Positions 1 through 64,000 of a stretch of DNA of 64,000 bases are shown one piece after another. The notes under the pieces were generated by a model. It did no database searches, was not told the origin of the DNA, and worked only from the letters and a program-made list of their open reading frames with translations. Both the position numbers and the translations under genes were made by a program. The stretch comes from Nitrospirota bacterium. Its GTDB lineage: Bacteria; Nitrospirota; Nitrospiria; 2-01-FULL-66-17. Numbering within the stretch: the first letter of the stretch is position 1; each line of letters starts with the position of its first letter. The DNA is taken from the NCBI GenBank assembly GCA_040757335.1, contig JBFLXB010000012.1, forward strand, positions 15,246 through 79,245, read 5' to 3'.

Positions 1-335
1 GCGAACTCCGGGGTGTGCACACCCACCACGACCAGCCCTTGGTCCGCGTACCGCTCATGCCACGCCTTGACCTGGGGCTCCACGTTGCGGCAGTTGAAGC
101 ACCCGAACGTCCAGAACTCCACGAGCACCACGGACCCGCGCAGGGATTGGACGGACAAAGGCTCGGAGTTGATCCACGCCGTGCCCGCGAGGTCCGGGGC
201 TTGGCGTCCGGTGAAGGCCTGGGCGGTGGAGAGCGCAACCGCGCCGATGGCGAGCAAGGCGGTCAGCAGCCCCAGCCATGCCACTAAGGCGCCCCGCTCA
301 CATCGAAGGACTCCGGCGGTGCGCGCCGGCGTCAT
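1..335 (-). CDS. TlpA/redoxin-like thiol:disulfide oxidoreductase, membrane-anchored. Partial: the C-terminus runs off the window start.
   Basis: Reverse-strand translation gives MTPARTAGVLRCERGALVAWLGLLTALLAIGAVALSTAQA (signal anchor) then ...SVVLVEFWTFGCFNCRNVEPQVKAWHERYADQGLVVVGVHTPEF. WxxGCxxC is a thioredoxin-fold active site. There is no stop in the window. Confidence 0.7.
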   Translation of the reverse strand, partial: MTPARTAGVLRCERGALVAWLGLLTALLAIGAVALSTAQAFTGRQAPDLAGTAWINSEPLSVQSLRGSVVLVEFWTFGCFNCRNVEPQVKAWHERYADQGLVVVGVHTPEF

Positions 336-349
336 CCCAGAATCCCTTG

Positions 350-757
350 TCATGCCGCAAGCTCCAGGTCTTTGAGCCCGGCGTAGTAGTGGATCTTGCC
401 CTTCAACTCGCCCACGCTTCCGCGGCAGCGCTCCAAGACCTCCGGCCGCACCAGGAGGATCGGCCCGGAGCGGGTTTGGGCCACGATGCATGGCAGGGTG
501 TCACCGACCAATGCCTTGAGTTGCGGCGTCAGCTCGTCGCGGTGCACGTAGTCGATCGGTACACCCAACTCCTCCTTGCATTCTTTCCACTCGGAGCGCT
601 CGCCGGCCAACCCGTGGGTAATGCTGCATAGAGCACAGCCGTTGATCATCAAGAGCTTCTTGGCGCTGTCCACGAACGCGCCCCATTTTCCGGAGTCGGC
701 GTTGTAGATGAACAGCAGGCGCTCGATCTTGGTCCCCGTCATGTGCATCGTTCCCAT
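350..757 (-). CDS. Small thioredoxin-fold-like protein with a CxxC motif (NGCALCS). Putative thiol-disulfide oxidoreductase; function unclear.
   Basis: The ORF has GAGGAG 7 nt upstream of the ATG at 757. It carries a CALC motif and lies directly upstream of the TlpA-like gene on the same strand. Confidence 0.4.
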   Translation of the reverse strand: MGTMHMTGTKIERLLFIYNADSGKWGAFVDSAKKLLMINGCALCSITHGLAGERSEWKECKEELGVPIDYVHRDELTPQLKALVGDTLPCIVAQTRSGPILLVRPEVLERCRGSVGELKGKIHYYAGLKDLELAA

Positions 758-891
758 CAGCTCTCTCCTCGCGTTGTGGCCTGGTTCGGGCCGGGTCTCA
801 CGTTCAACGGGCTTAACTCTACGCGCCGACTTTGACGGGAACATGATCGGGATGTGACAATTCGATGAAATCGGAAGGGGCCTTGCGGAGC

Positions 892-927
892 GAAATCCCC
901 CCGGTTCCCCCCTTTTTTAAAGGGGGG
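892..927. repeat. C6/G6 hairpin element (GAAATCCCCCC-GGTT-CCCCCCTTTTTTAAAGGGGGG), copy 1 of 3.
   Basis: Palindromic CCCCCC-T6-AAA-GGGGGG immediately 3' of the histidine kinase gene. The same 35-bp element recurs at 46315..46349 and, inverted, at 46394..46429. Confidence 0.6.
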
Positions 928-947
928 CGCAGCCAGGGCCTGGACTG

Positions 948-2045
948 TTACCGGCCGAGCGGGAGGATGATGCGGAAGGTGGTGAGACCCTTGTCGCTGG
1001 CGACAGACACCGCGCCGCCGTGAGCCTCCAGGATCTGTTTGACGAGAGACAGACCGATGCCTGCGCCGCCGTGCTCGCGGGAGCGGGACTTCTCCCCGCG
1101 ATAGAAGCGCTCGAAGATGAACGGCAGGTCGTGCGGCGGGATGCCCTCCCCGGTGTTGGACACTTCGATGACCGCGGCGGGCCCCTCCTGGCGGACGCGC
1201 ACGGTCACCTCGCCCCCAAGGGGCGTGTAGTGCAGCGCGTTCTCGAAAAGGTTATTGAGCACGCACACGAACTGGTCGTGATCCACTCGGACGATGGTGC
1301 CGTTTCCTGGATCGGTTGCCGACAGCCGGACGCCCTTTTGCGCGAAACGGGCTCGGAAGGGGTCGAGCGTCTGCGAGGTGAGCGCGCCCAAGTTCAGAGC
1401 GTCCAGGCGCAGGCGCTGGATCCCGGCGTCGGCGATGGCCAACTGGTGAAGGCCTTCGACCAGGCGGACCAGGCGTAGCACTTCCTCGTGCAGCGAGGCG
1501 ATCTGCTGCGGGGTGGCGGGTAAGACGCCGTCTCGCAGGGCTTCGAGGTAGCCGCGCATGTTGGTGAGCGGCGTTCGGAGCTCGTGCGCGACGTCTGCCA
1601 CCAGGTCTTTGCGCAGCTTTTCCACGCGCTGCAGGCTGCAGACCATCTGGTTGAAGGCATTTGCCAACTCGCCCACTTCGTCCCCGGGCACGGCCTGGAC
1701 GCGCTGGGAGTAGTCCCCTCCGGCGATGCGTCCCGCGATCGCGCCCATCCCGCGGATGGGGCGCAGGATCCGGCGCGTGAGGACCCAGCTTGCGGCGAGC
1801 GCCAAGGCCACGGCTCCGATGCTCGTCCAAATCAGCGTGGATGTCGTGGCGTGCAGGAACATCTGGTGCGGCGTGACCGGGTCGATGTGGTACTCCTTCA
1901 TCAACTGCATGAAGTAGTCGCCCGCGATGCGCTCGATCGCCACCCAGATGATCGCGATCACGGACGAGATGACCAGCAGGTGAATGCCCATCAGCTTCCA
2001 CAGCAAGCGCACGCGGCGCAGGCGGGGTGTGGGCGCGGCGGTCAT
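948..2045 (-). CDS. Sensor histidine kinase (TM-HAMP-HisKA-HATPase_c).
   Basis: N-terminal TM helices. H-box HELRTPLT, and N/G-boxes near the C-terminus (NLFENALHYT, GGAGIGLS). The ATGA overlap with the upstream response regulator stop indicates translational coupling. Confidence 0.85.
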   Translation of the reverse strand: MTAAPTPRLRRVRLLWKLMGIHLLVISSVIAIIWVAIERIAGDYFMQLMKEYHIDPVTPHQMFLHATTSTLIWTSIGAVALALAASWVLTRRILRPIRGMGAIAGRIAGGDYSQRVQAVPGDEVGELANAFNQMVCSLQRVEKLRKDLVADVAHELRTPLTNMRGYLEALRDGVLPATPQQIASLHEEVLRLVRLVEGLHQLAIADAGIQRLRLDALNLGALTSQTLDPFRARFAQKGVRLSATDPGNGTIVRVDHDQFVCVLNNLFENALHYTPLGGEVTVRVRQEGPAAVIEVSNTGEGIPPHDLPFIFERFYRGEKSRSREHGGAGIGLSLVKQILEAHGGAVSVASDKGLTTFRIILPLGR

Positions 2046-2749
2046 GCCCGGTCCTCGTCGCGAAACTTGTACCCGAGCCCGCGCACGGTCAACACGTACG
2101 TGGGTTGCGCGGGCTCGGGTTCGATCTTGTCGCGCAAGCGGCCGATGTGCACGTCCACGGTGCGGTCGAGCACGTGGACCGTGTCTTGCGTGTAGAGCGC
2201 ATCCAAGAGTTGCGCGCGCGAGAACACGTGGCCCGGCGAGCGCATCAGCTTGACCAGCAGGCGCAACTCGATGGCGGTGAGCGAGACGGGTTTGCCTTTC
2301 AGGGTGACTTTGGCTTTGGCTTCGTCCACCACCAGGTCGCCGGAGGCGAGGATCTTGGTCCCCCCGCTCTCGGGCTTGTGGGCGGTGCGCCGCAAGATCG
2401 CCTTCACGCGCGCCACCACCTCGCGGGGGGAAAACGGTTTGGTCACGTAGTCGTCGGCGCCGATGGAGAGGCCGACCAGTTTGTCCACTTCCTCCACTCG
2501 GGCCGTGAGCATCAGGATCGGCACCTCGGAGCTCTGGCGGATTCGACGACAGACCTCCAGCCCGTCCAGTTTGGGGATCATGAGGTCGAGGACGATGAGC
2601 GCAGGAGGGTGGCGTTGTGCAATCTCCACCGCTTGCGCCCCGTCGGCCGCCGACCGCGTCTGGAATCCTTCGCGTTCGAGGTAGACCTTGAGCAGGTTGG
2701 AGGTTTTGGGATCGTCCTCCACGATCAGGACCAACGGGTTCGTGCTCAC
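2042..2749 (-). CDS. OmpR/PhoB-family response regulator (REC plus winged-helix).
   Basis: MSTNPLVLIVEDDPK...DLMIPKLDG receiver, and a C-terminal trans_reg_C (...TYVLTVRGLGYKF). Confidence 0.9.
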   Translation of the reverse strand: MSTNPLVLIVEDDPKTSNLLKVYLEREGFQTRSAADGAQAVEIAQRHPPALIVLDLMIPKLDGLEVCRRIRQSSEVPILMLTARVEEVDKLVGLSIGADDYVTKPFSPREVVARVKAILRRTAHKPESGGTKILASGDLVVDEAKAKVTLKGKPVSLTAIELRLLVKLMRSPGHVFSRAQLLDALYTQDTVHVLDRTVDVHIGRLRDKIEPEPAQPTYVLTVRGLGYKFRDEDRA

Positions 2750-2758
2750 AGCACCATC

Positions 2759-3544
2759 CTAGACCGGCTGGGTCACGGTGAGATCACGTGCGTGTGACGT
2801 TTCTGCGACGGCGGCCGCTTCGTCGGCCGTCAAAGCAGCGGGGCGGAGTGCCACCCCGAAGAGGCGCTCCCAGCTCGCAACCAGTGTTTGGCAGACCTCG
2901 ACCGGCGTGACGCTTTCACGATGCGCGCCCAGTCCGGTGATGGACTCCAACGCGTCCGGCTCGGCCGGGAAGAACTGCGAGACCTCCCGCGGATCGTACC
3001 GCAACAGGATCGATCCGTGCTGAAGGAAGGCGGTGGGCCACCGGCGCTGAGCGCTGCCCACGACCTTTTTCCCGTCGAGGGTCAGTTCGTTTCGGGAGGT
3101 TGCGGCGAAACAGAGCGGAGACCCCGAGGCCTGGCGCACGCGTTCGGCATCGCGGTCGCGCCGCGCGACGCGAAAGCCGAGCCGGACCAGCGCGGCTTCC
3201 AGGGCAACCCCGATGGTCTCGTACGTGCCGCGAATGGTGGGAGGGAAACACGGGTGCGGAACAGGAGCGACCACGCTGTACGTCACTTCGTGCCGGTGGT
3301 AGACGGCGCGGCCGCCGGTGGTCCGCCTGACCACGGGAACGCCGGCGTCGCGGCAAAGGTCGAGGTCGACGACCTGATCCGGCCGTTGGAAATACCCCAG
3401 TGAAATGGCGGGTCGGTCCCACCCATAGAGGCGGAGCGTGGGGCCGCTCGCGCCCCGACGGCAGGAGTCGACCAATGCCTCGTCCACGGCCATGTTGTAG
3501 GAGGCGGGAGACGGAGGATCGAGGATCAATCGCCAAGGGTCCAC
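2759..3544 (-). CDS. Lipoate-protein ligase / octanoyltransferase family protein (BPL_LplA_LipB catalytic domain).
   Basis: Approx. 260-aa protein with a BPL/LPL-type catalytic domain signature (RLYGWDRPAISLGYFQ ... RRTTGGRAVYH ... K-containing motif LDGKKVVGSAQRR). Confidence 0.7.
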   Translation of the reverse strand: MDPWRLILDPPSPASYNMAVDEALVDSCRRGASGPTLRLYGWDRPAISLGYFQRPDQVVDLDLCRDAGVPVVRRTTGGRAVYHRHEVTYSVVAPVPHPCFPPTIRGTYETIGVALEAALVRLGFRVARRDRDAERVRQASGSPLCFAATSRNELTLDGKKVVGSAQRRWPTAFLQHGSILLRYDPREVSQFFPAEPDALESITGLGAHRESVTPVEVCQTLVASWERLFGVALRPAALTADEAAAVAETSHARDLTVTQPV

Positions 3545-3666
3545 GCGCCCAGTCTGGAGGATGCCGCGATGAAGGTCAAGGGGCGCGCGTTGAAGGCGAC
3601 GGGAGAGCGATGATAGAATGTCGCGTCCGCCGTACCGACGCGGTTCCGGTCCGCCTCTACCACACG

Positions 3667-4488
3667 ATGCCGAAAGCCCGCACCATGCCCCTGGCCCTGA
3701 CCGTCGCGACCTCGGATTCCGGCGGCGGCGCGGGAATCCAAGGCGACATCAAGGCGATGGAGGCCAACGGCGTGTTCGCGCTGTCGGTGGTGGTCGCGGT
3801 GACGGCGCAGAACACCAAGGCGATCTCCCGGATCCATCCCTTGCCGCGCGCGGTGATCGAAGCGCAGCTCGACGCGGTTTTCGACGACTTTGCGATCGAT
3901 GCGGTGAAGACGGGGATGTTGTTCTCGGCCGATATCGTGCGCCTCACCGCCGAACGCCTGCGCAAGTGGTCGGCGCCTCATCTGGTCGTCGATCCGGTCA
4001 TGGTCTCGAAAACCGGCACGACGCTGCTCCAACCGGACGCCGTCGACGTCATGAGACGGCATCTGTTCCCGCTGGCGGAGGTGGTGACGCCCAACGTGCC
4101 CGAGGCGGAAGCGCTCCTCGGGACGCGGATCAGCTCCGTGGAGGAGGCGCGCGCGGCCGCGGCGGCGATCCATCGTCTGGGCTGCCGCGCGGTCTTGCTC
4201 AAAGGCGGCCATCTATCGTCGTCGCCGGCCACTGACGTGCTCTACGATGGCGCGACGTGGACCGTGTTCCCCGGCGAATGGATCGACGTGCCGCACACCC
4301 ACGGAACCGGCTGCGCGTATGGCGCGGCGATCGCCGCGCACCTTGCTCAGGGCGCGGACCTGACGGAGGCGGTGCGCGCGGCGAAACAATACGTGACGGC
4401 GGCGATCCGACACGGACTGGCCATCGGACACGGCCGGGGACCGGTTCACCACTTGTACCGATTGGCGGACGACGAAGGGAGTCAATAG
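3667..4488 (+). CDS. thiD: Hydroxymethylpyrimidine / phosphomethylpyrimidine kinase.
   Basis: [24 protein letters not shown]... is the canonical ThiD N-terminus, and ...[17 protein letters not shown] is the C-terminal motif. The ORF-track start at 3400 adds an implausible Arg/Pro-rich leader. ATGs at 3667 or 3685 are the likely starts. Confidence 0.85.
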
Positions 4489-4491
4489 ACC

Positions 4492-5136
4492 ATGTTTACG
4501 GGCATTATCGAAGAACTGGGCGTGGTCCAGGCGCTCGACCGGGGCCTGCAGTCCGCGGTCCTGACCATCCTTGCAAGGCGGATCATCAGCGGGATGAGGG
4601 TGGGGGACAGCGTCACGGTCAACGGCGTGTGCCTGACCGTGGTGCGATTCAGCGAGCAGGGGTTTGGAGTCGACGTGTCGCCCGAAACGCTGCGCGTGAC
4701 CGCGTTGGGAGGCCTGGCGCCGGGCGACGGGGTGAACCTGGAGCGGGCGGTGCGCGTCGGCGACCGGCTCGGCGGTCACCTGGTGAGCGGCCACGTGGAG
4801 GCGGTGGGCCGGGTGGTTTCTCGCGCGCCCGACGGCAACGCGGTCAACCTCACGATTGAGGCGCCCCGCGAGATCCTCCGCTACTGCGTGGGCAAAGGCT
4901 CGATCACGGTGGACGGCGTCAGCCTCACCATCACGGGGCTGACCGAGAAGACCTTCGGCGTGACCATCATTCCCCACACGGCGCAGGCCACCAACCTCGG
5001 ACTCAAGCCCCCAGGCGCGCTCGTGAATCTTGAGCCTGACCTGATCGCCAAATACGTGGAGCGTCTGTTGTTGGGGGGCGAGGTCAAGCCCGAGAAGGTG
5101 GACGCGGAGTTTTTGAGAAAACGGGGGTTGCTGTAA
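4492..5136 (+). CDS. ribE: Riboflavin synthase alpha chain.
   Basis: MFTGIIEELG...VNGVCLTV...SITVDGVSLTI shows the duplicated lumazine-binding repeats. Length is 214 aa. Confidence 0.9.
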   Translation: MFTGIIEELGVVQALDRGLQSAVLTILARRIISGMRVGDSVTVNGVCLTVVRFSEQGFGVDVSPETLRVTALGGLAPGDGVNLERAVRVGDRLGGHLVSGHVEAVGRVVSRAPDGNAVNLTIEAPREILRYCVGKGSITVDGVSLTITGLTEKTFGVTIIPHTAQATNLGLKPPGALVNLEPDLIAKYVERLLLGGEVKPEKVDAEFLRKRGLL

Positions 5137-5144
5137 AGATAATA

Positions 5145-5163
5145 GAGGGGGCGTCACCCCCTC
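5145..5163. terminator. GC hairpin (GAGGGGG-CGTCA-CCCCCTC) between the convergent ribE and FGE-family genes.
   Basis: A 7-bp perfect stem with a 5-nt loop directly after the ribE stop. Confidence 0.4.
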
Positions 5164-5972
5164 GCCCCGTCAGCATTGCGCGCGCAGCGAAAGCCCACGT
5201 CGTTTAGTCGGCTGTTCGGGTCGGCGCCGAACCGGAAGCTTCCGCGCGCGTTATGTGCCAGGATCGCCTGGAGCGCGTCCGGTGCGAAGTGCCCGACGCC
5301 CGCCCATGACGACCCGCGCAGCACGCGGAGCGATGGGGTTCCGGCCGGCGCCGCGGCGGGGTTGCCGGGATACGGTTCATACCAATCCGCGGTCCACTCC
5401 CACACGTTTCCGACCAGATCGTGAACGCCCATCGGGCTCTGGCCGCTCGGGTAGCTCCCGACCGCGGTGGTTCCGCTTCTCGCGCCGCCAAGGTTGGCGC
5501 GGCTGAGTTCGAACCCGTCGCCCCACGGATACAGCCGGCCCTCGAAGCCGCGGGCGGCCTTTTCCCATTCGGCTTCCGTGGGCAGGCGTTTGCCCGCCCA
5601 CCGGCAATAGGTATCCGCGTCGTCCCACGTGACCGACGTCACGGGGTGCCGAGCCCGGCCCGGTGGGTGGCGCGCACCACGCCAGTCCGGCGGGGGCCGT
5701 CGCTGCGTGGCCTGCACGAACACCTGGTAATCCGCATTGGTGACCTCGAACTTGTCGAGGTAATACCCCGGAATGTTCGCGGTGTGAGCGGGGTGCTCGT
5801 CTTCGAACCACGGCTTGAGGATTCCATACTCCGCGGCCCGATGTTCGGTGTCCACCTGATCCGTCCCCATGACGAACGTCCCGCCGGGGATGTGGACCAT
5901 GCTGGGTGGAGTTGGGGTGCAGGCGATCGCGATGAACACCGAGAGGGCGAGGGGGAGAGTCACTTCGCGCAT
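5154..5972 (-). CDS. FGE-sulfatase (formylglycine-generating enzyme) family lipoprotein. It lacks the catalytic Cys pair.
   Basis: Start at the MREVTLPLALSVFIAIAC lipobox. Motifs WDDADTYCRWAGKRLPTEAEWEKAARG, ...LRGSSWA and ...GFRCA are present. There is no CxxxxC before RFG. The ORF-track N-terminal extension overlaps the upstream gene, so the true start was placed at 5972. Confidence 0.75.
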   Translation of the reverse strand: MREVTLPLALSVFIAIACTPTPPSMVHIPGGTFVMGTDQVDTEHRAAEYGILKPWFEDEHPAHTANIPGYYLDKFEVTNADYQVFVQATQRRPPPDWRGARHPPGRARHPVTSVTWDDADTYCRWAGKRLPTEAEWEKAARGFEGRLYPWGDGFELSRANLGGARSGTTAVGSYPSGQSPMGVHDLVGNVWEWTADWYEPYPGNPAAAPAGTPSLRVLRGSSWAGVGHFAPDALQAILAHNARGSFRFGADPNSRLNDVGFRCARNADGARG

Positions 5973-6982
5973 CGGAATCCGAATCCCTTGTTCTTGATCT
6001 CGGGCGCGAACCGGCTGCGGTTGTAGGCCGGGGAGCTGAGGCCGCACCCGTAGGACAGACAGTCGTACCACGACCCGCCGCGGAGCACTTTGTTCTTCGT
6101 GCCGTAGTGGACGTTCGGGAATTGATTGCCGGGATACGGTTGGTACCAGTCGGCCACCCACTCATACACGTTCCCGGCCATGTCTTCCACGCCTTCGGGG
6201 GTCCGGCCCTGGGGGAAGGAGCCCACCGGCAGGGTGTCGCCCGCGACGTGTTTGGTGAGCCAGTATTGCGGCGTGTTGGCCTTGAGCGGGGCGAATTCGT
6301 CGCCCCAAGGAAAGCGTCGTCCGTCGCCGCTGCGCGCGGCGCGTTCCCACTCGGCCTCGGTGGGCAGCCGCTTGCCGGCCCAGCGGCAGAACGCGTCGGC
6401 ATCGTGCCAATTCACGTACACCACCGGGTGATCGGCTTTGCCCTCGGGGAAGCGCCCCTCGATCCAGTGAAACGGGGGATCGCGACGGGTCGCGCGTACG
6501 AATGCCTCGTACATGGCGTTGGTCGTCTCGTACGTGTCGATCCGGAACGTCTTGACCTGCACCCGATGCTCGGGCCGCTCGTCTTCGTCGCCGGGCCCGT
6601 CATCGCCGCGCCCGTTGTTCCCCATGGTGAACTCGCCGCCGGGAATCGTGATCATGGATTGCTTGATCGGGGACGGCGTCGATGCGTCCGACCCTGTTGC
6701 CGCCACCCGTGCGAGCACCGGTTCGATGGTGACGCCTGGCGAACCGAACAGATGACATTCGGCGCAGGCGGGGTCGGTGGTTGGCTGGAGGGTGGGAATG
6801 CGCGCTCCCACGTGACAGCGGCCGCAGACCGTGTGCGTCGGGGGAGGGAGGGTGGGCGTCAGCGAGGGCGGATTCGAGGCCGGGTCAGCGGCGCTGGCGG
6901 CGCCCCACGCCGCCATGGGGACGCACGCCGCTACGAGCCAGCGCAAACCACGCCGGAACAGCCGAAAATGCACGCCAGCCAT
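5960..6982 (-). CDS. Diheme cytochrome c - FGE-sulfatase family fusion protein, secreted.
   Basis: Signal peptide. Two CxxCH motifs (CGRCH, CAECH). An FGE domain follows (WHDADAFCRWAGKRLPTEAEWERAAR, LRGGSWYDCLSYGC, GFRCAK) and retains a CxxxxC pair. It lies 7 nt upstream of the previous FGE-family gene. Confidence 0.75.
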   Translation of the reverse strand: MAGVHFRLFRRGLRWLVAACVPMAAWGAASAADPASNPPSLTPTLPPPTHTVCGRCHVGARIPTLQPTTDPACAECHLFGSPGVTIEPVLARVAATGSDASTPSPIKQSMITIPGGEFTMGNNGRGDDGPGDEDERPEHRVQVKTFRIDTYETTNAMYEAFVRATRRDPPFHWIEGRFPEGKADHPVVYVNWHDADAFCRWAGKRLPTEAEWERAARSGDGRRFPWGDEFAPLKANTPQYWLTKHVAGDTLPVGSFPQGRTPEGVEDMAGNVYEWVADWYQPYPGNQFPNVHYGTKNKVLRGGSWYDCLSYGCGLSSPAYNRSRFAPEIKNKGFGFRCAK

Positions 6983-7033
6983 CGCGGCGTGTAGTCATAA
7001 CAAAAGTGAGGGGAAAACACCAGCGCGGAGGGG

Positions 7034-7450
7034 TTATTGGCTTTGGAACCGAATGATCGTGATCAGGGAACTCCATGTTCTCCCGGTGGGCTGGCCGTCG
7101 TCGTCCACTTGAGAAACGCCGTCCGGAGGAGCCGTCACCTGGATCATGGCTCCGTCCTTCGCCGTGATGGTGTAGGTATGCGTGGGCTCCATGAACGACG
7201 CCGCAGTGTTGAGGTGCTTTTCATAGAACCCCACGATGTCCTTCGCGGAGTCGTCGGAATAGTACTGGTACTGATACAGGTGTGTTTCGCCCGAGGCATC
7301 GGCCTTGTCGTCGAGCCGGTGAACTTTCCAACCCGGGTAGGACGGCACGCCGAGCGTGGTCGGTTTGGCGACCGGTTTCGAGGCCGCGAGTCCGGTGGCG
7401 GCGTTGAGCACGATTCCGGTTATCGCGATCACCAGAGCCATTCGTTTCAT
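7034..7450 (-). CDS. Small secreted protein of unknown function.
   Basis: MKRMALVIAITGIVLNAATGLAAS signal peptide. Otherwise uncharacterised. Confidence 0.5.
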   Translation of the reverse strand: MKRMALVIAITGIVLNAATGLAASKPVAKPTTLGVPSYPGWKVHRLDDKADASGETHLYQYQYYSDDSAKDIVGFYEKHLNTAASFMEPTHTYTITAKDGAMIQVTAPPDGVSQVDDDGQPTGRTWSSLITIIRFQSQ

Positions 7451-7828
7451 CGCATGGTTCCTTTCGAGTTCGAGCCTGACGGGATAAGCCTAGTCGCTGG
7501 GATCGAAGCTGGCAAGCACGGATGGCGCAGGAATCACCCGTCGGGATATCGGTGGACCGACGTCGACAACCGAGACCGGCGCCGGTCGGGAGGGACGGAG
7601 CGAAGAAAATCCTGGCGCTTCAACCGATTGTCGTGTATAGTACACGCAGTCCGTGAATAGAGGCTGGCTGTTTCCCGCCGCATGAGCATCGTTGTTTTCC
7701 CGCCGTCGATCTCTGCATCGGTTGTGATCTCCTAAGCCCGTCTCAGTTCTCCGGTTGGTTGCGACCTGCCGGGCATGTCGCCGGTCTACACGACGGAGCA
7801 AGAAGGCTCCGTCCAGAAAGGAAGAAGC

Positions 7829-9070
7829 ATGTCGTTTTCGCAATTGGGCCTTGCGCCCGAATTGGAGCGCGCCGTGGAGCGCGCAGGTTACAAAACTCCC
7901 ACCCCCATCCAGGAGCAGGCGATTCCCGTCGCGCTCAAAGGCGGGGATGTGTTGGGTTGCGCCCAGACCGGGACCGGCAAGACCGCCGGATTCGCGCTGC
8001 CGCTTCTCCAGCGCCTGGGTCACCGGCGCGGAATTTCGCCTCGCGCGCTGATCCTCGCGCCCACGCGCGAGCTGGCGCTGCAGATCGGCGAGTCCGTGCG
8101 CGCGCTTGGCGCGTTCTTGCCGTTGCGTTCGGTCGTCATTTTCGGCGGTGTGGGGTATGAGCCCCAGGACCAGGCGCTTCGACGCGGCGTGGACATCGTG
8201 ATCGCCACGCCCGGTCGCCTGTTGGACCATCTCCAGAGAAAGACCGTGCGGTTCGACTCGTTGGAGGTCCTGGTCCTCGACGAGGCCGACCGCATGTTGG
8301 ACATGGGATTCATCCATGACATCAAGCGACTGGTCGCCATCTTGCCGAAGAAGAGGCAGACCATGATGTTTTCAGCCACGATGCCGCCCGCGATTCGCGC
8401 GTTGGCCGATGATCTGCTGGTCAGTCCGACCATGATCGCGGTCGCTCCGCCGGCCACGACCGTGACCGACGTCGTACAAATCGGCCACCCCGTGGATCAT
8501 CACCGCAAGCGCGCGTTGCTGGTCCACCTGCTGGGCGACGCCTCCATGCAGCGGACCATCGTGTTCACACGCACCAAACACGGCGCCAACAACCTGGCCG
8601 AGCATCTCACCCGTCACGGGCACTCCGCGACCGCGCTCCACAGCAACAAGAGCCAGTCGGCCCGCGTGCGTGCCCTGGCCGATTTCCGCGAGGGAAGAGC
8701 CCGGGTGTTGGTGGCGACCGACCTCGCCTCGCGCGGGATCGACGTGCCGGAGGTCTCGCATGTGGTCAACTTCGACGTGCCGAATACCTACGAGGCGTAC
8801 GTCCACCGGATCGGGCGAACGGCCCGCGCCGGAGCCTCGGGCTGCGCGATTTCGCTGGTGTCGGAGGCCGACCGAGGCCTGTGGCGGGATATGCAACGCG
8901 AGGCCCGCACGCCGGTGGCAACACGCGTGGTCGAAGGGTTCGAACCCGGGCAGATCTCGGAGTCCGTTTCCAGCCGACGACCTGCTCAGGCACCGCGCGG
9001 CGCGTGGCGTCCAGGCCGAGGCGGACCGGGCGTTCGTGGTTCGCGTCAGCCGTTGCGTCGTCCCGCCTAA
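7829..9070 (+). CDS. rhlE: DEAD-box ATP-dependent RNA helicase (RhlE-like).
   Basis: Q-motif, AQTGTGKT, PTRELA, DEAD (VLDEADRMLDMGF), SAT, HRIGRTAR, and an Arg/Gly-rich C-terminal tail. AGGAAG RBS before the ATG at 7829. The transcript has a roughly 380-nt leader. Confidence 0.9.
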   Translation: MSFSQLGLAPELERAVERAGYKTPTPIQEQAIPVALKGGDVLGCAQTGTGKTAGFALPLLQRLGHRRGISPRALILAPTRELALQIGESVRALGAFLPLRSVVIFGGVGYEPQDQALRRGVDIVIATPGRLLDHLQRKTVRFDSLEVLVLDEADRMLDMGFIHDIKRLVAILPKKRQTMMFSATMPPAIRALADDLLVSPTMIAVAPPATTVTDVVQIGHPVDHHRKRALLVHLLGDASMQRTIVFTRTKHGANNLAEHLTRHGHSATALHSNKSQSARVRALADFREGRARVLVATDLASRGIDVPEVSHVVNFDVPNTYEAYVHRIGRTARAGASGCAISLVSEADRGLWRDMQREARTPVATRVVEGFEPGQISESVSSRRPAQAPRGAWRPGRGGPGVRGSRQPLRRPA

Positions 9071-9328
9071 CAACTACCCTCGACGTGCGGGGACGGCGAC
9101 CACCGCCGTTCCTGCACGTTATTTTCCCCCAAACCTGCCCGAGCCACTCCCGGCCGGTACGACCGGAGGGCTCCACACTGGCTGCTGTTTCTTGACGGCA
9201 CAATTTTAGCCACTACATTGAAAGCGGGGATGGGCATTCCTCCGGGCGTGAGGTCTCAGATGGCGAAGCCCGCGTGGCTGTCCATGGCGTGGCGATGATG
9301 GGGGGCAACGTCCATCCAGCTTCCCAAG

Positions 9329-9826
9329 TTGAACGTCCGAGGGTTTCTGGACGTGGGGTTCAATGTCAGCTCCGCCGACGATGGACGCGATGATTCCTTC
9401 GCCCTGGGCCAGTTCAACCTGGTATTGACTTCGAGGTTGACCGAGCGAGCCTACTTCTTGGCCGAGACGTATTTCATCGGAGGGACGGTCCTCTACAAGA
9501 CGAACCGCCTCGAGCTGCTGGGCGAGGTGTTCAACATCTACCACGATGACCACACCAGCGACCAGATCTTCGACAGCCTCGGACCGTACGCCCAGGCCGC
9601 CTATGTGGTGAAGGACGTGATGCCGTATTACCGGTTCGACGTACTGAATTTCGGGGGGCCCGATCCCTACTATTCGTCCAACGTGGTGGACGTCCACAAA
9701 CACACGCTCGGAACGCGGTGGGATTTCCTGCCGTGGAACGCGCTCAAAGTCGAATGCGCCTTCGCCAACTTTCAGGCGGACGACGACGAGCATCTGCTGA
9801 GCGTCAATTTGTCCTTCGCCTTTTGA
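9329..9826 (+). pseudogene. C-terminal fragment of an outer-membrane beta-barrel (porin-like). No ATG/GTG start and no signal peptide.
   Basis: The frame opens only 30 nt upstream (stop at 9296-9298) and its only candidate start is a TTG. It ends ...LSVNLSFAF, with alternating aromatic beta-strand patterning and the terminal Phe typical of OMPs. Confidence 0.4.
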
Positions 9827-9852
9827 GACACCGTAGTCCCCCGGGCCAACGC

Positions 9853-10320
9853 GTGCCTCGAATCCTCCGCCTCGTCCTGATCCTCCTGTTGATGGCCCCG
9901 GTCGGCGCGGACGCAGCCGACCTCGCGGTGGTCGTCAGCCCGGACAACCCCGTCGACGACATCCAGTGGAAGGATCTGGTCAAGATCTTCAAGCTGGAAA
10001 AACAGTACTGGCGGGGCAACGAGAAGGTCTATCTGGTGTTGCGAGAAAGCGGGAGCAGGGAAAAGGGCGTGGTGCTGGAGAAGATCTACCAAACGAGCGA
10101 CGAAGGCCTCAAGAAGATGTGGCTCGCCAAAATGTATCGGGAGGAGATCACGTCGTTCCCGAGAGTCCTGAACTCGAACGAAGCCGTCATCCGTTTCGTC
10201 AACCAGGTGCCCACGGCCATCAGCGTCATCGACGCCTCGTATCGCGACCGACGCGTCAAGACGCTTCGCATCAACGGGTCGTTGCCCGGAGAGGAAGGGT
10301 ACCCGCTGAAGGTGAATTGA
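9853..10320 (+). CDS. Periplasmic YfiR-like (DUF4154-type) protein. Putative regulator of the adjacent c-di-GMP sensor.
   Basis: GTG start giving an MPRILRLVLILLLMAPVGADA signal peptide. About 155 aa. The ...IRFVNQVPTAISVIDASYRDRRVKTLRINGSLP tail resembles the YfiR/DUF4154 C-terminus. It sits immediately upstream of a membrane GGDEF protein. Confidence 0.45.
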   Translation: MPRILRLVLILLLMAPVGADAADLAVVVSPDNPVDDIQWKDLVKIFKLEKQYWRGNEKVYLVLRESGSREKGVVLEKIYQTSDEGLKKMWLAKMYREEITSFPRVLNSNEAVIRFVNQVPTAISVIDASYRDRRVKTLRINGSLPGEEGYPLKVN

Positions 10321-10349
10321 CCCCCGGCAGCTTGACCCCCTGAGCCGAC

Positions 10350-13061
10350 ATGCGATTACAGATCAAGACGACCGTGACCTTCCTGCTCCTGTCCCTGCTG
10401 CCGCTACTGCTGGCCGGGGTGGTTGCCTATCCCGTTGCGCTGAGCGCGATGAAAACGAGTCTCGGTACCAGCTTCCACCAAATCGCGCACGAGACCATGG
10501 ACAAGGTGGACCGCAGCGTGTACGAGGTCTACCAGAACGTGTTGACCTGGTCGAAGCTGGACATCATGCAGGAGATCCTCACCGGGGATCTGGACGGCAA
10601 GATCTCCACCTACCTGATGGAGGTGGAGCGAGAGTACGGATACTTTGCGAACATCGTCGCCCTGAACCCCGAGGGCAAGGTCGTCGCCGCGAGTCATCCG
10701 GAGCTGATCGGCCGCGACGCAAGCGCGGAGGAGTTCCATCGGCGGGCGATGAGCGGAACGGCCTTCGTGGACGACGTGCACCGGGATCAATCGAGTCAGG
10801 AGTGGGTGGTCACGTTCTCGTTCCCGGTCAGAGCCCAGTTCATGAACGACAAGGTCGTCGGCGTCTTGTGCGCGCTGTGGAACGCGGATGAGCTCGCGCA
10901 TTTGACCCAATCGGCTCAGGCCGCGACCGACCCGTCCCAGCGACGACCCGAGGTCTTCCTGACCCGTCGCGACGGATTGATCATCGCCGCCCCGGATGTC
11001 CATCGGGACGGTTTGTTTCGGGACAATCTGATCACGCTGGGACTGCGGTCCGCGAGGCTCGCCGTCAATCAATCGGAAGGCTACTTGATCGAGAACGTGA
11101 TGAGCTCGGGCGAGTCGCTGTTGGGGTACAGTTCGTCGAAGGGTCATCGCGATTACCCCGGATTCAGTTGGGGCATTCTGGTCTCCCAGAATACGTCGAC
11201 GGCGTTTGCGCCGATCAGGCGGCTCAATGTGATCATCCTCCTCATCGGCACCCTGGTCGCACTCGCCGTGAGCGTCATGTCGGTCGTGGTGTCTCGCAGG
11301 ATGGCCCGGCCGATCCTCGGGATCGCGGCGGTGGCGCGGCGGGTCTCCCAGGGAGACTTCAGCGGGAAGGCGCATCACACCTCGCCCGACGAGATCGGAG
11401 CGTTGGCCGGCGTGTTCAATCAGATGACCGTGGATCTCAAACGGCAGCGAGAACAGTTGGTGGAAAAGCACTACGTGGATTCGATCATCGCCAACATGAT
11501 GAACAGCCTGATCGTAATCGACACGTCGGGCGTCATCAAGACGGTCAATCGAGCGACGCTGGACCTGCTCGAATACGGCGAGGGAGACCTCATCGGGCAG
11601 TCCGCCCAAATGATCTTTCCCCCGGCGTTGTGGGCGCAGGAGTCGTGGGTGGACAGTTTGGTCACCGGCACCCTTGCCGTGAATCGCGAGACGACGTACC
11701 GAGCGAAGGACGGACGGAGCATCCCCGTATTGTTCTCCGCCTCCCCCATGCGGAACGAGCAGGGCCACGTGCAGGGCATCGTCTGCGTGGCGCAGGACCT
11801 GACCGAACGCAAGCGGGCCGAAGAAACGCTGGCCGAGCAAGCCATTCGCGACGCCCTGACCGGGCTCTACAATCGACGCTATTTCGATCGTCGGATCGGC
11901 GCGGAGCTCGCGAGAGCCGAACGGAGTCAGCAGCCGATGGCCATGTTGTTGTGCGATCTGGACCGGTTCAAGGCCGTGAACGACACCAGGGGCCATCAGG
12001 CCGGCGACGAGAGTCTCAAACTGGTGGCGAAAGCCATCCTGAACGCGGTCCGCGGAATCGACCTCGTGTTTCGATGGGGCGGAGACGAGATCATGGTGGT
12101 GCTGCCGGAGACCACCCGTGAAGGCGCCCGCACCACGGCGGAGCGAATCAGAGCCAAAATCCGGCACACCGCCAGGGACCTCGCTCCGGATTTGGACGTG
12201 AGCACCGGTATCGCGCTGTACCCCGACCACGGGTCGAACGAAGACGACCTGATCCGCATCGCGGATCTGGCGCTCTATATTTCCAAGAAGGGCGGCGACA
12301 AGATCCACGTCGGAGCCGAAGAATACGACTTGGACAAGACCTCGAGCAAAGTCACGTTCCAGCCCGCCGTGGCCGTGCAGCCCATCATTGATCTCAGAAC
12401 GAATCAGATCATCGGGTACGAGGTGCTCACCCGCGACCCCGCGGGGAAGCTGAGCGTGTTCGACTTGTTCAAGAAGTACGAAATCATCGGGAAGCTCGGC
12501 GAGTTGAAGTCGGTGTGTTTCCAGGTTCAGTTGAAGGCGGCGCAGGAGGCCGGTCTCCACACCGTCTTCGTCAACGTGGACTTCGCGCTGCTCTCGACGT
12601 ACGGGCTGGTGCCGAAGCCGGAGGGGATCGACGTCGTGTTGGAGATCTCGGAACTGGAAGCGTTACACGACATCGAGACCAAGCTGGAGGTGGCCAACCG
12701 GTGGCGACGGCTGGGTTACAAGTTCGCCATCGACGACTTCGGGGCCGGCTTCATCTCGCTGCCGTTTGTCGCGAGGTTGGTTCCGGACTACATCAAGATC
12801 GATCGGTCCACCATCCTGCAGGCGGTCTCAACTCCGCAGTTCAAAGAATTCATGGCCGGAATGGTGGTGGCGCTCCAGTACTATGCGAAGTCCGGCATCA
12901 TTGCGGAGGGGATTGAGACCGAACAGGAGCTCCGAACGGTCAAAGACATCGGGGTGTCCCTGGTGCAGGGCTACATGTTCGGCAAGCCCTATGCGCTCAC
13001 GCTGGAAGACGGCGATTCCGTTGTCCAGGGTAACGGTCTGAAGCGCGCGTCCAACGCGTAA
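10350..13061 (+). CDS. Membrane sensor c-di-GMP turnover protein: periplasmic (Cache-like) domain, TM, HAMP, PAS, GGDEF (GGDEI variant), EAL (EVL variant).
   Basis: N-terminal TM, then a roughly 270-aa periplasmic region, then a second TM. HAMP (ARPILGIAAVARRVSQGDFSG...). PAS (IIANMMNSLIVIDTSG...). GGDEF domain with RWGGDEIMVVL. EAL domain with QPIIDL...YEVLTR, DDFGAGFISL and EGIETEQEL...QGYMFGKP. Confidence 0.85.
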   Translation: MRLQIKTTVTFLLLSLLPLLLAGVVAYPVALSAMKTSLGTSFHQIAHETMDKVDRSVYEVYQNVLTWSKLDIMQEILTGDLDGKISTYLMEVEREYGYFANIVALNPEGKVVAASHPELIGRDASAEEFHRRAMSGTAFVDDVHRDQSSQEWVVTFSFPVRAQFMNDKVVGVLCALWNADELAHLTQSAQAATDPSQRRPEVFLTRRDGLIIAAPDVHRDGLFRDNLITLGLRSARLAVNQSEGYLIENVMSSGESLLGYSSSKGHRDYPGFSWGILVSQNTSTAFAPIRRLNVIILLIGTLVALAVSVMSVVVSRRMARPILGIAAVARRVSQGDFSGKAHHTSPDEIGALAGVFNQMTVDLKRQREQLVEKHYVDSIIANMMNSLIVIDTSGVIKTVNRATLDLLEYGEGDLIGQSAQMIFPPALWAQESWVDSLVTGTLAVNRETTYRAKDGRSIPVLFSASPMRNEQGHVQGIVCVAQDLTERKRAEETLAEQAIRDALTGLYNRRYFDRRIGAELARAERSQQPMAMLLCDLDRFKAVNDTRGHQAGDESLKLVAKAILNAVRGIDLVFRWGGDEIMVVLPETTREGARTTAERIRAKIRHTARDLAPDLDVSTGIALYPDHGSNEDDLIRIADLALYISKKGGDKIHVGAEEYDLDKTSSKVTFQPAVAVQPIIDLRTNQIIGYEVLTRDPAGKLSVFDLFKKYEIIGKLGELKSVCFQVQLKAAQEAGLHTVFVNVDFALLSTYGLVPKPEGIDVVLEISELEALHDIETKLEVANRWRRLGYKFAIDDFGAGFISLPFVARLVPDYIKIDRSTILQAVSTPQFKEFMAGMVVALQYYAKSGIIAEGIETEQELRTVKDIGVSLVQGYMFGKPYALTLEDGDSVVQGNGLKRASNA

Positions 13062-13074
13062 CAATCCGTTGAAG

Positions 13075-13100
13075 CAGGGGCGACGCATGCGTCGCCCCTG
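13075..13100. terminator. Perfect 26-bp palindrome CAGGGGCGACGCATGCGTCGCCCCTG between two convergent genes.
   Basis: A 12-bp GC-rich stem between the sensor gene stop (13061) and the ubiD stop (13111). Probably a bidirectional terminator. Confidence 0.5.
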
Positions 13101-13110
13101 CGCCCGAGGG

Positions 13111-14568
13111 TTACCCGAACCCGTACTCTTGCCACCGCCGGGTGACGCGCTCGACGATATCGGGATCCATGACGATCGGTTTGCCCCATTCGCGCGAGGT
13201 CTCGGGCGGGATCTTGGTGGTGGCGTCGATCCCCATTTTGGCGCCGAGCTCGGGAAGCGGCGAGGCGAAGTCCAGGTAGTCGATGGGCGTGTGGTCAATG
13301 ATCGTGACGTCGCGCCGCGGGTCCACGTTGGTCGAAATGGCCCAGATCACGTCTTCCCACTTGCGGACGTTGATGTTGGGATCGACCACGATCACGAACT
13401 TCACGTACAGGAACTGCTTCAAGAATCCCCACAGCCCCATCATCACGCGTTTGGCGTGGCCGGGGAATTCCTTTTTCATGGAGATGACGGCCACGCGATA
13501 CGACAGCGCTTCCATGGGCAGGTGGAAGTCCACGATCTCGGAGAACGTGCGCTTGATCATGGGCAGGAACACGCGGTTGAGCGCGAGCGCCACCACCGCG
13601 TCCTCGCGCGGCGGCCGGCCGGTCACCGTGGTCATGTAAATCGGATTCTGCCGGTGCGTGATGGCGGTCACCCGAAACACCGGAAACGACTCCACCGGGT
13701 TGTAATAGCCGGTGTGGTCGCCGTGCGGGCCCTCGTCCGCCATATCGCCGGGCGAGACCTCGCCCTCGATCACGATCTCCGCTGACGCCGGCACTTCCAG
13801 GTCGATGGTTTTGCAGCGCACCAGCTCGATGTTCTTCTTGCGCAACAGGCCCGCAAAGTGAAACTCGCCGATCTCCTCGGGCACCGGGGTGACCGCGGCA
13901 ATGGTGGTGCCGGGGTCGCACCCCAGCACCGCCGCCACCGGCATGGTCTTGCCAAGTTTCATCCACTCGCGCCAATGGTGCGCGCCGCCATGGTGTTTGA
14001 GCCAGCGCATGGCCGTGCGGTTCTTACCCAACACCTGCAGACGATAAATGCCGGCGTTGTACTTCCCCCCGTGCGGCGACTTGGTGATGACCAACGGCCA
14101 GTTGATCTGCGGGCCGCCGTCATCAGGCCAACAGAACATGATGGGCAGGATGCCTAAGTCAACCTGTTCGCCCGTGAGCACGACCTCCTGGCAGGCTGCG
14201 CGGCTCACGGTCTTGGGCGCCAGGTGCAGGATGCGGCCGTAGAAGGGCAGGTGCTTGATCGCGTCCACGAAGCCTTTGGGCGGCTCCGGGTGTTGCAGGA
14301 ACGCCAGGAACTTGCCGATCTCTTCCAGCCCGGCTTCATCGGTCTCCAGCCCCATGGCCACGCGTTTGACCGTGCCGAAGAGGTTGGCCAGCAGCGGGAT
14401 CGACGAGCCTTTGACGCGCTCGAACAGGACCGCCGGGCCCTCGCGCGCCAGCAAGCGATTGAGAATCTCCGTGACTTCGAGCCGCGGGTCCACCTCGGTC
14501 TTCACCCGGACCAGTTCCCCGGCTTTCTCCAGGGCGTCCAGAAATTCGCGCAGGTCAACGTACGGCAC
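13111..14568 (-). CDS. ubiD: UbiD-family (prFMN-dependent) aromatic acid decarboxylase, 485 aa.
   Basis: MPYVDLREFLDALEKAGELVRVK... N-terminus and overall length are diagnostic of UbiD/VdcC. Confidence 0.85.
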   Translation of the reverse strand: MPYVDLREFLDALEKAGELVRVKTEVDPRLEVTEILNRLLAREGPAVLFERVKGSSIPLLANLFGTVKRVAMGLETDEAGLEEIGKFLAFLQHPEPPKGFVDAIKHLPFYGRILHLAPKTVSRAACQEVVLTGEQVDLGILPIMFCWPDDGGPQINWPLVITKSPHGGKYNAGIYRLQVLGKNRTAMRWLKHHGGAHHWREWMKLGKTMPVAAVLGCDPGTTIAAVTPVPEEIGEFHFAGLLRKKNIELVRCKTIDLEVPASAEIVIEGEVSPGDMADEGPHGDHTGYYNPVESFPVFRVTAITHRQNPIYMTTVTGRPPREDAVVALALNRVFLPMIKRTFSEIVDFHLPMEALSYRVAVISMKKEFPGHAKRVMMGLWGFLKQFLYVKFVIVVDPNINVRKWEDVIWAISTNVDPRRDVTIIDHTPIDYLDFASPLPELGAKMGIDATTKIPPETSREWGKPIVMDPDIVERVTRRWQEYGFG

Positions 14569-14576
14569 GGCAGCTC

Positions 14577-15500
14577 CTATCTCATCCCGAGATCAACGAT
14601 GATGCCCAGTAACACGACGAGACCGATCCACGCATGCGACCGAAACAACGCGAATATCGCGGCGTGGTCGATCTCCCGCCGCAGACGCCAGGTCTGATAC
14701 GCGAGCACCGCGGCGACCGCCGCGATGGTGGCGTGGTACACGCCTCCCATTGGGACCCGCATGCCCAGCACGACCAGGCCGGCCACTGAGAACGCGAAGA
14801 GGACGCCCACTCCGGCCCACGCGTATGGTCCAAACAGAATCGCGGACGAGCGCACACCGATCTTCAGATCGTCGTCGCGATCCAACATCGCGTAGATGGT
14901 GTCGTACCCCGCGGCCCAGCAGACCGTGGCGAGGAAGATCACCACCGCGGGTGCTCCCACCTCGTTGCGAACCGCGGCCCAGGCGAGCAACGCGCCCCAG
15001 CCGAACGCGGCGCCCATCACCGCCTGGGGCATCGCGATCACGCGCTTCATCAGCGGATAGACCGCGGCGAGCACGAAACCGACCACGCTGAGGGCGATGG
15101 CCAACGGGTTCAAGGTCAGCGCCAGCAGCAGCGCGACGAACGACAGCGCCGCGCCCACCGCGAGCGCCTCGCCCGGAGTCAGGCGTCCCGAGGCCAGGGG
15201 GCGCTCTTTGGTCCGTTGCACGCGGCCGTCGATGTGTCGGTCCGCAAGGTCGTTCAGCACGCATCCCGCGCTGCGCATCACGAACGCGCCCATGACGAAC
15301 ACCGCCAGCAGTCGCCACGAGGGCCGGCCGTTGGAGGCGATCACCAGCGACCAGAGCGCGGGCGCCATGAGCAGGAGCGTGCCGTACTGTTTGGGGAGGC
15401 GGATCAGATCCGACACCGCGGCCAGCTTGGTTCGCCACGTGGAGCCGGTCGGCTTGCCGCGGAGATCGAGGCCGTGTGGCCTGGCAACGTCGGTGGCCAC
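14577..15500 (-). CDS. ubiA: UbiA-family 4-hydroxybenzoate polyprenyltransferase.
   Basis: NDLADRHIDGRVQRTKERPLASGRL and a second Asp-rich motif, with multiple TM helices. The GTG start at 15500 lies 1 nt after the ubiC-like stop. The ORF-track start at 15647 would overlap ubiC by 145 nt. Confidence 0.8.
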   Translation of the reverse strand: MATDVARPHGLDLRGKPTGSTWRTKLAAVSDLIRLPKQYGTLLLMAPALWSLVIASNGRPSWRLLAVFVMGAFVMRSAGCVLNDLADRHIDGRVQRTKERPLASGRLTPGEALAVGAALSFVALLLALTLNPLAIALSVVGFVLAAVYPLMKRVIAMPQAVMGAAFGWGALLAWAAVRNEVGAPAVVIFLATVCWAAGYDTIYAMLDRDDDLKIGVRSSAILFGPYAWAGVGVLFAFSVAGLVVLGMRVPMGGVYHATIAAVAAVLAYQTWRLRREIDHAAIFALFRSHAWIGLVVLLGIIVDLGMR

Positions 15501-15501
15501 G

Positions 15502-16074
15502 TCAGTCCGCCAGGCGGGGAGAGAGCACCTCCACGATGGAGGCGGTGAGCGTGCCTTCGACCGCGAGCCGATACGCCCGACACCACAACGGGTCCGCGGG
15601 GTCGGCTCCGAACGCTTTGGCCAGATCGGGGTTGTGATGCCGGCCAATGCGGAGGTCGTCGCGGATCACGGCCCGGCTCTTGGTATCGAACAACCGGCCC
15701 AGGGGCTCAATCCCGCGGCGGATTTCAGTCGCCACGTCCGGAGCCAGGGACTCCAGCGGCAAGACCGAGACTGCGTACAGCAACCGCTCGCCGGCGTGGG
15801 TGAGCCAGACGTGGCGAGCCACCGCGGTCTGACGCGCCGACACGCCCAGACGCCGCGCGGTGTCGTCGTCAATGGACTCTTCACCTTGGCGTACGACTTC
15901 GACGCTGACCCGGCCCACCCGCAACGCCTCGAGCGCCGTGGTCATGGAGCCGTCCGAAGTGAGGAGCAGTCGCAGCACCGTGGGGACGTCCAGGGAATCC
16001 GCTTCGGCGAGGAATTCTTCGAGTGTTTTCCAGGCGATGGAGGTCGTGGCGAGTGCGATCACGCGCGGGATCAT
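15502..16074 (-). CDS. ubiC: Chorismate pyruvate-lyase (UbiC/DUF98 family).
   Basis: LLLTSDGSMTTALE, RHVWLTHAGERLLYAVSVLP and PLGRLFDTK align with the E. coli UbiC blocks. It sits immediately upstream of ubiA. Confidence 0.6.
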   Translation of the reverse strand: MIPRVIALATTSIAWKTLEEFLAEADSLDVPTVLRLLLTSDGSMTTALEALRVGRVSVEVVRQGEESIDDDTARRLGVSARQTAVARHVWLTHAGERLLYAVSVLPLESLAPDVATEIRRGIEPLGRLFDTKSRAVIRDDLRIGRHHNPDLAKAFGADPADPLWCRAYRLAVEGTLTASIVEVLSPRLAD

Positions 16075-16095
16075 ACGTGAGCGTTTTGGGGGGTG

Positions 16096-17949
16096 TCAAG
16101 GCGGGTCGAGCGCGGTCAGCCGCGTCCGGGCGTCGCGGGCCAATGCGGTGCGTCCGCTCGCGCGCGCGGTTTCCCACGCCCGACGGTAGTACGCATACGC
16201 GTCGCCGAAACGGCCTTGGCGTTCGGCCGCCACGCCGGAGTAATAGAGCACCTCCGGGGCATCGGGCGAGACCGAGTGGGCCGCGGTCAACGCGGCGGCG
16301 GCTTCCTCGGTCCGCTGTTGGCCGAGCAGGAGCACTCCCAGGTTCAGCAAGCTGTCGCGGTGGCGCGGATTGATTGCCAGCGCCCGGCGATACCATTCCT
16401 CCGCCGCAACCGCTGCACCAGGCTCTGGCGACTCCTGGGCCAGTAGTCCCAGGTTATACAACGCCGGGACATAGTCGGGCTTGAGACGGACCGAGTGCTC
16501 ATAGTCCACACGGGCCGCGGCGCGATCCCCGCGGCGGTGCGCGGTCACGCCTCGGCCAGCCAGGGCCGGCGGGTAGTCGGGGTTGAGCGCCAGGGCGGTG
16601 GTCAACGCGGCTTCGGCTTCGTCCCAGCGCCCTGCAGCCGCCAGGGCGAGTCCAGCGTTGGTCTGCGCCCGGAACGACGCGGGCGCGGTCAGACGCGCGT
16701 GGTCCCAGAGCCGAACCGGATCGCTCCACCGGCGTCCCTGGTCGATGATGAGCCAACTGCTCGCAATCAGGGCCGTGCCTCCGACCAGCACGCCGACGGT
16801 CCGTCCGACCCGCCGCGCATCAAGCAGCCGAGCCACGCCCAGGGCGGTCAGGGCCGCCAGTCCCGCGTGTTGGAGGTAGGCGCGGTGCTCCTGAAACGGC
16901 ACGTTCAACGGCCACAGCGTGGTGGGCAGCGCGATAATGATCACCCAGAGCGCGAAAAATCCCGCCCGCCTCCATGCCGGCGGCGTTGAAGACAAGGCAA
17001 CGAGTCCGGCCACACCCCATGCCCCGACCAGGGAGACGAGCAGCCAGGCGCCGGGCTCGGGCCAGGCCGGCAGGGGATGGTCCACGGTGAGCGGCCACGG
17101 AAACACGAACACCCGGATCGCCATGGCCATCGCGCTGATCTGTCCAACCACGACGGCGATGTAGCGCGACACCGCGTCGGTTGTGGTCAACGCCGAGGTC
17201 GCGGCGCGCCACACCCCGAACCAGGCCGCAAAACCCAGGATCACGCCGAAGGCCGCGGCGTGCGGTCCCCATCGGCGCCATCCGGAGGGCCGCTCGTTGT
17301 GCTCGGAGACGATAGCGTCCATGGCCACGCAGAGCAGGGGCAGCACCACGCTGGTCTCCTTCGAGAGCAGGGCGGCGAGCCCCAGCACGGCCCACCCCGC
17401 CCACCATCCGGCCGATGAATGCCCGGCCGTTTGTCTTGACCGCGCCTGCGCGTAGCAGACGAGCGCGGCCAGCATGAAGACGGACGACAACAGGGTCGCT
17501 CGAGCGGACGCATAGAGCACGGCCTCGCTCACGGCCGGGTGCAGCGCGAAGAGCGCCGCGGTCAGGACCGCGACCTTGCGATCGAGCGCCAGGTTCCGGA
17601 CGAGGATCAACAACAGGCCCACGGCCGACAGGTGCAAGATCAGGTTGACCGCGTGAAACGCGCTGGGCGACGGCCCTGCCGATCGCAGCGTGGCCCAATA
17701 CGTCAAATAGGTCAGCGGCCGGTAATGCCCGCTCAGCACCTCCCCGCTCGACGGCATGGTCCCGGTCAAGGCTGCCTGCCAAGCGCCCGGTTGCCATAAC
17801 GCGGCGTTGGCGACGATGGCGTGCTCGTCGTCGTACTGGAAGGGATGGTCAATGAACGGCAAGTAGAGGAGGCTGGTAACGAGGCACAGTCCGATCAGGG
17901 CGAGGGTTCCCAGGCGGTCGGAACGATCCACGCCGCCACTATACCCCAA
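16096..17949 (-). CDS. Polytopic membrane protein with C-terminal TPR repeats (PMT/TMTC-like glycosyltransferase architecture).
   Basis: About 11 predicted TM helices in the N-terminal 400 aa, including a DHPFQYDDEHAI loop. Several 34-aa TPR repeats follow (ALAINPRHRDSLLNLGVLLLGQ, AYYRRAW...). Confidence 0.65.
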   Translation of the reverse strand: MGYSGGVDRSDRLGTLALIGLCLVTSLLYLPFIDHPFQYDDEHAIVANAALWQPGAWQAALTGTMPSSGEVLSGHYRPLTYLTYWATLRSAGPSPSAFHAVNLILHLSAVGLLLILVRNLALDRKVAVLTAALFALHPAVSEAVLYASARATLLSSVFMLAALVCYAQARSRQTAGHSSAGWWAGWAVLGLAALLSKETSVVLPLLCVAMDAIVSEHNERPSGWRRWGPHAAAFGVILGFAAWFGVWRAATSALTTTDAVSRYIAVVVGQISAMAMAIRVFVFPWPLTVDHPLPAWPEPGAWLLVSLVGAWGVAGLVALSSTPPAWRRAGFFALWVIIIALPTTLWPLNVPFQEHRAYLQHAGLAALTALGVARLLDARRVGRTVGVLVGGTALIASSWLIIDQGRRWSDPVRLWDHARLTAPASFRAQTNAGLALAAAGRWDEAEAALTTALALNPDYPPALAGRGVTAHRRGDRAAARVDYEHSVRLKPDYVPALYNLGLLAQESPEPGAAVAAEEWYRRALAINPRHRDSLLNLGVLLLGQQRTEEAAAALTAAHSVSPDAPEVLYYSGVAAERQGRFGDAYAYYRRAWETARASGRTALARDARTRLTALDPP

Positions 17950-18496
17950 CCAATCGGGAAAGCCAGGTCAAGTAACCCTAAAGGACGAGTATGGTGGTCG
18001 TGCTTCCCTGATCTGGGTATCCGCGGTCGCAGCAAGGGCTCATGACAGGAATTTCGCGCTCGCCTTAGAAAGGAAAGAAACTCATCCTCTTTGGCGAAAT
18101 ATTTCCCCAAACGCTGAGATGACCTGACCCGAACTCTGCGCCAATATATCTGTAGGGCTTTGAAATATAAATCGATTTTTCTACAGTTGGTTCTTCCGGT
18201 AGAGCAGGAACAAGAATTGCTTAAAACGTAACACGTTGCAGTAAGTCTATTTGCGCCGATTGGTCGGCGCCCATCAACGATCGCCCAGGCTGACCGCTTG
18301 CGGGGTGATCAAGGAATGAATGCATGTCGCGCGTTGTGCGAACCGCGCTGCACGTGGGGTTTCATTATTACGGCCGACCGAGCTACGTCTTGGGTCGGCC
18401 GTTGTGTTTTGTGAACAGGGGGGTTGGGCGGTCTTGCGTGTCCATTTGGCCGCGGAAATTCAACGGCCCGGTGTCATCCGAGGAGGAGTGCGGGTC

Positions 18497-21400
18497 ATGA
18501 AGCGTAAGGTCTTACTTTGGGCAGGGATGCTCTCCGTTGCTCTGGCGGGAGTCGGATTCGCCGCGACCGGGAACGAGCAGATCGCGCCGAACCAGCCCGA
18601 GTACACGCTGGGCGACACCGCGGTCATCTACGGCACCGGGTTCGAGCCGGGCAGCTCGGTGATTGTCGAGGTGATCCGGGCGGACGGGAGCATCGTCACT
18701 GGAGCTGGAACCGAGACCCCTGGCAGCGACACTGTCACCGCGAACTTGACCGGCGCGTTTACGTACCACTACCTGATCGACGGCGGGCCGGTGTCGGCCT
18801 ACAACGGGATCCTGACCGTCAACGCGAAGGATGCCAGCACGTTGGCCGTGCTCGCGACGACGACGTTTCTCGATGGCACGCAATTCTTGCTTCAAGGGTG
18901 CTCCAAGGATCGGGGCGATTGCACGCTCGACAGCCCCGCGACCGGGTGGGCCGGTGGGGCGACGCCCATGACGGGGTGGACGTCGGGACATCTGGAGGGC
19001 TGGTTTGACGGTGACGACGTGCCCTATCGCCTCAGAATCGGGTTGCGCGACGAGGGGAGCGCCGGACCCAAGTATTTCACGACCATCCACGACAACATGA
19101 GAAATGGGATTCTTGGCATCACCAGCGCTGGCAACTTCTACGTCGGGTACGGGCCGGTGGGTTCCCTGGAGGGGACGCTGACCAAGACCTGCCGGTTGCA
19201 GGCGTCGGGGAGCGCCGTCCCGACCGTTTCGGATCCCTGCATCGTCACCGGCCCCTCGTACAGCGGCGGTGACGGGAGCGGGCCGACACCCAGGCAGATT
19301 GAGTACGCGTGGGCGGTGCTGTTCGATCCAGACGAGGATGGAGGCAGCGATAAGAAATGGGCGGTGTACTGGACCGGCCACCTGGACGCAGGAGCGCACA
19401 ACTGGCCCGGGTCGTCGCTCCACACCAGCACCACCGCGTCGGGCAGCCAGGACGTGCCCATCGACGACATCGAGGACGATGCTCCGTCGGGCGCGAACCT
19501 GTCGATCACAAAGACCGATACGCCGGACCCCGCGTATGTCGGGGAGAACCTGATCTACACGCTCACGGTGACCAACAACGGCCCCAGCTCCGCCACCAAC
19601 GTCAAGGTGACGGACACGCTCCCGACCACGGTGACCTACGTGTCCGCGACCGCGAGCCCGGGGACGCCTGACACCTGTTCAATGATGGGCGGCACGGTGA
19701 CGTGCAACCTAGGCACCCTCGCCAACGCAGCGACCGCCACGGTGACGATCGTGGTGACGCCGATGTCGGCCGGCACACTGTGCAACAGCGCGATCGTGTC
19801 CAGCCACACGTCGGATCCGACACCCGGCAATAACAACGCCAAGGCAACGACCACGGTGTATCCTTCGGCGAACCTGTCGATCGTCAAAAACGACTCGCCG
19901 GATCCGGCTTACGTCGGCGAGAATCTGACGTACACGATGACGGTGTACAACGCCGGACCCAATACCGCCACCAACGTGTCGGTGACCGATACGTTGCCCG
20001 CCGGTGTGGATCTGGTCACGTTCTACGTCAGCCAAGGGACCGGCTGCACGCAAGGGACCGGGACCGTCACGTGCAACCTGGGGACCCTGACGAAGTGGTC
20101 AAGCGCAACGGTAACGATCGTCGTGAAACCCACCACGGCCGGAACGCTGACCAACACGGCCGCCGTGTCGAGCACCACGCATGATCCGAGCTCAGGCAAC
20201 AACACCTCGACGGCGACGACCACGGTCTATCCGTCGGCTAATTTGTCCATCACCAAGACCGGGCCCAGTACGGGGATCGTCGGACAGTCCATTAGCTACA
20301 CGATCGTGGTGTCGAACGCGGGGCCGAGTGCGGCCACGGGGGTGAGTGTGACCGATAACCTGCCGGCGGGTGTGACGTATGGGTCGGCGTCGTGGACGGG
20401 TGCATCAACGGGCACGTGTACTTTCGCTAGTCCGACCGTGACGTGCAGCATCGGGACGTTGGCGAGCGGGGCGTCCGTGACGATAACAATCACCGTGACG
20501 CCGACGGTGAACGGGACGCTCAACAACAGCGCCACCGTGTCATCGCCGACCTGGGACCCCACGCCGGGCGACCACACCACGCCGCCGGTCACGACCACGG
20601 TCACCTCGTCGGCGGACTTGGCGATCACGAAGAGCGGCCCCGGTTCCGCGACCGTGGGTGCGCCGTTTAGTTACACGATCGGGGTGTCGAACGCTGGGCC
20701 GAGTGCCGCCACGGGGGTGAGTGTGACGGACAGTCTGCCGACGGGCTTGACGTACGGCTCAGCAACGTGGACCGGCGCGTCGTCGGGGACCTGTACGTTT
20801 TCCAGCCCGACCGTGACGTGCAGCATCGGGACGTTGGCGAGCGGGGCGTCCGTGACGATAACAATCACCGTGACGCCGACAGTGAACGGGACGCTCAACA
20901 ACAGCGCCACCGTGTCGTCGCCCACGCCGGACCCCAACTCGGGCAACAACACTACGCCTCCGGTATCAACCACCGTCACTTCCTCGGCGGACCTGACGAT
21001 CTCGAAGTTCGGACCCAGTACCGCGACCGTGGGGCAGCCGATGGCGTACACGATCGGGGTGTCGAATGCGGGGCCGAGTCCGGCCACCGGCGTGACGGTG
21101 ACGGACACCCTGCCAGCGGGCGTGACGTACGGGTCGGCAACGTGGACCGGCGCATCGTCGGGGACGTGCGCGTTTGCCAATCCGACGGTGACGTGCAGCA
21201 TCGGCACGTTGGCGAGCGGGGCGTCGGTGACGATCACGATCACGGTGACGCCCACGGCCACGGGAACGCTCAACAACAGTGCCACCGTGTCGTCGCCCAC
21301 ATCGGATCCCACGCCGGGTGACCACACCACGCCGACGGTGCAAACGACGGTGAGTGGAACCCCGTCGACCGGGCCGCTGGGAGGCAACGCCTTCAGCAAC

Positions 21401-21532
21401 GCCGGCGGGGCCATGAGTTCGACAAACTACCAACTCATTACCGGGGTGGCGGGCCAGGGCATCGGCCAGGGCAGCCAGAGCACGAATTATGGGCTGGATG
21501 CCGGCTATGCGCCTGGGGTAACCGGGGGTTAG
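18497..21532 (+). CDS. Large secreted protein with six or more DUF11 (conserved repeat domain) repeats and a distinctive Gly/Gln-rich C-terminal tail.
   Basis: GGAGGA RBS and ATG at 18497. Signal peptide MKRKVLLWAGMLSVALAGVGFA. Repeats of about 115 aa: ANLSI(T/V)K(T/N)D.PDPAYVGENL.YT.TV.N.GP..ATNV.VTDTLP...TC.LGTL. The C-terminus is ...SSTNYQLITGVAGQGIGQGSQSTNYGLDAGYAPGVTGG. Confidence 0.85.
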   Translation: MKRKVLLWAGMLSVALAGVGFAATGNEQIAPNQPEYTLGDTAVIYGTGFEPGSSVIVEVIRADGSIVTGAGTETPGSDTVTANLTGAFTYHYLIDGGPVSAYNGILTVNAKDASTLAVLATTTFLDGTQFLLQGCSKDRGDCTLDSPATGWAGGATPMTGWTSGHLEGWFDGDDVPYRLRIGLRDEGSAGPKYFTTIHDNMRNGILGITSAGNFYVGYGPVGSLEGTLTKTCRLQASGSAVPTVSDPCIVTGPSYSGGDGSGPTPRQIEYAWAVLFDPDEDGGSDKKWAVYWTGHLDAGAHNWPGSSLHTSTTASGSQDVPIDDIEDDAPSGANLSITKTDTPDPAYVGENLIYTLTVTNNGPSSATNVKVTDTLPTTVTYVSATASPGTPDTCSMMGGTVTCNLGTLANAATATVTIVVTPMSAGTLCNSAIVSSHTSDPTPGNNNAKATTTVYPSANLSIVKNDSPDPAYVGENLTYTMTVYNAGPNTATNVSVTDTLPAGVDLVTFYVSQGTGCTQGTGTVTCNLGTLTKWSSATVTIVVKPTTAGTLTNTAAVSSTTHDPSSGNNTSTATTTVYPSANLSITKTGPSTGIVGQSISYTIVVSNAGPSAATGVSVTDNLPAGVTYGSASWTGASTGTCTFASPTVTCSIGTLASGASVTITITVTPTVNGTLNNSATVSSPTWDPTPGDHTTPPVTTTVTSSADLAITKSGPGSATVGAPFSYTIGVSNAGPSAATGVSVTDSLPTGLTYGSATWTGASSGTCTFSSPTVTCSIGTLASGASVTITITVTPTVNGTLNNSATVSSPTPDPNSGNNTTPPVSTTVTSSADLTISKFGPSTATVGQPMAYTIGVSNAGPSPATGVTVTDTLPAGVTYGSATWTGASSGTCAFANPTVTCSIGTLASGASVTITITVTPTATGTLNNSATVSSPTSDPTPGDHTTPTVQTTVSGTPSTGPLGGNAFSNAGGAMSSTNYQLITGVAGQGIGQGSQSTNYGLDAGYAPGVTGG

Positions 21533-21615
21533 CGGGGTCCCACGTCCGACGGATACACGGATACAATGAATGTCACAGACTCACATACACGCGATGGGGG
21601 AGGGGGAATGAGGCC

Positions 21616-22902
21616 ATGAAGATGACGCAGAGAATTGGAATCCTTGGAGTGCTGGTGGCAAGCCTAGTCATTATGGGAGGCCTGGCCCAGGCCCAGGTCC
21701 CCCAACTCATCAACTACCAAGGGGTGCTGAAGAACGGCGGGGGAACCCCGATCACGGGGACGGTGAGCGTCACGTTCTCGATCTATTCGGGTCCCTCGGG
21801 GGGCACCGCGCTCTGGAGCGAAACCCAGAGCGTGGTCGTCACGGGTGGACTATTCAATGTGTTGCTGGGCTCCTCCACCGCGTTCCCGGCGTACTTCTTT
21901 CAGGGCACCACCCCGGATCGCTATCTCGGGGTAAAGGTCGGAAGCGATCCGGAGATGACGCCGCGGCAGCGGCTGGTCAGCGTGGGATACACGCTCAAGG
22001 CCGAGGATGCGGACAGCCTGGGAGACCGGATTGCGATTACAGACAAGCCCAATCAACGGGTTGGAGTTGGAACGTTGAGTCCCCAAGCGAAACTTCACGC
22101 CGAAGTCACCAGCCCGGCTGGTGAAGGGACGATGTGGGCCATCCAGACGCTCAGTAATTCGTCTCCCTTGCCGAGCACTATTGATACAGCCCTCAGGTTG
22201 CGGATCAACGACCAGAGCACGGCCAATATTCTTTCCAAACAGGTGTTTCGGTTGATCTACTTCCGGGATGCGGCGGCGACTGGCTCGGTCACCGATTTTG
22301 ATTCGACAATGGTGCTGGCCAACTTCATCAATTCGAATGCGCCGTACTCCCTACGTGGAATTACGGTCGAGGGGCCGCAAATCGCCACTGGGAGAACCCT
22401 GAATGAGTTCATTGGGCTGTTTGTTCGGGAGCCTTCGGTAACGGGCACGATCGCGAGTAACAAGGCCATCGTCACAGACCCCAGGGCTGGCAATATCGGG
22501 TTTGGGGTAACGAACCCCACCGAGCGTCTGGAAGTCGCGGGCAATGTCCGCGCGACCGCGTATCTCACCGGGAGTTCGCGAGAGTTGAAAAAGGGCATCA
22601 CGCCTCTCGGGCAAAACGACTACGCCAAGATCATGGATCAGATTAACGACTTGCAGATGGTCCGGTATCTGTATAAGACAGAGGACAATCGGCAGCCTCA
22701 CCTCGGCGTGATCGCGGAAGAGTCTCCGAAAGAGATTCTCGATGAAACCGGGAAGGCCGTCAGTCTAGCCGACTATGCGGGATTCATTCTGGCGGGCTTG
22801 AAGGCGCAGTCCGAGGAGATTCAGGCGCTCAAGGCGCACATTCGGGACTTGGAATCCAAACTTCCCGCGCCCGAGAATCAGGCCGCTGCACGAGTCGAGT
22901 GA
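21616..22902 (+). CDS. Secreted tail-fiber-like protein with a C-terminal Peptidase_S74 (endosialidase intramolecular chaperone) domain.
   Basis: Signal peptide. The N-terminal QLINYQGVLKNGGGTPITGTVSVTFSIYSG is typical of tail-fibre domain proteins. The C-terminal block SSRELKKGITPLGQNDYAKIMDQINDLQMVRYLYK...HLGVIAEESPKEIL...ADYAGFILAGLKAQSEEIQALKAHIRDLE matches the S74 autoprocessing chaperone domain. Confidence 0.75.
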   Translation: MKMTQRIGILGVLVASLVIMGGLAQAQVPQLINYQGVLKNGGGTPITGTVSVTFSIYSGPSGGTALWSETQSVVVTGGLFNVLLGSSTAFPAYFFQGTTPDRYLGVKVGSDPEMTPRQRLVSVGYTLKAEDADSLGDRIAITDKPNQRVGVGTLSPQAKLHAEVTSPAGEGTMWAIQTLSNSSPLPSTIDTALRLRINDQSTANILSKQVFRLIYFRDAAATGSVTDFDSTMVLANFINSNAPYSLRGITVEGPQIATGRTLNEFIGLFVREPSVTGTIASNKAIVTDPRAGNIGFGVTNPTERLEVAGNVRATAYLTGSSRELKKGITPLGQNDYAKIMDQINDLQMVRYLYKTEDNRQPHLGVIAEESPKEILDETGKAVSLADYAGFILAGLKAQSEEIQALKAHIRDLESKLPAPENQAAARVE

Positions 22903-22973
22903 GTTGCCTATAGCCACCCGGCTGGGCTGCTGGAGCCTCAACGCAGTTTCTCGGCCGTCTCCGCCGGCACTTC

Positions 22974-25238
22974 GTGAAAATCGCTCTTCGGGCCGGCTTG
23001 ATCGCGATGGTCATGGCGATCGTCATTGCTTCCGGCGACGTGGCGTGGTCCGTGGTTCCGCCGGGCGATTCCGCCGGACCGACACCGGTCGTGACCGCGG
23101 ATCGCGCGCCTGCCGAAGTCGTCGTTCGATTCAAACAAGGCACCACCTCAGGGGACAAAGAGCGAGCCCACATCGAGACTGACACCGAGGTCCTCTCGGA
23201 AATCCCTCGCCTGCGAATGGAGCGGCTGAGGTCAAAGCGGGGTGAGTCGGTGGACGCGCTGCTGCGATCCTTCGCCCAGAACCCTAACGTCGAGTACGTC
23301 GAGCCCAACTATATCGTGACGGCGTCAGCCGTGCCGAACGATCCGCGCTTCTCGGACCTGTGGGGCCTTCACAATATCGGTCAAACCGGCGGCATGGTCG
23401 ATGCGGATATCGACGCCCCCGAGGCGTGGGACCTCCAGACCGGAAGCAGCGGTCTCGTTGTGGGGGTGATCGACAGCGGGATCGACTACAACCACCCGGA
23501 TCTTACCGCGAATGTCTGGACCAACCCGGGAGAGGTCGCGGGCAACGGAATTGACGACGATCACAACGGGTACGTTGACGACATCCGTGGGTGGGACTTC
23601 GTCAATAACGACAACAACCCATTGGACGATTACGGGCATGGCACGCACGTCTCGGGCACGATCGGGGCGGTCGGGAACAACGGCGTGGGAGTGGTTGGCG
23701 TGGCCTGGCAGCTCAAGATCTTGCCCGTGAAGTTTCTGGACGCCACGGGGACGGGCACGTCGTTCGACGCCGCCTCCGCCATCGTCTACGCCGCGGACAT
23801 GGGCGCGAAGGTGCTGAACGCCAGTTGGGGGTGCTCCAATTGCTTTCCGCAAGTTGTGGAAAACGCGATTGCTTACGCCGATCAACAGGGGGTGGTGTTC
23901 GTGGCGTCGGCGGGCAACGAGGCCACGAACAACGATGTGATCCCGTCCCATCCCTGCGGATCCAGCCAGCCGAACGTGCTCTGCGTGGCGGCCACCACTG
24001 CTCAGGACGGTTTGGCGTCGTTCTCGAACTACGGCGCAGCCACGGTGGACTTGGGGGCGCCGGGGGTCAGTATTCTGTCCACGGTGCCTAATGGCGGATG
24101 TGCGTTCTGCGCGCCGTCACGGTATCTGTACGCCAGCGGCACCTCCATGGCCGCGCCTCACGTCGCGGGGGCGGCCGCCCTCGTGTTCAGCGAGAGCCCC
24201 ACGCTTTCGGTCGCTGAGGTCAAGCAGGCGATACTGGATACCGTCGATCCCGTGCCCGCCTTGGCCGGGGTGACGATGACTGGAGGAAGGCTCAACGCGG
24301 CAGCGGCCCTGGCGCAGGTCGGCCCTGTCGACCTGACCATGACCGATGTAACGCCGAACGCCGCGTCGGTCAATGCGGGGAGCACGCTATCGGTCTCTGA
24401 TACGACTTTCAACCAAGGGACCAGTGCAGCGGGGAGTTTCACGATCGCGTATCACCTGTCCACCAACACGAGTTCCGGCGATGGCGACGATATCGCGATC
24501 GCCACCACGCGGGCAGTGGGCTCCCTGGGCGGCGGTGCGTCGAACGTGGCCTCCACCGCGCTGGCGATCTCAGGGGGAACGCCTGCCGGGAACTATTACG
24601 TGTGCGCGATCGCTGATGCTGCGTCCGCCGTCATCGAAACGAACGAGGCCAACAACGCCCTCTGCAGTCCATCGACGGTCACGGTTCCCCCGCCGGATCT
24701 GATCGTGACCTCGGTCTTCACCGGGTCATCCGTGTTGGCGCCTGGAGACGCGTTCAATGTCTCTGACAGCGTTGCCAATCAAGGTGGATCGGCGGCTGGA
24801 GCCTTTCTGGTCGACTTTCATCTGTCGTCGGATCCGGCCTATGGCGGCACGGACGACATCACGTTGAGCGCCACGCGACCAGTGCCCTCGCTCAGTGCGG
24901 GAGCCACCAGCAGTGGGGCCACCACACAGACGATCCCGTTGACGGCACCCCTCGGCAATTACTACGTGTGCGCCAAGGCGGACAGCGGGAACGCAGTCTC
25001 GGAGGGCACGGCCGAGTCCAACAACACCCTGTGCAGCGCCCCCACGATCAGAGTGGCAATCCCGTCCACGAATCTGGGCGGAAGCGGAAGCAGCAGTACG
25101 GGCGGTGGGTCCATCGCCTCGTCGTCGTACCGGATGGAGCCGGGCGTGGTGGGCCAGGGCGTGGCGGGTTCAGGAGGGCAGAGTGCGGGCTACCAGCTTG
25201 AATCCGGATTTGGAGCCCAGATCGTTGGGCAGCAGTAA
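22974..25238 (+). CDS. Secreted subtilisin-like S8 serine protease with an I9 propeptide and two CARDB domains. Its C-terminal tail is shared with the DUF11 protein.
   Basis: GTG start with signal peptide. Triad motifs VIDSGIDYNHPDL, HGTHVSGTIG and GTSMAAPHVAGAAAL. Two roughly 115-aa CARDB repeats end in ...NYYVC(A)(I/K)AD...E.NN.LCS. The C-terminus is ...SSSYRMEPGVVGQGVAGSGGQSAGYQLESGFGAQIVGQQ. Confidence 0.85.
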   Translation: MKIALRAGLIAMVMAIVIASGDVAWSVVPPGDSAGPTPVVTADRAPAEVVVRFKQGTTSGDKERAHIETDTEVLSEIPRLRMERLRSKRGESVDALLRSFAQNPNVEYVEPNYIVTASAVPNDPRFSDLWGLHNIGQTGGMVDADIDAPEAWDLQTGSSGLVVGVIDSGIDYNHPDLTANVWTNPGEVAGNGIDDDHNGYVDDIRGWDFVNNDNNPLDDYGHGTHVSGTIGAVGNNGVGVVGVAWQLKILPVKFLDATGTGTSFDAASAIVYAADMGAKVLNASWGCSNCFPQVVENAIAYADQQGVVFVASAGNEATNNDVIPSHPCGSSQPNVLCVAATTAQDGLASFSNYGAATVDLGAPGVSILSTVPNGGCAFCAPSRYLYASGTSMAAPHVAGAAALVFSESPTLSVAEVKQAILDTVDPVPALAGVTMTGGRLNAAAALAQVGPVDLTMTDVTPNAASVNAGSTLSVSDTTFNQGTSAAGSFTIAYHLSTNTSSGDGDDIAIATTRAVGSLGGGASNVASTALAISGGTPAGNYYVCAIADAASAVIETNEANNALCSPSTVTVPPPDLIVTSVFTGSSVLAPGDAFNVSDSVANQGGSAAGAFLVDFHLSSDPAYGGTDDITLSATRPVPSLSAGATSSGATTQTIPLTAPLGNYYVCAKADSGNAVSEGTAESNNTLCSAPTIRVAIPSTNLGGSGSSSTGGGSIASSSYRMEPGVVGQGVAGSGGQSAGYQLESGFGAQIVGQQ

Positions 25239-25256
25239 GTTGACGGATTTGCCAGA

Positions 25257-25366
25257 ATAATGCTACATGGTCACCTGTTCATAATATGAACAGATCTAGC
25301 TTTCGGGCCGCGCGTGGCTGTCGGCCCTTTCTCTGATCCTCTGTTTTCAGCATAGAACTAACGCCC
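25257..25366. repeat. Roughly 110-bp intergenic repeat, copy A1. It contains the 19-bp palindrome CTGTTCATAATATGAACAG (25276..25294).
   Basis: About 80% identical to 26653..26760. It begins AATAATGCTACATGGTCACCTGTTCATAATATGAACAG and ends ...GGCCCTTTCTCTGAT...TTCAGCATAGAACTAACGCC. Confidence 0.7.
25276..25294. promoter_or_regulatory. Perfect 19-bp palindromic operator-like site (CTGTTCAT-AAT-ATGAACAG) upstream of the acyltransferase gene.
   Basis: An 8-bp perfect inverted repeat arm, duplicated upstream of the next gene as well. This is typical of a dimeric wHTH regulator site. Confidence 0.45.
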
Positions 25367-25525
25367 AGCGCATTTAGCCCGAGAATATATGAACATCGTC
25401 ATGAGATGGGGATGCAGATCTCCCAGAATGGACCCTGCGGTAATTCAGCTCCAAACCCTATGAAGAATTCGCTATAGGAGACAGGTTCGAGGCAGTATGG
25501 ATCAGTTTGTCGTGTTGGGCGTTAG

Positions 25526-26641
25526 GTGCAAGGGATGATGGGGTTCCTGAGATTTACCCTTGCGATGTTTGTGGTAACCGCGCATCTGACTGAAGGTGTG
25601 CGGTTCTTTTCACATTGGGGGGTGTTTGCAGTCTTCGGTTTTTACCTTATCTCCGGCTATCTGATGACCCTGATCCTTCATGAGACATATTCGTTTAGAT
25701 TTTCGTCGTTTGTGTTGAACAGATTCTTGCGCTTATTCCCGATCTACTATCTTGTGGCAGTTGTTTCGGCATATCTTATCCTGTCTGTACCAGCGTCTGC
25801 TGACTTTCTCTCGGTATGGGAAGTTAAATATCGAGCATCAGACTTTTTGGGGAATGGACTAATCTTCCCTTTTGAGTTCTACGATGCGTCTTTCCGCATA
25901 GTGCCGTCCACGTGGTCTATAGCCGTCGAGCTAATCAACTACTTTCTGCTTTGGTTGGTTGTTGCACGAAGTCGCTCCTTAGCACTTTCTACCGTATTGC
26001 TCACGATAACCTACCACGTCGTTACCCTTGCAGTGGGGATGGACTGGAGTAGCCGATACCGCCCTTTTTATGCAGCGCTTCTCCCATTTTCTCTGGGGGC
26101 ATGCATTTATTTCTGCCGTGATCAATTAGCGCGCTTGTCGATCTCTACTATTCGATATGTAGCCTTCGGTTCATTCCTGGTTTGGGTCGCGAATCTGATT
26201 CTTTGTGGTGTTGTGGCAGGGATGGGGGGGCCTCACTTTGACACCTTCTACTACTGGAACCTGGTCTCCTTGCTAGCTCTTATCTCTTGTCTAACCACTT
26301 CATCCCTGAAGTCTCTGTCCCCAAGGTGGGGAAAGATTTTTGGCGACCTGGCGTACCCGGCCTTTCTCACCCACTGGATCATTGGATTCGCCGTAAGTCT
26401 TTTCGTGCTAGGGGGGCAGAGGAGGGGTCTAGCGCTACTGGCTCTGTCTGTATTTCCGATACTTGCGGTGTCGTTTGCCCTAGCGTGGTCAGCTGACCGC
26501 TGGCTCGAGCCGTTGCGGGACAAGGTGCGAAGAAAAGTGGCTCTGCCCGCTACGGTCAGTTCAGGGCAAAGCAAATTTGAGAGAGTCTTCAGGAAGTCCT
26601 TTGGGTGGCTTAGGGTGTCCGGCGTGGACAATTCAGATTGA
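25526..26641 (+). CDS. Acyltransferase family 3 (OatA/OafA-like) integral membrane O-acyltransferase. Low-GC gene.
   Basis: N-terminal ...FVVTAHL..GV.FFSHWGVFAVFGFYLISGYLM motif (AT3 family) and about 10 TM helices. GC is roughly 48% against about 65% in the flanks. Confidence 0.8.
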   Translation: MQGMMGFLRFTLAMFVVTAHLTEGVRFFSHWGVFAVFGFYLISGYLMTLILHETYSFRFSSFVLNRFLRLFPIYYLVAVVSAYLILSVPASADFLSVWEVKYRASDFLGNGLIFPFEFYDASFRIVPSTWSIAVELINYFLLWLVVARSRSLALSTVLLTITYHVVTLAVGMDWSSRYRPFYAALLPFSLGACIYFCRDQLARLSISTIRYVAFGSFLVWVANLILCGVVAGMGGPHFDTFYYWNLVSLLALISCLTTSSLKSLSPRWGKIFGDLAYPAFLTHWIIGFAVSLFVLGGQRRGLALLALSVFPILAVSFALAWSADRWLEPLRDKVRRKVALPATVSSGQSKFERVFRKSFGWLRVSGVDNSD

Positions 26642-26652
26642 CGGATCGGCGG

Positions 26653-26760
26653 AATAGTGGTACATCGTCACCTGTTCATATTATGAACAGGATTTGATTG
26701 CGGGCTGCAGGTAATCCTCGGCCCTTTTTCTGATTCTTGGTGTTCAGACTATGAACGCCT
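26653..26760. repeat. Roughly 110-bp intergenic repeat, copy A2, containing the palindrome CTGTTCATATTATGAACAG (26672..26690).
   Basis: See copy A1. It is directly upstream of the regulator gene. Confidence 0.7.
26672..26690. promoter_or_regulatory. Second copy of the 19-bp palindromic operator-like site, upstream of the Rex-like regulator gene.
   Basis: CTGTTCAT-ATT-ATGAACAG lies 87 nt upstream of the regulator start. Confidence 0.45.
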
Positions 26761-26776
26761 CGTAGTCATCGGGAAT

Positions 26777-27364
26777 GTGATGAGAAAAGACGACAGCTTT
26801 CATCTCTTCCGCATCCTGGACGAACTCTCCAAGAACGGGGAGGTGACCCAGCGGGGGTTGAGCCGGCGGCTCGGGGTGGCCTTGGGATTGACCAATTTGT
26901 ACGTGAGGCGGCTTGGGAAGAAGGGCCTGATTAAAGTGGTCAACCTCAAAGCGAACCGCCTCCGGTACGAACTGACGCCCAGCGGCATCGCGCAGAAGAC
27001 CGCGATGGCGTTTCAATACGTTCAGGATTCCTACGTGTTCTACCGCGAGGCGCGACGGACGCTGACCGCAACATTCGAGGCGATGAAGAGGACGGGGGTA
27101 CGGTCGGTGGTGCTGTATGGAGCAGGGGACCTCGCCGAGATCGCGCTGCTTTCGCTGCAGGAGGCTGATCTCGACCTGACCGGCGTGGTGGGCCTAAAAC
27201 ACCAGGGGCAGTCGCTGTGCGGGAAGCCGGTGGCCGACCCCGCGTCGCTGGCGTCGATTGAATACGACCGGGTAGTGGTGGTAGAGCGCGAGCGAGAAGA
27301 CGCGATGAAATGTCTGGCGGATCTGGGAGTGGACGGTTCGAAAATCGTTTGCGTGGGAGTGTGA
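26777..27364 (+). CDS. Winged-helix transcriptional regulator with a C-terminal Rossmann-like domain (Rex-like architecture).
   Basis: N-terminal wHTH (FHLFRILDELSKNGEVTQRGLSRRLGVALGLTNLYVRRL) followed by VRSVVLYGAGDLAEIALLSL (GxGxxA dinucleotide-fold start). About 195 aa. Confidence 0.55.
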   Translation: MMRKDDSFHLFRILDELSKNGEVTQRGLSRRLGVALGLTNLYVRRLGKKGLIKVVNLKANRLRYELTPSGIAQKTAMAFQYVQDSYVFYREARRTLTATFEAMKRTGVRSVVLYGAGDLAEIALLSLQEADLDLTGVVGLKHQGQSLCGKPVADPASLASIEYDRVVVVEREREDAMKCLADLGVDGSKIVCVGV

Positions 27365-27374
27365 GCAGCAAGCC

Positions 27375-28172
27375 ATGAAATCCCAGGTGATGGGTGTCTG
27401 GCACTATCGCCACTTTATTCTCTCCTCCATCCGGAACGAGTTTCGCTCGCGGTTTATCCGCAGCCGCCTTGGCGGGCTGTGGATGATCATTCATCCCCTG
27501 GCCCAAGCCGCCATTTTCGCGCTGGTGCTGAGCCAAGTGATGGCCGCGAGGCTACCGGGTATGGCCGGAGACAAGTTTGCTTACGCCGTCTATCTTCTGT
27601 CCGGAATACTCGCCTGGTCGTTGTTTTCAGAGGTGATCGGCCGTTGCGTCACCCTATTCATCGACAATGGCAATCTGCTCAAGAAGATCGCGTTTCCCCG
27701 AATCAGCCTGCCGTTGATCGTGGCCGGCTCCGCGCTCGTCAACAACCTCCTCTTGTTTCTTGCCATCATCGTCGTCTTCGGTGTGCTGGGCCACGTACCC
27801 GGCATCCAGATCGCCTGGGTTCCGCTATTAATGCTGCTCACCTTGGCGCTCGGGCTTGGGGTCGGGATACTGCTCGGCGTGTTCAACGTATTTATCCGCG
27901 ATGTGGGGCAGGTGGTGCCGGTAGCGCTGCAACTGGGCTTTTGGTTCACCCCCATCATCTATCCTCCGAATGTTGTTCCGGAAGCCCTGCGCCCGATAAT
28001 GAACCTGAACCCCATGGCTATGGTGGTCCAGAGTTTCCACAAGGCCCTTCTCTTCAACACGTCTCCCGAGTTCGTTAGTCTGGGGGTGGTTCTTCTGGTT
28101 ACTTTTGCGTTGTTGGGTATGGCGCTCAGCGTTTTTCGGCGTGCCGGTGCCGAAATGGCGGATGTGTTGTGA
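27375..28172 (+). CDS. wzm: ABC-2 type polysaccharide export permease.
   Basis: About 265 aa with six TM helices. The N-terminal ...RNEFRSRFIRSRLGGLWMIIHPL matches the ABC2_membrane signature. It precedes the ATPase with a 4-nt overlap. Confidence 0.85.
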   Translation: MKSQVMGVWHYRHFILSSIRNEFRSRFIRSRLGGLWMIIHPLAQAAIFALVLSQVMAARLPGMAGDKFAYAVYLLSGILAWSLFSEVIGRCVTLFIDNGNLLKKIAFPRISLPLIVAGSALVNNLLLFLAIIVVFGVLGHVPGIQIAWVPLLMLLTLALGLGVGILLGVFNVFIRDVGQVVPVALQLGFWFTPIIYPPNVVPEALRPIMNLNPMAMVVQSFHKALLFNTSPEFVSLGVVLLVTFALLGMALSVFRRAGAEMADVL

Positions 28173-29464
28173 GCGCTCCGATGATCGAGGTCGAGAACAT
28201 CGGCAAATCGTTCCGGACGTATTCGAGCCAATGGCACCGCTTCCGAGGGTGGTTCGGAGCGGGTCCTCGGCGATACGCTGATCACTGGGTGTTGCGAAAC
28301 GTCTCATTTGCAGTCGGGGCGAGCGAATCCATCGGTATCCTCGGCCGTAACGGTGCGGGGAAGAGCACCCTCCTCAAGCTGATCGTCGGGACCCTCGCAC
28401 CCTCTGAAGGCCACGTGAAGGTCGGGGGCCGCATCAGCGCGATCCTCGAATTGGGGATGGGCTTCAACGCCGAATTCACCGCCCGCCAAAATGTCCTGTA
28501 TGGATGTGGACTGTTGGGCTACAACCGGGACGAAATCGAGTCGGCGATGCCGGAAATCGAACGCTTCGCCGATATCGGTGAGTATTTTGATCAACCCCTA
28601 CGCACCTCCTCCAGCGGCATGCAGATGCGGGTAGCGTTCGCGGCCGCTACCGCGTTTCGCCCGGACGTGCTGATCGTGGACGAAGCTCTTTCGGTGGGCG
28701 ATCTCTTTTTTCAAGCAAAGTGTTTCGAGCGGATCGGCGAGATGAAGGCGTCTGGTACCACGCTGCTCTATGTGTCACATGCGGCGGGAGATATTGCGAA
28801 ACATTGCGAGCGTGCCCTGTTCATCAAGGAGGGCAGGCTCCTCATGGATGGGCCGGCACGTGAGGTCTCAAATGTGTACCTGGACGATCTCTTCGGAAAG
28901 AGCGCGCCCCACCAAAGAACCGTACGATCAGCTCAGGCTGCTAACGAAACACGGTTTGCCGCAGATAACGTCGAGCGCTTCCACACGCGGCCTTTTTACC
29001 GAAAAGACGAGCATCGGTGGGGTGTTGGCGGGGGACGTGTTCTCGATTTCTTGGTCGAGGTCGATGGCGAAGCATTTCCTTCCGCTATCTATTCACATCA
29101 AAGGATGCGAGTCTCGTTTAAGGTTCATTCTGAGCAGGAACTCGCGAAGCCCATATACGGGTTGCTGATCAAGACGATCGAGGGGATCTACGTCTACGGT
29201 ACCAACTCCAAATTTGCGCAACCAGGAGTGACCCCGTCGTCCGTACCTGCGGGCGATAACCGGGTGGTGTCGTTCGAATTTCCCATGATGTTGAACACTG
29301 GGGCTTACCTGATTTCCCTGGGAGTCTCGAATGAGGATGACAGCGGGCAGGTCGTGCCCATCGATCGGCGGTATGACTCTGTCCTGATAACGGTGACGAA
29401 CGGGCAGCAGGGATCGGGGCTTGTCGATCTTGCAGCCCAATTTGAATGCCACAAGGCCGCATGA
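28169..29464 (+). CDS. wzt: Polysaccharide export ABC ATPase with a C-terminal O-antigen terminus-binding (Wzt_C-like) domain.
   Basis: Walker A GRNGAGKST, the LSSGMQMRVAFAAA signature, and Walker B LIVDEALSVGD. About 180 extra C-terminal residues form a beta-rich domain as in E. coli O9a Wzt. Confidence 0.85.
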   Translation: MSAPMIEVENIGKSFRTYSSQWHRFRGWFGAGPRRYADHWVLRNVSFAVGASESIGILGRNGAGKSTLLKLIVGTLAPSEGHVKVGGRISAILELGMGFNAEFTARQNVLYGCGLLGYNRDEIESAMPEIERFADIGEYFDQPLRTSSSGMQMRVAFAAATAFRPDVLIVDEALSVGDLFFQAKCFERIGEMKASGTTLLYVSHAAGDIAKHCERALFIKEGRLLMDGPAREVSNVYLDDLFGKSAPHQRTVRSAQAANETRFAADNVERFHTRPFYRKDEHRWGVGGGRVLDFLVEVDGEAFPSAIYSHQRMRVSFKVHSEQELAKPIYGLLIKTIEGIYVYGTNSKFAQPGVTPSSVPAGDNRVVSFEFPMMLNTGAYLISLGVSNEDDSGQVVPIDRRYDSVLITVTNGQQGSGLVDLAAQFECHKAA

Positions 29465-31737
29465 GCATCGAGCATCGCCAGTCCATTCCCTCGCTCGTAG
29501 CAGCACTGCCGGAGGTATATCAACCCATTTATGGCCATCCGGAAATATCGTGGTCGGCCTCGCGCGAATGCGGTGACCGCCTAAACGAAATCGTAGCGGT
29601 ATATGAGGCGTTGTCGGCAAACCACCGGCGACCTCTGCGTGTGCTGGATCTCGGCTGCGCACAGGGATTCATCAGCCTTAGCCTGGCCGCACAAGGCGCT
29701 GTCGTGGTCGGAATCGACAACCTGGCGGCCAATGTCGCCGTCTGCAACGCGTTGCGTGAGGCGAATCCGACGTTTGATGTTCAGTTTCGCGAGGCCGCGA
29801 TCGAGTCCACGATCGAACACCTGAACCCCGGGGAGTTCGACCTGGTGCTCGGGCTCAGTGTGCTTCATCATCTGTGTCACCGGTACGGTAAAGACAGAGT
29901 TCGCGAATGGACGACCGCCTTGACCGCAAAGGCTGAAATCGCGGTGTTTGAACTTGGCGTCGCGAGTGAGCCGCTCGACTGGGCGAAATCCTTGCCTGAA
30001 GACGAGCGATATCTACTCGACGGCGTTCCGTTTGTCCATGAGCTGTCACGTTTTCCGACCCATCTGTCCGAGATTATGCGGCCGCTCTATGTGTGCAGTA
30101 GCCGGTATTGGTATTTGGATGGAAAGCTGGGTGCGTTTGCCAAATGGACAACCAGCTCCCATTCCCTCGCCGGAGAGGCTCACGAGGGGACGCGCCGGTA
30201 CTTCTTTGGCGAAGGGCAACTCGCGAAGGTATTTCGGCTGACTGGACGGCTAGCCAAACCAAATCGCGATGAAATTGAGCAGGAGGCCGAGTTCCTGGAT
30301 TCCCCTCCGCCCGGGTTTCCACGCGCGCCGTCATTGTTTACCAAAGGCACCACCGACCGTGAGGCCTGGCTCGCCAGAGAGGCCCTGGGCGGCGATCTGT
30401 TGATTGATCTGATACGCGGGCAGGTCGCCTACGACAGCAGGGCAATCTTGCTGGACGTGCTGGATCAATTGTGTGCTTTGGAGGAAGTTGGGCTCTATCA
30501 CAGAGACGTCAGGGTCTGGAACGTCATCGTGGGGCCGGACGGCAGAGCCTCGCTCATTGATTTCGGTGCCATATCCAAGAAACGGGAAGATTGCATTTGG
30601 CCAAGCGATGTGATCCTTTCGTTTGTTATTTTCGTCCGAGACGTTTCTGCACGGAGTGTTGATCGTGCTTTTCCACGGCAGCCATTCATCAGCCCATATA
30701 ACTTGCCAGACCCGTTCAATAGGTGGATTTTGAGCGTGTGGCATCAGCCAGTGGCTGTCTGGAGTTTCAAGCTGCTCAGAGAGAGTCTGCAAAACCTCCC
30801 GGATCGTTCTGATCAGCCGGATATCATTGGCGAAGCACAAGCTCTGTGGATACAAGCCATTGAGCGGCATCTTGATGGACTGGGTTCGTACGCCAGCCGT
30901 ACTCAGATGGTGAGCAGCGACCTAGCCAATCAGCTTTCTCAGGTGCGCACTCAGATCGAAACGCTGCGCCAAGACCTAGCTGCGCAACTGCATGCGCAGC
31001 AACATGCGCAGGCGCTTGCCGATGCACGCCTGCAGGAGCTCCAAGCAATCTACTCCAGCCGTTCGTGGCGCATGACGGCGCCACTCCGTCAGGGAGCGGT
31101 ATTCGCCAGGCGCTGGGTGGGCCGCATCGCCAATGTCGAATGGACCGTAGGCAGACTTCCGCGGCGTTGGGCGGGTTACACTGCAATCCGTCGTATCGGC
31201 GGGATAGTGCTTCGGCCCTTCCGAAGAGTTCGGCATCGCGTCAAACGGGTCGCACCGGCTGTCGACACAAGAACCCGCATAGGACAGGCAGTCCCGGGTG
31301 CCGCACCTACTCCATCGGAGTCTGAGATCGCACCGGCCATTAACACTATTCGACATCGGATCGTGGAGCAATTGGATAGCTATGTCGCTTGGCAGGAGAG
31401 TCATCCCGTCAGTACGCTGGAAAGAAAGCTCTGGGAAGATGGTCTGCGCATCGACGCCACGGTGTATCCGGTGGGCGCGTTGCGAAGACTACCGGAGGCC
31501 TATCTGTTTGAGGCTCTCAGCATCCTGTTATTTAAACGCCCCCTCGAAAAGATGCCGATGATCAGTGCTCTTGGGAAGCTCCGTCTCCGGAGGGGGCTGA
31601 TACTCGTGTTGTGCACCGTTCTACCAGGCCGCCGCGCACGGATTTCCGGGCTGTACAGGCGAGTGATTCGCGATGTCTTGTCGGTGAGCCCGCCCATACT
31701 GGCGTTTGCCAGAAGGATCTATTTCCGGGTCCGATGA
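29461..31737 (+). CDS. WbdD-like bifunctional chain terminator: SAM methyltransferase, protein-kinase-like domain, coiled-coil, C-terminal domain.
   Basis: MTase motif I VLDLGCAQGFISLSLA. Kinase catalytic loop YHRDVRVWNVIV and DFG (SLIDFGAIS). A long heptad region follows (LSQVRTQIETLRQDLAAQLHAQQHAQALADARLQELQ). ATGA coupling with wzt. An alternative start lies at 29446. Confidence 0.7.
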   Translation: MSIEHRQSIPSLVAALPEVYQPIYGHPEISWSASRECGDRLNEIVAVYEALSANHRRPLRVLDLGCAQGFISLSLAAQGAVVVGIDNLAANVAVCNALREANPTFDVQFREAAIESTIEHLNPGEFDLVLGLSVLHHLCHRYGKDRVREWTTALTAKAEIAVFELGVASEPLDWAKSLPEDERYLLDGVPFVHELSRFPTHLSEIMRPLYVCSSRYWYLDGKLGAFAKWTTSSHSLAGEAHEGTRRYFFGEGQLAKVFRLTGRLAKPNRDEIEQEAEFLDSPPPGFPRAPSLFTKGTTDREAWLAREALGGDLLIDLIRGQVAYDSRAILLDVLDQLCALEEVGLYHRDVRVWNVIVGPDGRASLIDFGAISKKREDCIWPSDVILSFVIFVRDVSARSVDRAFPRQPFISPYNLPDPFNRWILSVWHQPVAVWSFKLLRESLQNLPDRSDQPDIIGEAQALWIQAIERHLDGLGSYASRTQMVSSDLANQLSQVRTQIETLRQDLAAQLHAQQHAQALADARLQELQAIYSSRSWRMTAPLRQGAVFARRWVGRIANVEWTVGRLPRRWAGYTAIRRIGGIVLRPFRRVRHRVKRVAPAVDTRTRIGQAVPGAAPTPSESEIAPAINTIRHRIVEQLDSYVAWQESHPVSTLERKLWEDGLRIDATVYPVGALRRLPEAYLFEALSILLFKRPLEKMPMISALGKLRLRRGLILVLCTVLPGRRARISGLYRRVIRDVLSVSPPILAFARRIYFRVR

Positions 31738-34700
31738 GCCTCATGCCGATGTTTTCACACTTTTCCGGGCGCATCGTGCAGGTGATTGAAGGGCTGGATC
31801 TCCATGACGCCGTGTCCAACCATGTCCTGAGTCTCGACCGGACTCTTCGTGAGGACTACGGGCTCAGGACCGAGATTTTCGCAGGAGGTTCGCATCCAGA
31901 GAGAGAGCAATACGTTCGGCATATTGCCTTACTGGAGCTGGACGAGCGGGATATCGTGATTTATCACTACTCCGGCTACGCGGAGCACACGGCGGAGAAG
32001 GTCGCGAGCCAGAAGGCGATCAAGATCCTTCACTATCACAACATTACACCGCACGAGTTCTTCCGGCCAGGCAGTCACCTGTACCAACACTGTCGCGAGG
32101 GGCGCCGGCAGCTCGTCGACCTTCTTGACCGATTCGATCTCTTTACCGGTGATAGCCAGTACAACATCGATGAACTGATTTCCCTCGGCATCTCGAAGGA
32201 CAAGACGCAAGTGCTTCGAATTGTTCTCGACACTACCATGGCCGAGCGCCAGGTCTCGCAGCCGGCGCCTCGCAATGTGCTGTTCGTAGGCCGAATTGCG
32301 GAGAACAAGAGGCAGGATCGGATCGTGGAGGTCTATTCACGTCTGCTGAAAGCCGGACACCAGCTCGGGAAGCTGGTATTGGTTGGCAGATACGATTCCG
32401 GCAGCCCGTTCTACAAGAGATTAATGGAAACTGTTCGAACGTTGGATTTGCAGGATCGTGTCGAGGTCATGGGGAGGATTGGACAGTCCGAGCTTAATGA
32501 GCAGTATGCGAATGCGGGGCTGTTTCTTTCGATGAGCGAGCATGAAGGATTCGGCGTTCCGCTGCTCGAGGCGTGCCGCCACGATATCCCTGTCTTGGCG
32601 CTCGCCCGCACGGCTGTTCCGGAGACCCTTCAGCACTCACCCGGCCTCTTTGAGACCGACGCGGAGCTTGTACAACTCGTGGCCCGGATCGAGAAGGACC
32701 CGTCGTTTCGGGAGGCGCTCCTTGCACACCAACGAGCAGTACTCGCGAGCTATAACAATGAAGTCCACAATCAGCTTGCGAGACTGCTGAATCGTCTGAT
32801 CCCGCAACCGGACACGTACACGAGCGTCAGTATTGTCATCTGTACCTACAACCGTGGAGATCTGCTCGATCGGGCGCTGGACTATTTGCAGCGTCAGCAC
32901 GACCCGCGCTGTGAGGTCGTGGTGGTGGACGGCCCCTCGACCGACAACACCGGCGAGGTCATCGACAAATGGCGTCACCGCATCAAGGTCGCCAAGAACT
33001 CAGAACGCAACCTGTCGATCTCTCGAAATATTGGGATTCGACTCGCTGCGGGCGATATCGTTGCGTTTATCGATGACGACGCGTTGCCGTTCGGTGACTG
33101 GGTCGGAGCTCTGCTTGCTGAATACAACTCCGTGCCCCGCGCCGTTGGTGGTATCGGTGGCGTGACATATCTTGCGGGCTCTCTGGAGTTCCAGGCAGAG
33201 GACATAGTCGTTGACTCATACGGCCGAGCCACGCTGAATCCCACTCGTGACGAGACACTGCGATCTGACAGGTTTCGCACGCAGCTTGGGACGAACTCAT
33301 CGTTCAAGAGGAAAGTCTTGCTAGAAATCGGCGGGTTCGATGAGGAATATGACTATTTCTTGGATGAATCTGATGTATGCATGCGAGTTCTTCGCGCTGG
33401 TTACCGGCTGGTTTGTTCGCCTCAACTGTTCATTCGACATGAGTTTGCACAGAGTGACAACCGGATCAATAAGTACCGTTATAACTGGTACTCCATCTGC
33501 AAGAACACGGCCTATTTCGCTCTCCGCTTTAACACCGGGAACCCGACCGACATCATTTCTGCAGTTCGAGAGCAAATCGCGCAGGATCGCGTCGCGAAAC
33601 TCACAGAGGGGCTGAAGAGAGGAGTGGTCGCGCAGGACGACTTTGACGCAATGGGCCGCGACATTTGGCGCGGAGTGGAAGATGGCATTAGGCACGCGGC
33701 AGGCCCACGCCATCTGTTGCACGACGCCGATTCGCCAAGCGCTTTTCTGCACTATCATACGGAAGCACGCGTTTTCACACCGCTGCACGTCATGCTGGTC
33801 ACGAAGGAGTTCCCGCCCTTTACCCCAAGCGGCGGGGTAGGGACGCTGTTTTATCACTTGGCCAGCGAGCTCTTGCTGATGGGGCATCGCGTCAGCGTGA
33901 TCGCTCAGGGGCCTGAAGAGAGTAGGCATCAACGAGGGCGCTTCACGCTGCATCGGATACCTGCGGTCTCAACGAGCACCTTTGGCAGTGACAGCGCTGT
34001 TGTTGAGGGAAGTCTCAATTGGTCGATGCGTGTGGCGGAGATGCTCCTCGAGATACACCGTCGCGATCCCATATCGGTGATCGACACGTGCGTGTGGGAC
34101 TACGAGATGTACGCGTTTGCGGCCTACCGACCGCGGGTAGACATTCCGTTGGTCGTTCGACTTGTCACGCCGTTTGCGGTGGCCTGTGAGAGCAATGGTT
34201 GGAAGTTCACCGAGCGCGAAAAGGACCTTGTGTGTGAGCTGGAGCGTGGGTTGATCGACATGGCGGACTGCGTCATCCCGATCAGCGACTCGATCAAGGA
34301 GACGTTCACGAAAGTCTACGGGCTCAACCCTGATAAGCGCTGGCACACGGTACCCGCGGGTCTGGCCTATTGGCCATCGTTCGAAGTCGATAAGGACTAT
34401 GCCGAGATTGCCCATCTACCAGAACTTGCCGTCGCCAAGGAGAGCGGCAAGTTTATCTTTCTATTTCTGGGGCGCCTTGAGCCTCGCAAAGGGATCGATG
34501 TGTTCCTTTCTGCTGTCCAGCATTTCGTGGAACGACATCCGATGCGTGATGACTGTCTCTTTGTCGTGGCCGGTAAGGATTGCATGCGACTGAGCGAGCG
34601 GTTGCACGAGTATCTCGACCGAGCGGCGAGAGCGCGCGTGCTGTTCACGGGCGAGCTATCGCTGGGCGATCGTGACAAGGTCTACAGTGCCGCCGATGTG

Positions 34701-35945
34701 GTGGTGTTTCCCTCGCGGTATGAGTCCTTTGGGCTCGTGCCACTCGAAGCATTTGTGCATGGCAAGCCGGTGATTGGCGCTAATGCGGGCGCCATACCTG
34801 AAGTGGTGCAACATGATCGCTCCGGCCTTCTCTTTGAGGACGGAGATCCGGGAGCCTTGGCGGATTGTCTTGAACGCCTATTGGATGATCGAGCGTTGTG
34901 CCGCCGTCTCGGGCAAGGCGCGAGGCATCGCATCCGGGAGTTGTCTTCGGCGAAGATGGCGCTGAGAAGCGAAGAGGTTTATCGCCTAGCAAGAGAGCGA
35001 ACGTTTTATCGACAATATCACAACGTAACAATAAACGAGATAACCAAGGACAGTTCTCCAATATCTATTGATGAGAAATCATTGAGTTGGTTAGATGTTC
35101 CTCGCAAGGATTTCATTGATTACGTGATACATCGAGATCCATTACCATTTGACGAGGTTCCGCCTGACGATAATCAGTACATAAAGAAGCCGACATTCAT
35201 GATAACCCAGATGCACCGTTTGTGGTTGACGGCGCGAATAATTGATAGCCACTTAGAGAAGAGAGAGAATGGTGTCTTTTTAGACGTAGGCGCATTTCCA
35301 TTTTCGATGGCGATAATTCTCAGAGAGTATCTGAAATATAAGGGAAGAATTACGGCAACGATCAATTTGCCTCTTCGCGAGTCATGGAAAAGTGAATTAG
35401 ACAGAAGAGCGATCCACGTTCTCTATGCGAACCTTGACCCGTATGTAAGGGCAACCGATGAAGACGAGAACGTCGAGGAAATGGTCAATGGCATTGAATT
35501 AGAAAGTGAGTCGGTGGATTTCATCAATTGTTCTCATGTAATTGAACATTTATATCATCCCTTGGAGATGCTGAAGGAGATGTATAGAGTGCTAAAAGTA
35601 GGAGGGAAGCTGCTAGTTTCCTCTGACAATGCTCTTATGCTTAACACACTATTACATCTCTGGTCGCTCAGTGACTTTCTGCATGAGCCTGTGGAGGGGA
35701 CAGCGGCGATGTCGTTCGGCTTTTGGAGAGGACATAACAGATTTTTCACAGAAAAAGATACAGGGACCATGCTCAAAAAGGTTGGGTTCAGGATCATCGA
35801 GAATCATTTTTATGAAGTGTTGTACAACTCGTTCTGTGAGGACTACTTTCGCCATCCAATAGTGACAATACCTAGGTGGAGGGCAGATATCCTAACTCGA
35901 ATTCCGGAACACCGGAACGAACTAATTGTAGTTGCTGCAAAATGA
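31734..35945 (+). CDS. Giant multidomain glycan polymerase (GT4 - GT2 - GT4 - class I SAM methyltransferase), about 1400 aa.
   Basis: GT4 EX7E motif MSEHEGFGVPLLEACRHDIPVLA. GT2 motifs SIVICTYNRGDLL...VVVVDGPSTDNT...IDDDA. A second GT4 (FLGRLEPRKG...SRYESFGLVPLEAFVHGKPVIGANAGAIPEVV). C-terminal MTase_11 (FLDVGAF...VDFINCSHVIEHLYHP...VLKVGGKLLV). The last roughly 1 kb has markedly lower GC. ATGA coupling with the upstream gene. Confidence 0.8.
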   Translation: MSLMPMFSHFSGRIVQVIEGLDLHDAVSNHVLSLDRTLREDYGLRTEIFAGGSHPEREQYVRHIALLELDERDIVIYHYSGYAEHTAEKVASQKAIKILHYHNITPHEFFRPGSHLYQHCREGRRQLVDLLDRFDLFTGDSQYNIDELISLGISKDKTQVLRIVLDTTMAERQVSQPAPRNVLFVGRIAENKRQDRIVEVYSRLLKAGHQLGKLVLVGRYDSGSPFYKRLMETVRTLDLQDRVEVMGRIGQSELNEQYANAGLFLSMSEHEGFGVPLLEACRHDIPVLALARTAVPETLQHSPGLFETDAELVQLVARIEKDPSFREALLAHQRAVLASYNNEVHNQLARLLNRLIPQPDTYTSVSIVICTYNRGDLLDRALDYLQRQHDPRCEVVVVDGPSTDNTGEVIDKWRHRIKVAKNSERNLSISRNIGIRLAAGDIVAFIDDDALPFGDWVGALLAEYNSVPRAVGGIGGVTYLAGSLEFQAEDIVVDSYGRATLNPTRDETLRSDRFRTQLGTNSSFKRKVLLEIGGFDEEYDYFLDESDVCMRVLRAGYRLVCSPQLFIRHEFAQSDNRINKYRYNWYSICKNTAYFALRFNTGNPTDIISAVREQIAQDRVAKLTEGLKRGVVAQDDFDAMGRDIWRGVEDGIRHAAGPRHLLHDADSPSAFLHYHTEARVFTPLHVMLVTKEFPPFTPSGGVGTLFYHLASELLLMGHRVSVIAQGPEESRHQRGRFTLHRIPAVSTSTFGSDSAVVEGSLNWSMRVAEMLLEIHRRDPISVIDTCVWDYEMYAFAAYRPRVDIPLVVRLVTPFAVACESNGWKFTEREKDLVCELERGLIDMADCVIPISDSIKETFTKVYGLNPDKRWHTVPAGLAYWPSFEVDKDYAEIAHLPELAVAKESGKFIFLFLGRLEPRKGIDVFLSAVQHFVERHPMRDDCLFVVAGKDCMRLSERLHEYLDRAARARVLFTGELSLGDRDKVYSAADVVVFPSRYESFGLVPLEAFVHGKPVIGANAGAIPEVVQHDRSGLLFEDGDPGALADCLERLLDDRALCRRLGQGARHRIRELSSAKMALRSEEVYRLARERTFYRQYHNVTINEITKDSSPISIDEKSLSWLDVPRKDFIDYVIHRDPLPFDEVPPDDNQYIKKPTFMITQMHRLWLTARIIDSHLEKRENGVFLDVGAFPFSMAIILREYLKYKGRITATINLPLRESWKSELDRRAIHVLYANLDPYVRATDEDENVEEMVNGIELESESVDFINCSHVIEHLYHPLEMLKEMYRVLKVGGKLLVSSDNALMLNTLLHLWSLSDFLHEPVEGTAAMSFGFWRGHNRFFTEKDTGTMLKKVGFRIIENHFYEVLYNSFCEDYFRHPIVTIPRWRADILTRIPEHRNELIVVAAK

Positions 35946-36150
35946 AGGCCGCGATTGGTATGTTAGGACGTCTTATGGCTTCGTCGTTATAAAGAGTCAT
36001 TAAGCTCTCTCTTTCGGCGCTTTGGGTGGTGGTGCGTCACCCAGTGACGCAGGTCAGTGACTCGGGCAGACCTGGTGGACCACTAAGACGAATGCCGATT
36101 GGAAATACACCGCGGCATCATTGGGCGAGGCGATAGGAAAGGCGTGAGTC

Positions 36151-36981
36151 ATGTCTGAATGGCGTAATGACGTATTGAAGACCAGAGTTGACCATGTATT
36201 CGAAAAGATTAAGACGATTCCAAGTGATCTCAGATCGGGGCGATGCTTAGACATTGGGTGCGGAATGGGTGGTGGTGTCATTGCCGCATTGAAGCACGGC
36301 GCTTCACTGTCCGTAGGTATCGACCGGAATCTGAATGAGTTTCAACATGATATGAATTTTGCGAGGTTTGGAGAGGCCTGTAATTTCTTTCAGGTCAATG
36401 CCGACCAAGCAGTGATGATCCAGGCCGACGTCTTTAAGTGTGATGTCTTTCGTGGCTATTTTGACTACTGTATCCTTGTCGACACAATTGAGCATGTCCC
36501 AAATCAGCGTGAATTTATTCGCTACGCATACAGATCCCTCAAGCCGGGAGGGGTCCTGCTAGTAGATACGTGTCCTTTGTACTATAGCCCGGTCGGACAT
36601 CACCTATGGCAATGGTTCCCAAAGGAATCGGATCCGTGGGCGCATTTACGCTCAGACTTCGATGAGCGTTTGAAAGCGAAAGGAGTTGACCAATGGACAA
36701 TCGAGCGTTATCGGCAACTAAACCGGGTGACATACTCAGAAGTGATAGACATGGTCTCAGAAGCTGGGTTTACTGTTGTGAGGACAAATCAGCAAGCGCC
36801 GCGTAGTGAAATGGTGAGTCTTTATGAGAAATATGGCGCTTTGATTGATGTCGAAATCCCTGTTCCGAAGGACTGTCTATTCCAGGACTGGATAGAGGTT
36901 GTGGCGAGGAAAGACGGGTGGTTAAAGCGTCTAACAAAAAGGCTCGGCCGTCGGGTGAGGAGGATAGCGGGCCGGTCTTGA
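36151..36981 (+). CDS. Class I SAM-dependent methyltransferase.
   Basis: Motif I CLDIGCGMGGGVIAAL and post-I/II motifs (...LKPGGVLLVDT). Confidence 0.75.
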   Translation: MSEWRNDVLKTRVDHVFEKIKTIPSDLRSGRCLDIGCGMGGGVIAALKHGASLSVGIDRNLNEFQHDMNFARFGEACNFFQVNADQAVMIQADVFKCDVFRGYFDYCILVDTIEHVPNQREFIRYAYRSLKPGGVLLVDTCPLYYSPVGHHLWQWFPKESDPWAHLRSDFDERLKAKGVDQWTIERYRQLNRVTYSEVIDMVSEAGFTVVRTNQQAPRSEMVSLYEKYGALIDVEIPVPKDCLFQDWIEVVARKDGWLKRLTKRLGRRVRRIAGRS

Positions 36982-37010
36982 AAGGTTAAGGAGGAATCGG
37001 GACAAGTGTT

Positions 37011-40881
<3,871 letters not shown>

Positions 40882-40909
40882 CGGATCGGTCCCCTGTTCC
40901 GGCAGAAGA

Positions 40910-42073
40910 ATGAAGATTGCGATCGATGTGCACAAGATTGCGGGGCGGCGCAGCGGGATCGGGCAGTACACGGATCACATCGTTGGCTGCCTGGTCAAGC
41001 AGCACCAGGGTCATCGGTACTTTCTGTGCCATTACGGATTGCACCCTTCTGCAGTGGGTCGCTGGATACAGGGTGGGGATGTTGCGGCCTGGGAACATGC
41101 GCGTGCGCGTGGGTTCACCGGGGTCGGATTTCCCTTTCGGAAAGTGGCAAGGATGTATTCATCCGCCTGCACGAGGGTTGTGATGCGGCGCACCCCGGTG
41201 GACCTGTTTTGGGGACCGAACTACCGCACGTTGGTTGGCCCGGCATTCAAGACCGCCGTGACGATCCACGACATGGCCCATCACCACTATCCGCAGTATT
41301 TCCCCCGGTCTGTCCTGTTCTACCTGAAGCATCGGCTGCGAGGGGTGGCCGCTCGCTCTCACCTGATTCTGACCGACTCCGAGCACTCTCGCCGCGATAT
41401 CGTCAATTATCTGGGTCAGAAACCTGAAAAGGTTGTGGTCGCCTATCCCGGGGTCGACCGGAGTTTCCGCCCTCTATCCGATCCCGAGACACAAGCCGCA
41501 GTCAGGACTCGGTATCACCTCCCGGAGCGGTTCCTGCTGTTTCTCGGCACGCTGGAGCCGCGGAAGAACCTCGTGGGGTTGCTCAAGGCGTTCGCGCGAG
41601 CGCGCGAGCGGGGCCTCGACGCACCGCTCGTGCTCGCCGGCGATCCCGGCTGGATGTACCGCGACGTGTTTCGGACGATTCGGAGTGAGGGACTTGAGAA
41701 AGCTGTGATCACTACTGGCTATGTCCGGGACGAGGACCGCCCGGCGCTGTATTCGATGGCCGAGGTGTTCGTCTACCCCAGTTTCTACGAGGGGTTTGGG
41801 CTGCCGGTCCTCGAGGCCATGGCGTGCGGGACCCCGGTCATCACCTCGCGGGTCTCCTCGCTTCCCGAGGTCGGCGGCGAGGCGGTCAGGTACGTCGATC
41901 CGATGTCGACCGGCGACATCGCGTCGGCAATTCTGGAATTGTGGCAGAGCGACTCGCTGCGTCAGACGCTCCGTGAACGAGGATTGAAACAGGCCGCAGG
42001 GTTCACTTGGGATGCGTGCGCCCGGACGATCCTGAGTGCCTTTGAGGGCGTGGTCTACGGAGTCGTGCGATGA
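40910..42073 (+). CDS. Glycosyltransferase family 4.
   Basis: C-terminal GT4 signature FLGTLEPRKN...PSFYEGFGLPVLEAMACGTPVITS. Confidence 0.8.
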   Translation: MKIAIDVHKIAGRRSGIGQYTDHIVGCLVKQHQGHRYFLCHYGLHPSAVGRWIQGGDVAAWEHARARGFTGVGFPFRKVARMYSSACTRVVMRRTPVDLFWGPNYRTLVGPAFKTAVTIHDMAHHHYPQYFPRSVLFYLKHRLRGVAARSHLILTDSEHSRRDIVNYLGQKPEKVVVAYPGVDRSFRPLSDPETQAAVRTRYHLPERFLLFLGTLEPRKNLVGLLKAFARARERGLDAPLVLAGDPGWMYRDVFRTIRSEGLEKAVITTGYVRDEDRPALYSMAEVFVYPSFYEGFGLPVLEAMACGTPVITSRVSSLPEVGGEAVRYVDPMSTGDIASAILELWQSDSLRQTLRERGLKQAAGFTWDACARTILSAFEGVVYGVVR

Positions 42074-42188
42074 GCCGACCCTCGGTTCTCGGTGAATTGA
42101 GAAATCCCGTTTGGGATGCTACGCTCAAGGCGTTCGTTGGGCGCTGAGTCTTGTTCGGTTGCGTCGGTGAGTATGGAGGTCGTGGACG

Positions 42189-43151
42189 ATGCGTGATTTG
42201 GTCGCCAAACGAGTGTTGGTAACAGGCGGGGCGGGCTTCATCGGCTCGCACTTGTGCGCGCGGTTGCTGGCCGACGGCGCCGAGGTGTTGTGCGCGGACA
42301 ACTTCTATACCGGCCGCCGCGCGAACGTTGCGCACTTGCTCGACAACCCGCGATTCGAACTCGTCCGCCACGACGTTTGCTTCCCGCTCTACGTCGAGGT
42401 GGACGAGATCTACAACCTGGCGTGTCCGGCGTCACCGATCCACTATCAGCACGACCCGGTGCAGACCACCAAGACCTCGGTCCACGGCATGATCAATATG
42501 CTCGGCCTGGCCAAGCGCGTGAAGGCCAAGATTCTCCAGGCGTCCACGTCCGAGGTCTACGGCGACCCTGATATCCATCCGCAGACCGAGGGTTACTGGG
42601 GGCGCGTGAACCCGATCGGGCTGCGGGCGTGTTACGACGAGGGCAAGCGGTGCGCCGAGACATTGTGCTTCGACTACTATCGCCAGCACCGGCTGCGGAT
42701 CAAAGTGGCCAGAATCTTCAATACCTATGGTCCCAGGATGCATCCTCACGACGGGCGCGTGGTGTCCAATTTCATCATGCAGGTGCTGGAAGGACGTGAC
42801 GTGACGGTCTACGGGAACGGGAGCCAATCACGGAGCTTCTGCTACGTGGACGACCTCGTCGAAGGACTGATCCGCCTGATGGCGAGCCCCGATGACGTCG
42901 TCGGTCCGATCAATCTCGGGAATCCGAACGAATTCACCATGCTGCAACTCGCGGAGCGGGTGATCGCGCTCACGGGCGCAAAGGCTAAGATCGTGTTCCA
43001 GCCCCTGCCTGCCGACGATCCCAAGCAGCGGTGCCCGGATATCTCCGTGGCCAAGCACATGTTGGGGTGGGAGCCGACTGTGGGACTCGATGCGGGACTT
43101 CGCCAAACCATTGCCTACTTCACAGAACTGCTGAAGGCGGGTGGTCGGTGA
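42189..43151 (+). CDS. UDP-glucuronate decarboxylase (UDP-xylose synthase).
   Basis: Near-colinear with the UXS consensus: [14 protein letters not shown]...[11 protein letters not shown]..., [41 protein letters not shown]. Confidence 0.85.
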
Positions 43152-43293
43152 AGGGGTTGTATCGCAAGGCCCGCGCGGGCGAGATCAAGCAGTTCACGGG
43201 CGTGAGCGATCCCTACGAAGAGCCCTTCGAGGAAGGTCATCCGGAAGCTGGAGGAACTGGGCTGGCTGGGACGGTAACGCTTGGCTGACGGGA

Positions 43294-43689
43294 TCATGGT
43301 GTCGCGTGAGGCGACAGGGGAATGCCCAAGCGCGTGGCAGCCGCGGCGAGTCGCTCGTCGTAGCTGGCGAGCGAGATGTTCGCGCGCTGATTGCGCAGGA
43401 AGACCATGGATGCCAGGTGCAGGGCGTCGAGCGTCCGAACGACGAACGGATACGGTTCGAGGGCTCTGGCCAGAACCGGGGGAGCCAGTTCAAGGAATGC
43501 GATCCGACTCAGGAGGTTTCTGGCGTGGTCGCCGTGGGATTGGCCCAGATGTTTGGCGTGGATGCGGGTCCAGACTTCGTATTCCAACAGCCGACTGGAC
43601 ACCAGTGGTTCGCGCCACAAGGCCTCGGGGGGGTAGCGGTCTTCGGCCAGAATCTGCGCGAGGGCAACGGACGTGTCGAGGTAAATCAA
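43294..43689 (-). CDS. vapC: PIN-domain toxin VapC.
   Basis: The TTG start (TTGA overlap with the antitoxin stop) gives MIYLDTSVALAQ..., the classic VapC N-terminus with the first acidic residue. D..T...LAS and other PIN acidic residues are present. The ORF-track N-extension is rejected. Confidence 0.7.
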   Translation of the reverse strand: MIYLDTSVALAQILAEDRYPPEALWREPLVSSRLLEYEVWTRIHAKHLGQSHGDHARNLLSRIAFLELAPPVLARALEPYPFVVRTLDALHLASMVFLRNQRANISLASYDERLAAAATRLGIPLSPHATP

Positions 43690-43976
43690 CGGTCTCTGCG
43701 GTCTTCCGCGAGTTCGTCGAGCAGTTCGCGAAGCGGCGCCACGGGCGCCCGAGGCGGGGGGCCTTCCGCGACCAGCGTCGGCGCCGTCAACCATCCCTTT
43801 CGTACGGCGTCGGCCAACAGGGCGTCGGTGAGTAACTCGCTTCTGCCGGGTCGCGGCGGGACCAACTCTGCGACCACGCGATCCCGATCGGTCACGAGGA
43901 TCTCTTCACCACCAGCCGCCAGACGGACGTATTCGCTCAGTCGATTTTTGAGGACCTTGAGCCCGACGGCACGCAT
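43686..43976 (-). CDS. vapB: Phd/YefM-type antitoxin (VapB).
   Basis: MRAVGLKVLKNRLSEYVRLAAGGEEILVTDRDRVVAELVP matches the Phd/YefM N-terminal fold motif. 4-nt overlap with vapC. Confidence 0.65.
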   Translation of the reverse strand: MRAVGLKVLKNRLSEYVRLAAGGEEILVTDRDRVVAELVPPRPGRSELLTDALLADAVRKGWLTAPTLVAEGPPPRAPVAPLRELLDELAEDRRDR

Positions 43977-44066
43977 GCGTATAAAGTAGCGTCCGGAAGC
44001 TACCAATGTCAAGTGCGCGGTTTTCCGTCATGAATACTCGGTGATGCCGTTGGTAGCCTGACCGCG

Positions 44067-45281
44067 ATGCGCATCCTGATCGTCTCCATGTCGTTCCCGC
44101 TGCCTCCCAAATCCGGGGGGCGGCTGCGCGTGTTCAACCTGCTCAAACACCTCGCTTCGCGCCATCGCGTCACGCTGCTCACGCTCGCGGACTCGGCCGA
44201 GGACGTGGCCACACATATCCCGGACCTGGAGCGGCTGGGCGCTCGGGTCATCGTGGTTCCGTGGCGCCCCGGACCCGGGGCCTTGGCTGGACGGGTCATC
44301 CGGAACGCCGCCTGGCTCGGGGTCCTGCCGCTCAGTGTGCTCAACAAGCGCAGCCCGGCGCTTGCCAAGGCGCTGCACGAGCTGCTGCAACGCGAGTCGT
44401 TCGACGTGGTGCAGATCGAGTGGATCCAGATGGCCCAACACGTCCACGACAGTGACTGGCCGCTGCTCGCGCGGCGGGGGGTGCTGGTCGAGCACGACGT
44501 GGCCTGGCTGCCGTTGCAGCGCCGGGTCGCTGTGGCACGGGGGATCGGGCGGTGGTTCTGGGCCCGCGAAGCGCGTTTGATGCGCGCCTATGAAGAGGCG
44601 GTGTGGCGGCGGTTTGCGGCTGTTGTGACCATGTCTGACCAAGACGCCCAACACGTGCGGCCGGTCACGGATCGGGTGAACGTGGTGCCCAACGGCGTGG
44701 ACGTGGCGCACTACGCGGAGTGCGTGGAGGCGAAAAGGGACGACCGGACTCTGTTGTTCGTGGGCTGGTTTCGGCACGATCCCAACGTGGACGCGCTGCG
44801 GTATTTCTTGGAGTCAATCTACCCCCGCCTCGCCGAGCGCCATCCCGACGTCACATTGCGGGTCGTAGGCAGCCACCTGCCGCGCGCCGTCGAACGGTTG
44901 GCCTCGCGTCGGCCGTCGGTCGAGTTGTCCGGATACGTCGAGGACGTGCGACCGGTGCTGGCGCGGGCCGCGGTGAGCGTGGTCCCGCTGCGCGTGGGCG
45001 GAGGGACCCGGCTGAAGATCCTGGAGTCCATGGCCGCGGGCACGCCGGTCGTGACCACGTCGATCGGGTGTGAGGGGTTGGACGTGGAAGCGGGCCGACA
45101 CCTGCTGGTGGAGGATTCACCGGAGGGGTTCGCCGGGTGCGTCTCGGACCTGCTAACCGACGAAGGCGCACGGCGACGCCTGGCGCGGGAGGCTCGATCA
45201 CTGGTGGAGTCGCAGTACGACTGGTCACGGTCGGCTCAAGAATTGGAGCGAGTGTATGAGGCAGTGTCGGGGAGTGGTTAG
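44067..45281 (+). CDS. Glycosyltransferase family 4.
   Basis: MRILIVSMSFPLPPKSGGRLRVFNLLKHL... N-terminal GT4 domain, and C-terminal ...GGTRLKILESMAAGTPVVTT. Confidence 0.8.
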   Translation: MRILIVSMSFPLPPKSGGRLRVFNLLKHLASRHRVTLLTLADSAEDVATHIPDLERLGARVIVVPWRPGPGALAGRVIRNAAWLGVLPLSVLNKRSPALAKALHELLQRESFDVVQIEWIQMAQHVHDSDWPLLARRGVLVEHDVAWLPLQRRVAVARGIGRWFWAREARLMRAYEEAVWRRFAAVVTMSDQDAQHVRPVTDRVNVVPNGVDVAHYAECVEAKRDDRTLLFVGWFRHDPNVDALRYFLESIYPRLAERHPDVTLRVVGSHLPRAVERLASRRPSVELSGYVEDVRPVLARAAVSVVPLRVGGGTRLKILESMAAGTPVVTTSIGCEGLDVEAGRHLLVEDSPEGFAGCVSDLLTDEGARRRLAREARSLVESQYDWSRSAQELERVYEAVSGSG

Positions 45282-45323
45282 CCGGTTTACCGGTCCGCCG
45301 GTTCGCCGGTTCGCCGGTTCAGG
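45282..45323. repeat. Imperfect 8-bp tandem repeat (CCGGTTCG-like, about 5 units).
   Basis: CCGGTTTACCGGTCCGCCGGTTCGCCGGTTCGCCGGTTCAGG directly after the GT4 stop. Confidence 0.5.
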
Positions 45324-45409
45324 AGCATCGAGCACCCCAGTGTGTCCCTCTTTAACCGGCCAACCGGTCCGTTTGATTTTTATTGGTCGATAGATTAGCC
45401 TTCACCACC

Positions 45410-46309
45410 ATGCACGATCGGGATACACGTCCGGGGGCGTCGCTCATCATCCCGGTGCACAACGAGGCGATGAACATCGCGGACCTGGTCAAGCGCGCCC
45501 GGGCCGCGCTCGCGCCCGACGATGAAGTCCTGGTGGTGGACGACGGCTCGACCGACAACAGCGGGCAGTTGGCGCGCGACGCCGGGGCACGAGTTGTCAG
45601 CCACCCCTACCGGATGGGCAACGGCGCCGCGATCAAGACGGGGATCCGTCAAGCCCGCGGCGGCGTCCTGGTGATGATGGACGGGGACGGCCAGCACAAC
45701 CCCGCCGACATCCCGCGCCTGCTGGCCCAAATCGGGCCCTACGACATGGTGGTAGGCGCGCGCGCCGGCGAGTCCCAGAGCGACGTGCACCGCTGGCTCG
45801 GGAACCGATTCTACAACGTGTTCGCCTCCTACCTCACCGGCCGAAAGATTCTGGATACCACGTCGGGGTTCCGGGCGATCAAGGCGGGCTTGGCCAAGCG
45901 ATTCGTGTATCTGTTGCCGAATGCGTTCTCGTATCCGACCACGCTGACCATGGCCACGATCCGCGCGGGTCACAGCGTCACGTTCGTGCCCATCGTGACC
46001 GCACGGCGCAAGGGCGAGAGCAAATTGCACCCCATCCGCGACGGATTCCGGTTTTTGGTCATCATGTTCAAGATCTCCACGCTCTATTCCCCGATCAAAG
46101 TGTTCCTGCCCGTCAGCGCCGTATTTTTCCTGACCGGCTTGTGTTATTACTTCTACACCTTCCTCGAATTCCGCCGCTTTACCAACATGTCCGCCCTGCT
46201 GTTCATCAACGCGGTGATCATCTTCCTGATGGGCCTGGTGTCGGAGCAGATCGCGCAGATGCGGTTTGAGCATAGCGAACGCATGGACCAGCACGACTCG
46301 GAACCGTGA
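45410..46309 (+). CDS. GT2 polyprenyl-phosphate glycosyltransferase (DPM1/GtrB/ArnC-like).
   Basis: LIIPVHNEAMNI, VVDDGSTDNS, VMMDGDGQHNP, and two C-terminal TM helices. Confidence 0.8.
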   Translation: MHDRDTRPGASLIIPVHNEAMNIADLVKRARAALAPDDEVLVVDDGSTDNSGQLARDAGARVVSHPYRMGNGAAIKTGIRQARGGVLVMMDGDGQHNPADIPRLLAQIGPYDMVVGARAGESQSDVHRWLGNRFYNVFASYLTGRKILDTTSGFRAIKAGLAKRFVYLLPNAFSYPTTLTMATIRAGHSVTFVPIVTARRKGESKLHPIRDGFRFLVIMFKISTLYSPIKVFLPVSAVFFLTGLCYYFYTFLEFRRFTNMSALLFINAVIIFLMGLVSEQIAQMRFEHSERMDQHDSEP

Positions 46310-46314
46310 GTCAT

Positions 46315-46429
46315 GAAATCCCCCCCTCCCCCCCTTTTTCAAAGGGGGGTAATGGGTAGCCGCTGACCAGAGGTCCTTCAAGGACCGTCAAGTCCCCCCC
46401 CTTTAACAAAGGGGGGAGGGGGGGATTTG
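46315..46429. repeat. Composite inverted repeat built from two inverted copies of the C6/G6 hairpin element, flanking the central palindrome GGTCCTTCAAGGACC.
   Basis: 46315..46349 is GAAATCCCCCCTCCCCCCCTTTTTCAAAGGGGGG. 46394..46429 is its reverse complement (CCCCCCCCTTTAACAAAGGGGGGAGGGGGGGATTTG). The centre is 46372..46386. Confidence 0.7.
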
Positions 46430-46533
46430 CTGACCTTGCCCCGCTTAACGTCTGTTACTTCGGCACCTACTCGTCTGGCGAAGGTTATCCCGTCAATCGC
46501 GTTCTCATCGAAGGGCTGCGGAGGGCCGGGGCC

Positions 46534-47601
46534 GTGGTCTGGGAGTGCCGGGCCTCAATGACGGGGGACGAGGGGCCGGCCGCAGCGGAGCGATGGAAGG
46601 CGGCGCGGGGTCCGCTGGCGTGGCCCTGGCTCGGGGCGCGGTGGGCCTGGGCGTGGGCGCGGTTGATGTTTCGGTTCCTGATCGGTCCTCGTACCGACAT
46701 CGTTATCGTCGGGTATCCGGGCCATGTGGACGTGTTACTCGCGAGCCTCCTCACACGGCGGCCGGTGGTCCTCAACGCCCTCTTGTCTCTGCACGACACC
46801 GTGGTTAACGACCGCAAACTGCTCGCCGAACGGTCTCTCGGCGCCCGTATCCTGCACGCGCTGGACCGGCTCGCGTGCCGCGTCGCGGACCTCGTGCTGT
46901 TGGATACCCAGGCGCACATCGACTACTTCCGCGCGGAGTTCGGGTTGCCCGCGGAGCGGTTTTATCGGGTGTGGGTCGGGTCCGTGCGCGAGGGGCGACT
47001 GGTCGCCCCTCGCGCGTCCGGGACGCCGCATCGCGCATTGTTCGTCGGGACCTTCATTCCGCTCCACGGCGTCGGAGCGATCCTCGATGCCGCGACGCGG
47101 CTCGAACAATCCGACACGCGAGTCACGGTTCGTTTGATCGGGCGCGGGCAGGAGCTTGCGGCCATCGCGGAGCGGATCCGGCAATCACGCCTCTCCGGCG
47201 TCGAGCTGGTCGATAGCTGGATCAGAGGGGAGGATTACGAGCGAGAGCTGGCCGAGGCCGATATATGCCTGGGCATCTTCGGCGCCACGGCCAAGGCGCA
47301 ACGCGTGATCCCCTCCAAGGTCTACGACGCGCTGGCCGCGGGCCGCCCCATCATTACCGCCGACACCCCGGCGATCCGCGAGCTGCTGACCCACGGCCAG
47401 GATGCGTGGCTGTGCCCGGCCCACGACGGCGCCGCGCTGGCCGAGGCTATTCTCACATTGGCCCGAGACGAAACGCTTCGCGGGTGTCTGGCCCGCGGTG
47501 CGCGCCGCACCTACGAGACGCGGTGTTCGCCGGAGGTGATTGGGAGGGACGTGGTGGCGAGATTGGAAGGGCTGGTTAGGGAAAAAGGCGTTATCCGATG
47601 A
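46534..47601 (+). CDS. Glycosyltransferase family 4 with a possibly disrupted 5' end. The conserved N-terminal CYFGTY... segment is in frame upstream of the annotated GTG but has no start codon.
   Basis: C-terminal GT4 motifs are present (...RPIITADTPAIRELLTHGQDAWLCP). In frame, 46441..46533 encodes PLNVCYFGTYSSGEGYPVNRVLIEGLRRAGAVVWEC. The frame runs back through the hairpin repeat to a TAG at 46357, with no ATG/GTG/TTG in between. Confidence 0.6.
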   Translation: MVWECRASMTGDEGPAAAERWKAARGPLAWPWLGARWAWAWARLMFRFLIGPRTDIVIVGYPGHVDVLLASLLTRRPVVLNALLSLHDTVVNDRKLLAERSLGARILHALDRLACRVADLVLLDTQAHIDYFRAEFGLPAERFYRVWVGSVREGRLVAPRASGTPHRALFVGTFIPLHGVGAILDAATRLEQSDTRVTVRLIGRGQELAAIAERIRQSRLSGVELVDSWIRGEDYERELAEADICLGIFGATAKAQRVIPSKVYDALAAGRPIITADTPAIRELLTHGQDAWLCPAHDGAALAEAILTLARDETLRGCLARGARRTYETRCSPEVIGRDVVARLEGLVREKGVIR

Positions 47602-47648
47602 ACGTTGTTCGTTGTCCGGTCAACCGACAACCGACAACGAATTTCGAA

Positions 47649-48137
47649 CTACTTCAACGCCTTGACGTCCTTCAGCACCTGATTGTGGTGATCGTCGACT
47701 TTGACCTTGGGGTAGATCTTGGCGATCTTGCCCTGTTTGTCGATCAGGAACGTGGTGCGCTCGATGCCCCAGTATTCCTTGCCGTACATCTGTTTGAGCT
47801 TGTACACGCCGTACGCTTTGGAGGCGGTTTGGGTCTCATCGCTCAGCAAGGGGAACGACAGGGAGAACTTGTCGCTGAACTTTCGGTGTGAGTTCAGGTT
47901 GTCGAGGCTCACGCCGAGAATCGCCGCGCCCGCTTTTTCATAGTCCTTCGAGGTATCCCGGAACCCGCACGCCTCGACCGTGCATCCCGGCGTGTCGTCT
48001 TTGGGGTAAAAATAGAGCACCACCGCCTGTTTCCCCCGGAACTCCTTGAGCGAGATCGTCTTGCCGGTGCTGGCCGGAAGCGAAAACTCCGGAGCGGAAT
48101 CACCCTCTTTGAGCGGCTGGTCGGTCCGTGTCCCCAT
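47649..48137 (-). CDS. bcp: Thiol peroxidase Bcp (peroxiredoxin, AhpC/TSA family).
   Basis: GAGGAG RBS. LKEGDSAPEFSLPASTGKTISLKEFRGKQAVVLYFYPKDDTPGCTVEACGFRD has the canonical T/PxxC peroxidatic motif. Confidence 0.9.
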   Translation of the reverse strand: MGTRTDQPLKEGDSAPEFSLPASTGKTISLKEFRGKQAVVLYFYPKDDTPGCTVEACGFRDTSKDYEKAGAAILGVSLDNLNSHRKFSDKFSLSFPLLSDETQTASKAYGVYKLKQMYGKEYWGIERTTFLIDKQGKIAKIYPKVKVDDHHNQVLKDVKALK

Positions 48138-48139
48138 GG

Positions 48140-48562
48140 CTATTTCTTCTCCTCTTTGGTCACGGTGACCTTCTTGCTCGCCTCCCAGGCCGCGGAGTGG
48201 TTGGGCGCCTCCAGCGCCCGCAGGGTGGTGGACTCGTCCAGCGCGATGGTGAACGTCACCACCGGGCGGGTGAGCACCGGCGTCAACGTGGCCCGCGCGA
48301 GTTCCACCTCGTCGGCATAGAGCGCGATCCACTGGACCGCGTGCTCCGACAACGAGGGGTGCGGAGCCTTGCCCACCGTGATCGTCACCTTGAAGGGTTC
48401 GCCCGCCTTCACGGCGTCCGGGGCCTCGATGAGGGGAGTGTGCGCGTCGTTGGCCGTCCGGTTGATCTTGCTGTAAGGGCCTTCGGCCCCCGCCGGTTCC
48501 AGCACCGCCGACAGCACCAACGCGCACCACGCGACCACCAGCACTCCCAGCAATCGGATCAT
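48140..48562 (-). CDS. Secreted superoxide-reductase-like protein (desulfoferrodoxin Fe-binding domain fold) lacking the Cys iron ligand.
   Basis: Signal peptide. AHTPLIE...VTITVGKAPHPSLSEHAVQWIALY aligns with SOR KHVPVIE...VGKEIPHPNTTEHHIRYIELY. In place of the C.IHGLWE motif it has PNHSAAWE (no Cys). Confidence 0.55.
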   Translation of the reverse strand: MIRLLGVLVVAWCALVLSAVLEPAGAEGPYSKINRTANDAHTPLIEAPDAVKAGEPFKVTITVGKAPHPSLSEHAVQWIALYADEVELARATLTPVLTRPVVTFTIALDESTTLRALEAPNHSAAWEASKKVTVTKEEKK

Positions 48563-48601
48563 CGCGAAACTCCTTTCCTGGATGAACGGATCAAAGCGAG
48601 T

Positions 48602-49258
48602 TTACGAGTTGACGTTTTTGGTGGACGAGGAATTTCCTGCGAGCGTTTCGATGTTGAATCGGAGGACTTCGACGAGACGTTTGGCTTGTTGGGTGGGGCT
48701 GGCGGCTTCCAGGAAGAGTTGTTTTTCGACGGAGGTGAAGGGCAGTTCGGAGCAACAGATGTTGAGAAAGGCCGGCTCGTGGACGACGCGTTTGAGAAAG
48801 ACCTCGATCTGCGAGGCGCGGCCGATGAGCTTGCCGAACTCTCTCACCAGGCCGTGGAGTTGGCACTTGAGCTCCGAGGGCAGCGGACACGGCTCGTCGC
48901 CTTCGTGAAACGGCTCGACCCAGGCCTGGCGGTACGGCGCGTCGCAGAACTGTTCGCGGACCGTAAAACGCGTGAGGCCGAACAATGTGATGTTGAACCT
49001 CCCGCCGTCCATCTGCTGCACCGCGGTGATTTTCCCCGCGCACCCCACCGAGTGGATCGCCGCGTCGTTGCCGTAATAACGCTCCTCCCACCCGTCCTGG
49101 AGCAGGATCATGCCGATGATCCGCTCGCCGTCCAACGCGTCGCGCACCATGGCGCGGTATCGAGGCTCGAAGATGTGCAGGGGCAACGCGACGTGCGGAA
49201 AGAAGACCAGATCGGGGAGAGGGAACAGCGGAATGACTTTGGGGAGGGCCATCACCAT
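48602..49258 (-). CDS. Lon protease N-terminal (LON substrate-binding) domain protein.
   Basis: VIPLFPLPDLVFFPHVALPLHIFEPRYRAMV...IGMILLQD matches the Lon N-domain. No AAA+ or protease domains. The start could be 49258 or 49252. Confidence 0.7.
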   Translation of the reverse strand: MVMALPKVIPLFPLPDLVFFPHVALPLHIFEPRYRAMVRDALDGERIIGMILLQDGWEERYYGNDAAIHSVGCAGKITAVQQMDGGRFNITLFGLTRFTVREQFCDAPYRQAWVEPFHEGDEPCPLPSELKCQLHGLVREFGKLIGRASQIEVFLKRVVHEPAFLNICCSELPFTSVEKQLFLEAASPTQQAKRLVEVLRFNIETLAGNSSSTKNVNS

Positions 49259-49321
49259 CGTGTCTCCGACGGAGAGTTGGCGGTACTGTACAAATCGCAC
49301 CCAAAAAATGTCAAGCTCATG

Positions 49322-49440
49322 AGCCTGCCGGGAATGGTCATCCGCTGCGTTGCCGCTGCGCATCCGCTGCTCACGTACGACCCAGTACGCTGCGCTGCGG
49401 TGCTCGCGGCGCCTTGCGGCTGACGCATTCCTGGCAGGCT
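49322..49440. mobile_element. MITE-like structured repeat, copy 1 (119 bp). TIRs AGCCTGCCGGGAATGGTCA / GACGCATTCCTGGCAGGCT.
   Basis: Imperfect terminal inverted repeats and an internal CGTAC...GTACG stem. Four related copies lie within 5 kb. Confidence 0.65.
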
Positions 49441-49675
49441 CCGCATTCGCGGTCGAACCTCAGATAAGTTGAATTTTAGCACCTCTTCTCCTATACTCCC
49501 TGCGCCGACGCGGGCAGCCTGAGGACGAAACAGAGAACTCCTGGCGCGGCACGGACAAGAGCTTGCCGACATTGACAGGTTGCTCAAAAAGCTCCAGCCG
49601 CAAGGCCGCAGCGAGGAGGAGACCGGAGCGTACTGGGTCGTACGTGAGGATCTCCGACGAGCGAGAACGCAGCGG

Positions 49676-50281
49676 ATGGACTTTTTCAGCAACCTGCTGA
49701 GGTCCGAGATGGATTCCACACTCTCATGGTCTGCCATGAAACGGAAGGTCACCGTAAAGACCGTGCCGGTCTATGCGTTGGCGATCGCGTTGGTGTGGCT
49801 GGCCCAGCCCGTGGCGCGGTGGTTCGCGGTCGGCGTGGTGATCGTGGTGCTCGGCGAGGCGATCCGCGTGTGGGCGGCGGGACACCTGTATAAAAACGAA
49901 CGCGTGGTGACCAGCGGTCCGTACGCTTACGTGAAGAATCCCTTGTACCTCGGCACGTTCCTCATCATGGTGGGCTTGTGCGTGATGGCTTCGAACTATG
50001 TCCTATTGGCGATCGGTGTGGCGGTGTTCGTGGCCTACTACGCGCCGTTCAAGCAGCGTCGGGAATCCGACCGGCTGCGGGAGCGGTTCGGGGACGCGTG
50101 GGTGCGGTACGACCATGACGTGCCGGCGTACCTGCCGCGCCTGACGCCTTACCCTGCTCGCGAAGACAAGCCCTGGCAATGGGCGGCTTTCATTCGAAAC
50201 GACGAACACGGCACGGTGCTGGCCGTGATGCTTGGGATCGTGGTGCTGGCCTGGAAGCTCTGGAGCGTCTCGGCCGCATGA
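49676..50281 (+). CDS. Isoprenylcysteine carboxyl methyltransferase (ICMT/PEMT) family membrane methyltransferase.
   Basis: GHLYKNERVVTSGPYAYVKNPLYLG...YYAPFKQRRESDRLRERFGDAW is the ICMT-family C-terminal motif. The start is uncertain (49580, 49676 or 49709). Confidence 0.6.
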   Translation: MDFFSNLLRSEMDSTLSWSAMKRKVTVKTVPVYALAIALVWLAQPVARWFAVGVVIVVLGEAIRVWAAGHLYKNERVVTSGPYAYVKNPLYLGTFLIMVGLCVMASNYVLLAIGVAVFVAYYAPFKQRRESDRLRERFGDAWVRYDHDVPAYLPRLTPYPAREDKPWQWAAFIRNDEHGTVLAVMLGIVVLAWKLWSVSAA

Positions 50282-50286
50282 CGGGG

Positions 50287-50408
50287 AGCCTGCCCGGGAA
50301 TGGTCACCTGCGTCGTTGCCGCTGCGCTTCCGCTCCTCACGTACGAACGAAGTACGCTCCGGTGCGGTACTCGCGGCGCCTAGCATCTGACCCATTCCTG
50401 GACAGGCT
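50287..50408. mobile_element. MITE-like structured repeat, copy 2 (122 bp).
   Basis: AGCCTGCCCGGGAATGGTCAC...GACCCATTCCTGGACAGGCT. Confidence 0.65.
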
Positions 50409-50418
50409 GTGTTGAAGG

Positions 50419-51105
50419 ATGTCGGCCGCGCTATCGCGCGAGGCGATCGCCCTTTCCAGCCCCCGGTACATCCGCCGCGGGCGGCCGTGGCAGCCCGACA
50501 TTCTGCTGGTGGACCACCAGGGGCGCAGCGTGATCGTGAAGGATTACGCGCCCCGCAAATGGATCTACCGCGTCGGGGTGGGGCTGTATTCGGTCTGGCG
50601 CGAAGCAACGATCTATGAATTGCTCGACGGGATTGCCGGTGTTCCACGGTTTGTGGGCCGGATCGACCGCTACGCGTTGGCGACCGAATACATCCCGGGG
50701 AAGGGAGCCGGAGAGGCGCAGCCCGGCGAGGTCGGTGACGCGTTTTTCGATCGACTTCACGAGACGGTGGAGGCCGTGCATCGCCGCGGGGTGGCGTTGT
50801 GCGATTTGCGGAACATGAACAACGTGTTGATCAGCGATGGCGGCGATCCGTACGTGATCGACTTTGCGGCGGCGATTCGACGGGGCGCCCGCTGGAACCT
50901 GTTGCTCAACGGCCTGTTTCGGGTCTTTGTGCAGGACGACCGCTTGGGGGTGATCAAACTCAAGCGACGGTTGGCGCCGTACCTGGTGACCACCGAGGAG
51001 TCCAAGCGATACCGCAAGGGGGTGTTCATGCAGTCGCAAGCCATTGCGCTGCGGAACTGGGGACGACGGTGGTTGAAACGGCTGGTGGGGATGAAGGCCG
51101 GTTAG
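50419..51105 (+). CDS. Lipopolysaccharide kinase (Kdo kinase KdkA / WaaP-like) family protein.
   Basis: Small atypical kinase with VIVKDY, CDLRNMNNVLIS and YVIDFAAA (HxD/N...DF), about 228 aa. Confidence 0.5.
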   Translation: MSAALSREAIALSSPRYIRRGRPWQPDILLVDHQGRSVIVKDYAPRKWIYRVGVGLYSVWREATIYELLDGIAGVPRFVGRIDRYALATEYIPGKGAGEAQPGEVGDAFFDRLHETVEAVHRRGVALCDLRNMNNVLISDGGDPYVIDFAAAIRRGARWNLLLNGLFRVFVQDDRLGVIKLKRRLAPYLVTTEESKRYRKGVFMQSQAIALRNWGRRWLKRLVGMKAG

Positions 51106-51118
51106 CCGAGGGAGAACC

Positions 51119-52672
51119 ATGCGACGGGCATTGATCAGCGTGTCGAACAAAGACGGCGTGGTGGATGTGGCCAAAGGTCTGGTCGCCTTGGGGTTCGAGA
51201 TCGTGTCGACGGGCGGGACGGCCAAACTCCTCCGCGAGCAGAAGGTGGCGGTGCGGGACGTCTCCGAGATCACCGGGTTTCCCGAGATGTTGGACGGTCG
51301 GGTCAAGACGCTGCATCCCAAGGTCCACGGTGGTCTGTTGGGGCGGCGCAGGCTTCCCGAGCACGTGGAGCAGATGAAGCGCCACGGGATCGACCCAATC
51401 GACGTGGTGATCGTGAACTTGTATCCCTTCGAAGCGACCATCAACAAGCCCGGCTGCACGTTCGACGAGGCGATCGAGAACATCGACATCGGCGGTCCCT
51501 CGATGTTGCGGTCGGCCGCCAAGAACTTCGAAGAGGTCGCCGTGGTGGTGGACCCCGCCGACTACCCGCGGCTGCTCGATGAGCTCAAACGACCGGAGGG
51601 CGTTAGCCGCGAGACCCGGATGTTGTTCGCGCGAAAGGTGTTCGCCCACACCTCGCGCTACGACGGCCTGATCGCGCTGTACCTTGATCGCGGCGCGCCG
51701 GCCGCGGAACCCGCGACCCGGTTTCCCCAGACGCTGGTGCTGCGGTACGAAAAACTCCAGAACCTTCGTTACGGGGAGAACCCGCACCAGCAGGCCGCGG
51801 TGTATCGCGACCCGTCCGTGACCGAGGCGAGCACGGCGCGGGCTCGCCAGCTCCACGGCAAGGAGATGTCGTACAACAATTTCTTGGACGCGCACGCCGC
51901 GCTCGAGTTGGTCAAAGAGTTCGACACGTGCGCGGTGGTGATCGTCAAGCACAACAACCCGTGCGGTGTCGCCCTGGGCGCCACGCCGGCCGAGGCCTAT
52001 CGCAAGGCCCGCGAGGGTGATCCCGTGTCCGCGTTCGGCGGGGTGGCGGCGTTCAACCGCCAGGTGGACGGCGAAACCGCGAAGGAAATCGGCTCCACGT
52101 TCATGGAGGTCATCGTGGCGCCGGGATTCGAGCCCGCCGCGGTCGAGGAACTCGGGCGCAAAAAGGCATTGCGCCTGCTCGACGTGGGGCCATTGAGCAC
52201 GGGGCCCGCCGAGAGCATGGACTGTCGCAAGATCGTCGGCGGCTTGCTCTATCAGGAACGCGATCTGGGGCGGATCGACGACGTCCGCAAGCTGCGGGTG
52301 GTGACCACGCGCACGCCCTCCGCCGAGGAGTTCGACGCGCTCGCGTTCGCGTGGAAGGTCGCCAAACACACCAAGTCCAACGCCATCGTGTACGCGCGGC
52401 CGGACCGGACCATCGGTGTGGGCGCGGGCCAGATGAGCCGGGTGGACTCGGTGAAGATCGGCGCGATGAAGGCCGTGTTGCCGCTCGCGGGTACGGTGAT
52501 CGCCTCCGACGCGTTTTTCCCGTTTCCCGACGGCATCAACGAAGCGGCCAAGGTGGGCGTGACCGCGGTCATTCAACCGGGCGGCTCGGTGAAGGACGAA
52601 GAGGTCGTGGCGGCGGCGAATCAGCATGGGATGGCGATGGTGCTCACGGGCATGCGCCACTTCCGGCACTGA
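51119..52672 (+). CDS. purH: Bifunctional AICAR transformylase / IMP cyclohydrolase.
   Basis: MRRALISVSNKDGVVDVAKGLVALGFEIVSTGGTAKLL..., 517 aa, colinear with PurH. Confidence 0.95.
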   Translation: MRRALISVSNKDGVVDVAKGLVALGFEIVSTGGTAKLLREQKVAVRDVSEITGFPEMLDGRVKTLHPKVHGGLLGRRRLPEHVEQMKRHGIDPIDVVIVNLYPFEATINKPGCTFDEAIENIDIGGPSMLRSAAKNFEEVAVVVDPADYPRLLDELKRPEGVSRETRMLFARKVFAHTSRYDGLIALYLDRGAPAAEPATRFPQTLVLRYEKLQNLRYGENPHQQAAVYRDPSVTEASTARARQLHGKEMSYNNFLDAHAALELVKEFDTCAVVIVKHNNPCGVALGATPAEAYRKAREGDPVSAFGGVAAFNRQVDGETAKEIGSTFMEVIVAPGFEPAAVEELGRKKALRLLDVGPLSTGPAESMDCRKIVGGLLYQERDLGRIDDVRKLRVVTTRTPSAEEFDALAFAWKVAKHTKSNAIVYARPDRTIGVGAGQMSRVDSVKIGAMKAVLPLAGTVIASDAFFPFPDGINEAAKVGVTAVIQPGGSVKDEEVVAAANQHGMAMVLTGMRHFRH

Positions 52673-52794
52673 GCCTGTCCATGAAGGGTCATCTGCGGCG
52701 TTGCCAGCTGCGCATTCGGTCCTCACGTACGACACAGTACGCTCCGGTCCGATGCTCGCCGGCGCCTTGCATCTGACGCCTTCCTGAACAGGCT
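52672..52794. mobile_element. MITE-like structured repeat, copy 3 (123 bp), abutting the purH stop.
   Basis: AGCCTGTCCATGAAGGGTCATC...GACGCCTTCCTGAACAGGCT. Confidence 0.65.
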
Positions 52795-52933
52795 CGCAGA
52801 GCAGGCGTAGCCTGCCTGCGGAAGGATTTCGAATCAACATCTTCTTCCTTCAACACAAGTCTTTCCCTCGCGGCCAGGGACGGCCGCTCTCTGCATTGGT
52901 CCCATCCGTCCCATTGGTCCCATCGGTCCTATC

Positions 52934-54214
52934 ATGAAGATTCTCGTCATCGGTGGGGGGGGGCGCGAGCACGCGTTGGTTTGGAAGCTCGCGCAGAGTC
53001 CGCGCGTCCGCAGAGTCTTTTGCGCGCCGGGTAACGGCGGCATCGCGGCGCAGGCGACTTGCCTGCCGATCGCGGTGGACGACGTCGACGGTCTTCTCGC
53101 TGTGGTGGAGCGCGAAGGCATCGACTTGACCATCGTGGGACCGGAGGCGGCGTTGGCGGCGGGGGTGGTGGATCGATTCGTCGCCGCAGGGCGGCGGATC
53201 GTGGGCCCGAGCCGAGAAGCCGCGCAACTCGAGACCAGCAAAGCATTCTCCAAAGCGTTTTTGCAGCGACACGGCATCCCCACCGCTAAGGCGGCGGTGG
53301 TCCGATCGTTGGACGAGGCCCTGGCCGTTCTGGATCTGCATCCGCTGCCGGTGGTGATCAAAGCCGACGGACTCGCCGCCGGGAAAGGCGTGGTGGTGAC
53401 GGCCGATCGCGAGGAGGCGCGCGGCGCGGTGCGCGCGATGATGGGCCAGCGGGTGTTCGGGACCGCCGGTGACACGGTGTTGATCGAAGAATGCCTTGAA
53501 GGGATGGAGGCCACGTGTATGGCGTTCTGCGACGGCCGATCGTTCGTCATGATGCCCGCGGCGCAGGATCACAAACGGGCGGAGGACGGCGATCGTGGAC
53601 CGAACACCGGCGGCATGGGCGCATACGCTCCCACCCCCTTCGTCACGGCCGACGTGTTGGCGGCGGTGCGGGCGCGGGTGTTTGAGCCTGCGCTGGCGGG
53701 GATGGCGGCGGAGGGACGGCCCTACCGCGGGATCCTGTACGCGGGACTGATGCTGACGCGGGATGGCCCCAAGGTGCTCGAGTTCAATTGCCGGTTCGGA
53801 GATCCCGAAACACAGGTGGTGCTGCCCCTGTTGGAGAGCGATCTGGTCGAGGTGGGCGAGGCCATCGTGGACGGGCGGTTGGACCGGCTTCCCGTGCGCT
53901 GGAGCAACCGTACCGCGGTCTGCGTGGTGGTGACCGCCAAGGGATACCCGGGCGACTACCAACGGGGCGACGTCATCTCGGGCCTCGACCAGAGTCTCGA
54001 TGACAGAACGTCCATCGTCTTCCACGCGGGCACGGCGCGTGAGGGCGGTCGTCTCGTGACCGCCGGAGGCCGCGTGTTGGGCGTGACGGGCGTGGACACG
54101 ACGCTGGCTGCGGCGCGCGAGCGGGCGTATGCCCGCGTTCGAACGATTGCGTTCGGAGGGGCGGCGTATCGCTCGGACATTGCAGCGCGGGCGGTGACGC
54201 CGTCGTCGGCGTAG
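52934..54214 (+). CDS. purD: Phosphoribosylamine-glycine ligase.
   Basis: MKILVIGGGGREHALVWKLAQS..., 426 aa, ATP-grasp. Confidence 0.95.
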   Translation: MKILVIGGGGREHALVWKLAQSPRVRRVFCAPGNGGIAAQATCLPIAVDDVDGLLAVVEREGIDLTIVGPEAALAAGVVDRFVAAGRRIVGPSREAAQLETSKAFSKAFLQRHGIPTAKAAVVRSLDEALAVLDLHPLPVVIKADGLAAGKGVVVTADREEARGAVRAMMGQRVFGTAGDTVLIEECLEGMEATCMAFCDGRSFVMMPAAQDHKRAEDGDRGPNTGGMGAYAPTPFVTADVLAAVRARVFEPALAGMAAEGRPYRGILYAGLMLTRDGPKVLEFNCRFGDPETQVVLPLLESDLVEVGEAIVDGRLDRLPVRWSNRTAVCVVVTAKGYPGDYQRGDVISGLDQSLDDRTSIVFHAGTAREGGRLVTAGGRVLGVTGVDTTLAAARERAYARVRTIAFGGAAYRSDIAARAVTPSSA

Positions 54215-54349
54215 CCCGGCCATGAAGGGTCATCTGCTGCGTTGTCGCTGCGCTTCCGGTCCTCACGGTTTCGTAGGGGCGTATTGCAATACGCCCCTAC
54301 AGGTCCGGTGCTCGCTCCGCCTTGCAGCTGACGCCTTCCTGACCAGGCT
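54213..54349. mobile_element. MITE-like structured repeat, copy 4 (137 bp). Its centre is replaced by the 28-bp perfect palindrome GTAGGGGCGTATTGCAATACGCCCCTAC (54273..54300).
   Basis: AGCCCGGCCATGAAGGGTCATC...GACGCCTTCCTGACCAGGCT. The CGTAC...GTACG core is swapped for a new palindrome. Confidence 0.65.
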
Positions 54350-54358
54350 TTAGAAGAG

Positions 54359-55033
54359 GTGACTCAACAGTCTGACAGGTCGCTCCTCGCTCTTCGCTCT
54401 GGGGGGCTCTTTCGTCTGCCAACTCTCTCCCTGTTGATCGTAGGGGCGGTCGGTGGCGTTGCTGCGTTCTGGGTGTTGTTTCGGCTCGATCCGTTGTTCC
54501 GCGAGGCGATCGCGCCCTGGCGCACGCCGACGGTCCGGGCCGTCATGGAATGGGTGACTACGTTCGGGGAGGGCTGGCTGCTGGGCGTGGGGGCGCTCGC
54601 CATGGCACTGATCGCACACCGCGTGGGTCGGTCCGATTTGGTCCGAGCCGGACTGGTGGCGGTTCCGGCGATGATCGCCTCGGGCCTGTTTTCGCGCGTG
54701 ATCAAGATCCTCACGGCCAGACCGCGGCCCAGCGCGGCGGCGGGAGCGCTCGACTCCTGGTGGCCGTCGCTGGACGCGGCGTACAACTCGTTCCCGTCGG
54801 GGCACGCCACGTCGGCGTTCACGTTGGCCGCGATTTTGGCCGTGGCGGCGCCTTCAGGGCGGTGGTGGTTCTATGTCGTGGCCGGGGTGATTGCCTTCTC
54901 CCGGGTCGCGGTCGACGCGCATTTTGTCTCGGACGTGGTGGCGGGCGGGCTCCTGGGCTGGGCGACCGGGCGAATCGCTTTGGCGGTGGCGGACCGGCGG
55001 TGGCCCGTGCGTGAAGGGCCGGGACGAGCGTGA
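54359..55033 (+). CDS. PAP2-family lipid phosphatase (undecaprenyl-diphosphate / lipid A phosphatase-like).
   Basis: KILTARPRP...SFPSGHATSAF...SRVAVDAHFVSDVVAG are the three PAP2 motifs (KxxxxxxRP, PSGH, SRxxxxxHxxxD). Confidence 0.8.
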   Translation: MTQQSDRSLLALRSGGLFRLPTLSLLIVGAVGGVAAFWVLFRLDPLFREAIAPWRTPTVRAVMEWVTTFGEGWLLGVGALAMALIAHRVGRSDLVRAGLVAVPAMIASGLFSRVIKILTARPRPSAAAGALDSWWPSLDAAYNSFPSGHATSAFTLAAILAVAAPSGRWWFYVVAGVIAFSRVAVDAHFVSDVVAGGLLGWATGRIALAVADRRWPVREGPGRA

Positions 55034-56742
55034 CCGCCGAGCGAGCAGGCGCGGCCGCGCTGTTGATCGGATGCGCGGCCTTGTTTTTCTGGGGATTGGG
55101 CAGCGTCCCGCTGTTCGACGTGGACGAGGCGGTGTTCGCCGAAGCCACGCGCGAGATGCTGGCCACCGGCGACTGGATTACGCCGCAATACAACGGAGTC
55201 GACCGCTTCGACAAGCCCATCCTGTTCTACTGGCTGATGGCGTCCTCGTTCGCCCTGTTCGGAGTCGGCGAGTTCGGTGCGCGGTTCTGGTCGGCCGCGT
55301 TCGGCGTCGGCCTCGTCGCCCTGCTCTTGGTATTCGCGTGGCGGCGGATGGGCCCGCGAGTGGGCCTGCTGTCGGGACTGGTTGCGGCCACGTCGCTGGA
55401 AGTGGTGGTGCTCGCGCACTCCGCGATCACGGACATGGTCCTGATTTTTTTTATCACCGCCGGCCTGCTCGCGTGGTTTGCCGCGGTGCAGGCCAGCGAC
55501 CCGAGGGCGCGCGTGGACGCGGCGCTCGTTGGATCGGCGGCGCTGGCCCTGGCGGTGTTGACCAAAGGCCCGATTGGGATCGTGTTGCCGGGCCTGATTC
55601 TCACGGGGTTTCTCGTGCTCCGGGGCGGAATGCGGGAGGCGCTGACCAATCTGCCTTGGGGACGAATGCTGCTGGTGTTCTTGCTGGTGGCTGCTCCGTG
55701 GTACGCGTTGGAATTGCAGGCGCGAGGGTGGGCGTTCGTCGAGGGGTTTCTGTTGAAACACAACGTGCGACGGTTCACGGGCGTGATCTCCGGCCACGCG
55801 GGACCGGTGTATTATTATCTGCCGGTGGTGGCGGTAGGCCTCTTTCCCTGGACGGTATTTGCGTTGCCCGCCTTTCGCTGGGCATGGCCCTCCGGGTGGT
55901 GGGGGCTGCGCCGTCCGACCGACCGCGAGGCGCTCGCGCTTTTCCTGTTGGTCTGGGCCGGCGTGGTGTTTATCTTCTTCTCCGCGGCCGGCACCAAGTT
56001 GCCCAACTACGTGGCCTCGCTGTATCCTCCGCTGGCGTTGCTGGTGGGGATGTGGGCCGAGCGATTCGCCGCGCGGGCTCCGGGCGCGGATCGCTGGGTG
56101 GGCGGTGGGATCATCGTCCTGGTGGGCATCGCCCTGCTCGTGGCCATTGCGTTCGGAGGGCTGCCGTGGTGGCTGGAATGGGCGCGCGAGCGTTTTCCCA
56201 AGGCCGCGTACCTGCACCAGCCCATCGACGTTGGCTGGGGGCCTGCGGCGCTGGGAACCACGGTCCTGGTCGGTGCGGCGGCGATCGCCTGGCTGGCGCG
56301 ACAGCGACGCCCCGCGGCCACCATCGGCGCGATCGCCGCAACCACCGTGTTGACGGTGGGGGTCCTGCTGACGGCGGTGGCGCCCGTTGCCGCGTCGGTG
56401 ATCCAGGTGCCGTTGCGCGATATGGCGGTTCGCGCGGGCCTGGAGGCGGGGCCGGACGGCGGGATCGCGCTGTACGGATTGAACAAACCCAGCGTCGTGT
56501 TTTACGCGAAACGGGTGGTGACCGTGGTGGGGGAGAGCCGGCCGGAGGAGCTGGCCGCGTTGATGGTGCAAGACCGCAAATGGATGGTGATCACCAAGTC
56601 CGCGTGGGTCGAGCGGCTCAAGGGCGTGGCCGAGGTTTACGCGATCGAGACTCGCGGCGGCTACGTGTTGGCGTCGAACCGTTCCGGGTCCGAGGCGACT
56701 CCGACCGCGGTGAATGAGGCCCCAACCAATGCGCTCCGGTAA
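55030..56742 (+). CDS. ArnT/PMT-like (GT83/GT39) polyprenyl-phosphate-sugar-dependent glycosyltransferase.
   Basis: LFDVDEAVFAEATREMLATGDWITPQYNGVDRFDKPILFYWL matches the ArnT N-terminal catalytic loop (DE..Y.E..REML). About 12 TM helices. Confidence 0.8.
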   Translation: MTAERAGAAALLIGCAALFFWGLGSVPLFDVDEAVFAEATREMLATGDWITPQYNGVDRFDKPILFYWLMASSFALFGVGEFGARFWSAAFGVGLVALLLVFAWRRMGPRVGLLSGLVAATSLEVVVLAHSAITDMVLIFFITAGLLAWFAAVQASDPRARVDAALVGSAALALAVLTKGPIGIVLPGLILTGFLVLRGGMREALTNLPWGRMLLVFLLVAAPWYALELQARGWAFVEGFLLKHNVRRFTGVISGHAGPVYYYLPVVAVGLFPWTVFALPAFRWAWPSGWWGLRRPTDREALALFLLVWAGVVFIFFSAAGTKLPNYVASLYPPLALLVGMWAERFAARAPGADRWVGGGIIVLVGIALLVAIAFGGLPWWLEWARERFPKAAYLHQPIDVGWGPAALGTTVLVGAAAIAWLARQRRPAATIGAIAATTVLTVGVLLTAVAPVAASVIQVPLRDMAVRAGLEAGPDGGIALYGLNKPSVVFYAKRVVTVVGESRPEELAALMVQDRKWMVITKSAWVERLKGVAEVYAIETRGGYVLASNRSGSEATPTAVNEAPTNALR

Positions 56743-57706
56743 CAAGTCGCCCGCGCTGTCAGTCGTCATTCCCCTCTACAACGAGGCGGACAACCTCGAC
56801 GCGCTTGCGGATCGGGTCTTCGGCACCCTCAAGCGGTTTGAGCTGGACGCGGAAGTCCTGTTCGTGGACGACGGGAGTACGGACGACAGTGAGAAGATCT
56901 TTCGGCGCCTCTGCGAAGTCCACCCGCGTTTACGGGTGATCCGGCTGCGGCGAAACTTCGGCCAAACCGCGGCCATGGCCGCGGGGTTCGATCATGCGCT
57001 CGGGGCGGTGATCGTGGTATTGGACGGGGACCTGCAGAACGATCCCGACGACATCCCGCTGCTCCTCAAACGGCTCGACGAAGGATACGACGTGGTGAGC
57101 GGATGGCGGCGCGATCGAAAAGATCACTGGAGTCGGGTGTTGCCGTCGCGCTTCGCCAACTGGCTGATCGGCCGCGTCACGGGCGTGCGGCTGCACGACT
57201 ACGGGTGTTCGCTCAAGGTGTACCGGGCGGACGTGATCCAGAATATTCCGCTGTACGGCGACCTCCACCGCTTCATTCCGGCGCTGGCGACCATCTACGG
57301 CGCAAAAATCGCCGAACAGCCGGTGCGTCACCACGAACGGGCCCACGGAACCAGCAAGTACACCTTGGCGCGGACCTTCCGCGTCATCATGGACCTCATC
57401 ATCGTCAGTTTTCTCAAGAGCTACGCGCAACGCCCCATGCACGCCTTCGGGTGGGCGGGGGTCATTATGCTGGTGGTGGGTTTCGGGATCGACGCCTACT
57501 TGGCGTTCCAGAAGCTCGCGTTCGGCGCTCAACTCGCCAACCGGCCGCTCCTGCTCTTGGGGGCGGTGTTGATGCTCGCGGGATTGCAGATCGCGAGCCT
57601 GGGAATCCTCGCCGAGCTTCAGATCCGGACCTACCATGAGTCCCAGGGCAAGCCCATCTACACGGTTCGCGAAATCCTCGACGGTGAAGAGAGGACTCGC
57701 GGATGA
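56714..57706 (+). CDS. GT2 polyprenyl-phosphate glycosyltransferase (ArnC/GtrB-like).
   Basis: LSVVIPLYNEADNL, LFVDDGSTDDS, VVLDGDLQNDP, and two C-terminal TM helices. Confidence 0.85.
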   Translation: MRPQPMRSGNKSPALSVVIPLYNEADNLDALADRVFGTLKRFELDAEVLFVDDGSTDDSEKIFRRLCEVHPRLRVIRLRRNFGQTAAMAAGFDHALGAVIVVLDGDLQNDPDDIPLLLKRLDEGYDVVSGWRRDRKDHWSRVLPSRFANWLIGRVTGVRLHDYGCSLKVYRADVIQNIPLYGDLHRFIPALATIYGAKIAEQPVRHHERAHGTSKYTLARTFRVIMDLIIVSFLKSYAQRPMHAFGWAGVIMLVVGFGIDAYLAFQKLAFGAQLANRPLLLLGAVLMLAGLQIASLGILAELQIRTYHESQGKPIYTVREILDGEERTRG

Positions 57707-58650
57707 AGAAGGTGTGGCTGCTTGCGCTCAAGCTCAGCGTCACGGTGGGCTTATTGGCGTATCTCTTTTCTCGGATCGACGTGGCGTCCGTCGCCGACCT
57801 CGTAGCGGGCGCATCCTGGGGGTGGGTCGTCGCGGCATTGTTCCTCTATCTGGCCTTACAGGGGCTGTGCGCGTGGCGCTGGTTGTTGCTGGCGCGCGTT
57901 TTGGATCTTGGGGGCACCTGGGCTCAGTTCGTCCGGTATTACTACGTCGGCATGTTCTTCAATCTGTTTTTGCCCACGGGCGTAGGGGGAGACGTGTACC
58001 GGTGCTACTACGTGGCCAGATCCGCGGCGGATTGGCGGCGGGCGATCCTCTCCGTGCTGGCGGATCGGGGCGTGGGCTTCGGGACGATGTGCGTGATCGC
58101 GGCGGTCGCGACCCTGACCTTCGGCCGCGTTCATCTGCCGGCTTGGATGGCGTGGGCGCTGGGAGGCAGCGTGTTGGGGGTGATCGCGCTCGCCGCGGTG
58201 GGGGTTACCGCGCGCGGTCCGTTCAAAGCGATACGAACGTCCGTCCCGTTGGTGGTCGAGTTCTTCAAGCGACCGGGTTTGCTGGCGGTGGTCACCGGGC
58301 TGTCGTTTTTGCTGCAGATCCTCGTCATCGTCGTCAGCATCTTCAACGGGATGGCATTGCAACTCGACGTGCCGGTCGCCTTCTACTTCATTTTGATTCC
58401 CCTGATCGCGGTGGCCACGATGATCCCGGTCAGCCTCAACGGGCTGGGGGTGCGCGAGGGCGCCTTCGTATTTTTTCTCGCCCAAGTGGGGGTGCCGGAA
58501 GCCCAGGCCCTGTCGCTCGCGCTGCTGTGGCTCGGCGTGGTCATTGCGTCGAGTCTGGTCGGCGGGCTCGTGTGGCTGGCCACTCCGGCGCCGCCGAAGC
58601 CGGTCGAGGCCGGCAACGCGCTCCGGCTTGACCCTGAAACAGCGCGATGA
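57703..58650 (+). CDS. UPF0104 / lysylphosphatidylglycerol-synthase-TM-like (flippase-like) membrane protein.
   Basis: MKKVWLLALKLSVTVGLLAYLFSRID... and eight TM helices, a family commonly linked to GT2/GT83 pairs. ATGA coupling with the upstream gene. Confidence 0.6.
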   Translation: MKKVWLLALKLSVTVGLLAYLFSRIDVASVADLVAGASWGWVVAALFLYLALQGLCAWRWLLLARVLDLGGTWAQFVRYYYVGMFFNLFLPTGVGGDVYRCYYVARSAADWRRAILSVLADRGVGFGTMCVIAAVATLTFGRVHLPAWMAWALGGSVLGVIALAAVGVTARGPFKAIRTSVPLVVEFFKRPGLLAVVTGLSFLLQILVIVVSIFNGMALQLDVPVAFYFILIPLIAVATMIPVSLNGLGVREGAFVFFLAQVGVPEAQALSLALLWLGVVIASSLVGGLVWLATPAPPKPVEAGNALRLDPETAR

Positions 58651-58680
58651 TAGCTTAGGGCTTCTCAAGAAGGAGGGCGG

Positions 58681-59205
58681 GTGACCTCGACCGAGCGGCC
58701 GTTGGTGGGGATCGTGATGGGCAGCGACTCGGATCTTCCGACTATGGAAGAAGCCGGGAAGGCGCTCCGCGAACTGGGGGTTCCGTTCACCGTGACGGTG
58801 GCCTCGGCCCACCGGTCGCCGGATCTGCTGCGGTCGTGGATCCACGGCGTCGAGGCCGAAGGCGTGCGGGTGATCATCGCAGGAGCCGGAGGAGCGGCTC
58901 ATCTGGCCGGTGTGGTCGCGTCAGAGACCGTGCTTCCCGTGATTGGCGTGCCGCTGGACTCGTCGGCGCTGCATGGTCTGGACGCGCTGCTCTCCACTGT
59001 CCAGATGCCGGGTGGTGTACCCGTGGCGACCGTGGCGATCGGTAAAGCCGGGGCCAAGAATGCGGGGATCCTGGCGGCCCGCATCCTGGCTCTGCAGGAT
59101 GAGCGGCTGTCCAAACGCCTCGTGGAGTACCGCTCCAAGATGGCAAAATACGTTGAAAAGAAAGCGAAAGATCTGTTGTCGAGCAGGGCGTCCAACCAGT
59201 CGTAG
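58681..59205 (+). CDS. purE: N5-carboxyaminoimidazole ribonucleotide mutase.
   Basis: [16 protein letters not shown]...[13 protein letters not shown]...LPVIGVP. Confidence 0.9.
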
Positions 59206-59291
59206 ACGTAGTCCACTCCCGCCTGTATCGGTTTCCGCTGTTCACCCAGATTCTTCTTGACTTGGGCTGTTGATCCACGCTATATTAACGC

Positions 59292-59306
59292 CGACTAATT
59301 TAGTCG
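59292..59306. promoter_or_regulatory. IscR type-1 binding site (CGACTAATTTAGTCG) with an adjacent -10-like TATATT.
   Basis: Matches the core of the IscR type-1 consensus (yyGACTRwwwYAGTCrr), 55 nt upstream of iscR. TATATT lies at 59281..59286. Confidence 0.6.
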
Positions 59307-59360
59307 CAGATTGAATAGGTCGGGGATGAAACCAGTCGTATTCAATAAAGGGGACGCGGC

Positions 59361-59825
59361 GTGTTAAAGCTCTCGAAGCGAATCGACTACGGTTTGCTGG
59401 CCATGAATCACATCGCGCTGAGCCACGACCATTCGGCCGTGAACACCAAGCGGATTGCCGATGAGTATCACATTCCGGTCGAGCTGCTGGCCAAGGTCCT
59501 CCAGCGGCTGGCTAAAAAGGGGCTCATCGTGTCGCAGAACGGTCCAAAGGGCGGGTACGCGCTGGCGCGATCCGCTACCGACATCACGGTGTCCGAAATC
59601 ATCGAGGCGATCGAGGGTCCGATCATGCTCACGACGTGTTCGTTTTCCGGGAAAGGGGAGAGCGTCTGTGACCAGTGGTCGTGGTGCAATCTTCGGTCGC
59701 CCTTGCACAAGATTCAAGACGGCGTCCGCAAACTGCTGCAAGGAATGACATTGGCCGAGATGTCGCAAATCAGTCGGCAAGAGGAGAGTTCGCATGGCCT
59801 TGAAATTGCCCATTTATCTCGATAA
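59361..59825 (+). CDS. iscR: Rrf2-family Fe-S cluster regulator IscR.
   Basis: [19 protein letters not shown]... wHTH. Three conserved Cys (C-x5/6-C... C) are in the C-terminal half ([19 protein letters not shown]). Confidence 0.85.
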
Positions 59826-61014
59826 CCACGCCACGACGCCGGTTGATCCGCGCGTCCTCCAGGCAATGCTGCCGTATTTCACCGAGAAATTCGGCAACGC
59901 GGCGAGCCGCAACCACGCGTTTGGTTGGGAAGCCGAAGCCGGGGTGGAAGCCGCGCGCGCTCACATCGCCGACCTGATCCACGCGGACCCCAAGGAGATC
60001 GTCTTCACGAGCGGAGCGACCGAATCGGACAACCTGGCGCTCAAGGGCGTGGCTGGCATGTACCGCGAAAAGGGTGACCATGTCATCACGGTGGTCACCG
60101 AACACCGCGCCGTGCTGGACACCGCCAAACGCCTGGAGAAGGAGGGGTTCAAGGTCACGTACCTCTCGGTGCCGTCGAACGGCATCGTGAATCCGGACGA
60201 CGTGAGGAACGCGATCACCGATCGCACGATCCTGATTTCGGTCATGATGGCGAACAACGAGATCGGGACGATCAACCCGGTCGCCGAGATCGGCAAGATC
60301 GCCAAGGAGCGCGGGGTGGTATTTCATTGCGACGCCACGCAGGGAGTCGGCAAGATTCCGGTGGACGTGCAGGCGATGGGAATCGACCTGATGTCCTTCT
60401 CCGCGCACAAACTCTACGGCCCCAAGGGCGTGGGCGCGCTCTACGTACGTCGGCGCAACCCGCGGGTCCGGCTGGCCGCTCAGATGGACGGCGGCGGACA
60501 CGAACGCGGCATGCGGTCGGGCACGCTGCCGGTGCCGTTGATCGTCGGGTTCGGCGAGGCCTGCCGAATCGCCGGCGAGGTGATGCCCGAGGAATCCGCG
60601 CGGCTGACCGCGATGCGCGACCGCCTGCACGCCGGGATCCTGAAAGGGTTGGACGAGGTCTATCTCAACGGCCATCCCACGCAGCGGTTGCCGCACAACC
60701 TGAACATCAGTTTTGCCTACGTCGAGGGCGAGGCCATGCTGATGGGGCTGAAGGACATCGCGCTGTCGTCCGGTTCCGCCTGTACGTCGGCGACGTTGGA
60801 ACCCTCGTACGTGTTGCGGTCGTTGGGCGTGGGCTCTGACCTGGCGCACTCGTCGATTCGGTTCGGGTTGGGGCGGTTCAACACCGATGAGGAGATCGAT
60901 TTCGTGATCGAACGCGTCATCCAGGCGGTGACCAAGCTGCGCGAGATGTCCCCGCTGTACGAGATGGCGAAAGAGGGGGTTGATCTGAAGGCGGTCAACT
61001 GGTCGGCCCATTAA
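59794..61014 (+). CDS. iscS: Cysteine desulfurase.
   Basis: [28 protein letters not shown]..., the [13 protein letters not shown]-lysine motif, and the SSGSACTS active-site Cys loop. Confidence 0.95.
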
Positions 61015-61042
61015 CACGTAGCGGCGTTCGGAGGGGATAGTC

Positions 61043-61453
61043 ATGGCTTACAGCGATAAGGTCGTTGATCACTACAACAACCCGCGCAACGTGGGGAGCT
61101 TGGATAAGAACGATCCCAACGTGGGCACCGGGGTCGTGGGCGCGCCGGAGTGCGGCGACGTCATGAAGCTGCAGATCAAACTCAACGAACAGGGCGTGAT
61201 CCAAGACGCCAAGTTCAAGACGTTCGGGTGCGGCAGCGCCATCGCCAGCTCCAGTCTGGCGACGGAATGGCTCAAGGGCAAAACGATCGACGAAGCGGCG
61301 CAGATCAAGAACACCGACATCGTGCAGGAGCTGGCGCTGCCTCCGGTGAAGATCCACTGCTCGGTACTGGCCGAAGACGCGATCAAGGCGGCCTTGGCGG
61401 ACGTGAAGAAGAAACAAGAGAGCCAGGCGGCTCAGCCTACTTCGGCCTCGTAA
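61043..61453 (+). CDS. iscU: Fe-S cluster assembly scaffold.
   Basis: HYNNPRNVGSLDKNDPNVGTGVVGAPECGDVMKLQI...FGCGSAIASSS... has the three conserved Cys and the LPPVK motif. Confidence 0.95.
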   Translation: MAYSDKVVDHYNNPRNVGSLDKNDPNVGTGVVGAPECGDVMKLQIKLNEQGVIQDAKFKTFGCGSAIASSSLATEWLKGKTIDEAAQIKNTDIVQELALPPVKIHCSVLAEDAIKAALADVKKKQESQAAQPTSAS

Positions 61454-61463
61454 CGCGGCTGCG

Positions 61464-61516
61464 CGGAACCTGTCCACTCTCATAGAAGGGCGGAACCTGT
61501 CCACTCTCATAGAAGG
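61464..61516. repeat. Perfect 26/27-bp tandem duplication (GGAACCTGTCCACTCTCATAGAAGG x2) in the iscU-iscA spacer.
   Basis: Two adjacent copies. The second supplies the AAGGAAGGAG RBS of iscA. Confidence 0.8.
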
Positions 61517-61526
61517 AAGGAGACTC

Positions 61527-61898
61527 ATGGAATTTTCACTGGATATGGTTGATGAACCCAAAGCCGAAGGAACGTCGCTCAAAGTCACCCCCGCGGCGGC
61601 TACGGAAGCCAAACGATTGATCGAGCTCCAGGGCACGCCCGACATGGTGGTGCGCGTCGCGGTCCAGGGAGGCGGGTGTTCGGGCTTCACGTACCGTATG
61701 AACTTCGACACCAAGGTCTCGGAGTTCGACGAGGTCATTCCGGTCGAAGGGGTGAAGTTCGTGGTGGACGCGAAGAGCGCCTTGTTCCTGAAGGGCACCA
61801 CGCTGGATTACGTCAACGCGTTGATGGGCGGCGGGTTCAAGTTCATCAATCCCAATGCGACGGGAACGTGCGGCTGCGGCGAATCGTTCTCCGCGTGA
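61527..61898 (+). CDS. iscA: A-type Fe-S carrier.
   Basis: GGGCSGFTY...NPNATGTCGCGESFS has the three conserved Cys of the HesB/IscA family. Confidence 0.9.
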   Translation: MEFSLDMVDEPKAEGTSLKVTPAAATEAKRLIELQGTPDMVVRVAVQGGGCSGFTYRMNFDTKVSEFDEVIPVEGVKFVVDAKSALFLKGTTLDYVNALMGGGFKFINPNATGTCGCGESFSA

Positions 61899-61942
61899 CC
61901 ATGGGCGCGCGGTGCGCTTGATCGGACCGACGGAGGGGGAGC

Positions 61943-62551
61943 ATGACGGAGTCGGCGGTCACGAAGGCGCCCGGTGCGCATCCGGACTTTTTCACGGTGA
62001 TGGGGTTACGGCGCCGCCTCGATGTGGATCTGCAGGCGCTTGAAGCCACGTATCACCGCCTAAGTCGCGAAGTTCATCCCGATTTCCATCATCACAAGCC
62101 GATCGAAGAACGCGAGCGACTGCTAGCAGAGTCGGCGCTCGTGAACAGGGCATACCGCACGCTGCGGGATTTTCACGAGCGCGTGGCCTACCTGATCGAG
62201 CTGGAAGGCGGGGAAGCACTCAAGCCCAAAGCTCCGCCCGAGTTGTTGGCGGACGTGATGGACACGCAGGAATTGCTGGAGGAGCGCAGGGCCGCGGGGC
62301 GCATCGCCGCAGGCCATCCGCTCGCGGCTCGCGTAAACCAGGAGGCCGACCGCTTTCGCCAGCGGTTGGAGCGACTGGAAGCGGACCTTCGGGCTCGCGC
62401 CGCGGAGTGGGACAACGTCGCGTCGTCCAACGGGGCGGGAGCCGACGACAGGCGGCGGGTGGTGAGCGCGCTGCAAGACCTTCTGGCGCAGCGGGTGTAT
62501 CTGGTCAATTTGTTGCGCGATATCGAGTCGGCTCAAGCCGTAGGAGCGTAA
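61943..62551 (+). CDS. hscB: Co-chaperone HscB (J-domain).
   Basis: N-terminal J-domain with HPD ([12 protein letters not shown]) and a C-terminal helical bundle. Confidence 0.8.
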
Positions 62552-64000
62552 TGGCACGGATCGTCGGGATCGACCTCGGAACCACCAACAGCCTGGTGGC
62601 GTACATGGACCACGGCCGGCCCCGCATTATCGCGGACGGGTCGGACGCGCGTCTGGTGCCGTCGGTGGTGTCGATCTATGGCGACGGGCGGGTGGAGGTC
62701 GGCGTGGCGGCGAAGCGGCGACTTCTCACGCGGCCGCAGGAGACGATTTATTCGATCAAACGGTTCATGGGCAAAGGGTGGAACGACGTGCGCGATGAAA
62801 CCGCGTCGTTCCCGTATCGCATTTCGTCGGAGCACAAAGACGTGGTGCACGTCCTCGCGGGCGGGCGCGCGTGGACACCACCCGAGATTTCGGCGTTCAT
62901 CCTGAAAGATCTCAAGGCTCGCGCCGACGCGTTTCTCGGCGAGCCCGTGACGCAAGCGGTGATCACGGTGCCGGCCTATTTCAACGATACCCAACGCCAG
63001 GCCACGAAGGACGCGGGCCGGCTCGCGGGCTTGGACGTGCTTCGGATCGTCAACGAACCGACCGCGGCGTCGCTCGCCTACGGACTGCAGCAGCGCAAGC
63101 AGGGCTTGATCGCGGTGTACGACCTGGGCGGGGGGACCTTCGACGTCTCGATCCTCAAGCTCAAAGAGGGGATCTTCGAGGTGCTGGCCACGAACGGGAA
63201 TACCCACCTCGGCGGCGATGATTTCGACCAGCGGCTCGCGGGGATCTTGGCCGACGACATCAAGCGCCGTCACGGGATCGAAATCACCGGCTCCCCCGAT
63301 TTGATCCAGGAGGTTCGCGTCGCCGCCGAAGCCGCCAAGTGCCGGTTGTCCGAACTGGATCGAACCGTGGTGGAGATGCCGCTGCCCGGCGGAATCTGTT
63401 ACAGCCTGGAAATCACCCGGGAGGCATTCGAGGCGGCGGTGGGCGATCTCGTCGAATCCACGCTCGGTCCCTGCCGCAACGCACTGGCCGACGCCAAGCT
63501 GGCGCCGAGTCAAATCGACGAGGTGGTCTTGGTCGGAGGGTCGACCCGCGTCCCGCTCGTGCGCCGACGCGTACAGGATTTTTTCAATAAGGTCCCCCAC
63601 TCCGAGTTGAATCCGGACGAGGTCGTGGCGCTCGGCGCCGCGGTGCAGGCCGACATTCTGGCCGGCGGTATCCGCGACATGCTCTTGCTGGACGTCACGC
63701 CCCTGTCGCTCGGCATCGAGACCATGGGCGGCATTATGAGCGTGGTGATCCCGCGCAATACCACCATTCCCACGAGCGCCAAGGAGACGTTTACTACCTC
63801 GGTCGAGGGTCAGCGCGCGGTGGCGATCCACGTCCTGCAGGGTGAGCGCGAGTTGGTCAAGGACAACCGGAGTCTTGCGCGCTTCGACCTTCGCGGCATC
63901 GATCCCATGCCCGCCGGACTCCCGCGGGTCGAGGTGACGTTCCTGATCGACGCCAACGGGATTCTCCAGGTCAGCGCGACCGAGCAGCGAAGCGGCCGGT
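62552..64000 (+). CDS. hscA: Hsp70-family Fe-S chaperone HscA. Partial: the 3' end runs off the window.
   Basis: [17 protein letters not shown]..., the [12 protein letters not shown] motif, and the NEPTAA region. The frame is open to the window end. Confidence 0.9.

What the first reader, a model, noticed from the sequence alone, without database searches (positions are those of the whole stretch)
5154..6982. Tandem FGE-sulfatase-family genes, the upstream one fused to a diheme cytochrome c and the only one retaining the Cys pair
Protein 2 (5960..6982) has a signal peptide and two CxxCH motifs (CGRCH, CAECH) N-terminal to an FGE/SUMF1-type domain. The domain keeps a C-x4-C pair (CLSYGC) in the position of the copper-binding catalytic cysteines of true FGEs.

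Protein 1 (5154..5972) is a lipoprotein with the same fold but no Cys pair. The two genes lie 7 nt apart.

A c-type heme module fused to a copper-oxidase-like FGE domain implies periplasmic electron delivery to an FGE-family catalyst. No sulfatase gene is nearby, so the target is probably not a sulfatase. This sub-family is poorly characterised (NirV/PvdO/EgtB-like relatives).
Basis: partly seen in the sequence, partly recalled or inferred. Interest (0 to 1): 0.6.

Follow-up and report, generated by a model that had tools for sequence, protein, structure and literature searches.

The report
Cytochrome-fused FGE pair linked to quinone synthesis
Two exported FGE-family proteins, one carrying two haem-c motifs and a copper-type cysteine pair, belong to a Nitrospirota family almost always encoded inside the gene cluster for the respiratory quinone methyl-plastoquinone, so they are a testable candidate for that pathway's missing ring-hydroxylation step.

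Summary
On the minus strand, P2 (5960..6982) has a signal peptide, two CxxCH motifs and an FGE domain. Its CLSYGC aligns with the copper-binding cysteines of solved FGEs. P1 (5154..5972) is a lipoprotein-type FGE paralogue without the pair. The genes overlap by 13 nt; they are not 7 nt apart.

Both haem motifs and the Cys pair are invariant in all full-length orthologues, down to about 41% identity. They are absent from every more distant relative sampled. A P1-type lipoprotein always accompanies the fusion.

The main new result is genomic context. In every related locus with 50% identity or more and enough flank, apart from the window's own lineage, the pair sits in one cluster with UbiC-like, UbiA and usually UbiD genes. 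These are the MpqC/A/D genes validated for methyl-plastoquinone synthesis, whose C1 hydroxylase is unidentified. One metagenomic gene fuses UbiA in frame to the dihaem-FGE. In this window mpqC-A-D lie 6 kb upstream.

The best reading is a periplasm-facing, cytochrome-c-wired oxidase or hydroxylase of quinone head-group synthesis. This is inferred, not shown. No sulfatase or nirK link was found. The structural model was inconclusive.

The parts
5960..6982 (-). P2: signal peptide + two CxxCH motifs + FGE-family domain with a Cys pair (340 aa)
   Evidence: ORF and sequence. Pfam PF03781, E 7.7e-58. Best solved relative is S. coelicolor FGE, E 9.6e-35. Orthologue family in Nitrospirota.
6890..6982 (-). 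P2 residues 1-31: predicted Sec signal peptide (…AWGAASA|AD)
   Evidence: Read from the sequence. Modelled as a helix over residues 4-28. Orthologues all start with a hydrophobic N-terminus. No signal-peptide predictor was available.
6812..6826 (-). Haem-c motif 1, CGRCH (residues 53-57)
   Evidence: C53, C56 and H57 are invariant in 49 aligned orthologues. Present in all full-length homologues.
6752..6766 (-). Haem-c motif 2, CAECH (residues 73-77)
   Evidence: C73, C76 and H77 are invariant. The spacing to motif 1 is 18-26 residues, mostly 19-20.
5963..6661 (-). P2 FGE-sulfatase domain (residues 108-340)
   Evidence: Foldseek top matches are ToxD 7SPQ, CalU17, OvsA and FGEs.
6044..6061 (-). 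Cys pair C308-LSYG-C313 within the invariant block RGGSWYDCLSYGCGLS
   Evidence: Aligns with the Cu(I)-ligand cysteines of solved FGEs. Invariant in the family. Absent from all relatives outside the clade.
5154..5972 (-). P1: lipoprotein-type FGE-family paralogue without the Cys pair (272 aa)
   Evidence: Best solved relatives are ToxD 7SPQ (E 7.5e-37) and human SUMF2/pFGE 1Y4J. A P1-type partner lies beside every cytochrome-FGE gene.
5919..5972 (-). P1 signal peptide and lipobox (MREVTLPLALSVFIAIA-C18)
   Evidence: Read from the sequence. Equivalent …[AGS]C lipoboxes occur in the partner genes of 12 loci.
5289..5294 (-). P1 G227-H228, the conserved 'GH[YF]' that replaces the Cys-pair loop
   Evidence: At least 90% conserved in 23 P1-type sequences.
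5960..5972 (-). 13-nt overlap of the P2 stop with the P1 start (translational coupling likely)
   Evidence: Sequence.
5145..5163 (-). Terminator-like hairpin spanning the P1 stop codon, followed by a T-rich tail
   Evidence: This is a consensus scan only.
7034..7450 (-). 138-aa secreted protein of unknown family, 51 nt upstream of P2; possibly co-transcribed
   Evidence: No Pfam hit. Present at the same position only in the closest relatives L085-L087. No homologue in the L001-L084 loci available at that call.
13111..14568 (-). UbiD-family decarboxylase, orthologue of MpqD
   Evidence: Pfam UbiD_N/UbiD/UbiC-terminal domains. 78% identical to the fragment of the experimentally tested M. noduliformans MpqD.
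14577..15437 (-). UbiA-family 4-hydroxybenzoate polyprenyltransferase, orthologue of MpqA
   Evidence: Pfam UbiA, E 9e-62. 57% identical to the tested M. noduliformans MpqA fragment.
15502..16074 (-). Chorismate pyruvate-lyase-like protein (MpqC-like)
   Evidence: Pfam Rv2949c-like, E 2.3e-19. Homologues head the cluster in related loci.

Best explanation
P2 and P1 are the two conserved subunits of a redox module on the periplasmic face of the membrane. P2 is exported, carries two c-type haems on a very short N-terminal segment, and has an FGE-fold domain that keeps the two-cysteine (copper-type) site. P1 is a lipid-anchored FGE-fold partner with a conserved Gly-His in place of that site.

In Nitrospirota the module belongs genetically to the methyl-plastoquinone (mPQ) head-group pathway (MpqC chorismate lyase, MpqA prenyltransferase, MpqD decarboxylase). 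The most likely job is the oxidative step that this pathway still lacks. That step is hydroxylation of the prenylated phenol ring at C1. In lineages with no UbiD gene in the cluster, it may be a combined decarboxylation and hydroxylation.

The reaction would take place at the outer face of the membrane. The haems would exchange electrons with periplasmic cytochrome c.

Shown: the domain make-up, conservation of the motifs, the obligate pairing and the gene linkage.
Inferred: haem and copper loading, the location, the substrate and the chemistry.
For: (1) The motifs are conserved and the clade is sharply bounded.

(2) Linkage to the mpq genes.
- In L001-L014, L016, L017, L088-L093 and L097 the orthologue lies on the same strand in one cluster with UbiA.
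- Most of these loci also have a UbiC-like gene and UbiD.
- At least five different gene orders occur, so linkage survived repeated rearrangement.
- Start and stop codons overlap: UbiD with cytochrome-FGE by 1-4 nt in L001, L003 and L092, and UbiA with cytochrome-FGE by 4 nt in L088.

(3) These are the validated genes.
- Fragments of the M. noduliformans MpqD and MpqA that complemented E. coli ubiD and ubiA mutants (Elling et al. 2025, PMC11874023 and the supplement of its bioRxiv version) are 97.7% and 98.5% identical to the L001 genes flanking the FGE genes.
- The tested accessions are WP_168061789, WP_168061790 and WP_168061792. They skip exactly one number, at the position where an FGE gene lies.

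(4) The step is open.
- It was still unidentified in late 2025 (PMC12998194).

(5) P0144 (L097) is an in-frame UbiA::dihaem::FGE fusion. It has lost the signal peptide, so the last UbiA helix would take over export. No hidden frameshift was seen.

(6) Monohaem cytochrome c genes are conserved beside the cluster.

(7) The closest solved folds include FGE-fold enzymes of small-molecule oxidative pathways: ToxD, CalU17 and OvsA/EgtB.

(8) In this window mpqC-A-D lie 6 kb upstream on the same strand.
Against: - There is no biochemical evidence of any kind.
- In the window itself, and in its closest relatives (L085-L087), the pair is separated from mpqC-A-D by about 6 kb of unrelated genes, so it is not co-transcribed with them.
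- A more distant clade (41-47% identity, L018-L023) keeps the pair with no Ubi genes within 10 kb. There it sits beside a SurA-like chaperone, cytochromes and a beta-barrel-like protein.
- None of the loci came from the genera Nitrospira or Leptospirillum, which also make mPQ. The module therefore cannot be the universal hydroxylase.
- The other known steps (UbiD/X, SAM methyltransferases) are cytoplasmic, so the intermediate would have to be reached from the outer face of the membrane.
- Aromatic hydroxylation by a Cys2-copper FGE site has no precedent (from my own knowledge).
- No distal haem ligands are conserved in the haem segment.
- The UbiA fusion is a singleton.
Confidence: 0.42

Rival explanations
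1. P2 is a true protein-modifying FGE. It converts a cysteine in an exported protein to formylglycine in the periplasm. The haem segment supplies the two electrons that copper FGEs need from a reductant. P1 is a non-catalytic partner, as SUMF2 is to SUMF1.
For: The best sequence matches among solved structures are bona fide FGEs, E 1e-34 to 1e-29, and the Cys pair aligns exactly. The acidic-pocket Glu (human E130, in the 'YExxN' motif) is kept as E152. P1 resembles SUMF2/pFGE, E 3e-32.
Against: No sulfatase signature or domain occurs in the window or in 23 related loci. Segments shared by the three solved FGEs are replaced in P2, namely 'NIWQGxFP…EDG…TAPV' and 'C-x-RYR-x-AAR-xx-NTPDSS'. Human Trp299 is an invariant Tyr273 in P2. 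The tight linkage and the one fusion with a prenyltransferase are unexplained by this reading.
Confidence: 0.15
2. The pair is a periplasmic respiratory or accessory oxidoreductase. It acts on an unknown substrate or on the quinol itself, exchanging electrons with cytochrome c. It is only co-regulated with quinone synthesis and does not take part in it.
For: The distant clade lies among cytochromes, a SurA-like chaperone and a beta-barrel-like protein, without Ubi genes. Several clusters lie next to cytochrome b, bd-like oxidase and cytochrome c genes. In the window the pair stands apart from the mpq genes.
Against: Overlapping reading frames with UbiA or UbiD in many lineages point to a shared biosynthetic task rather than loose co-regulation. 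So does a physical fusion to UbiA.
Confidence: 0.2
3. The pair is a NirV/PvdO-like maturation or copper-handling factor for a periplasmic copper enzyme.
For: It belongs to the same superfamily and is exported. It scores weakly against the PvdO model (58.8 bits against a cut-off of 500).
Against: No nirK or multicopper-oxidase gene occurs in any of the annotated neighbourhoods. All NCBIfam family models score far below their cut-offs.
Confidence: 0.04
4. The two CxxCH motifs do not bind haem. Instead they form a four-cysteine metal knuckle (zinc or iron), so that P2 is not a cytochrome.
For: The segment is very short (two motifs in about 25 residues). No conserved distal ligand is present. No curated cytochrome model reaches threshold.
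Against: The histidine after each CxxC is invariant in all orthologues. The protein has an export signal. Weak but repeated similarity to c3/c7-type multihaem families is seen. Cytochrome c genes are conserved next door.
Confidence: 0.08

Closest known systems
Copper-dependent formylglycine-generating enzyme (SUMF1/FGE; e.g. S. coelicolor 6MUJ, T. curvata 6S07, human 1Y1E)
   Same: Same fold and domain family. The C-x4-C pair is at the same alignment position as the Cu(I) ligands. The 'RGGS' motif, the structural disulfide cysteines and the acidic-pocket Glu are kept.
   Different: P2 has an N-terminal signal peptide and two haem-c motifs. Several FGE-typical segments are replaced, including NIWQGxFP…EDG and NTPDSS. 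The Trp next to the site is an invariant Tyr, and one extra residue precedes the first Cys. No sulfatase is in sight. The gene is linked to quinone genes rather than sulfatases.
FGE-fold enzymes of small-molecule pathways: ToxD (toxoflavin, 7SPQ), CalU17 (calicheamicin), PvdO (pyoverdine), EgtB/OvoA/OvsA/SenA
   Same: Best or near-best solved relatives of both proteins. They show that the fold is used for oxidative steps on aromatic or heteroaromatic small molecules. PvdO is also periplasmic (from my own knowledge).
   Different: None of them is fused to a cytochrome. P2 keeps the Cys pair. The curated family models all score far below threshold.
Quinone C1 hydroxylases UbiH / PlqH (class A flavin monooxygenases) and the O2-independent UbiU/UbiV
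   Same: This is the step proposed here, C1 hydroxylation of a prenylphenol. The gap in the mPQ pathway is stated in PMC11874023 and PMC12998194.
   Different: The fold, cofactors and cell compartment are all unrelated. Those enzymes are cytoplasmic flavoproteins or Fe-S proteins. This module is exported and has haem and Cys-pair motifs.
Periplasmic cytochrome-linked oxidising enzymes such as p-cresol methylhydroxylase (flavocytochrome c) and the dihaem enzyme MauG
   Same: They offer a working analogy only (from my own knowledge). They perform periplasmic oxidation or hydroxylation of phenolic or aromatic groups, with c-type haem as electron relay or catalyst.
   Different: There is no sequence or fold relationship. 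No test was made here.
Human SUMF2 (pFGE, 1Y4J)
   Same: Like P1, it is an FGE paralogue that lacks the catalytic cysteines and sits beside an active-type paralogue. E 3.3e-32.
   Different: P1 is a bacterial lipoprotein with its own conserved GH[YF] motif. The loss of the cysteines is probably independent.

Membership tests
Copper-dependent formylglycine-generating enzyme (FGE, SUMF1 type) | FGE-sulfatase fold/domain | tested here: met
   PF03781 scores E 7.7e-58 for P2 and 1.4e-58 for P1. PDB FGEs match at E 1e-34. Foldseek probability is 1.00.
Copper-dependent formylglycine-generating enzyme (FGE, SUMF1 type) | Two Cu(I)-ligand cysteines (C-x4-C) in the C-terminal active-site loop | tested here: met
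   P2 C308/C313 align with the Cys pair of 6MUJ, 6S07 and 2AFT and are invariant in the family. P1 lacks them. The geometry could not be checked because the loop has pLDDT below 50.
Copper-dependent formylglycine-generating enzyme (FGE, SUMF1 type) | Other segments shared by solved FGEs (NIWQGxFP…EDG…TAPV; CxRYRxAARxxNTPDSS; Trp next to the site) | tested here: not met
   In the phmmer alignments these segments are replaced in P2 (…NTPQYWL…GDTLPVGSF; CGLSSPAYNRSRFAPE). The Trp position is Tyr273.
Copper-dependent formylglycine-generating enzyme (FGE, SUMF1 type) | Sulfatase substrates with a CxPxR motif | tested here: inconclusive
   There is no PS00523 signature in six-frame translations of the window or of L001-L023. 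No sulfatase domain occurs among the scanned window ORFs. The rest of the genome is unknown.
Copper-dependent formylglycine-generating enzyme (FGE, SUMF1 type) | Cys-to-formylglycine activity and copper binding | not testable with these tools
   Needs protein chemistry.
c-type (multihaem, c3/c7-like) cytochrome | CxxCH haem-attachment motifs, conserved | tested here: met
   Two motifs are present and invariant in orthologues.
c-type (multihaem, c3/c7-like) cytochrome | Match to a curated cytochrome family model | tested here: inconclusive
   Cytochrome_C7 scores E 0.08, 13.2 bits against a cut-off of 24.8. In relatives Cytochrom_c3_2 scores 23.5 bits against a cut-off of 25.
c-type (multihaem, c3/c7-like) cytochrome | Export to the compartment where haem c is attached | tested here: inconclusive
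   A signal-peptide-like N-terminus is read from the sequence, but no predictor was available. The UbiA fusion puts the segment after the last membrane helix. That helix is the ninth only on the nine-helix, C-terminus-out UbiA topology taken from solved UbiA structures; the hydropathy scan of the window's UbiA found ten peaks.
c-type (multihaem, c3/c7-like) cytochrome | Distal haem ligands (His or Met) | tested here: not met
   No further invariant His or Met occurs in the haem segment. The family-specific M268 and H292 in the FGE domain are candidates only.
Methyl-plastoquinone (Mpq) biosynthetic gene set of Nitrospirota | Encoded with validated mpqA/mpqC/mpqD genes | tested here: met
   Orthologues are clustered with these genes in L001-L014, L016, L017, L088-L093 and L097. 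The genes are identified with the tested ones. In this window the distance is about 6 kb and the genes are not contiguous.
Methyl-plastoquinone (Mpq) biosynthetic gene set of Nitrospirota | Present in all mPQ producers | tested here: inconclusive
   No locus is from genus Nitrospira or Leptospirillum (MpqA fragments are only 43-60% identical).
Methyl-plastoquinone (Mpq) biosynthetic gene set of Nitrospirota | Catalyses a step of the pathway | not testable with these tools
   Needs complementation or an in vitro assay.
NirV / PvdO / EgtB / GldK named subfamilies | Score above the curated family cut-off | tested here: not met
   EgtB scores 112.8 against 360, SenA 111.5 against 420, GldK 80.5 against 350 and PvdO 58.8 against 500.
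NirV / PvdO / EgtB / GldK named subfamilies | Neighbourhood with nirK (for NirV) | tested here: not met
   No copper nitrite reductase or multicopper-oxidase domain appears in any annotated neighbourhood.

The most novel reading that the evidence does not exclude
The dihaem-FGE and its lipoprotein FGE partner(s) form a new class of quinone-ring hydroxylase. It would be exported, built on the FGE fold with a Cys-pair (copper) site, and wired by c-type haem to the periplasmic cytochrome pool. It would supply the missing C1 hydroxylation of methyl-plastoquinone synthesis. In lineages whose cluster has no UbiD, it might also replace the decarboxylase. If the haems take electrons away rather than deliver them, the oxygen atom could come from water, making the step independent of O2.
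Probability: 0.28. Interest if true: 0.88.

Novelty: new variant of a known kind. Interest (0 to 1): 0.72.

Why it matters
Methyl-plastoquinone was described in 2025 as the high-potential quinone of aerobic Nitrospirota. It was used to argue for a common, ancient origin of the ubiquinone, plastoquinone and mPQ pathways.

Its only ring hydroxylation has no assigned enzyme (PMC11874023; PMC12998194). The same gap exists in some cyanobacteria.

This finding gives a concrete, cloneable candidate set that lies inside the experimentally validated gene cluster but was not discussed there. If correct, it would add a new catalytic use of the FGE fold and a periplasm-side step to quinone synthesis. It would also bear on whether early high-potential quinones needed O2.

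Even if the hydroxylase idea is wrong, a conserved cytochrome-c-fused FGE with an intact Cys pair is an undescribed enzyme architecture. I found no paper on it.

Tried and rejected
- **AlphaFold2 model of P2 with 49 orthologues.** Mean pLDDT was 69.8. The Cys-pair loop (residues 294-323) scored below 50 and the haem segment below 60. The Foldseek search only confirmed the fold.
- **Profile search of 1.84 billion representatives.** The top of the list was filled with giant multi-FGE-repeat proteins. It served only to size the superfamily (222,974 clusters) and, by luck, to find the UbiA fusion.
- **Search for further UbiA::FGE fusions.** None was found, so the fusion is a singleton.
- **nirK/copper and sulfatase associations.** None was found (and all neighbourhood tables).
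- **S-x-P-x-R motif in the beta-barrel-like neighbour of the distant clade.** It occurs in two of three sequences only, so I treated it as chance.
- **The 138-aa upstream gene.** It is not conserved outside the closest relatives.
- **Literature searches.** Searches for MpqH, FGE plus quinone biosynthesis, FGE plus CXXCH, and formylglycine plus Manganitrophus gave nothing relevant.
- **Supplement of the PNAS version.** It is not held. The supplement of the bioRxiv version was used instead.
Full report
**1. What is in the sequence**

Both genes lie on the minus strand.

P2 (5960..6982, 340 aa):
- It begins with a hydrophobic, signal-peptide-like N-terminus with an ASA|AD site near residue 31. 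This is read from the sequence.
- CGRCH follows at residues 53-57 and CAECH at 73-77. A variable linker then leads into an FGE-sulfatase domain (PF03781, residues 108-340, E 7.7e-58).
- Near the C-terminus lies RGGSWYDCLSYGC.

P1 (5154..5972, 272 aa):
- It starts MREVTLPLALSVFIAIAC, which fits the lipoprotein pattern.
- It has the same domain (E 1.4e-58) but no C-x4-C.

P1's ATG lies 13 nt upstream of the end of P2's stop codon, so the genes overlap. A terminator-like hairpin spans P1's stop. The next gene downstream is a convergent riboflavin synthase.

**2. Are the motifs meaningful?**

The 120 best homologues are 51-89% identical and come from Nitrospiria, Manganitrophaceae and other Nitrospirota assemblies. 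All carry C[LM]xYGC. All carry both CxxCH motifs except those whose gene call is shortened at the N-terminus. In an alignment of 49 of them, C53, C56, H57, C73, C76, H77 and the block around the Cys pair are invariant.

I scanned one genome per species. Among the 84 loci then in hand, the two haem motifs and 'GGSWYDC-x4-C' occur together in exactly the 23 closest loci. Two of these are cut upstream by an N-run or a contig end, so their haem motifs are missing or incomplete. Neither feature occurs in any of the 61 more distant relatives from other phyla. The fusion therefore defines a sharply bounded family, a tiny part of a superfamily of about 223,000 clusters.

phmmer against solved structures puts true FGEs first (S. 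coelicolor, E 9.6e-35). It aligns C308 and C313 with their copper-binding cysteines. The Glu of the 'YExxN' motif (human E130) is kept.

P2 is nevertheless not an orthodox FGE.
- Segments shared by the three solved FGEs are replaced.
- The Trp beside the site is an invariant Tyr.
- One extra residue precedes the first Cys.
- All curated NCBIfam subfamily models score far below their cut-offs.

The haem segment is very short and has no conserved distal ligand. It only weakly resembles c3/c7-type cytochromes. Haem binding is therefore likely but not shown.

**3. The partner**

A neighbour-joining tree separates a cytochrome-FGE clade from a clade of lipoprotein FGEs. Every genome with the former has at least one of the latter next to it. 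All partners have lipoboxes. They share an invariant Gly-His where the Cys-pair loop would be. P1's nearest solved relatives are ToxD and human SUMF2.

**4. Genomic context: the main result**

In Ca. Manganitrophus and a related assembly the order is: chorismate-lyase-like, FGE, UbiA, UbiD, cytochrome-FGE, FGE. UbiD and the cytochrome-FGE overlap by 1-4 nt.

The window's own proteins were compared with all loci by tblastn. Every locus with an orthologue of 50% identity or more and enough flank showed the same linkage, in several orders:
- UbiA-UbiD-FGE-cytochrome-FGE-FGE
- UbiC-UbiA-FGE-cytochrome-FGE-FGE
- UbiC-UbiA-cytochrome-FGE-FGE
- UbiA-cytochrome-FGE-FGE

The last three orders have no UbiD in the cluster.

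In lineages lacking UbiD in the cluster, a conserved ~145-aa monohaem cytochrome c is often transcribed divergently from it.

One metagenomic gene (P0144, locus L097) fuses UbiA in frame to the dihaem-FGE. The roughly 35-residue signal peptide seen in its separate relatives is gone, and no other frame hides it. UbiA-family proteins have nine membrane helices with the C-terminus outside (from my own knowledge of solved UbiA structures). On that topology the fusion would place the haem-FGE part in the periplasm. A crude hydropathy scan of the window's UbiA gave ten peaks, two of them overlapping, so it does not settle the helix count. This fusion was seen only once.

**5. Link to published work**

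Elling et al. 2025 (PMC11874023) showed the following.
- Aerobic Nitrospirota make methyl-plastoquinone.
- MpqC, MpqA and MpqD/X of Ca. M. noduliformans complement the matching E. coli ubi mutants.

A later paper repeats that no candidate exists (PMC12998194).

The supplement of the bioRxiv version lists the tested genes as WP_168061789 (UbiD), WP_168061790 (UbiA) and WP_168061792 (UbiC). The sequence fragments given there are 97.7% and 98.5% identical to the UbiD and UbiA genes that flank the FGE genes in L001. They are 78% and 57% identical to the window's genes at 13111..14568 and 14577..15437. The skipped accession number sits where an FGE gene lies.

The main text of that paper contains neither 'FGE' nor 'sulfatase'. 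I found no paper connecting this family with quinone synthesis or with haem motifs.

**6. This window**

Here mpqC-like (15502..16074), mpqA and mpqD lie on the same strand as the pair. About 6 kb of other genes separate them: a GGDEF/EAL protein, a DEAD-box helicase and a 138-aa secreted protein. The closest relatives (78% identity) have the same broken layout. In this lineage the pair is therefore its own small operon.

**7. Explanation and its limits**

The simplest reading that covers the export signals, the haem motifs, the retained Cys pair, the obligate partner, the neighbouring cytochrome c genes, the persistent linkage and the one fusion with MpqA is as follows. The pair is a periplasm-facing oxidase or hydroxylase acting on the membrane-bound prenylated ring made by MpqA and MpqD. 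It is most likely the missing C1 hydroxylation.

The direction of electron flow through the haems is open, and so is the oxygen source.

Evidence against:
- Nothing is shown biochemically.
- A more distant clade keeps the pair without any Ubi gene. There it sits beside a SurA-like chaperone, cytochromes and a beta-barrel-like protein.
- No locus came from Nitrospira or Leptospirillum.
- The other pathway enzymes are cytoplasmic.
- The structural model was too unconfident at the site to test copper geometry.

I therefore give about 0.4 to a role in quinone head-group synthesis and somewhat less to the specific hydroxylase assignment. Rivals are an ordinary protein-directed FGE with a built-in reductant, a respiratory accessory enzyme, a NirV-like factor, and non-haem CxxC knuckles.

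**8. Verdict**

The nirK lead is not supported. The context gives a specific, testable and, as far as I could find, unpublished hypothesis for an acknowledged gap in a newly described pathway.

Noticed in passing
L094-L096 (proteins P0300, P0297; Nitrospirales MAGs), gene at 8001-9821 of each locus: The UbiA prenyltransferase is fused at its C-terminus to an ApbE flavin-transferase domain (606 aa; 12 member sequences). ApbE acts outside the cytoplasm. This is a second, independent hint that an exported redox protein is tied to MpqA in Nitrospirota that lack the cytochrome-FGE cluster.
   Followed up: partly
L012, L088/L089, L090/L091, L093, L097 (divergent from the UbiA cluster); L018-L021 (directly upstream of the cytochrome-FGE): A conserved ~145-aa monohaem class-I cytochrome c (motif GKGTCFTCHG) accompanies the cluster. 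It is sometimes duplicated. No homologue occurs in the 64-kb window.
   Followed up: partly
L090, L093, L097: An Ogg-HhH (8-oxoguanine glycosylase-like) gene sits next to the divergent cytochrome c and a third FGE gene, adjoining the quinone cluster. In L097 it lies between them; in L090 and L093 it lies beyond the FGE gene. This is an odd and unexplained companion.
   Followed up: no
L018-L021: In the distant clade the cytochrome-FGE/FGE pair lies in a conserved block. The block has a SurA-like isomerase, a monohaem cytochrome c, a ~650-aa Ser/Thr/Asn-rich protein ending in an aromatic residue (outer-membrane barrel-like, no Pfam hit), TPR and NHL proteins and a multihaem cytochrome.
   Followed up: partly
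window 25526..47601: A large polysaccharide cluster with ABC-2 and Wzt transporter genes, a 1444-aa multi-glycosyltransferase/methyltransferase, three GDP-mannose-dehydratase-family genes and several GT4 genes. It includes a low-GC stretch (0.50-0.55 at 34-40 kb) with strong GC skew.
   Followed up: partly
window 18320..21532 and 22974..25238: A 1070-aa secreted protein made of repeated ~100-aa modules ('SANLSITKT…NAGPS…') and a 754-aa protein with a subtilisin-like region. The two end in similar Gly/Ser-rich tails containing '…S.NY.L..G…GQG…Y.L..G…', possibly a shared sorting or anchoring signal.
   Followed up: no
window 54001..56000: The AT skew is extreme (-0.35) at GC 0.67. The long ORFs here (e.g. 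54871..56769, minus strand, 632 aa) have no Pfam match.
   Followed up: no
window 7034..7450 (-): A 138-aa secreted protein with no family match lies just upstream of P2. It is conserved only in the closest relatives, L085-L087.
   Followed up: partly

Follow-up and report, generated by a model that had tools for sequence, protein, structure and literature searches.

A portable three-unit module at the termini of secreted proteins, encoded beside a MAT-like fibre gene in a Nitrospirota genome

Within a 64,000-nucleotide stretch of a Nitrospirota MAG (the window), two secreted proteins, an adhesin-like DUF11-repeat protein and an S8 subtilase, end in similar tails. Sequence comparison identifies each tail as a shortened C-terminal copy of a portable three-unit module of about 55 aa, undescribed so far, that is carried by unrelated passenger proteins. 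Genes for module proteins lie beside genes for MAT-like trimeric fibres, and the module is probably a means of attachment between proteins and phage-like surface fibres.

The features of the locus are given below. ND denotes the conserved N-terminal domain of the fibre, and the class-B-only HMM is a profile whose seeds were all unrelated N-terminal (class B) module copies.

18497..21532, + strand: gene of the secreted DUF11/CLIPPER-repeat protein (1011 aa, MEW6682907.1; Pfam DUF11 E 5e-133, TIGR01451)
21356..21529, + strand: tail 1, final 58 aa of the DUF11 protein (class-B-only HMM E 4e-7)
21616..22902, + strand: gene of the MAT-like trimeric fibre protein (428 aa; Peptidase_S74 and Bdello_MAT_N matches)
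21694..22020, + strand: ND, conserved beta-rich fibre domain (aa ~27-135, QVPQLINYQGVLK...EMTPRQRLVSVGY; local HMM)
22108..22566, + strand: variable tip of the fibre (aa ~165-317; 39% identity to the Burkholderia phage AH2 tail fibre protein)
22573..22899, + strand: S74 intramolecular chaperone/autoprotease domain (Peptidase_S74; motif read from the translation)
22974..25238, + strand: gene of the secreted S8 subtilase (754 aa, MEW6682909.1; P0002, 100% identical)
25056..25235, + strand: tail 2, final 60 aa of the S8 protein (class-B-only HMM, domain E 3.7e-3)

The three genes lie on the same strand with intergenic gaps of 83 and 71 bp, no terminator-like site was found between them, and they are likely co-transcribed. 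The DUF11 and S8 genes had been described as adjacent and their products as giant; the fibre gene in fact separates them, and the products have the more ordinary lengths listed above. The DUF11 protein consists of a signal peptide, a head of about 300 aa, five DUF11 repeats (Pfam) and the tail; an in-frame ATG upstream, at 18320, is a less likely start. The S8 protein has a signal peptide, a fervidolysin-like prodomain, the S8 domain, two CARDB domains and the tail. The two bodies, previously taken to be unrelated, are not wholly so: DUF11 repeats and CARDB domains align weakly (BLASTP E 4e-5), and the CARDB model also matches the DUF11 protein.

The C-terminal sequences of the DUF11 protein (GGNAFSNAGGAMSSTNYQLITGVAGQGIGQGSQSTNYGLDAGYAPGVTGG) and the S8 protein (GGSGSSSTGGGSIASSSYRMEPGVVGQGVAGSGGQSAGYQLESGFGAQIVGQQ) align as originally quoted, and the similarity is homologous rather than compositional. 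The Smith-Waterman score of tail against tail is 103, compared with 37.5 +/- 6.2 when one tail is shuffled (maximum 70; none of 2000 shuffles reached 103). Four of the six matches to the pattern S..Y.[LMIV]..G in the six-frame translation of the 64 kb fall within the two tails. With the class-B-only HMM, the tails rank first and second among the 572 window ORFs, scoring 32.1 and 19.9 bits against maxima of 10.3 and 9.9 among 1000 shuffles. Each tail is a tandem of two units of about 20 aa preceded by a degenerate third unit, and the conserved stretch therefore spans about 55-60 aa and not the 45 of the original prediction. Tail 1 runs from the degenerate unit 1 (GTPSTGPLGGNAFSNAGG) through unit 2 (S-T-N-Y-Q-L from 21419) and unit 3 (S-T-N-Y-G-L from 21479) to the terminal residues DAGYAPGVTGG. 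The corresponding parts of tail 2 are AIPSTNLGGSGSSSTGGG, S-S-S-Y-R-M from 25119, S-A-G-Y-Q-L from 25182 and ESGFGAQIVGQQ.

The tails are also well conserved. Between the DUF11 protein and its L004 orthologue the bodies are 59% identical and the tails about 80% (84% over 50 aa, 78% over 58 aa), a level that tail 1 keeps in the orthologues of the close relatives L001-L004 (78-84% by stretch); the L012 orthologue retains the same tail. The S8 protein and its orthologue P0003 are 84% identical overall and about 94% in the tail core, as counted by eye, while the final ~8 residues beyond the module diverge. By these identities, constraint is stronger on the tails than on the bodies between the window and L004. 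It is thus extremely unlikely that the tail is a flexible Gly/Ser/Gln-rich end or the decayed remnant of an Ig-like repeat, similar by composition and with no specific function. Such a reading could draw on the high Gly/Ser/Gln content, the degenerate unit 1 of the window tails and the lack of a structure predicted by AlphaFold. It is nevertheless effectively refuted by the shuffle controls, which reject composition, and by retrieval of the tails with a profile from unrelated proteins; position-specific conservation across distant lineages, and the fact that close relatives differ less in the tail than in the DUF11 body, also count against it. The same profile retrieval and shuffles bear out the earlier view of the tail as a conserved functional element and not low complexity.

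A tail profile search of 1.84 billion representative sequences returned 32 matches that align as a single three-unit module: x-N-Y-x-L...GGG, then S-S-x-N-Y-x-L...G-Q, then S-x-N-Y-x-L-x-x-G-F/Y, units that we describe as beta-hairpin-like. The tail is both kept in orthologues and present on unrelated passengers. No Pfam family or dedicated NCBIfam model describes the module. C-terminal copies are found on a few large secreted proteins (S8 proteases, DUF11/CLIPPER, beta-propeller and PhoD proteins), whose extreme end they form. More than 100 further clusters of secreted proteins have an N-terminal copy immediately behind the signal peptide; most of these are mini-proteins of about 93 aa with a terminal "YLP-box". 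SBBP/CLIPPER, PKD, PhoD and FG-GAP-like proteins are among the carriers. In all but two cases the module stands at a chain terminus of the mature protein. Its sequence distribution argues that it is a modular element: P0130 joins it to the head found in the window DUF11 protein, with other middle domains in between, and among the 120 closest S8 homologues 116 lack it and 4 carry it, two of these four (P0034, P0036) having TSP3 repeats in place of CARDB domains. The window tails have no good unit 1, and the GYW and YLP features seen in the mini-proteins are missing from them; the module could therefore function in different ways at the two termini. A scan of 185,579 GTDB species representatives with a DNA pattern specific for the spacing of the tail, which covers about 60% of known C-terminal tails, gave no true match, indicating that the tail is at least rare there; a separate scan with a peptide pattern gave 17 candidate stretches.

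The original prediction regarded the tail chiefly as a lineage-specific C-terminal sorting, secretion or anchoring signal for the enzyme of a dedicated, undescribed pathway. Like PEP-CTERM, LPXTG, GlyGly-CTERM, MYXO-CTERM and the T9SS CTD, the tail is C-terminal on diverse secreted proteins with several tagged per locus: Nitrospirota-type proteins always carry it at the extreme C-terminus, on several unrelated secreted passengers, and the window, L004 and L005 each have two tagged proteins at one locus. In addition, the other C-terminal motif of the mini-proteins, the YLP-box, is flagged by NCBIfam as a putative sorting motif. We nonetheless consider a sorting role improbable. The more than 100 clusters with the module at the mature N-terminus mean that its function cannot depend on C-terminal position, and across the eight neighbourhoods of module genes described below no gene of sortase, exosortase or secretion type occurs repeatedly; neither the C-terminal tag nor the dedicated pathway is supported. 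The tail has no signature motif, TM helix or basic cluster and matches no NCBIfam sorting-signal model; compared with a T9SS CTD, it is shorter and no beta-sandwich is predicted. The divergence of the S8 pair past a conserved module core also speaks against this role, and the rarity of the tail among GTDB representatives would be unusual for a sorting system. Because both window proteins carry ordinary Sec signal peptides, we do not regard the module as a secretion or sorting signal.

The protein encoded between the two tail genes resembles the 21 mosaic adhesive trimer (MAT) proteins of Bdellovibrio bacteriovorus (NCBIfam NF053851 Bdello_MAT_N; Caulton et al. 2024, PMC10769870) in its order of signal peptide, beta-rich N-terminal domain, phage-like variable tip and S74 intramolecular chaperone/protease domain. 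Peptidase_S74 matches aa 320-378 with 32 bits against a cut-off of 22 (Pfam), and a putative cleavage motif S-S-R-E-L-K stands where the consensus has S-D-x-x-x-K (Caulton et al. 2024, PMC10769870). Matches to Bd2133, Bd3182 and MyRF in PDB are weak. The ND and S74 regions each align at 71% with the L004 orthologue, and the tip cannot be aligned, which indicates a mosaic swap between close relatives as described for MAT proteins. Unlike those proteins, the window fibre has 428 aa rather than about 1000, its match to Bdello_MAT_N (E 3.3e-10) lies below the curated cut-off and covers half of the model, and it comes from a Nitrospirota MAG that shows no sign of predation; the tails, too, fall outside the MAT description. 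The tip and S74 regions match phage proteins and the ND has no match among 50,697 phage genomes, in Pfam or in PDB, so the ND is, by these searches, the non-phage part of the fibre. The binding partner of the MAT N-terminal domain was left unidentified by Caulton et al. (2024, PMC10769870).

With the local ND HMM, an ND gene was found to adjoin the module gene in eight of eight independent genomic contexts, where the window and L001-L004 count as one. In that context the ND-S74 gene lies between the two tail genes. In L005 it is 2.6 kb downstream of two tail genes, in L025 it starts 233 bp past the tail gene, in L013 two ND genes are interleaved with two mini-protein genes, and in L016, L019, L022 and L023 a gap of 10-40 bp separates the end of the ND gene from the mini-protein gene that follows. 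Class B loci were chosen by the length of their contigs, independently of gene content, and the pairing was counted from module gene to ND gene. At the mini-protein loci the NDs match Bdello_MAT_N weakly or not at all and are linked to the window ND by the local HMM alone (E 1e-30 to 1e-38 for non-seed sequences). Gene order thus lends strong contextual support to the earlier suggestion that the S74 fibre protein is the partner of the tails.

Solely from synteny, we infer module-ND binding, folding on binding and surface localisation. The module, apparently disordered alone, would bind the ND, the conserved, cell-proximal domain of the trimeric fibre, probably by beta-strand addition, and this would keep the DUF11 protein and the S8 protease together with the fibre on the surface of the cell. 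In other lineages, where the module forms the whole mature body of the ~93-aa YLP-box proteins encoded directly after the ND-fibre gene, it would link the fibre to the envelope. AlphaFold2 predicted no autonomous fold in two runs (window tail alone, pLDDT 44 with 58 aligned sequences; mini-protein, pLDDT ~48-56 over the module with 78 aligned sequences), and the module alone appears disordered in these models, low AlphaFold confidence being weak evidence for disorder. We hold this docking role tentatively, at somewhat under an even chance: gene adjacency would also fit an assembly factor, a substrate, a co-polymer or a co-regulated partner, and docking does not account for the route across the outer membrane of a diderm Nitrospirota cell.

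A second way to read the module is as a strand-exchange or polymerisation unit that self-assembles like a pilin. The mini-proteins would then build a thin filament that has the ND fibre at its tip or base, and the DUF11 and S8 proteins would join this filament through their C-terminal tails. PamT, the predicted tip pilin of the donor-strand-exchange Pam pilus of CPR bacteria (Troman et al. 2026, bioRxiv 10.64898/2026.03.03.709456), is the relevant comparison. Many N-terminal module copies match positions ~27-80 of its model NF058579 (E 1e-10 to 1e-3), which suggests that in PamT, too, the module immediately follows the signal peptide. The terminal position of the module in the mature chain (with two exceptions), the lack of a predicted monomer fold and the alternating hydrophobic residues of the YLP-box, which could serve as a donor strand, fit the same idea. 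However, the matches are partial, at 20-41 bits far under the cut-off of 240, and the window tails do not match the model at all. Behind this segment PamT has a truncated Ig-like pilin domain, and chaperones are encoded in its operon, whereas the eight neighbourhoods showed no genes of chaperone or usher type; the Pam paper is silent on this region of PamT, and self-assembly alone leaves the strict ND pairing unexplained. We regard it as unlikely, though not negligible. As to the YLP-box, the mini-proteins end in YLP(L/I)(V/I)(L/M)(R/K) like the proteins of NF053834 and NF050076, but those models cover only the last ~10 residues and not the module, and the window tails have no YLP-box.

The gene neighbours could also point to processing or modification without docking, the Ser/Thr-rich tail being either a pro-segment that the adjoining S8 protease removes or a target for O-glycosylation by nearby membrane glycosyltransferase-like proteins. 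In the window, L004 and L005 the large tail protein has as its companion an S8 protease that bears the tail as well. Just upstream in the window, 16096..17949 encodes a TPR membrane protein whose GT-C-like match (DUF6056) is weak, and PMT or YfhO genes occur near L023 and L013. But no S8 gene lies near the L025 tail gene within its 7.2 kb contig, most mini-protein loci have none, and the glycosyltransferase-type neighbours are of differing families, some with unrelated genes between. Neither the position-specific conservation of the N-Y-x-L and G-Q residues nor the strict ND pairing would be explained, and we find this reading very doubtful.

In the docking reading, which we prefer, the closest functional analogy is the dockerin-cohesin system, whose short, duplicated-repeat, terminal modules likewise occur on many unrelated secreted enzymes and adhesins; by analogy, both would attach their carriers non-covalently to a scaffold. 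The module differs in having no sequence relationship to dockerins and no Ca-binding EF-hand motif, and its proposed partner is the base of a trimeric fibre and not a cohesin. True dockerins are present in some module proteins (P0138, P0143, P0147).

The two tails belong to a triad of genes on one strand, with no terminator-like site in either of the two gaps between them (83 and 71 bp):

18497..21532, + strand, DUF11/CLIPPER-repeat protein of 1011 aa (MEW6682907.1), matching Pfam DUF11 in 5 stretches (E 5e-133)
21616..22902, + strand, MAT-like fibre protein of 428 aa (MAT, the mosaic adhesive trimer of Bdellovibrio), with a C-terminal Peptidase_S74 domain in Pfam and a match to NCBIfam Bdello_MAT_N below its cut-off
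22974..25238, + strand, S8 subtilase with a fervidolysin-like prodomain and two CARDB domains (MEW6682909.1, 100% identical)

MEW6682907.1 and MEW6682909.1 are both encoded on one 87-kb contig. Judged by eye, all three products start with a Sec-type signal peptide. The original prediction had described two adjacent giant proteins with unrelated bodies. The fibre gene in fact separates the DUF11 and S8 genes, the proteins are not giant, and there is a distant resemblance between the DUF11 and CARDB parts (BLASTP E 4e-5), the CARDB model also matching the DUF11 protein. PF01345 (DUF11) has been renamed CLIPPER in newer Pfam, a class predicted to carry intramolecular isopeptide bonds (PMC12617251), and the five DUF11 repeats may therefore be covalently stabilised stalk domains.

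The tails, comprising the last 58 aa of the DUF11 protein and the last 60 aa of the S8 protein, read exactly as originally quoted. The first ends in DAGYAPGVTGG and the second in ESGFGAQIVGQQ, and each is built as an internal tandem. In the six-frame translation of the whole window, S..Y.[LMIV]..G has six matches, four of which fall in the two tails. Local alignment of tail against tail scores 103, compared with 37.5 +/- 6.2 (maximum 70) for 2000 shuffles. The likeness of the two tails is not due to composition.

The tail is not a standard part of the protease. Of the 120 nearest homologues of the S8 protein, only four have the tail at their C-terminus, namely the window protein itself, its 84% orthologue P0003, and P0034 and P0036, in which TSP3 repeats replace CARDB; the others terminate at the last CARDB or at another domain. 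This makes the tail a separable module. When only the two tails were used as query, a word-index search retrieved a single orthologue fragment. With a six-tail profile, 32 matches at E <= 1e-3 were obtained among 1.84 billion representative proteins. The matches fall into two architectures. In class A the module is at the extreme C-terminus of large secreted multidomain proteins (SBBP with CLIPPER, PKD, PhoD phosphatase, FG-GAP-like repeats, S8 with DUF11). In class B it immediately follows the signal peptide of short secreted proteins, and after it comes nothing, a dockerin, or FN3/PKD domains.

Joint alignment of both classes yields one module of ~55 aa with three units, in the order x-N-Y-x-L-x-W...GGG, S-S-x-N-Y-x-L...G-Q and S-x-N-Y-x-L-x-x-G-F/Y(-W). 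Units 2 and 3 are well preserved in both window tails, and unit 1 is degenerate. A search with the joint alignment found 109 clusters, nearly all of them ~93-aa mini-proteins in which the signal peptide and the module are followed by GYWYG, then a short linker, and lastly a YLP(L/I)V(L)(R/K) box at the C-terminus. When the 572 window ORFs are ranked with an HMM made from class B alone, the two tails take the first and second places, with E 4e-7 for the DUF11 tail and a domain E of 3.7e-3 for the S8 tail. The scores are 32.1 and 19.9 bits, against 10.3 and 9.9 for the best of 1000 shuffles each, and in both tails the match covers units 2-3 (HMM positions 16-57) at the extreme C-terminus. The tails are thus recognised as members of the family by a profile made from non-query sequences, each at the terminus of a Sec-secreted protein. 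On the strength of the shuffle controls and this HMM, low complexity alone is rejected as the explanation.

The tails are also under constraint. Between the window and its relative L004 the DUF11 bodies share 59% identity, while for the DUF11 tails the figure is 84% across 50 aa and 78% across 58 aa. Overall identity of the S8 proteins is 84%; by a by-eye count the core of units 2-3 in their tails has 2 differences in 34 residues, and the last ~8 residues diverge.

Several related proteins show how such tails are distributed and annotated. P0130 (794 aa, from an ENA metagenome) shares its ~300-aa head, for which there is no Pfam family, with the window DUF11 protein (18497..19500), and its tail is of the same type, ending in DAGYVPGIIGG. 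Its middle consists of TSP3 and InlB-B-like (Flg_new_2) repeats and not of DUF11; compared with the window protein, the stalk has been exchanged and the head and tail kept. P0259, a 48-aa member of the P0130 cluster, is unrelated. In the JGI gene calls of the related contigs L001 (2378..2626), L002 and L003, the last 82 aa of the DUF11 orthologue are split off as a 'hypothetical protein' (P0001), and a 516-aa shadow ORF is called opposite the DUF11 repeats. Because gene calling splits them off in this way, tails can hide in databases as tiny orphan proteins. In L012, which carries a further DUF11 orthologue, the gene after the tail (590..2060) appears to share the head domain of the window DUF11 protein, and shifted-frame shadow ORFs there suggest that the organism carries paralogues in tandem.

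No Pfam or NCBIfam model matches the window tails, and the NCBIfam sorting-signal models give no match at E <= 10. PEP-CTERM, LPXTG and GlyGly-CTERM signals combine a signature motif with a TM helix and a basic cluster; the window tails have neither a hydrophobic run nor an Arg/Lys cluster, as originally noted. The remark that they are shorter than a T9SS C-terminal domain also holds. That domain is a 70-100-aa beta-sandwich (Por_Secre_tail, TIGR04183), whereas the tails are 55-60 aa long, match no Pfam or NCBIfam model and adopt no fold in AlphaFold2. Neither the 64 kb of the window nor any of the eight neighbourhoods examined encodes an exosortase, sortase or rhombosortase. The original prediction took the shared tail to be the mark of an undescribed dedicated sorting pathway. 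That reading, in which the tail is a C-terminal sorting or secretion signal, is not supported and we regard it as improbable: the module is N-terminal in most of its carriers and lacks a TM or basic anchor, no sorting model matches the tails, and no candidate enzyme recurs nearby.

The sole curated model that touches the module is CPR_pilus_PamT (NF058579, cut-off 240 bits), through its N-terminal part (positions ~27-80). PamT is a predicted tip pilin (Troman et al. 2026, bioRxiv 10.64898/2026.03.03.709456), whose model comprises the module and a truncated Ig-like pilin domain; its module-like segment is not discussed in that paper. Relatives of the N-terminal type match the model partially (15-41 bits, model positions ~6-80), and the window tails do not match it at E <= 10. 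The box at the C-terminus of the mini-proteins carries the NCBIfam label 'YLP-box putative sorting motif' (NF053834/NF050076); it is absent from both window tails, and a literature search on the YLP-box and the motif strings returned nothing relevant. No description of the module turned up in the libraries and literature searched. It is conserved in more than 100 protein clusters of several lineages, yet it has no Pfam family or dedicated NCBIfam model; its only trace in these libraries is a segment of the PamT model that has passed without remark.

What accompanies the module is a fibre gene. All loci were searched with a local HMM of ND, the conserved N-terminal domain of the MAT-like fibre. 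In every one of the eight independent contexts with enough flanking DNA, a module gene lies beside an ND gene:

Contexts with a module gene beside an ND gene
Context 1: window and close relatives L001-L004; class A; ND-S74 gene flanked by two tail genes (in the window it starts 83 bp after the first and ends 71 bp before the second)
Context 2: L005; class A; neighbouring genes for a tail protein of 1474 aa and an S8-TSP3 tail protein, followed 2.6 kb downstream by the ND-S74 gene
Context 3: L025; class A; ND-S74 gene start 233 bp after the tail gene
Context 4: L013/14; class B; two ND genes interleaved with two mini-protein genes
Context 5: L016-18; class B; ND gene end 10-40 bp before the mini-protein gene
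Context 6: L019-21; class B; ND gene end 10-40 bp before the mini-protein gene
Context 7: L022; class B; ND gene end 10-40 bp before the mini-protein gene
Context 8: L023/24; class B; ND gene end 10-40 bp before the mini-protein gene

Class B loci were selected solely by the size of the contig; L012 and L015 are short, uninformative contigs outside the count. No further ND gene occurs elsewhere in the DNA examined, which takes in the remaining ~60 kb of the window. This synteny supports the earlier proposal that the fibre encoded between the two tail genes is the partner of the tail, and we consider it probable that the tails represent a conserved, portable module functionally coupled to ND fibres.

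Details of these loci vary. In L005 two PIN/MazE-type toxin-antitoxin pairs (6541..8275) are inserted between the S8 tail gene and the ND-S74 gene. The cassette of an ND-fibre gene followed by a ~93-aa gene occupies L013 6811..10354, L016 6692..8294, L019 6864..8282, L022 5032..6294 and L023 4769..6285, on metagenome contigs that are possibly Chloroflexota-like. The second mini-protein of L013 has G-G-G-Y in place of S-x-N-Y.

The N-terminal region of the window fibre matches NF053851 (Bdello_MAT_N) with E 3.3e-10 and 40 bits, against a cut-off of 60, over model positions 4-77 of 162; the fibres of L005 and L004 score 50.7 and 40.4 bits, and the ND copies beside C-terminal tails have E-values of 1e-10 to 1e-13. 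The ND consensus (alignment A8) reads ...(I/F)(N/P)(Y/I)QG.L.....G.P..G.....F.(I/L)Y....GG......V.V..GLF...........YLG(V/I).VG.D.EMTPRQ... ND has no Pfam family, a PDB profile search with it returned only noise, and it has no match among 50,697 phage genomes. The S74 intramolecular chaperone/protease domain is assigned by Pfam PF13884 (aa 320-378, 32 bits against a cut-off of 22), and S-S-R-E-L-K, a putative cleavage motif with the catalytic Ser and Lys, occupies the expected place. Weak PDB sequence matches to Bd2133 and Bd3182, and one to a phage tail fibre, weakly suggest a putative trimeric beta-helical shaft and surface localisation. The fibre tip (aa 165-317; 22108..22566) is 39% identical to the tail fibre of Burkholderia phage vB_BceS_AH2, and the S74 part matches a Bacillus phage protein. 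Phage matches are limited to these two parts and the neighbouring genes are cellular envelope and polysaccharide genes, and the locus was rejected as a prophage remnant. Between the window and L004 (8349..9461) the ND and S74 parts of the fibre are 71% identical each and the tip is not alignable, a tip swap of the mosaic kind described for MAT proteins. For the MAT fibres of Bdellovibrio, this N-terminal domain of ~130 aa is described as invariant in all 21, and its binding partner is stated to be unknown (Caulton et al. 2024, PMC10769870). Given its strict pairing with fibre genes, the module is a concrete candidate for the binder of the cell-proximal domain of MAT-like fibres.

AlphaFold2 gives no confident fold for a window tail (58-sequence alignment, mean pLDDT 44). 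For a full mini-protein (78 sequences) the prediction is confident solely in the signal-peptide helix, with the module at a pLDDT of about 48-56. A PDB profile search with the module found no sequence relative. The models weakly suggest that the segment does not fold alone. This absence of a monomer fold, the link to PamT and the terminal position of the module would also fit a pilin-like, self-assembling unit, which is the main alternative and which we hold to be rather unlikely.

For coupling to the fibre, a mechanism can be proposed. Once exported through Sec, the module would attach to ND, plausibly through strand addition and perhaps folding as it binds. Both the adhesin-like DUF11 protein and the S8 protease would in this way be kept at the base of the fibre, and in the mini-protein lineages the module and the YLP-box would tie the fibre to the envelope. 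The module is not a mimic of the first strand of the fibre (INYQG), to which it has no similarity in profile-profile comparison. Since all mechanistic support is genomic, specific docking of the tail onto ND is put forward as a hypothesis with somewhat less than an even chance of being correct. Given the three repeats of the module and the trimeric state of the fibre, one could imagine, as pure speculation, that each trimer takes up a single module. A broader reading is possible, albeit doubtful in its entirety: the module would be the binding partner of MAT-type ND in a widespread, cohesin-dockerin-like docking system, in which YLP-box mini-proteins would anchor fibres to the envelope and, in organisms of the Nitrospirota type, module-fused enzymes and adhesins would be loaded on the fibre base, and CPR PamT might use the module as well.

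The pairing of module and ND can be tested with a short peptide and one domain. If binding is confirmed, it would explain how bacteria can combine fibres with adhesins and proteases in a single surface apparatus that needs no sortase-type chemistry, and the pair would provide a small tag-and-partner system for surface display. For annotation, the tails and mini-proteins are now called 'hypothetical' or go unnoticed, some being mis-called as separate genes.

The C-terminal version appears to be rare. A degenerate DNA pattern with the spacing of the DUF11 type has no true match in 185,579 GTDB species genomes; of its three hits, two are a chance match resembling an outer-membrane protein and the third has no ORF in the matched frame. 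A scan with the six-tail alignment gave 17 stretches, none confirmed by tblastn, possibly a false negative with so short and Gly-rich a query. As the scans cover one spacing variant and tblastn is weak on short queries, this absence is only indicative. In metagenome contigs the same DNA pattern has four matches, of which only L012 is real; absence from that collection means little, because the samples of L004 and L005 lie outside it. IMG/VR viral contigs contain no confirmed relative of the module, and the class-B DNA pattern, which detects 3 of the 5 known mini-protein contexts, has no match there.

The surroundings of the triad are rich in envelope genes. Just upstream, 16096..17949 (- strand) encodes a multi-pass membrane protein of 617 aa. 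It has TPR repeats at its C-terminal end, matches DUF6056 (GT-C-like) weakly and carries the motif F-Q-Y-D-D-E-H close to its N-terminus; we take it to resemble protein O-mannosyltransferases of the TMTC/PMT type. Two of the mini-protein loci, L023 and L013, also have PMT or YfhO genes close by. Glycosylation of the Ser/Thr-rich module linked to such membrane-protein neighbours is possible. That the tail is itself a processing or glycosylation region is a possible reading of low probability, as it leaves the pairing with ND unexplained.

On the 3' side of the S8 gene, at 25526..31737 and beyond, lies a conserved envelope-polysaccharide cluster (Acyl_transf_3, HTH regulator, ABC-2 permease, Wzt-like ATPase, glycosyltransferases and methyltransferases), with identical gene order in L004 (12482..22265). 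Between about 24 and 40 kb of the window the GC content drops from ~0.62-0.68 to ~0.50-0.58.

Follow-up and report, generated by a model that had tools for sequence, protein, structure and literature searches.

An acyltransferase gene of low GC content lies between two copies of the same short leader element in the 64-kb stretch of Nitrospirota DNA analyzed here (the window), and the second copy stands directly before a regulator gene and the wzm and wzt genes of a glycan ABC exporter. This arrangement raises the question of what the element does and how it came to be present twice. Based on comparative sequence analysis, we consider it to be, with a probability of a little under 0.8, the native promoter-operator leader of a MarR-like, autoregulated regulator-wzm-wzt operon, duplicated by insertion of an AT3-family acyltransferase gene at the second of its operators, O2.

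The duplicated leader

The upstream neighbor of the locus is a subtilase gene (22974-25238; Peptidase_S8 and CARDB domains by Pfam), which is syntenic with two related loci, L006 and L007. Copy 1 of the leader (25240-25353, 114 nt) begins 2 nt past the stop codon of this gene and lies 182 nt upstream of the ATG of the acyltransferase gene (25535-26641). Copy 2 (26638-26750, 113 nt), the likely functional leader of the regulator-wzm-wzt operon, begins within the acyltransferase stop codon and ends 30 nt short of the regulator ATG (26780); both copies and all of these genes are on the forward strand. The copies are identical at 87 of 115 aligned columns (76%), with a local alignment score of 56, whereas 300 shuffles reached no more than 15, so that the duplicated element of about 110 bp in the original prediction is real and essentially of the right length, although the figure of about 80% identity was slightly generous. 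A profile HMM of the leader (nhmmer) recovered exactly two full copies in the window (copy 1, model positions 5-122, E=3.7e-24; copy 2, model positions 8-136, E=4.9e-28). The closest relative of each is the other copy (74%, vs. at most 68% otherwise).

Each copy opens with a predicted sigma-70-type promoter (TTGACG, 17-18 nt, TGnTAC), assigned by reading the sequence. In copy 1 (25240-25269), a -35 hexamer TTGACG (25240-25245) is separated by 18 nt from an extended -10, TGc-TACATG (hexamer 25264-25269); the corresponding elements of copy 2 (26638-26666) are TTGACG (26638-26643), a 17-nt spacer and TGg-TACATC (hexamer 26661-26666). Neither -10 hexamer has the consensus final T, which counts against the assignment, and a generic scan for the strict consensus found no promoter in the window copies; the TTGACG arrangement that it missed is nevertheless kept in relatives. 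A pattern search then places a palindrome, O1, downstream of each promoter. It reads CTGTTCAT-AAT-ATGAACAG in copy 1 (CTGTTCATAATATGAACAG, 25275-25293, with the core GTTCA-N5-TGAAC at 25277-25291) and CTGTTCAT-ATT-ATGAACAG in copy 2 (CTGTTCATATTATGAACAG, 26672-26690), where the promoter spacing puts it over the predicted transcription start. These are the sole matches in the window even when two mismatches are allowed, none was found in 100 shuffles, and the chance expectation for CTGTTCAT-N3-ATGAACAG is 0. The two palindromes are reverse complements of each other across 20 nt. Local alignment and the profile HMM both place promoter and palindrome within each copy, which bears out the earlier proposal that an operator had been duplicated along with its promoter.

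The window contains three exact GTTCA-N5-TGAAC cores, all belonging to the two leader copies. The third (GTTCAGACTATGAAC, 26742-26756), which had been overlooked, forms the putative second operator, O2 (TGTTCAGACTATGAACG, 26741-26757), about 68 bp downstream of O1; the core begins 38 nt ahead of the regulator ATG, at the position held by the single operator in most of the regulator family. By alignment, pattern search and nhmmer, the corresponding site of copy 1 (TTTCAGCATAGAACT, 25345-25359) is decayed, its core no longer matching, and marks the end of the duplication, with only its left part inside the copy. With O2 lost, copy 1 may be regulated differently from copy 2.

The original prediction had also passed over a GC-rich hairpin and T run within each copy. 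In copy 1 (25305-25337), GGGCCG-N11-CGGCCC is followed by TTTCTCTGAT (RNA fold -22.1 kcal/mol, z=-2.4); in copy 2 (26702-26735), GGGCTG-N11-CGGCCC is followed by TTTTTCTGATT (-26.4 kcal/mol, z=-5.0). Read as RNA, both have the form of an intrinsic terminator, a GC-rich stem-loop directly before a U run (UUUCUCUGAU in copy 1, and UUUUUCUGAUU after GGGCUG-N11-CGGCCC in copy 2). A generic terminator scan missed both hairpins, the loops of which exceed 8 nt, and flagged the palindrome itself as terminator-like. A hairpin and U run with differing stem sequences occupies the same place in 9 of 10 relatives that were folded (11 of 12 sequences when the window copies are included). The position of this structure, between the promoter (P1) with O1 and the regulator gene, counts against a simple operator model, and inspection of the window by eye found no convincing second promoter between hairpin and O2. 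Together, the second operator and the hairpin complicate the picture of a promoter plus an operator.

Several other features were considered for the leader. An E. coli-type LexA box (CTGT-N8-ACAG) was dismissed on spacing, the arrangement here being CTGT-N11-ACAG, and an RfaH ops-like GGCGG...TG in copy 2 was dismissed because it is conserved neither in copy 1 nor in relatives. A search for a regulator pseudogene beside copy 1 returned only a 16-nt match.

Recurrence of the motif across lineages

Of 80 homologous regulator genes, 77 have the exact core in the 200 bp before them. In these loci it is strongly concentrated there, with 89 matches in the 16.7 kb upstream of regulators vs. 2 in the rest (714 kb). 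Related Nitrospira genomes contribute many of the 80 loci, which are hence non-independent, but their flanks differ and the core precedes the regulator in at least five lineages (Nitrospirota, Omnitrophota, Planctomycetota, NC10 and deltaproteobacterial MAGs). Of the three exceptions, L021 does have an exact core, preceded by a TTGAC box, but 906 nt upstream of the regulator; the intervening sequence of about 0.8 kb, which has no Pfam match on the forward strand, looks like an inserted element. The family itself is large, with at least 531 matches in a scan of species-representative genomes; a metagenome scan with a single regulator protein returned only 4 loci. The regulator-wzm-wzt order recurs in relatives, and in every relative, whether or not it carries an insertion, the leader element is present in single copy at the orthologous place upstream of the regulator.

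The placement of the core relative to the promoter is also constrained. At 73 of 91 sites the core is preceded by a TTGAC box, 20-29 or 37-39 nt away: at 58 the distance is 20-22 nt, which puts the -10 inside the palindrome, at 9 it is 26-29 nt, and the 37-39 nt spacing is that of the window's clade. In every one of these classes the operator would cover the -10 or the +1, a placement that suits repression. The extended conserved site is T-GTTCA-N5-TGAAC-R. Among the homologues, down to 36% overall identity, the recognition helix of the regulator (GVALGLTNLY) is invariant; an invariant helix paired with an invariant core indicates that the reader of the site is conserved, and we count this for the operator model. 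Autoregulation through a cognate operator, as originally proposed, is therefore the best reading of the palindrome given its presence at 77 of 80 homologues across phyla and its position over the -10/+1 of a TTGAC promoter. The comparative evidence that GTTCA-N5-TGAAC serves as the autoregulatory operator of the regulator is strong, and it is from the co-occurrence of site and gene that the assignment to this particular protein is drawn.

Since the link between protein and site is comparative, the site could in principle be bound by a different, unlinked transcription factor common to these loci, the winged-helix regulator reading something else. A conserved GGAATAATG block between the -35 and -10 in the window's clade does reveal further conserved leader sequence. 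We nevertheless give this idea very little credence: the motif accompanies the regulator gene in all of the lineages listed above, precedes several types of downstream operon (wzm/wzt, or a NusG paralogue and then a Wzx-type gene in L062) and is nearly absent from the other 714 kb of neighboring DNA, and an invariant helix is paired here with an invariant core.

The hairpins suggest a second alternative, in which the palindrome acts as RNA or as non-template-strand DNA: as a 5′-leader hairpin it would form, with the terminator hairpin downstream, an attenuator or a loading site for a specialized NusG paralogue (UpxY, RfaH or LoaP type) that controls read-through into the polysaccharide operon; the winged-helix protein would then be incidental. 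Such systems resemble the present one in combining a long polysaccharide operon with a leader that has a terminator-like hairpin, and, in the Nitrospira branch, a NusG paralogue is encoded just downstream of the regulator (53 of 80 loci). The one paralogue examined, in L062, matches the UpxY family at 125.9 bits, above the cutoff of 100, and a Wzx-type gene follows it in that one annotated locus. For the clade of the window, moreover, the transcript would include most of O1, which folds as an 8-9 bp stem. At the 58 sites with the shortest spacing, however, the left arm would lie upstream of the start and be absent from the RNA. The core is invariant rather than covarying, and the positions next to it are usually non-complementary (T ahead of the core and G behind it, T and C within). 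The motif is present in 26 of 27 loci that have no nearby NusG paralogue; none was found in the 64-kb window, and an Rfam scan of 24500-27500 at E≤10 returned noise only, with no family match. The window element is a DNA palindrome over a promoter, unlike an ops-like non-template-strand signal, and to our knowledge no described UpxY, RfaH or LoaP system includes a regulator of this winged-helix type. Literature searches on Nitrospira with UpxY, and on MarR with wzm, wzt and operator, found nothing relevant. We therefore regard an RNA role for the palindrome as improbable. The terminator part of this proposal may still be real; it fits alongside the operator model and does not displace it.

A MarR-like regulator

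The regulator gene (26780-27364) encodes a protein of 194 aa. Its N-terminal winged-helix domain matches HTH_24 at 40.5 bits (Pfam cutoff 21.9). In Foldseek comparisons of the AF2 model (pLDDT 87), this protein superposes on MarR structures with an rmsd of 1.6-2.9 Å over about 85 residues (probability 1.0). Matches to the Pfam MarR models fall below threshold (22.2 vs. 24.6 and 23.5 vs. 27), and all 21 homologues examined likewise give sub-threshold or weak MarR/MarR_2 matches. In the model, a linker helix of about 38 residues joins the winged helix to a small C-terminal Rossmann-like domain of about 90 residues, which has a weak match to C2185-like_N and a Gly-rich loop (YGAGDLAE). Within NCBIfam, the best match to the N-terminal 90 or so residues is TIGR04176, the MarR family EPS-associated transcriptional regulator (E=4.8e-17, residues 9-92), with a score of 61.9 bits, below the curated cutoff of 88. 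Like the window regulator, TIGR04176 proteins are found at exopolysaccharide loci, but they are about 105 aa long and have no C-terminal domain. A literature search on TIGR04176 or EPS-associated transcriptional regulators found no paper characterizing such proteins.

In several respects the predicted system resembles those of MarR/marO, MepR and PcaV, with a winged-helix domain, a palindromic operator over the -10/+1 of the protein's own promoter, sometimes as two sites, and the regulator gene first in the operon under its predicted control. In contrast to MarR proteins, the window regulator does not have the N- and C-terminal dimerization helices, having the linker helix and Rossmann-like domain instead; we know of no MarR protein for which a GTTCA-N5-TGAAC half-site has been described. 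On these sequence comparisons, the regulator appears to be a new, so far uncharacterized autoregulated MarR-like repressor of a familiar sort.

It had first been described as Rex-like and possibly responsive to NADH. What it shares with Rex is the general layout: a winged helix at the N-terminus, a Rossmann-type domain with a Gly-rich loop at the C-terminus, a palindromic operator for a dimer and, as predicted here, repression. The Rex label nevertheless had to be abandoned. The Rex Pfam domains (Put_DNA-bind_N, PF06971; CoA_binding, PF02629) are absent at E≤1 both from the window regulator and from the 25 families, of 30, that were listed for 21 members of the regulator family, searches of the PDB by sequence and by Foldseek list no Rex chain, the C-terminal domain is only about 90 residues long, and the operator differs from the Rex operator, TTGTGAA-N6-TTCACAA. 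In Rossmann folds, an NAD(H) pocket combines a GxGxxG loop with an acidic residue where β2 ends. The regulator has GAGDLA for the loop; at the β2 position, 13 of the 21 homologues aligned have Asp, whereas its close relatives have Ser or Cys and the window protein itself has Gly (VVGLK), so the sequence gives the proposal of NADH sensing no support.

We envisage that a dimer of the MarR-like regulator most likely binds O1, whose core half-sites are one helical turn apart over the predicted start site, and O2, just ahead of the regulator start codon, thereby repressing its own operon. Repression would presumably be relieved by a ligand sensed through the C-terminal Rossmann-like domain.

Insertion of the acyltransferase gene

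The acyltransferase gene (Acyl_transf_3 by Pfam) differs in composition from its neighbors, with a GC content of 0.50 (0.64 for the S8 peptidase, 0.61 for the regulator) and a GC3 of 0.56 (0.67-0.78 for neighbors). L006 and L007 share with the window the gene order DUF11, S74, S8, leader, regulator, wzm, wzt (the exporter genes of the window, wzm with ABC2_membrane and wzt with ABC_tran and Wzt_C, occupy 27375-29464); in these two loci, leader and regulator lie directly 3′ of the S8 peptidase gene, and no acyltransferase is present. No acyltransferase homologue was found in any of the 80 genome loci. The best homologues, at 64-68% identity, include only one that is named, from a Methylococcaceae MAG, and named matches at 53-55% come from Pseudomonas and Acidovorax; these nearest homologues are proteobacterial and lie in unrelated gene contexts. 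Given the syntenic loci without the gene, the proteobacterial homologues and the low GC3, the repeat is the footprint of an insertion, as had been suspected. The last 37 or so codons of the acyltransferase are local sequence, with the TGA stop inside the -35 of copy 2.

Direct repeats on both sides of a single compositionally foreign gene might also mean that the acyltransferase is moved by a mobile element or by site-specific recombination, the repeats being integron attC-like cassette ends, MITE ends or a target-site duplication with no regulatory role, and in L097 another accessory gene, for a PhyH dioxygenase, sits within the corresponding leader, after O1 and before the hairpin. That insertion, however, occurred without duplication; the window has only two copies, and relatives keep the single copy upstream of the regulator with or without an insertion. 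There is no adjoining integrase or transposase gene, 113 nt is far too long for a target-site duplication, and DNA similarity to acyltransferase homologues in other genomes is confined to the coding region, with no such repeats flanking them. An attC site would have imperfect inverted repeats at either end (R''/L''...L'/R') and an integrase nearby; here, inverted repeats are confined to the 8-3-8 palindrome in the center and the hairpin, and no integrase-like ORF lies beside the repeat. A purely mobile element thus seems highly improbable.

In the operator model, a horizontally acquired AT3 acyltransferase gene would have entered the leader at O2, leaving a second copy of promoter, O1 and hairpin; copy 1 would then drive the acyltransferase and copy 2 the regulator and exporter, bringing O-acylation into the same regulon. 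As copy 1 retains the -35, the -10 and a perfect O1, the acyltransferase is probably under the same control as the regulator operon, and the originally suggested co-regulation of O-acylation with glycan export is a reasonable reading of the locus. The gene resembles the horizontally acquired AT3 O-antigen acetyltransferases of the Oac, OafA and GtrC type, which are likewise single AT3 membrane acyltransferases, foreign in composition, that a surface-glycan locus has gained as serotype-modifying accessories; the difference is that the present gene is not on a prophage or island but is embedded in an operon leader, with the native promoter-operator duplicated.

No new principle emerges: winged-helix repressors that regulate themselves are well known, as are accessory AT3 genes. 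What the analysis provides for an uncharacterized regulator family is a cis-element concrete enough to test, T-GTTCA-N5-TGAAC-R, together with a promoter architecture. The family stands at the head of surface-polysaccharide loci in Nitrospira (key nitrifiers), other Nitrospirota, Omnitrophota, Planctomycetota and NC10, groups that are hard to work with genetically and whose gene regulation has hardly been studied. More speculatively, and rather unlikely as a whole, the leader may be a recurrent docking point at which acquired glycan-modifying genes (such as the window AT3 gene and the PhyH gene of L097) are caught between promoter/O1 and terminator/O2 and come at once under the exporter's repressor. 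The regulator would then be an unrecognized, widespread sensor, its Rossmann-like domain reading a nucleotide-sugar, acyl-CoA or dinucleotide pool and gating surface-polysaccharide synthesis together with the leader terminator and, in Nitrospira, the UpxY-type NusG paralogue. The window itself illustrates how a foreign O-acyltransferase appears to have been wired into an existing regulon by way of a duplicated native promoter-operator; regulated glycan (serotype) variation could plausibly arise by this route.

Two copies of a predicted promoter leader and its palindrome

The 64-kb window contains exactly two instances of the 19-nt palindrome, CTGTTCAT-AAT-ATGAACAG at 25275-25293 and CTGTTCAT-ATT-ATGAACAG at 26672-26690; allowing up to two mismatches, no further match was found in the window or in 100 shuffles. 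A direct repeat encloses the palindrome (25240-25353 and 26638-26750; 114 and 113 nt, 76% identity), with a local alignment score of 56 as against 15 or less for shuffled sequence, and when the window was scanned with a profile of the element together with its relatives, no full copies other than these two were recovered. The palindrome pair and the duplicated element are thus real, and the original prediction was correct overall in its main points, including its gene calls, with which Pfam agreed: an S8 subtilase (22974-25238), an AT3 acyltransferase (25535-26641, GC 0.50), a winged-helix (wHTH) regulator of 194 aa (26780-27364), wzm (27375-28172) and wzt (28169-29464). Its list of operators included the duplicated palindrome, which we call O1, but omitted a second site with an exact GTTCA-N5-TGAAC core, O2 (TGTTCAGACTATGAACG, 26741-26757), upstream of the regulator. 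In copy 1, O2 has decayed, but the hairpin, a perfect O1 and both promoter elements (-35 and -10) are retained.

Upstream of the element, at 18320-25238, large proteins of secreted or surface type are encoded one after another: a DUF11/CARDB repeat protein of 1070 aa, a protein with an S74 intramolecular-chaperone domain and the S8 subtilase, which has CARDB domains. This run is syntenic with L006 and L007, two of the loci (L-numbers) fetched around regulator homologues in other genomes. A third, partial copy of the -10 region (GAATATATGAACATCGTCA, 25383-25401) follows copy 1, ahead of the acyltransferase start, and shares 79% identity with GAATAGTGGTACATCGTCA in copy 2. Just 3′ of copy 1, GAACTAACGCCCAGCG (25355-25370) agrees at 15 of 16 nt with the regulator coding sequence at 26969-26984 (codons YELTPS; E about 0.009 in a small comparison); this could be what is left of a truncated regulator copy that came with the original duplication, or chance.

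A MarR-type regulator and its candidate operator

The regulator had been labeled Rex-like, but Pfam, NCBIfam and Foldseek point instead to a MarR-type wHTH protein with a CAC2185-like C-terminal domain. An NCBI protein from a Nitrospirota MAG is 100% identical to the regulator, which places the window in such a MAG. In Pfam, HTH_24 scored above threshold, MarR and MarR_2 below it, and C2185-like_N matched weakly; the best NCBIfam match, covering the N-terminal domain only, was to TIGR04176 (EPS-associated MarR regulator), at 61.9 bits where the cutoff is 88. In an AF2 model (pLDDT 87), a helix of 38 residues links the wHTH to a small beta-alpha-beta domain, and Foldseek matched the N-terminal domain to MarR proteins and the C-terminal domain to 2g6t (CAC2185-like). 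We rejected a Rex identity because Rex domains were absent from the 25 families listed for 21 homologues (Pfam, E≤1) and no Rex was among the Foldseek matches listed. The suggested sensing of NADH found no specific support: a glycine-rich loop is present, but the window protein has Gly at the end of beta2, where 13 of the 21 aligned homologues have Asp. By sequence, the protein belongs to an uncharacterised family that is related to TIGR04176 but differs from it in an added Rossmann-like domain; our search found no literature on this family or its site.

A scan of species-representative genomes yielded at least 531 relatives of the regulator. Among the best 80, which were kept, 77 loci have an exact core within 200 bp 5′ of the regulator gene, and 89 sites fall in 16.7 kb of regulator-upstream DNA versus 2 in the other 714 kb of the same loci. 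These loci span Nitrospirota, Omnitrophota, Planctomycetota, NC10 and deltaproteobacterial MAGs, and apart from the motif their intergenic sequences cannot be aligned. In one exception, L021, an exact core stands behind a TTGAC box 906 nt 5′ of the regulator; the intervening 0.8 kb or so (4000-4900) has no Pfam match on a plus-strand ORF and resembles, by eye, an insertion that carries an ORF on the minus strand. The core is invariant while its flanks vary, in agreement with a recognition helix (GVALGLTNLY) that does not vary between family members even at 36% identity, and the half-site centers are 10 bp apart, as expected of a two-fold symmetric wHTH dimer. The core follows the TTGAC box by 20-22 nt at 58 sites, placing the -10 inside the palindrome, by 26-29 nt at 9 sites, where the palindrome abuts the -10, and by 37-39 nt in the window's clade, where it overlies the predicted +1; each of these placements would suit a repressor.

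The palindrome could instead be an RNA or non-template-strand signal, since transcripts in the window's clade would include most of O1, which would fold. However, the left arm lies 5′ of the predicted start site in most loci, the arms keep their sequence instead of covarying, adjoining positions are mostly non-complementary, and Rfam gave no match for the element region. A NusG paralogue just 3′ of the regulator in the Nitrospira branch (53 of the 80 loci) would also suit such a signal, but the motif is kept in 26 of the 27 loci that have no such paralogue nearby, and the 64-kb window contains none. Strong comparative evidence from co-occurrence, placement and the recognition helix favors the palindrome as a candidate autoregulatory operator of the wHTH regulator, resembling autoregulated MarR-type repressors in that the predicted operator overlies the regulator's own promoter. 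The paralogues themselves lie 0.6-2.3 kb after the regulator start (L062, 5613-6149, and 52 other loci within L019-L089); that of L062 passes the cutoff of the UpxY family (NF033644; 125.9 bits, cutoff 100) and is followed by a Wzx-type flippase and glycosyltransferases, a predicted regulator-antiterminator pair at the head of a polysaccharide locus.

Leader architecture in relatives

In the DNA fetched around close relatives (62-80% protein identity), a leader of about 130 nt lies directly 5′ of the regulator gene irrespective of the gene upstream. It comprises a TTGAC(G/T) box, a 17-18 nt spacer bearing a conserved GGAATAATG block, TGnTA(C/T), which resembles an extended -10, O1 5-6 nt after it, a GC-rich hairpin followed by a T run, and O2, a second GTTCA-N5-TGAAC starting 27-58 nt (mostly 31-38 nt) before the ATG. 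Both window copies, and 9 of the 10 relatives folded, have the hairpin and U run; the stems vary (GGGCYG/CGGCCC, CCGAAC/GUUCGG, GGCCGAC/GUCGGCC, AAGGCC/GGCCUU, GGAAU/AUUCC), and the structure looks like an intrinsic terminator downstream of the promoter. No convincing second promoter was found 3′ of the hairpin, which may serve in attenuation, insulate against upstream genes or be left over from a lost gene.

Layouts differ between two paralogous regulator-headed wzm loci of one genome (L101 and L102, GCA_040960215.1); in L101 a terminator precedes the leader promoter P1, and the only operator lies 12 nt ahead of the ATG. An operator-like GTTCAGAGTATGAAT with one mismatch lies in the wzm-wzt gap of L094/L095 (4917-4931), and a conserved one-mismatch site, TTTCAnTCCGTGAAC, stands about 420 nt (about -421) 5′ of the regulator start in L027, L031, L033 and L062; the latter may be an auxiliary operator in several Nitrospira genomes.

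An acyltransferase gene within the leader

The repeats had also been read as the footprint of an insertion, and comparison with relatives upheld this. L006 and L007 (regulator 72% identical) share the window's gene order (DUF11 protein, S74-domain protein, S8 peptidase, leader, regulator, wzm, wzt) with a single leader and without the acyltransferase, a homologue of which was found within 5 kb in none of the 80 genome loci. Its best homologues (64-68% identical) are mostly unnamed metagenome proteins, the one named being from a Methylococcaceae MAG; named matches at 53-55% come from Pseudomonas and Acidovorax, and the two homologues examined have unrelated gene contexts. DNA similarity to homologues (331-349 aa) is limited to 25534-26530; the last 37 or so codons (26530-26641) are local sequence, and the TGA stop is formed within the copy 2 -35 box, TTGACG. 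GC3 is 0.56 versus 0.67-0.78 in the neighbors, and the two leader copies are 74% identical to each other versus at most 68% to any relative's leader. Synteny, homologues, similarity limits, GC3 and the closeness of the copies thus indicate that a foreign acyltransferase gene entered the leader at O2, with leader positions ~5-122 duplicated; Campbell-type integration via the leader, or tandem duplication followed by replacement, would either one give the observed arrangement.

In L097, a PhyH (phytanoyl-CoA dioxygenase family) gene (2452-3495) lies between P1/O1 and the hairpin/O2 without duplication, splitting the leader profile match into 16-82 and 86-135, and offers a second example of this leader harboring an accessory gene. 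Three close relatives (L094-L096, 594-3165) carry an MBOAT and AlgX-like O-acetylation gene pair just 5′ of the leader, so that O-acylation genes recur beside the regulator in different forms. Duplication of a promoter-operator alongside an insertion is an ordinary mechanism; its consequence here is that an acquired O-acyltransferase inherits the exporter's control region.
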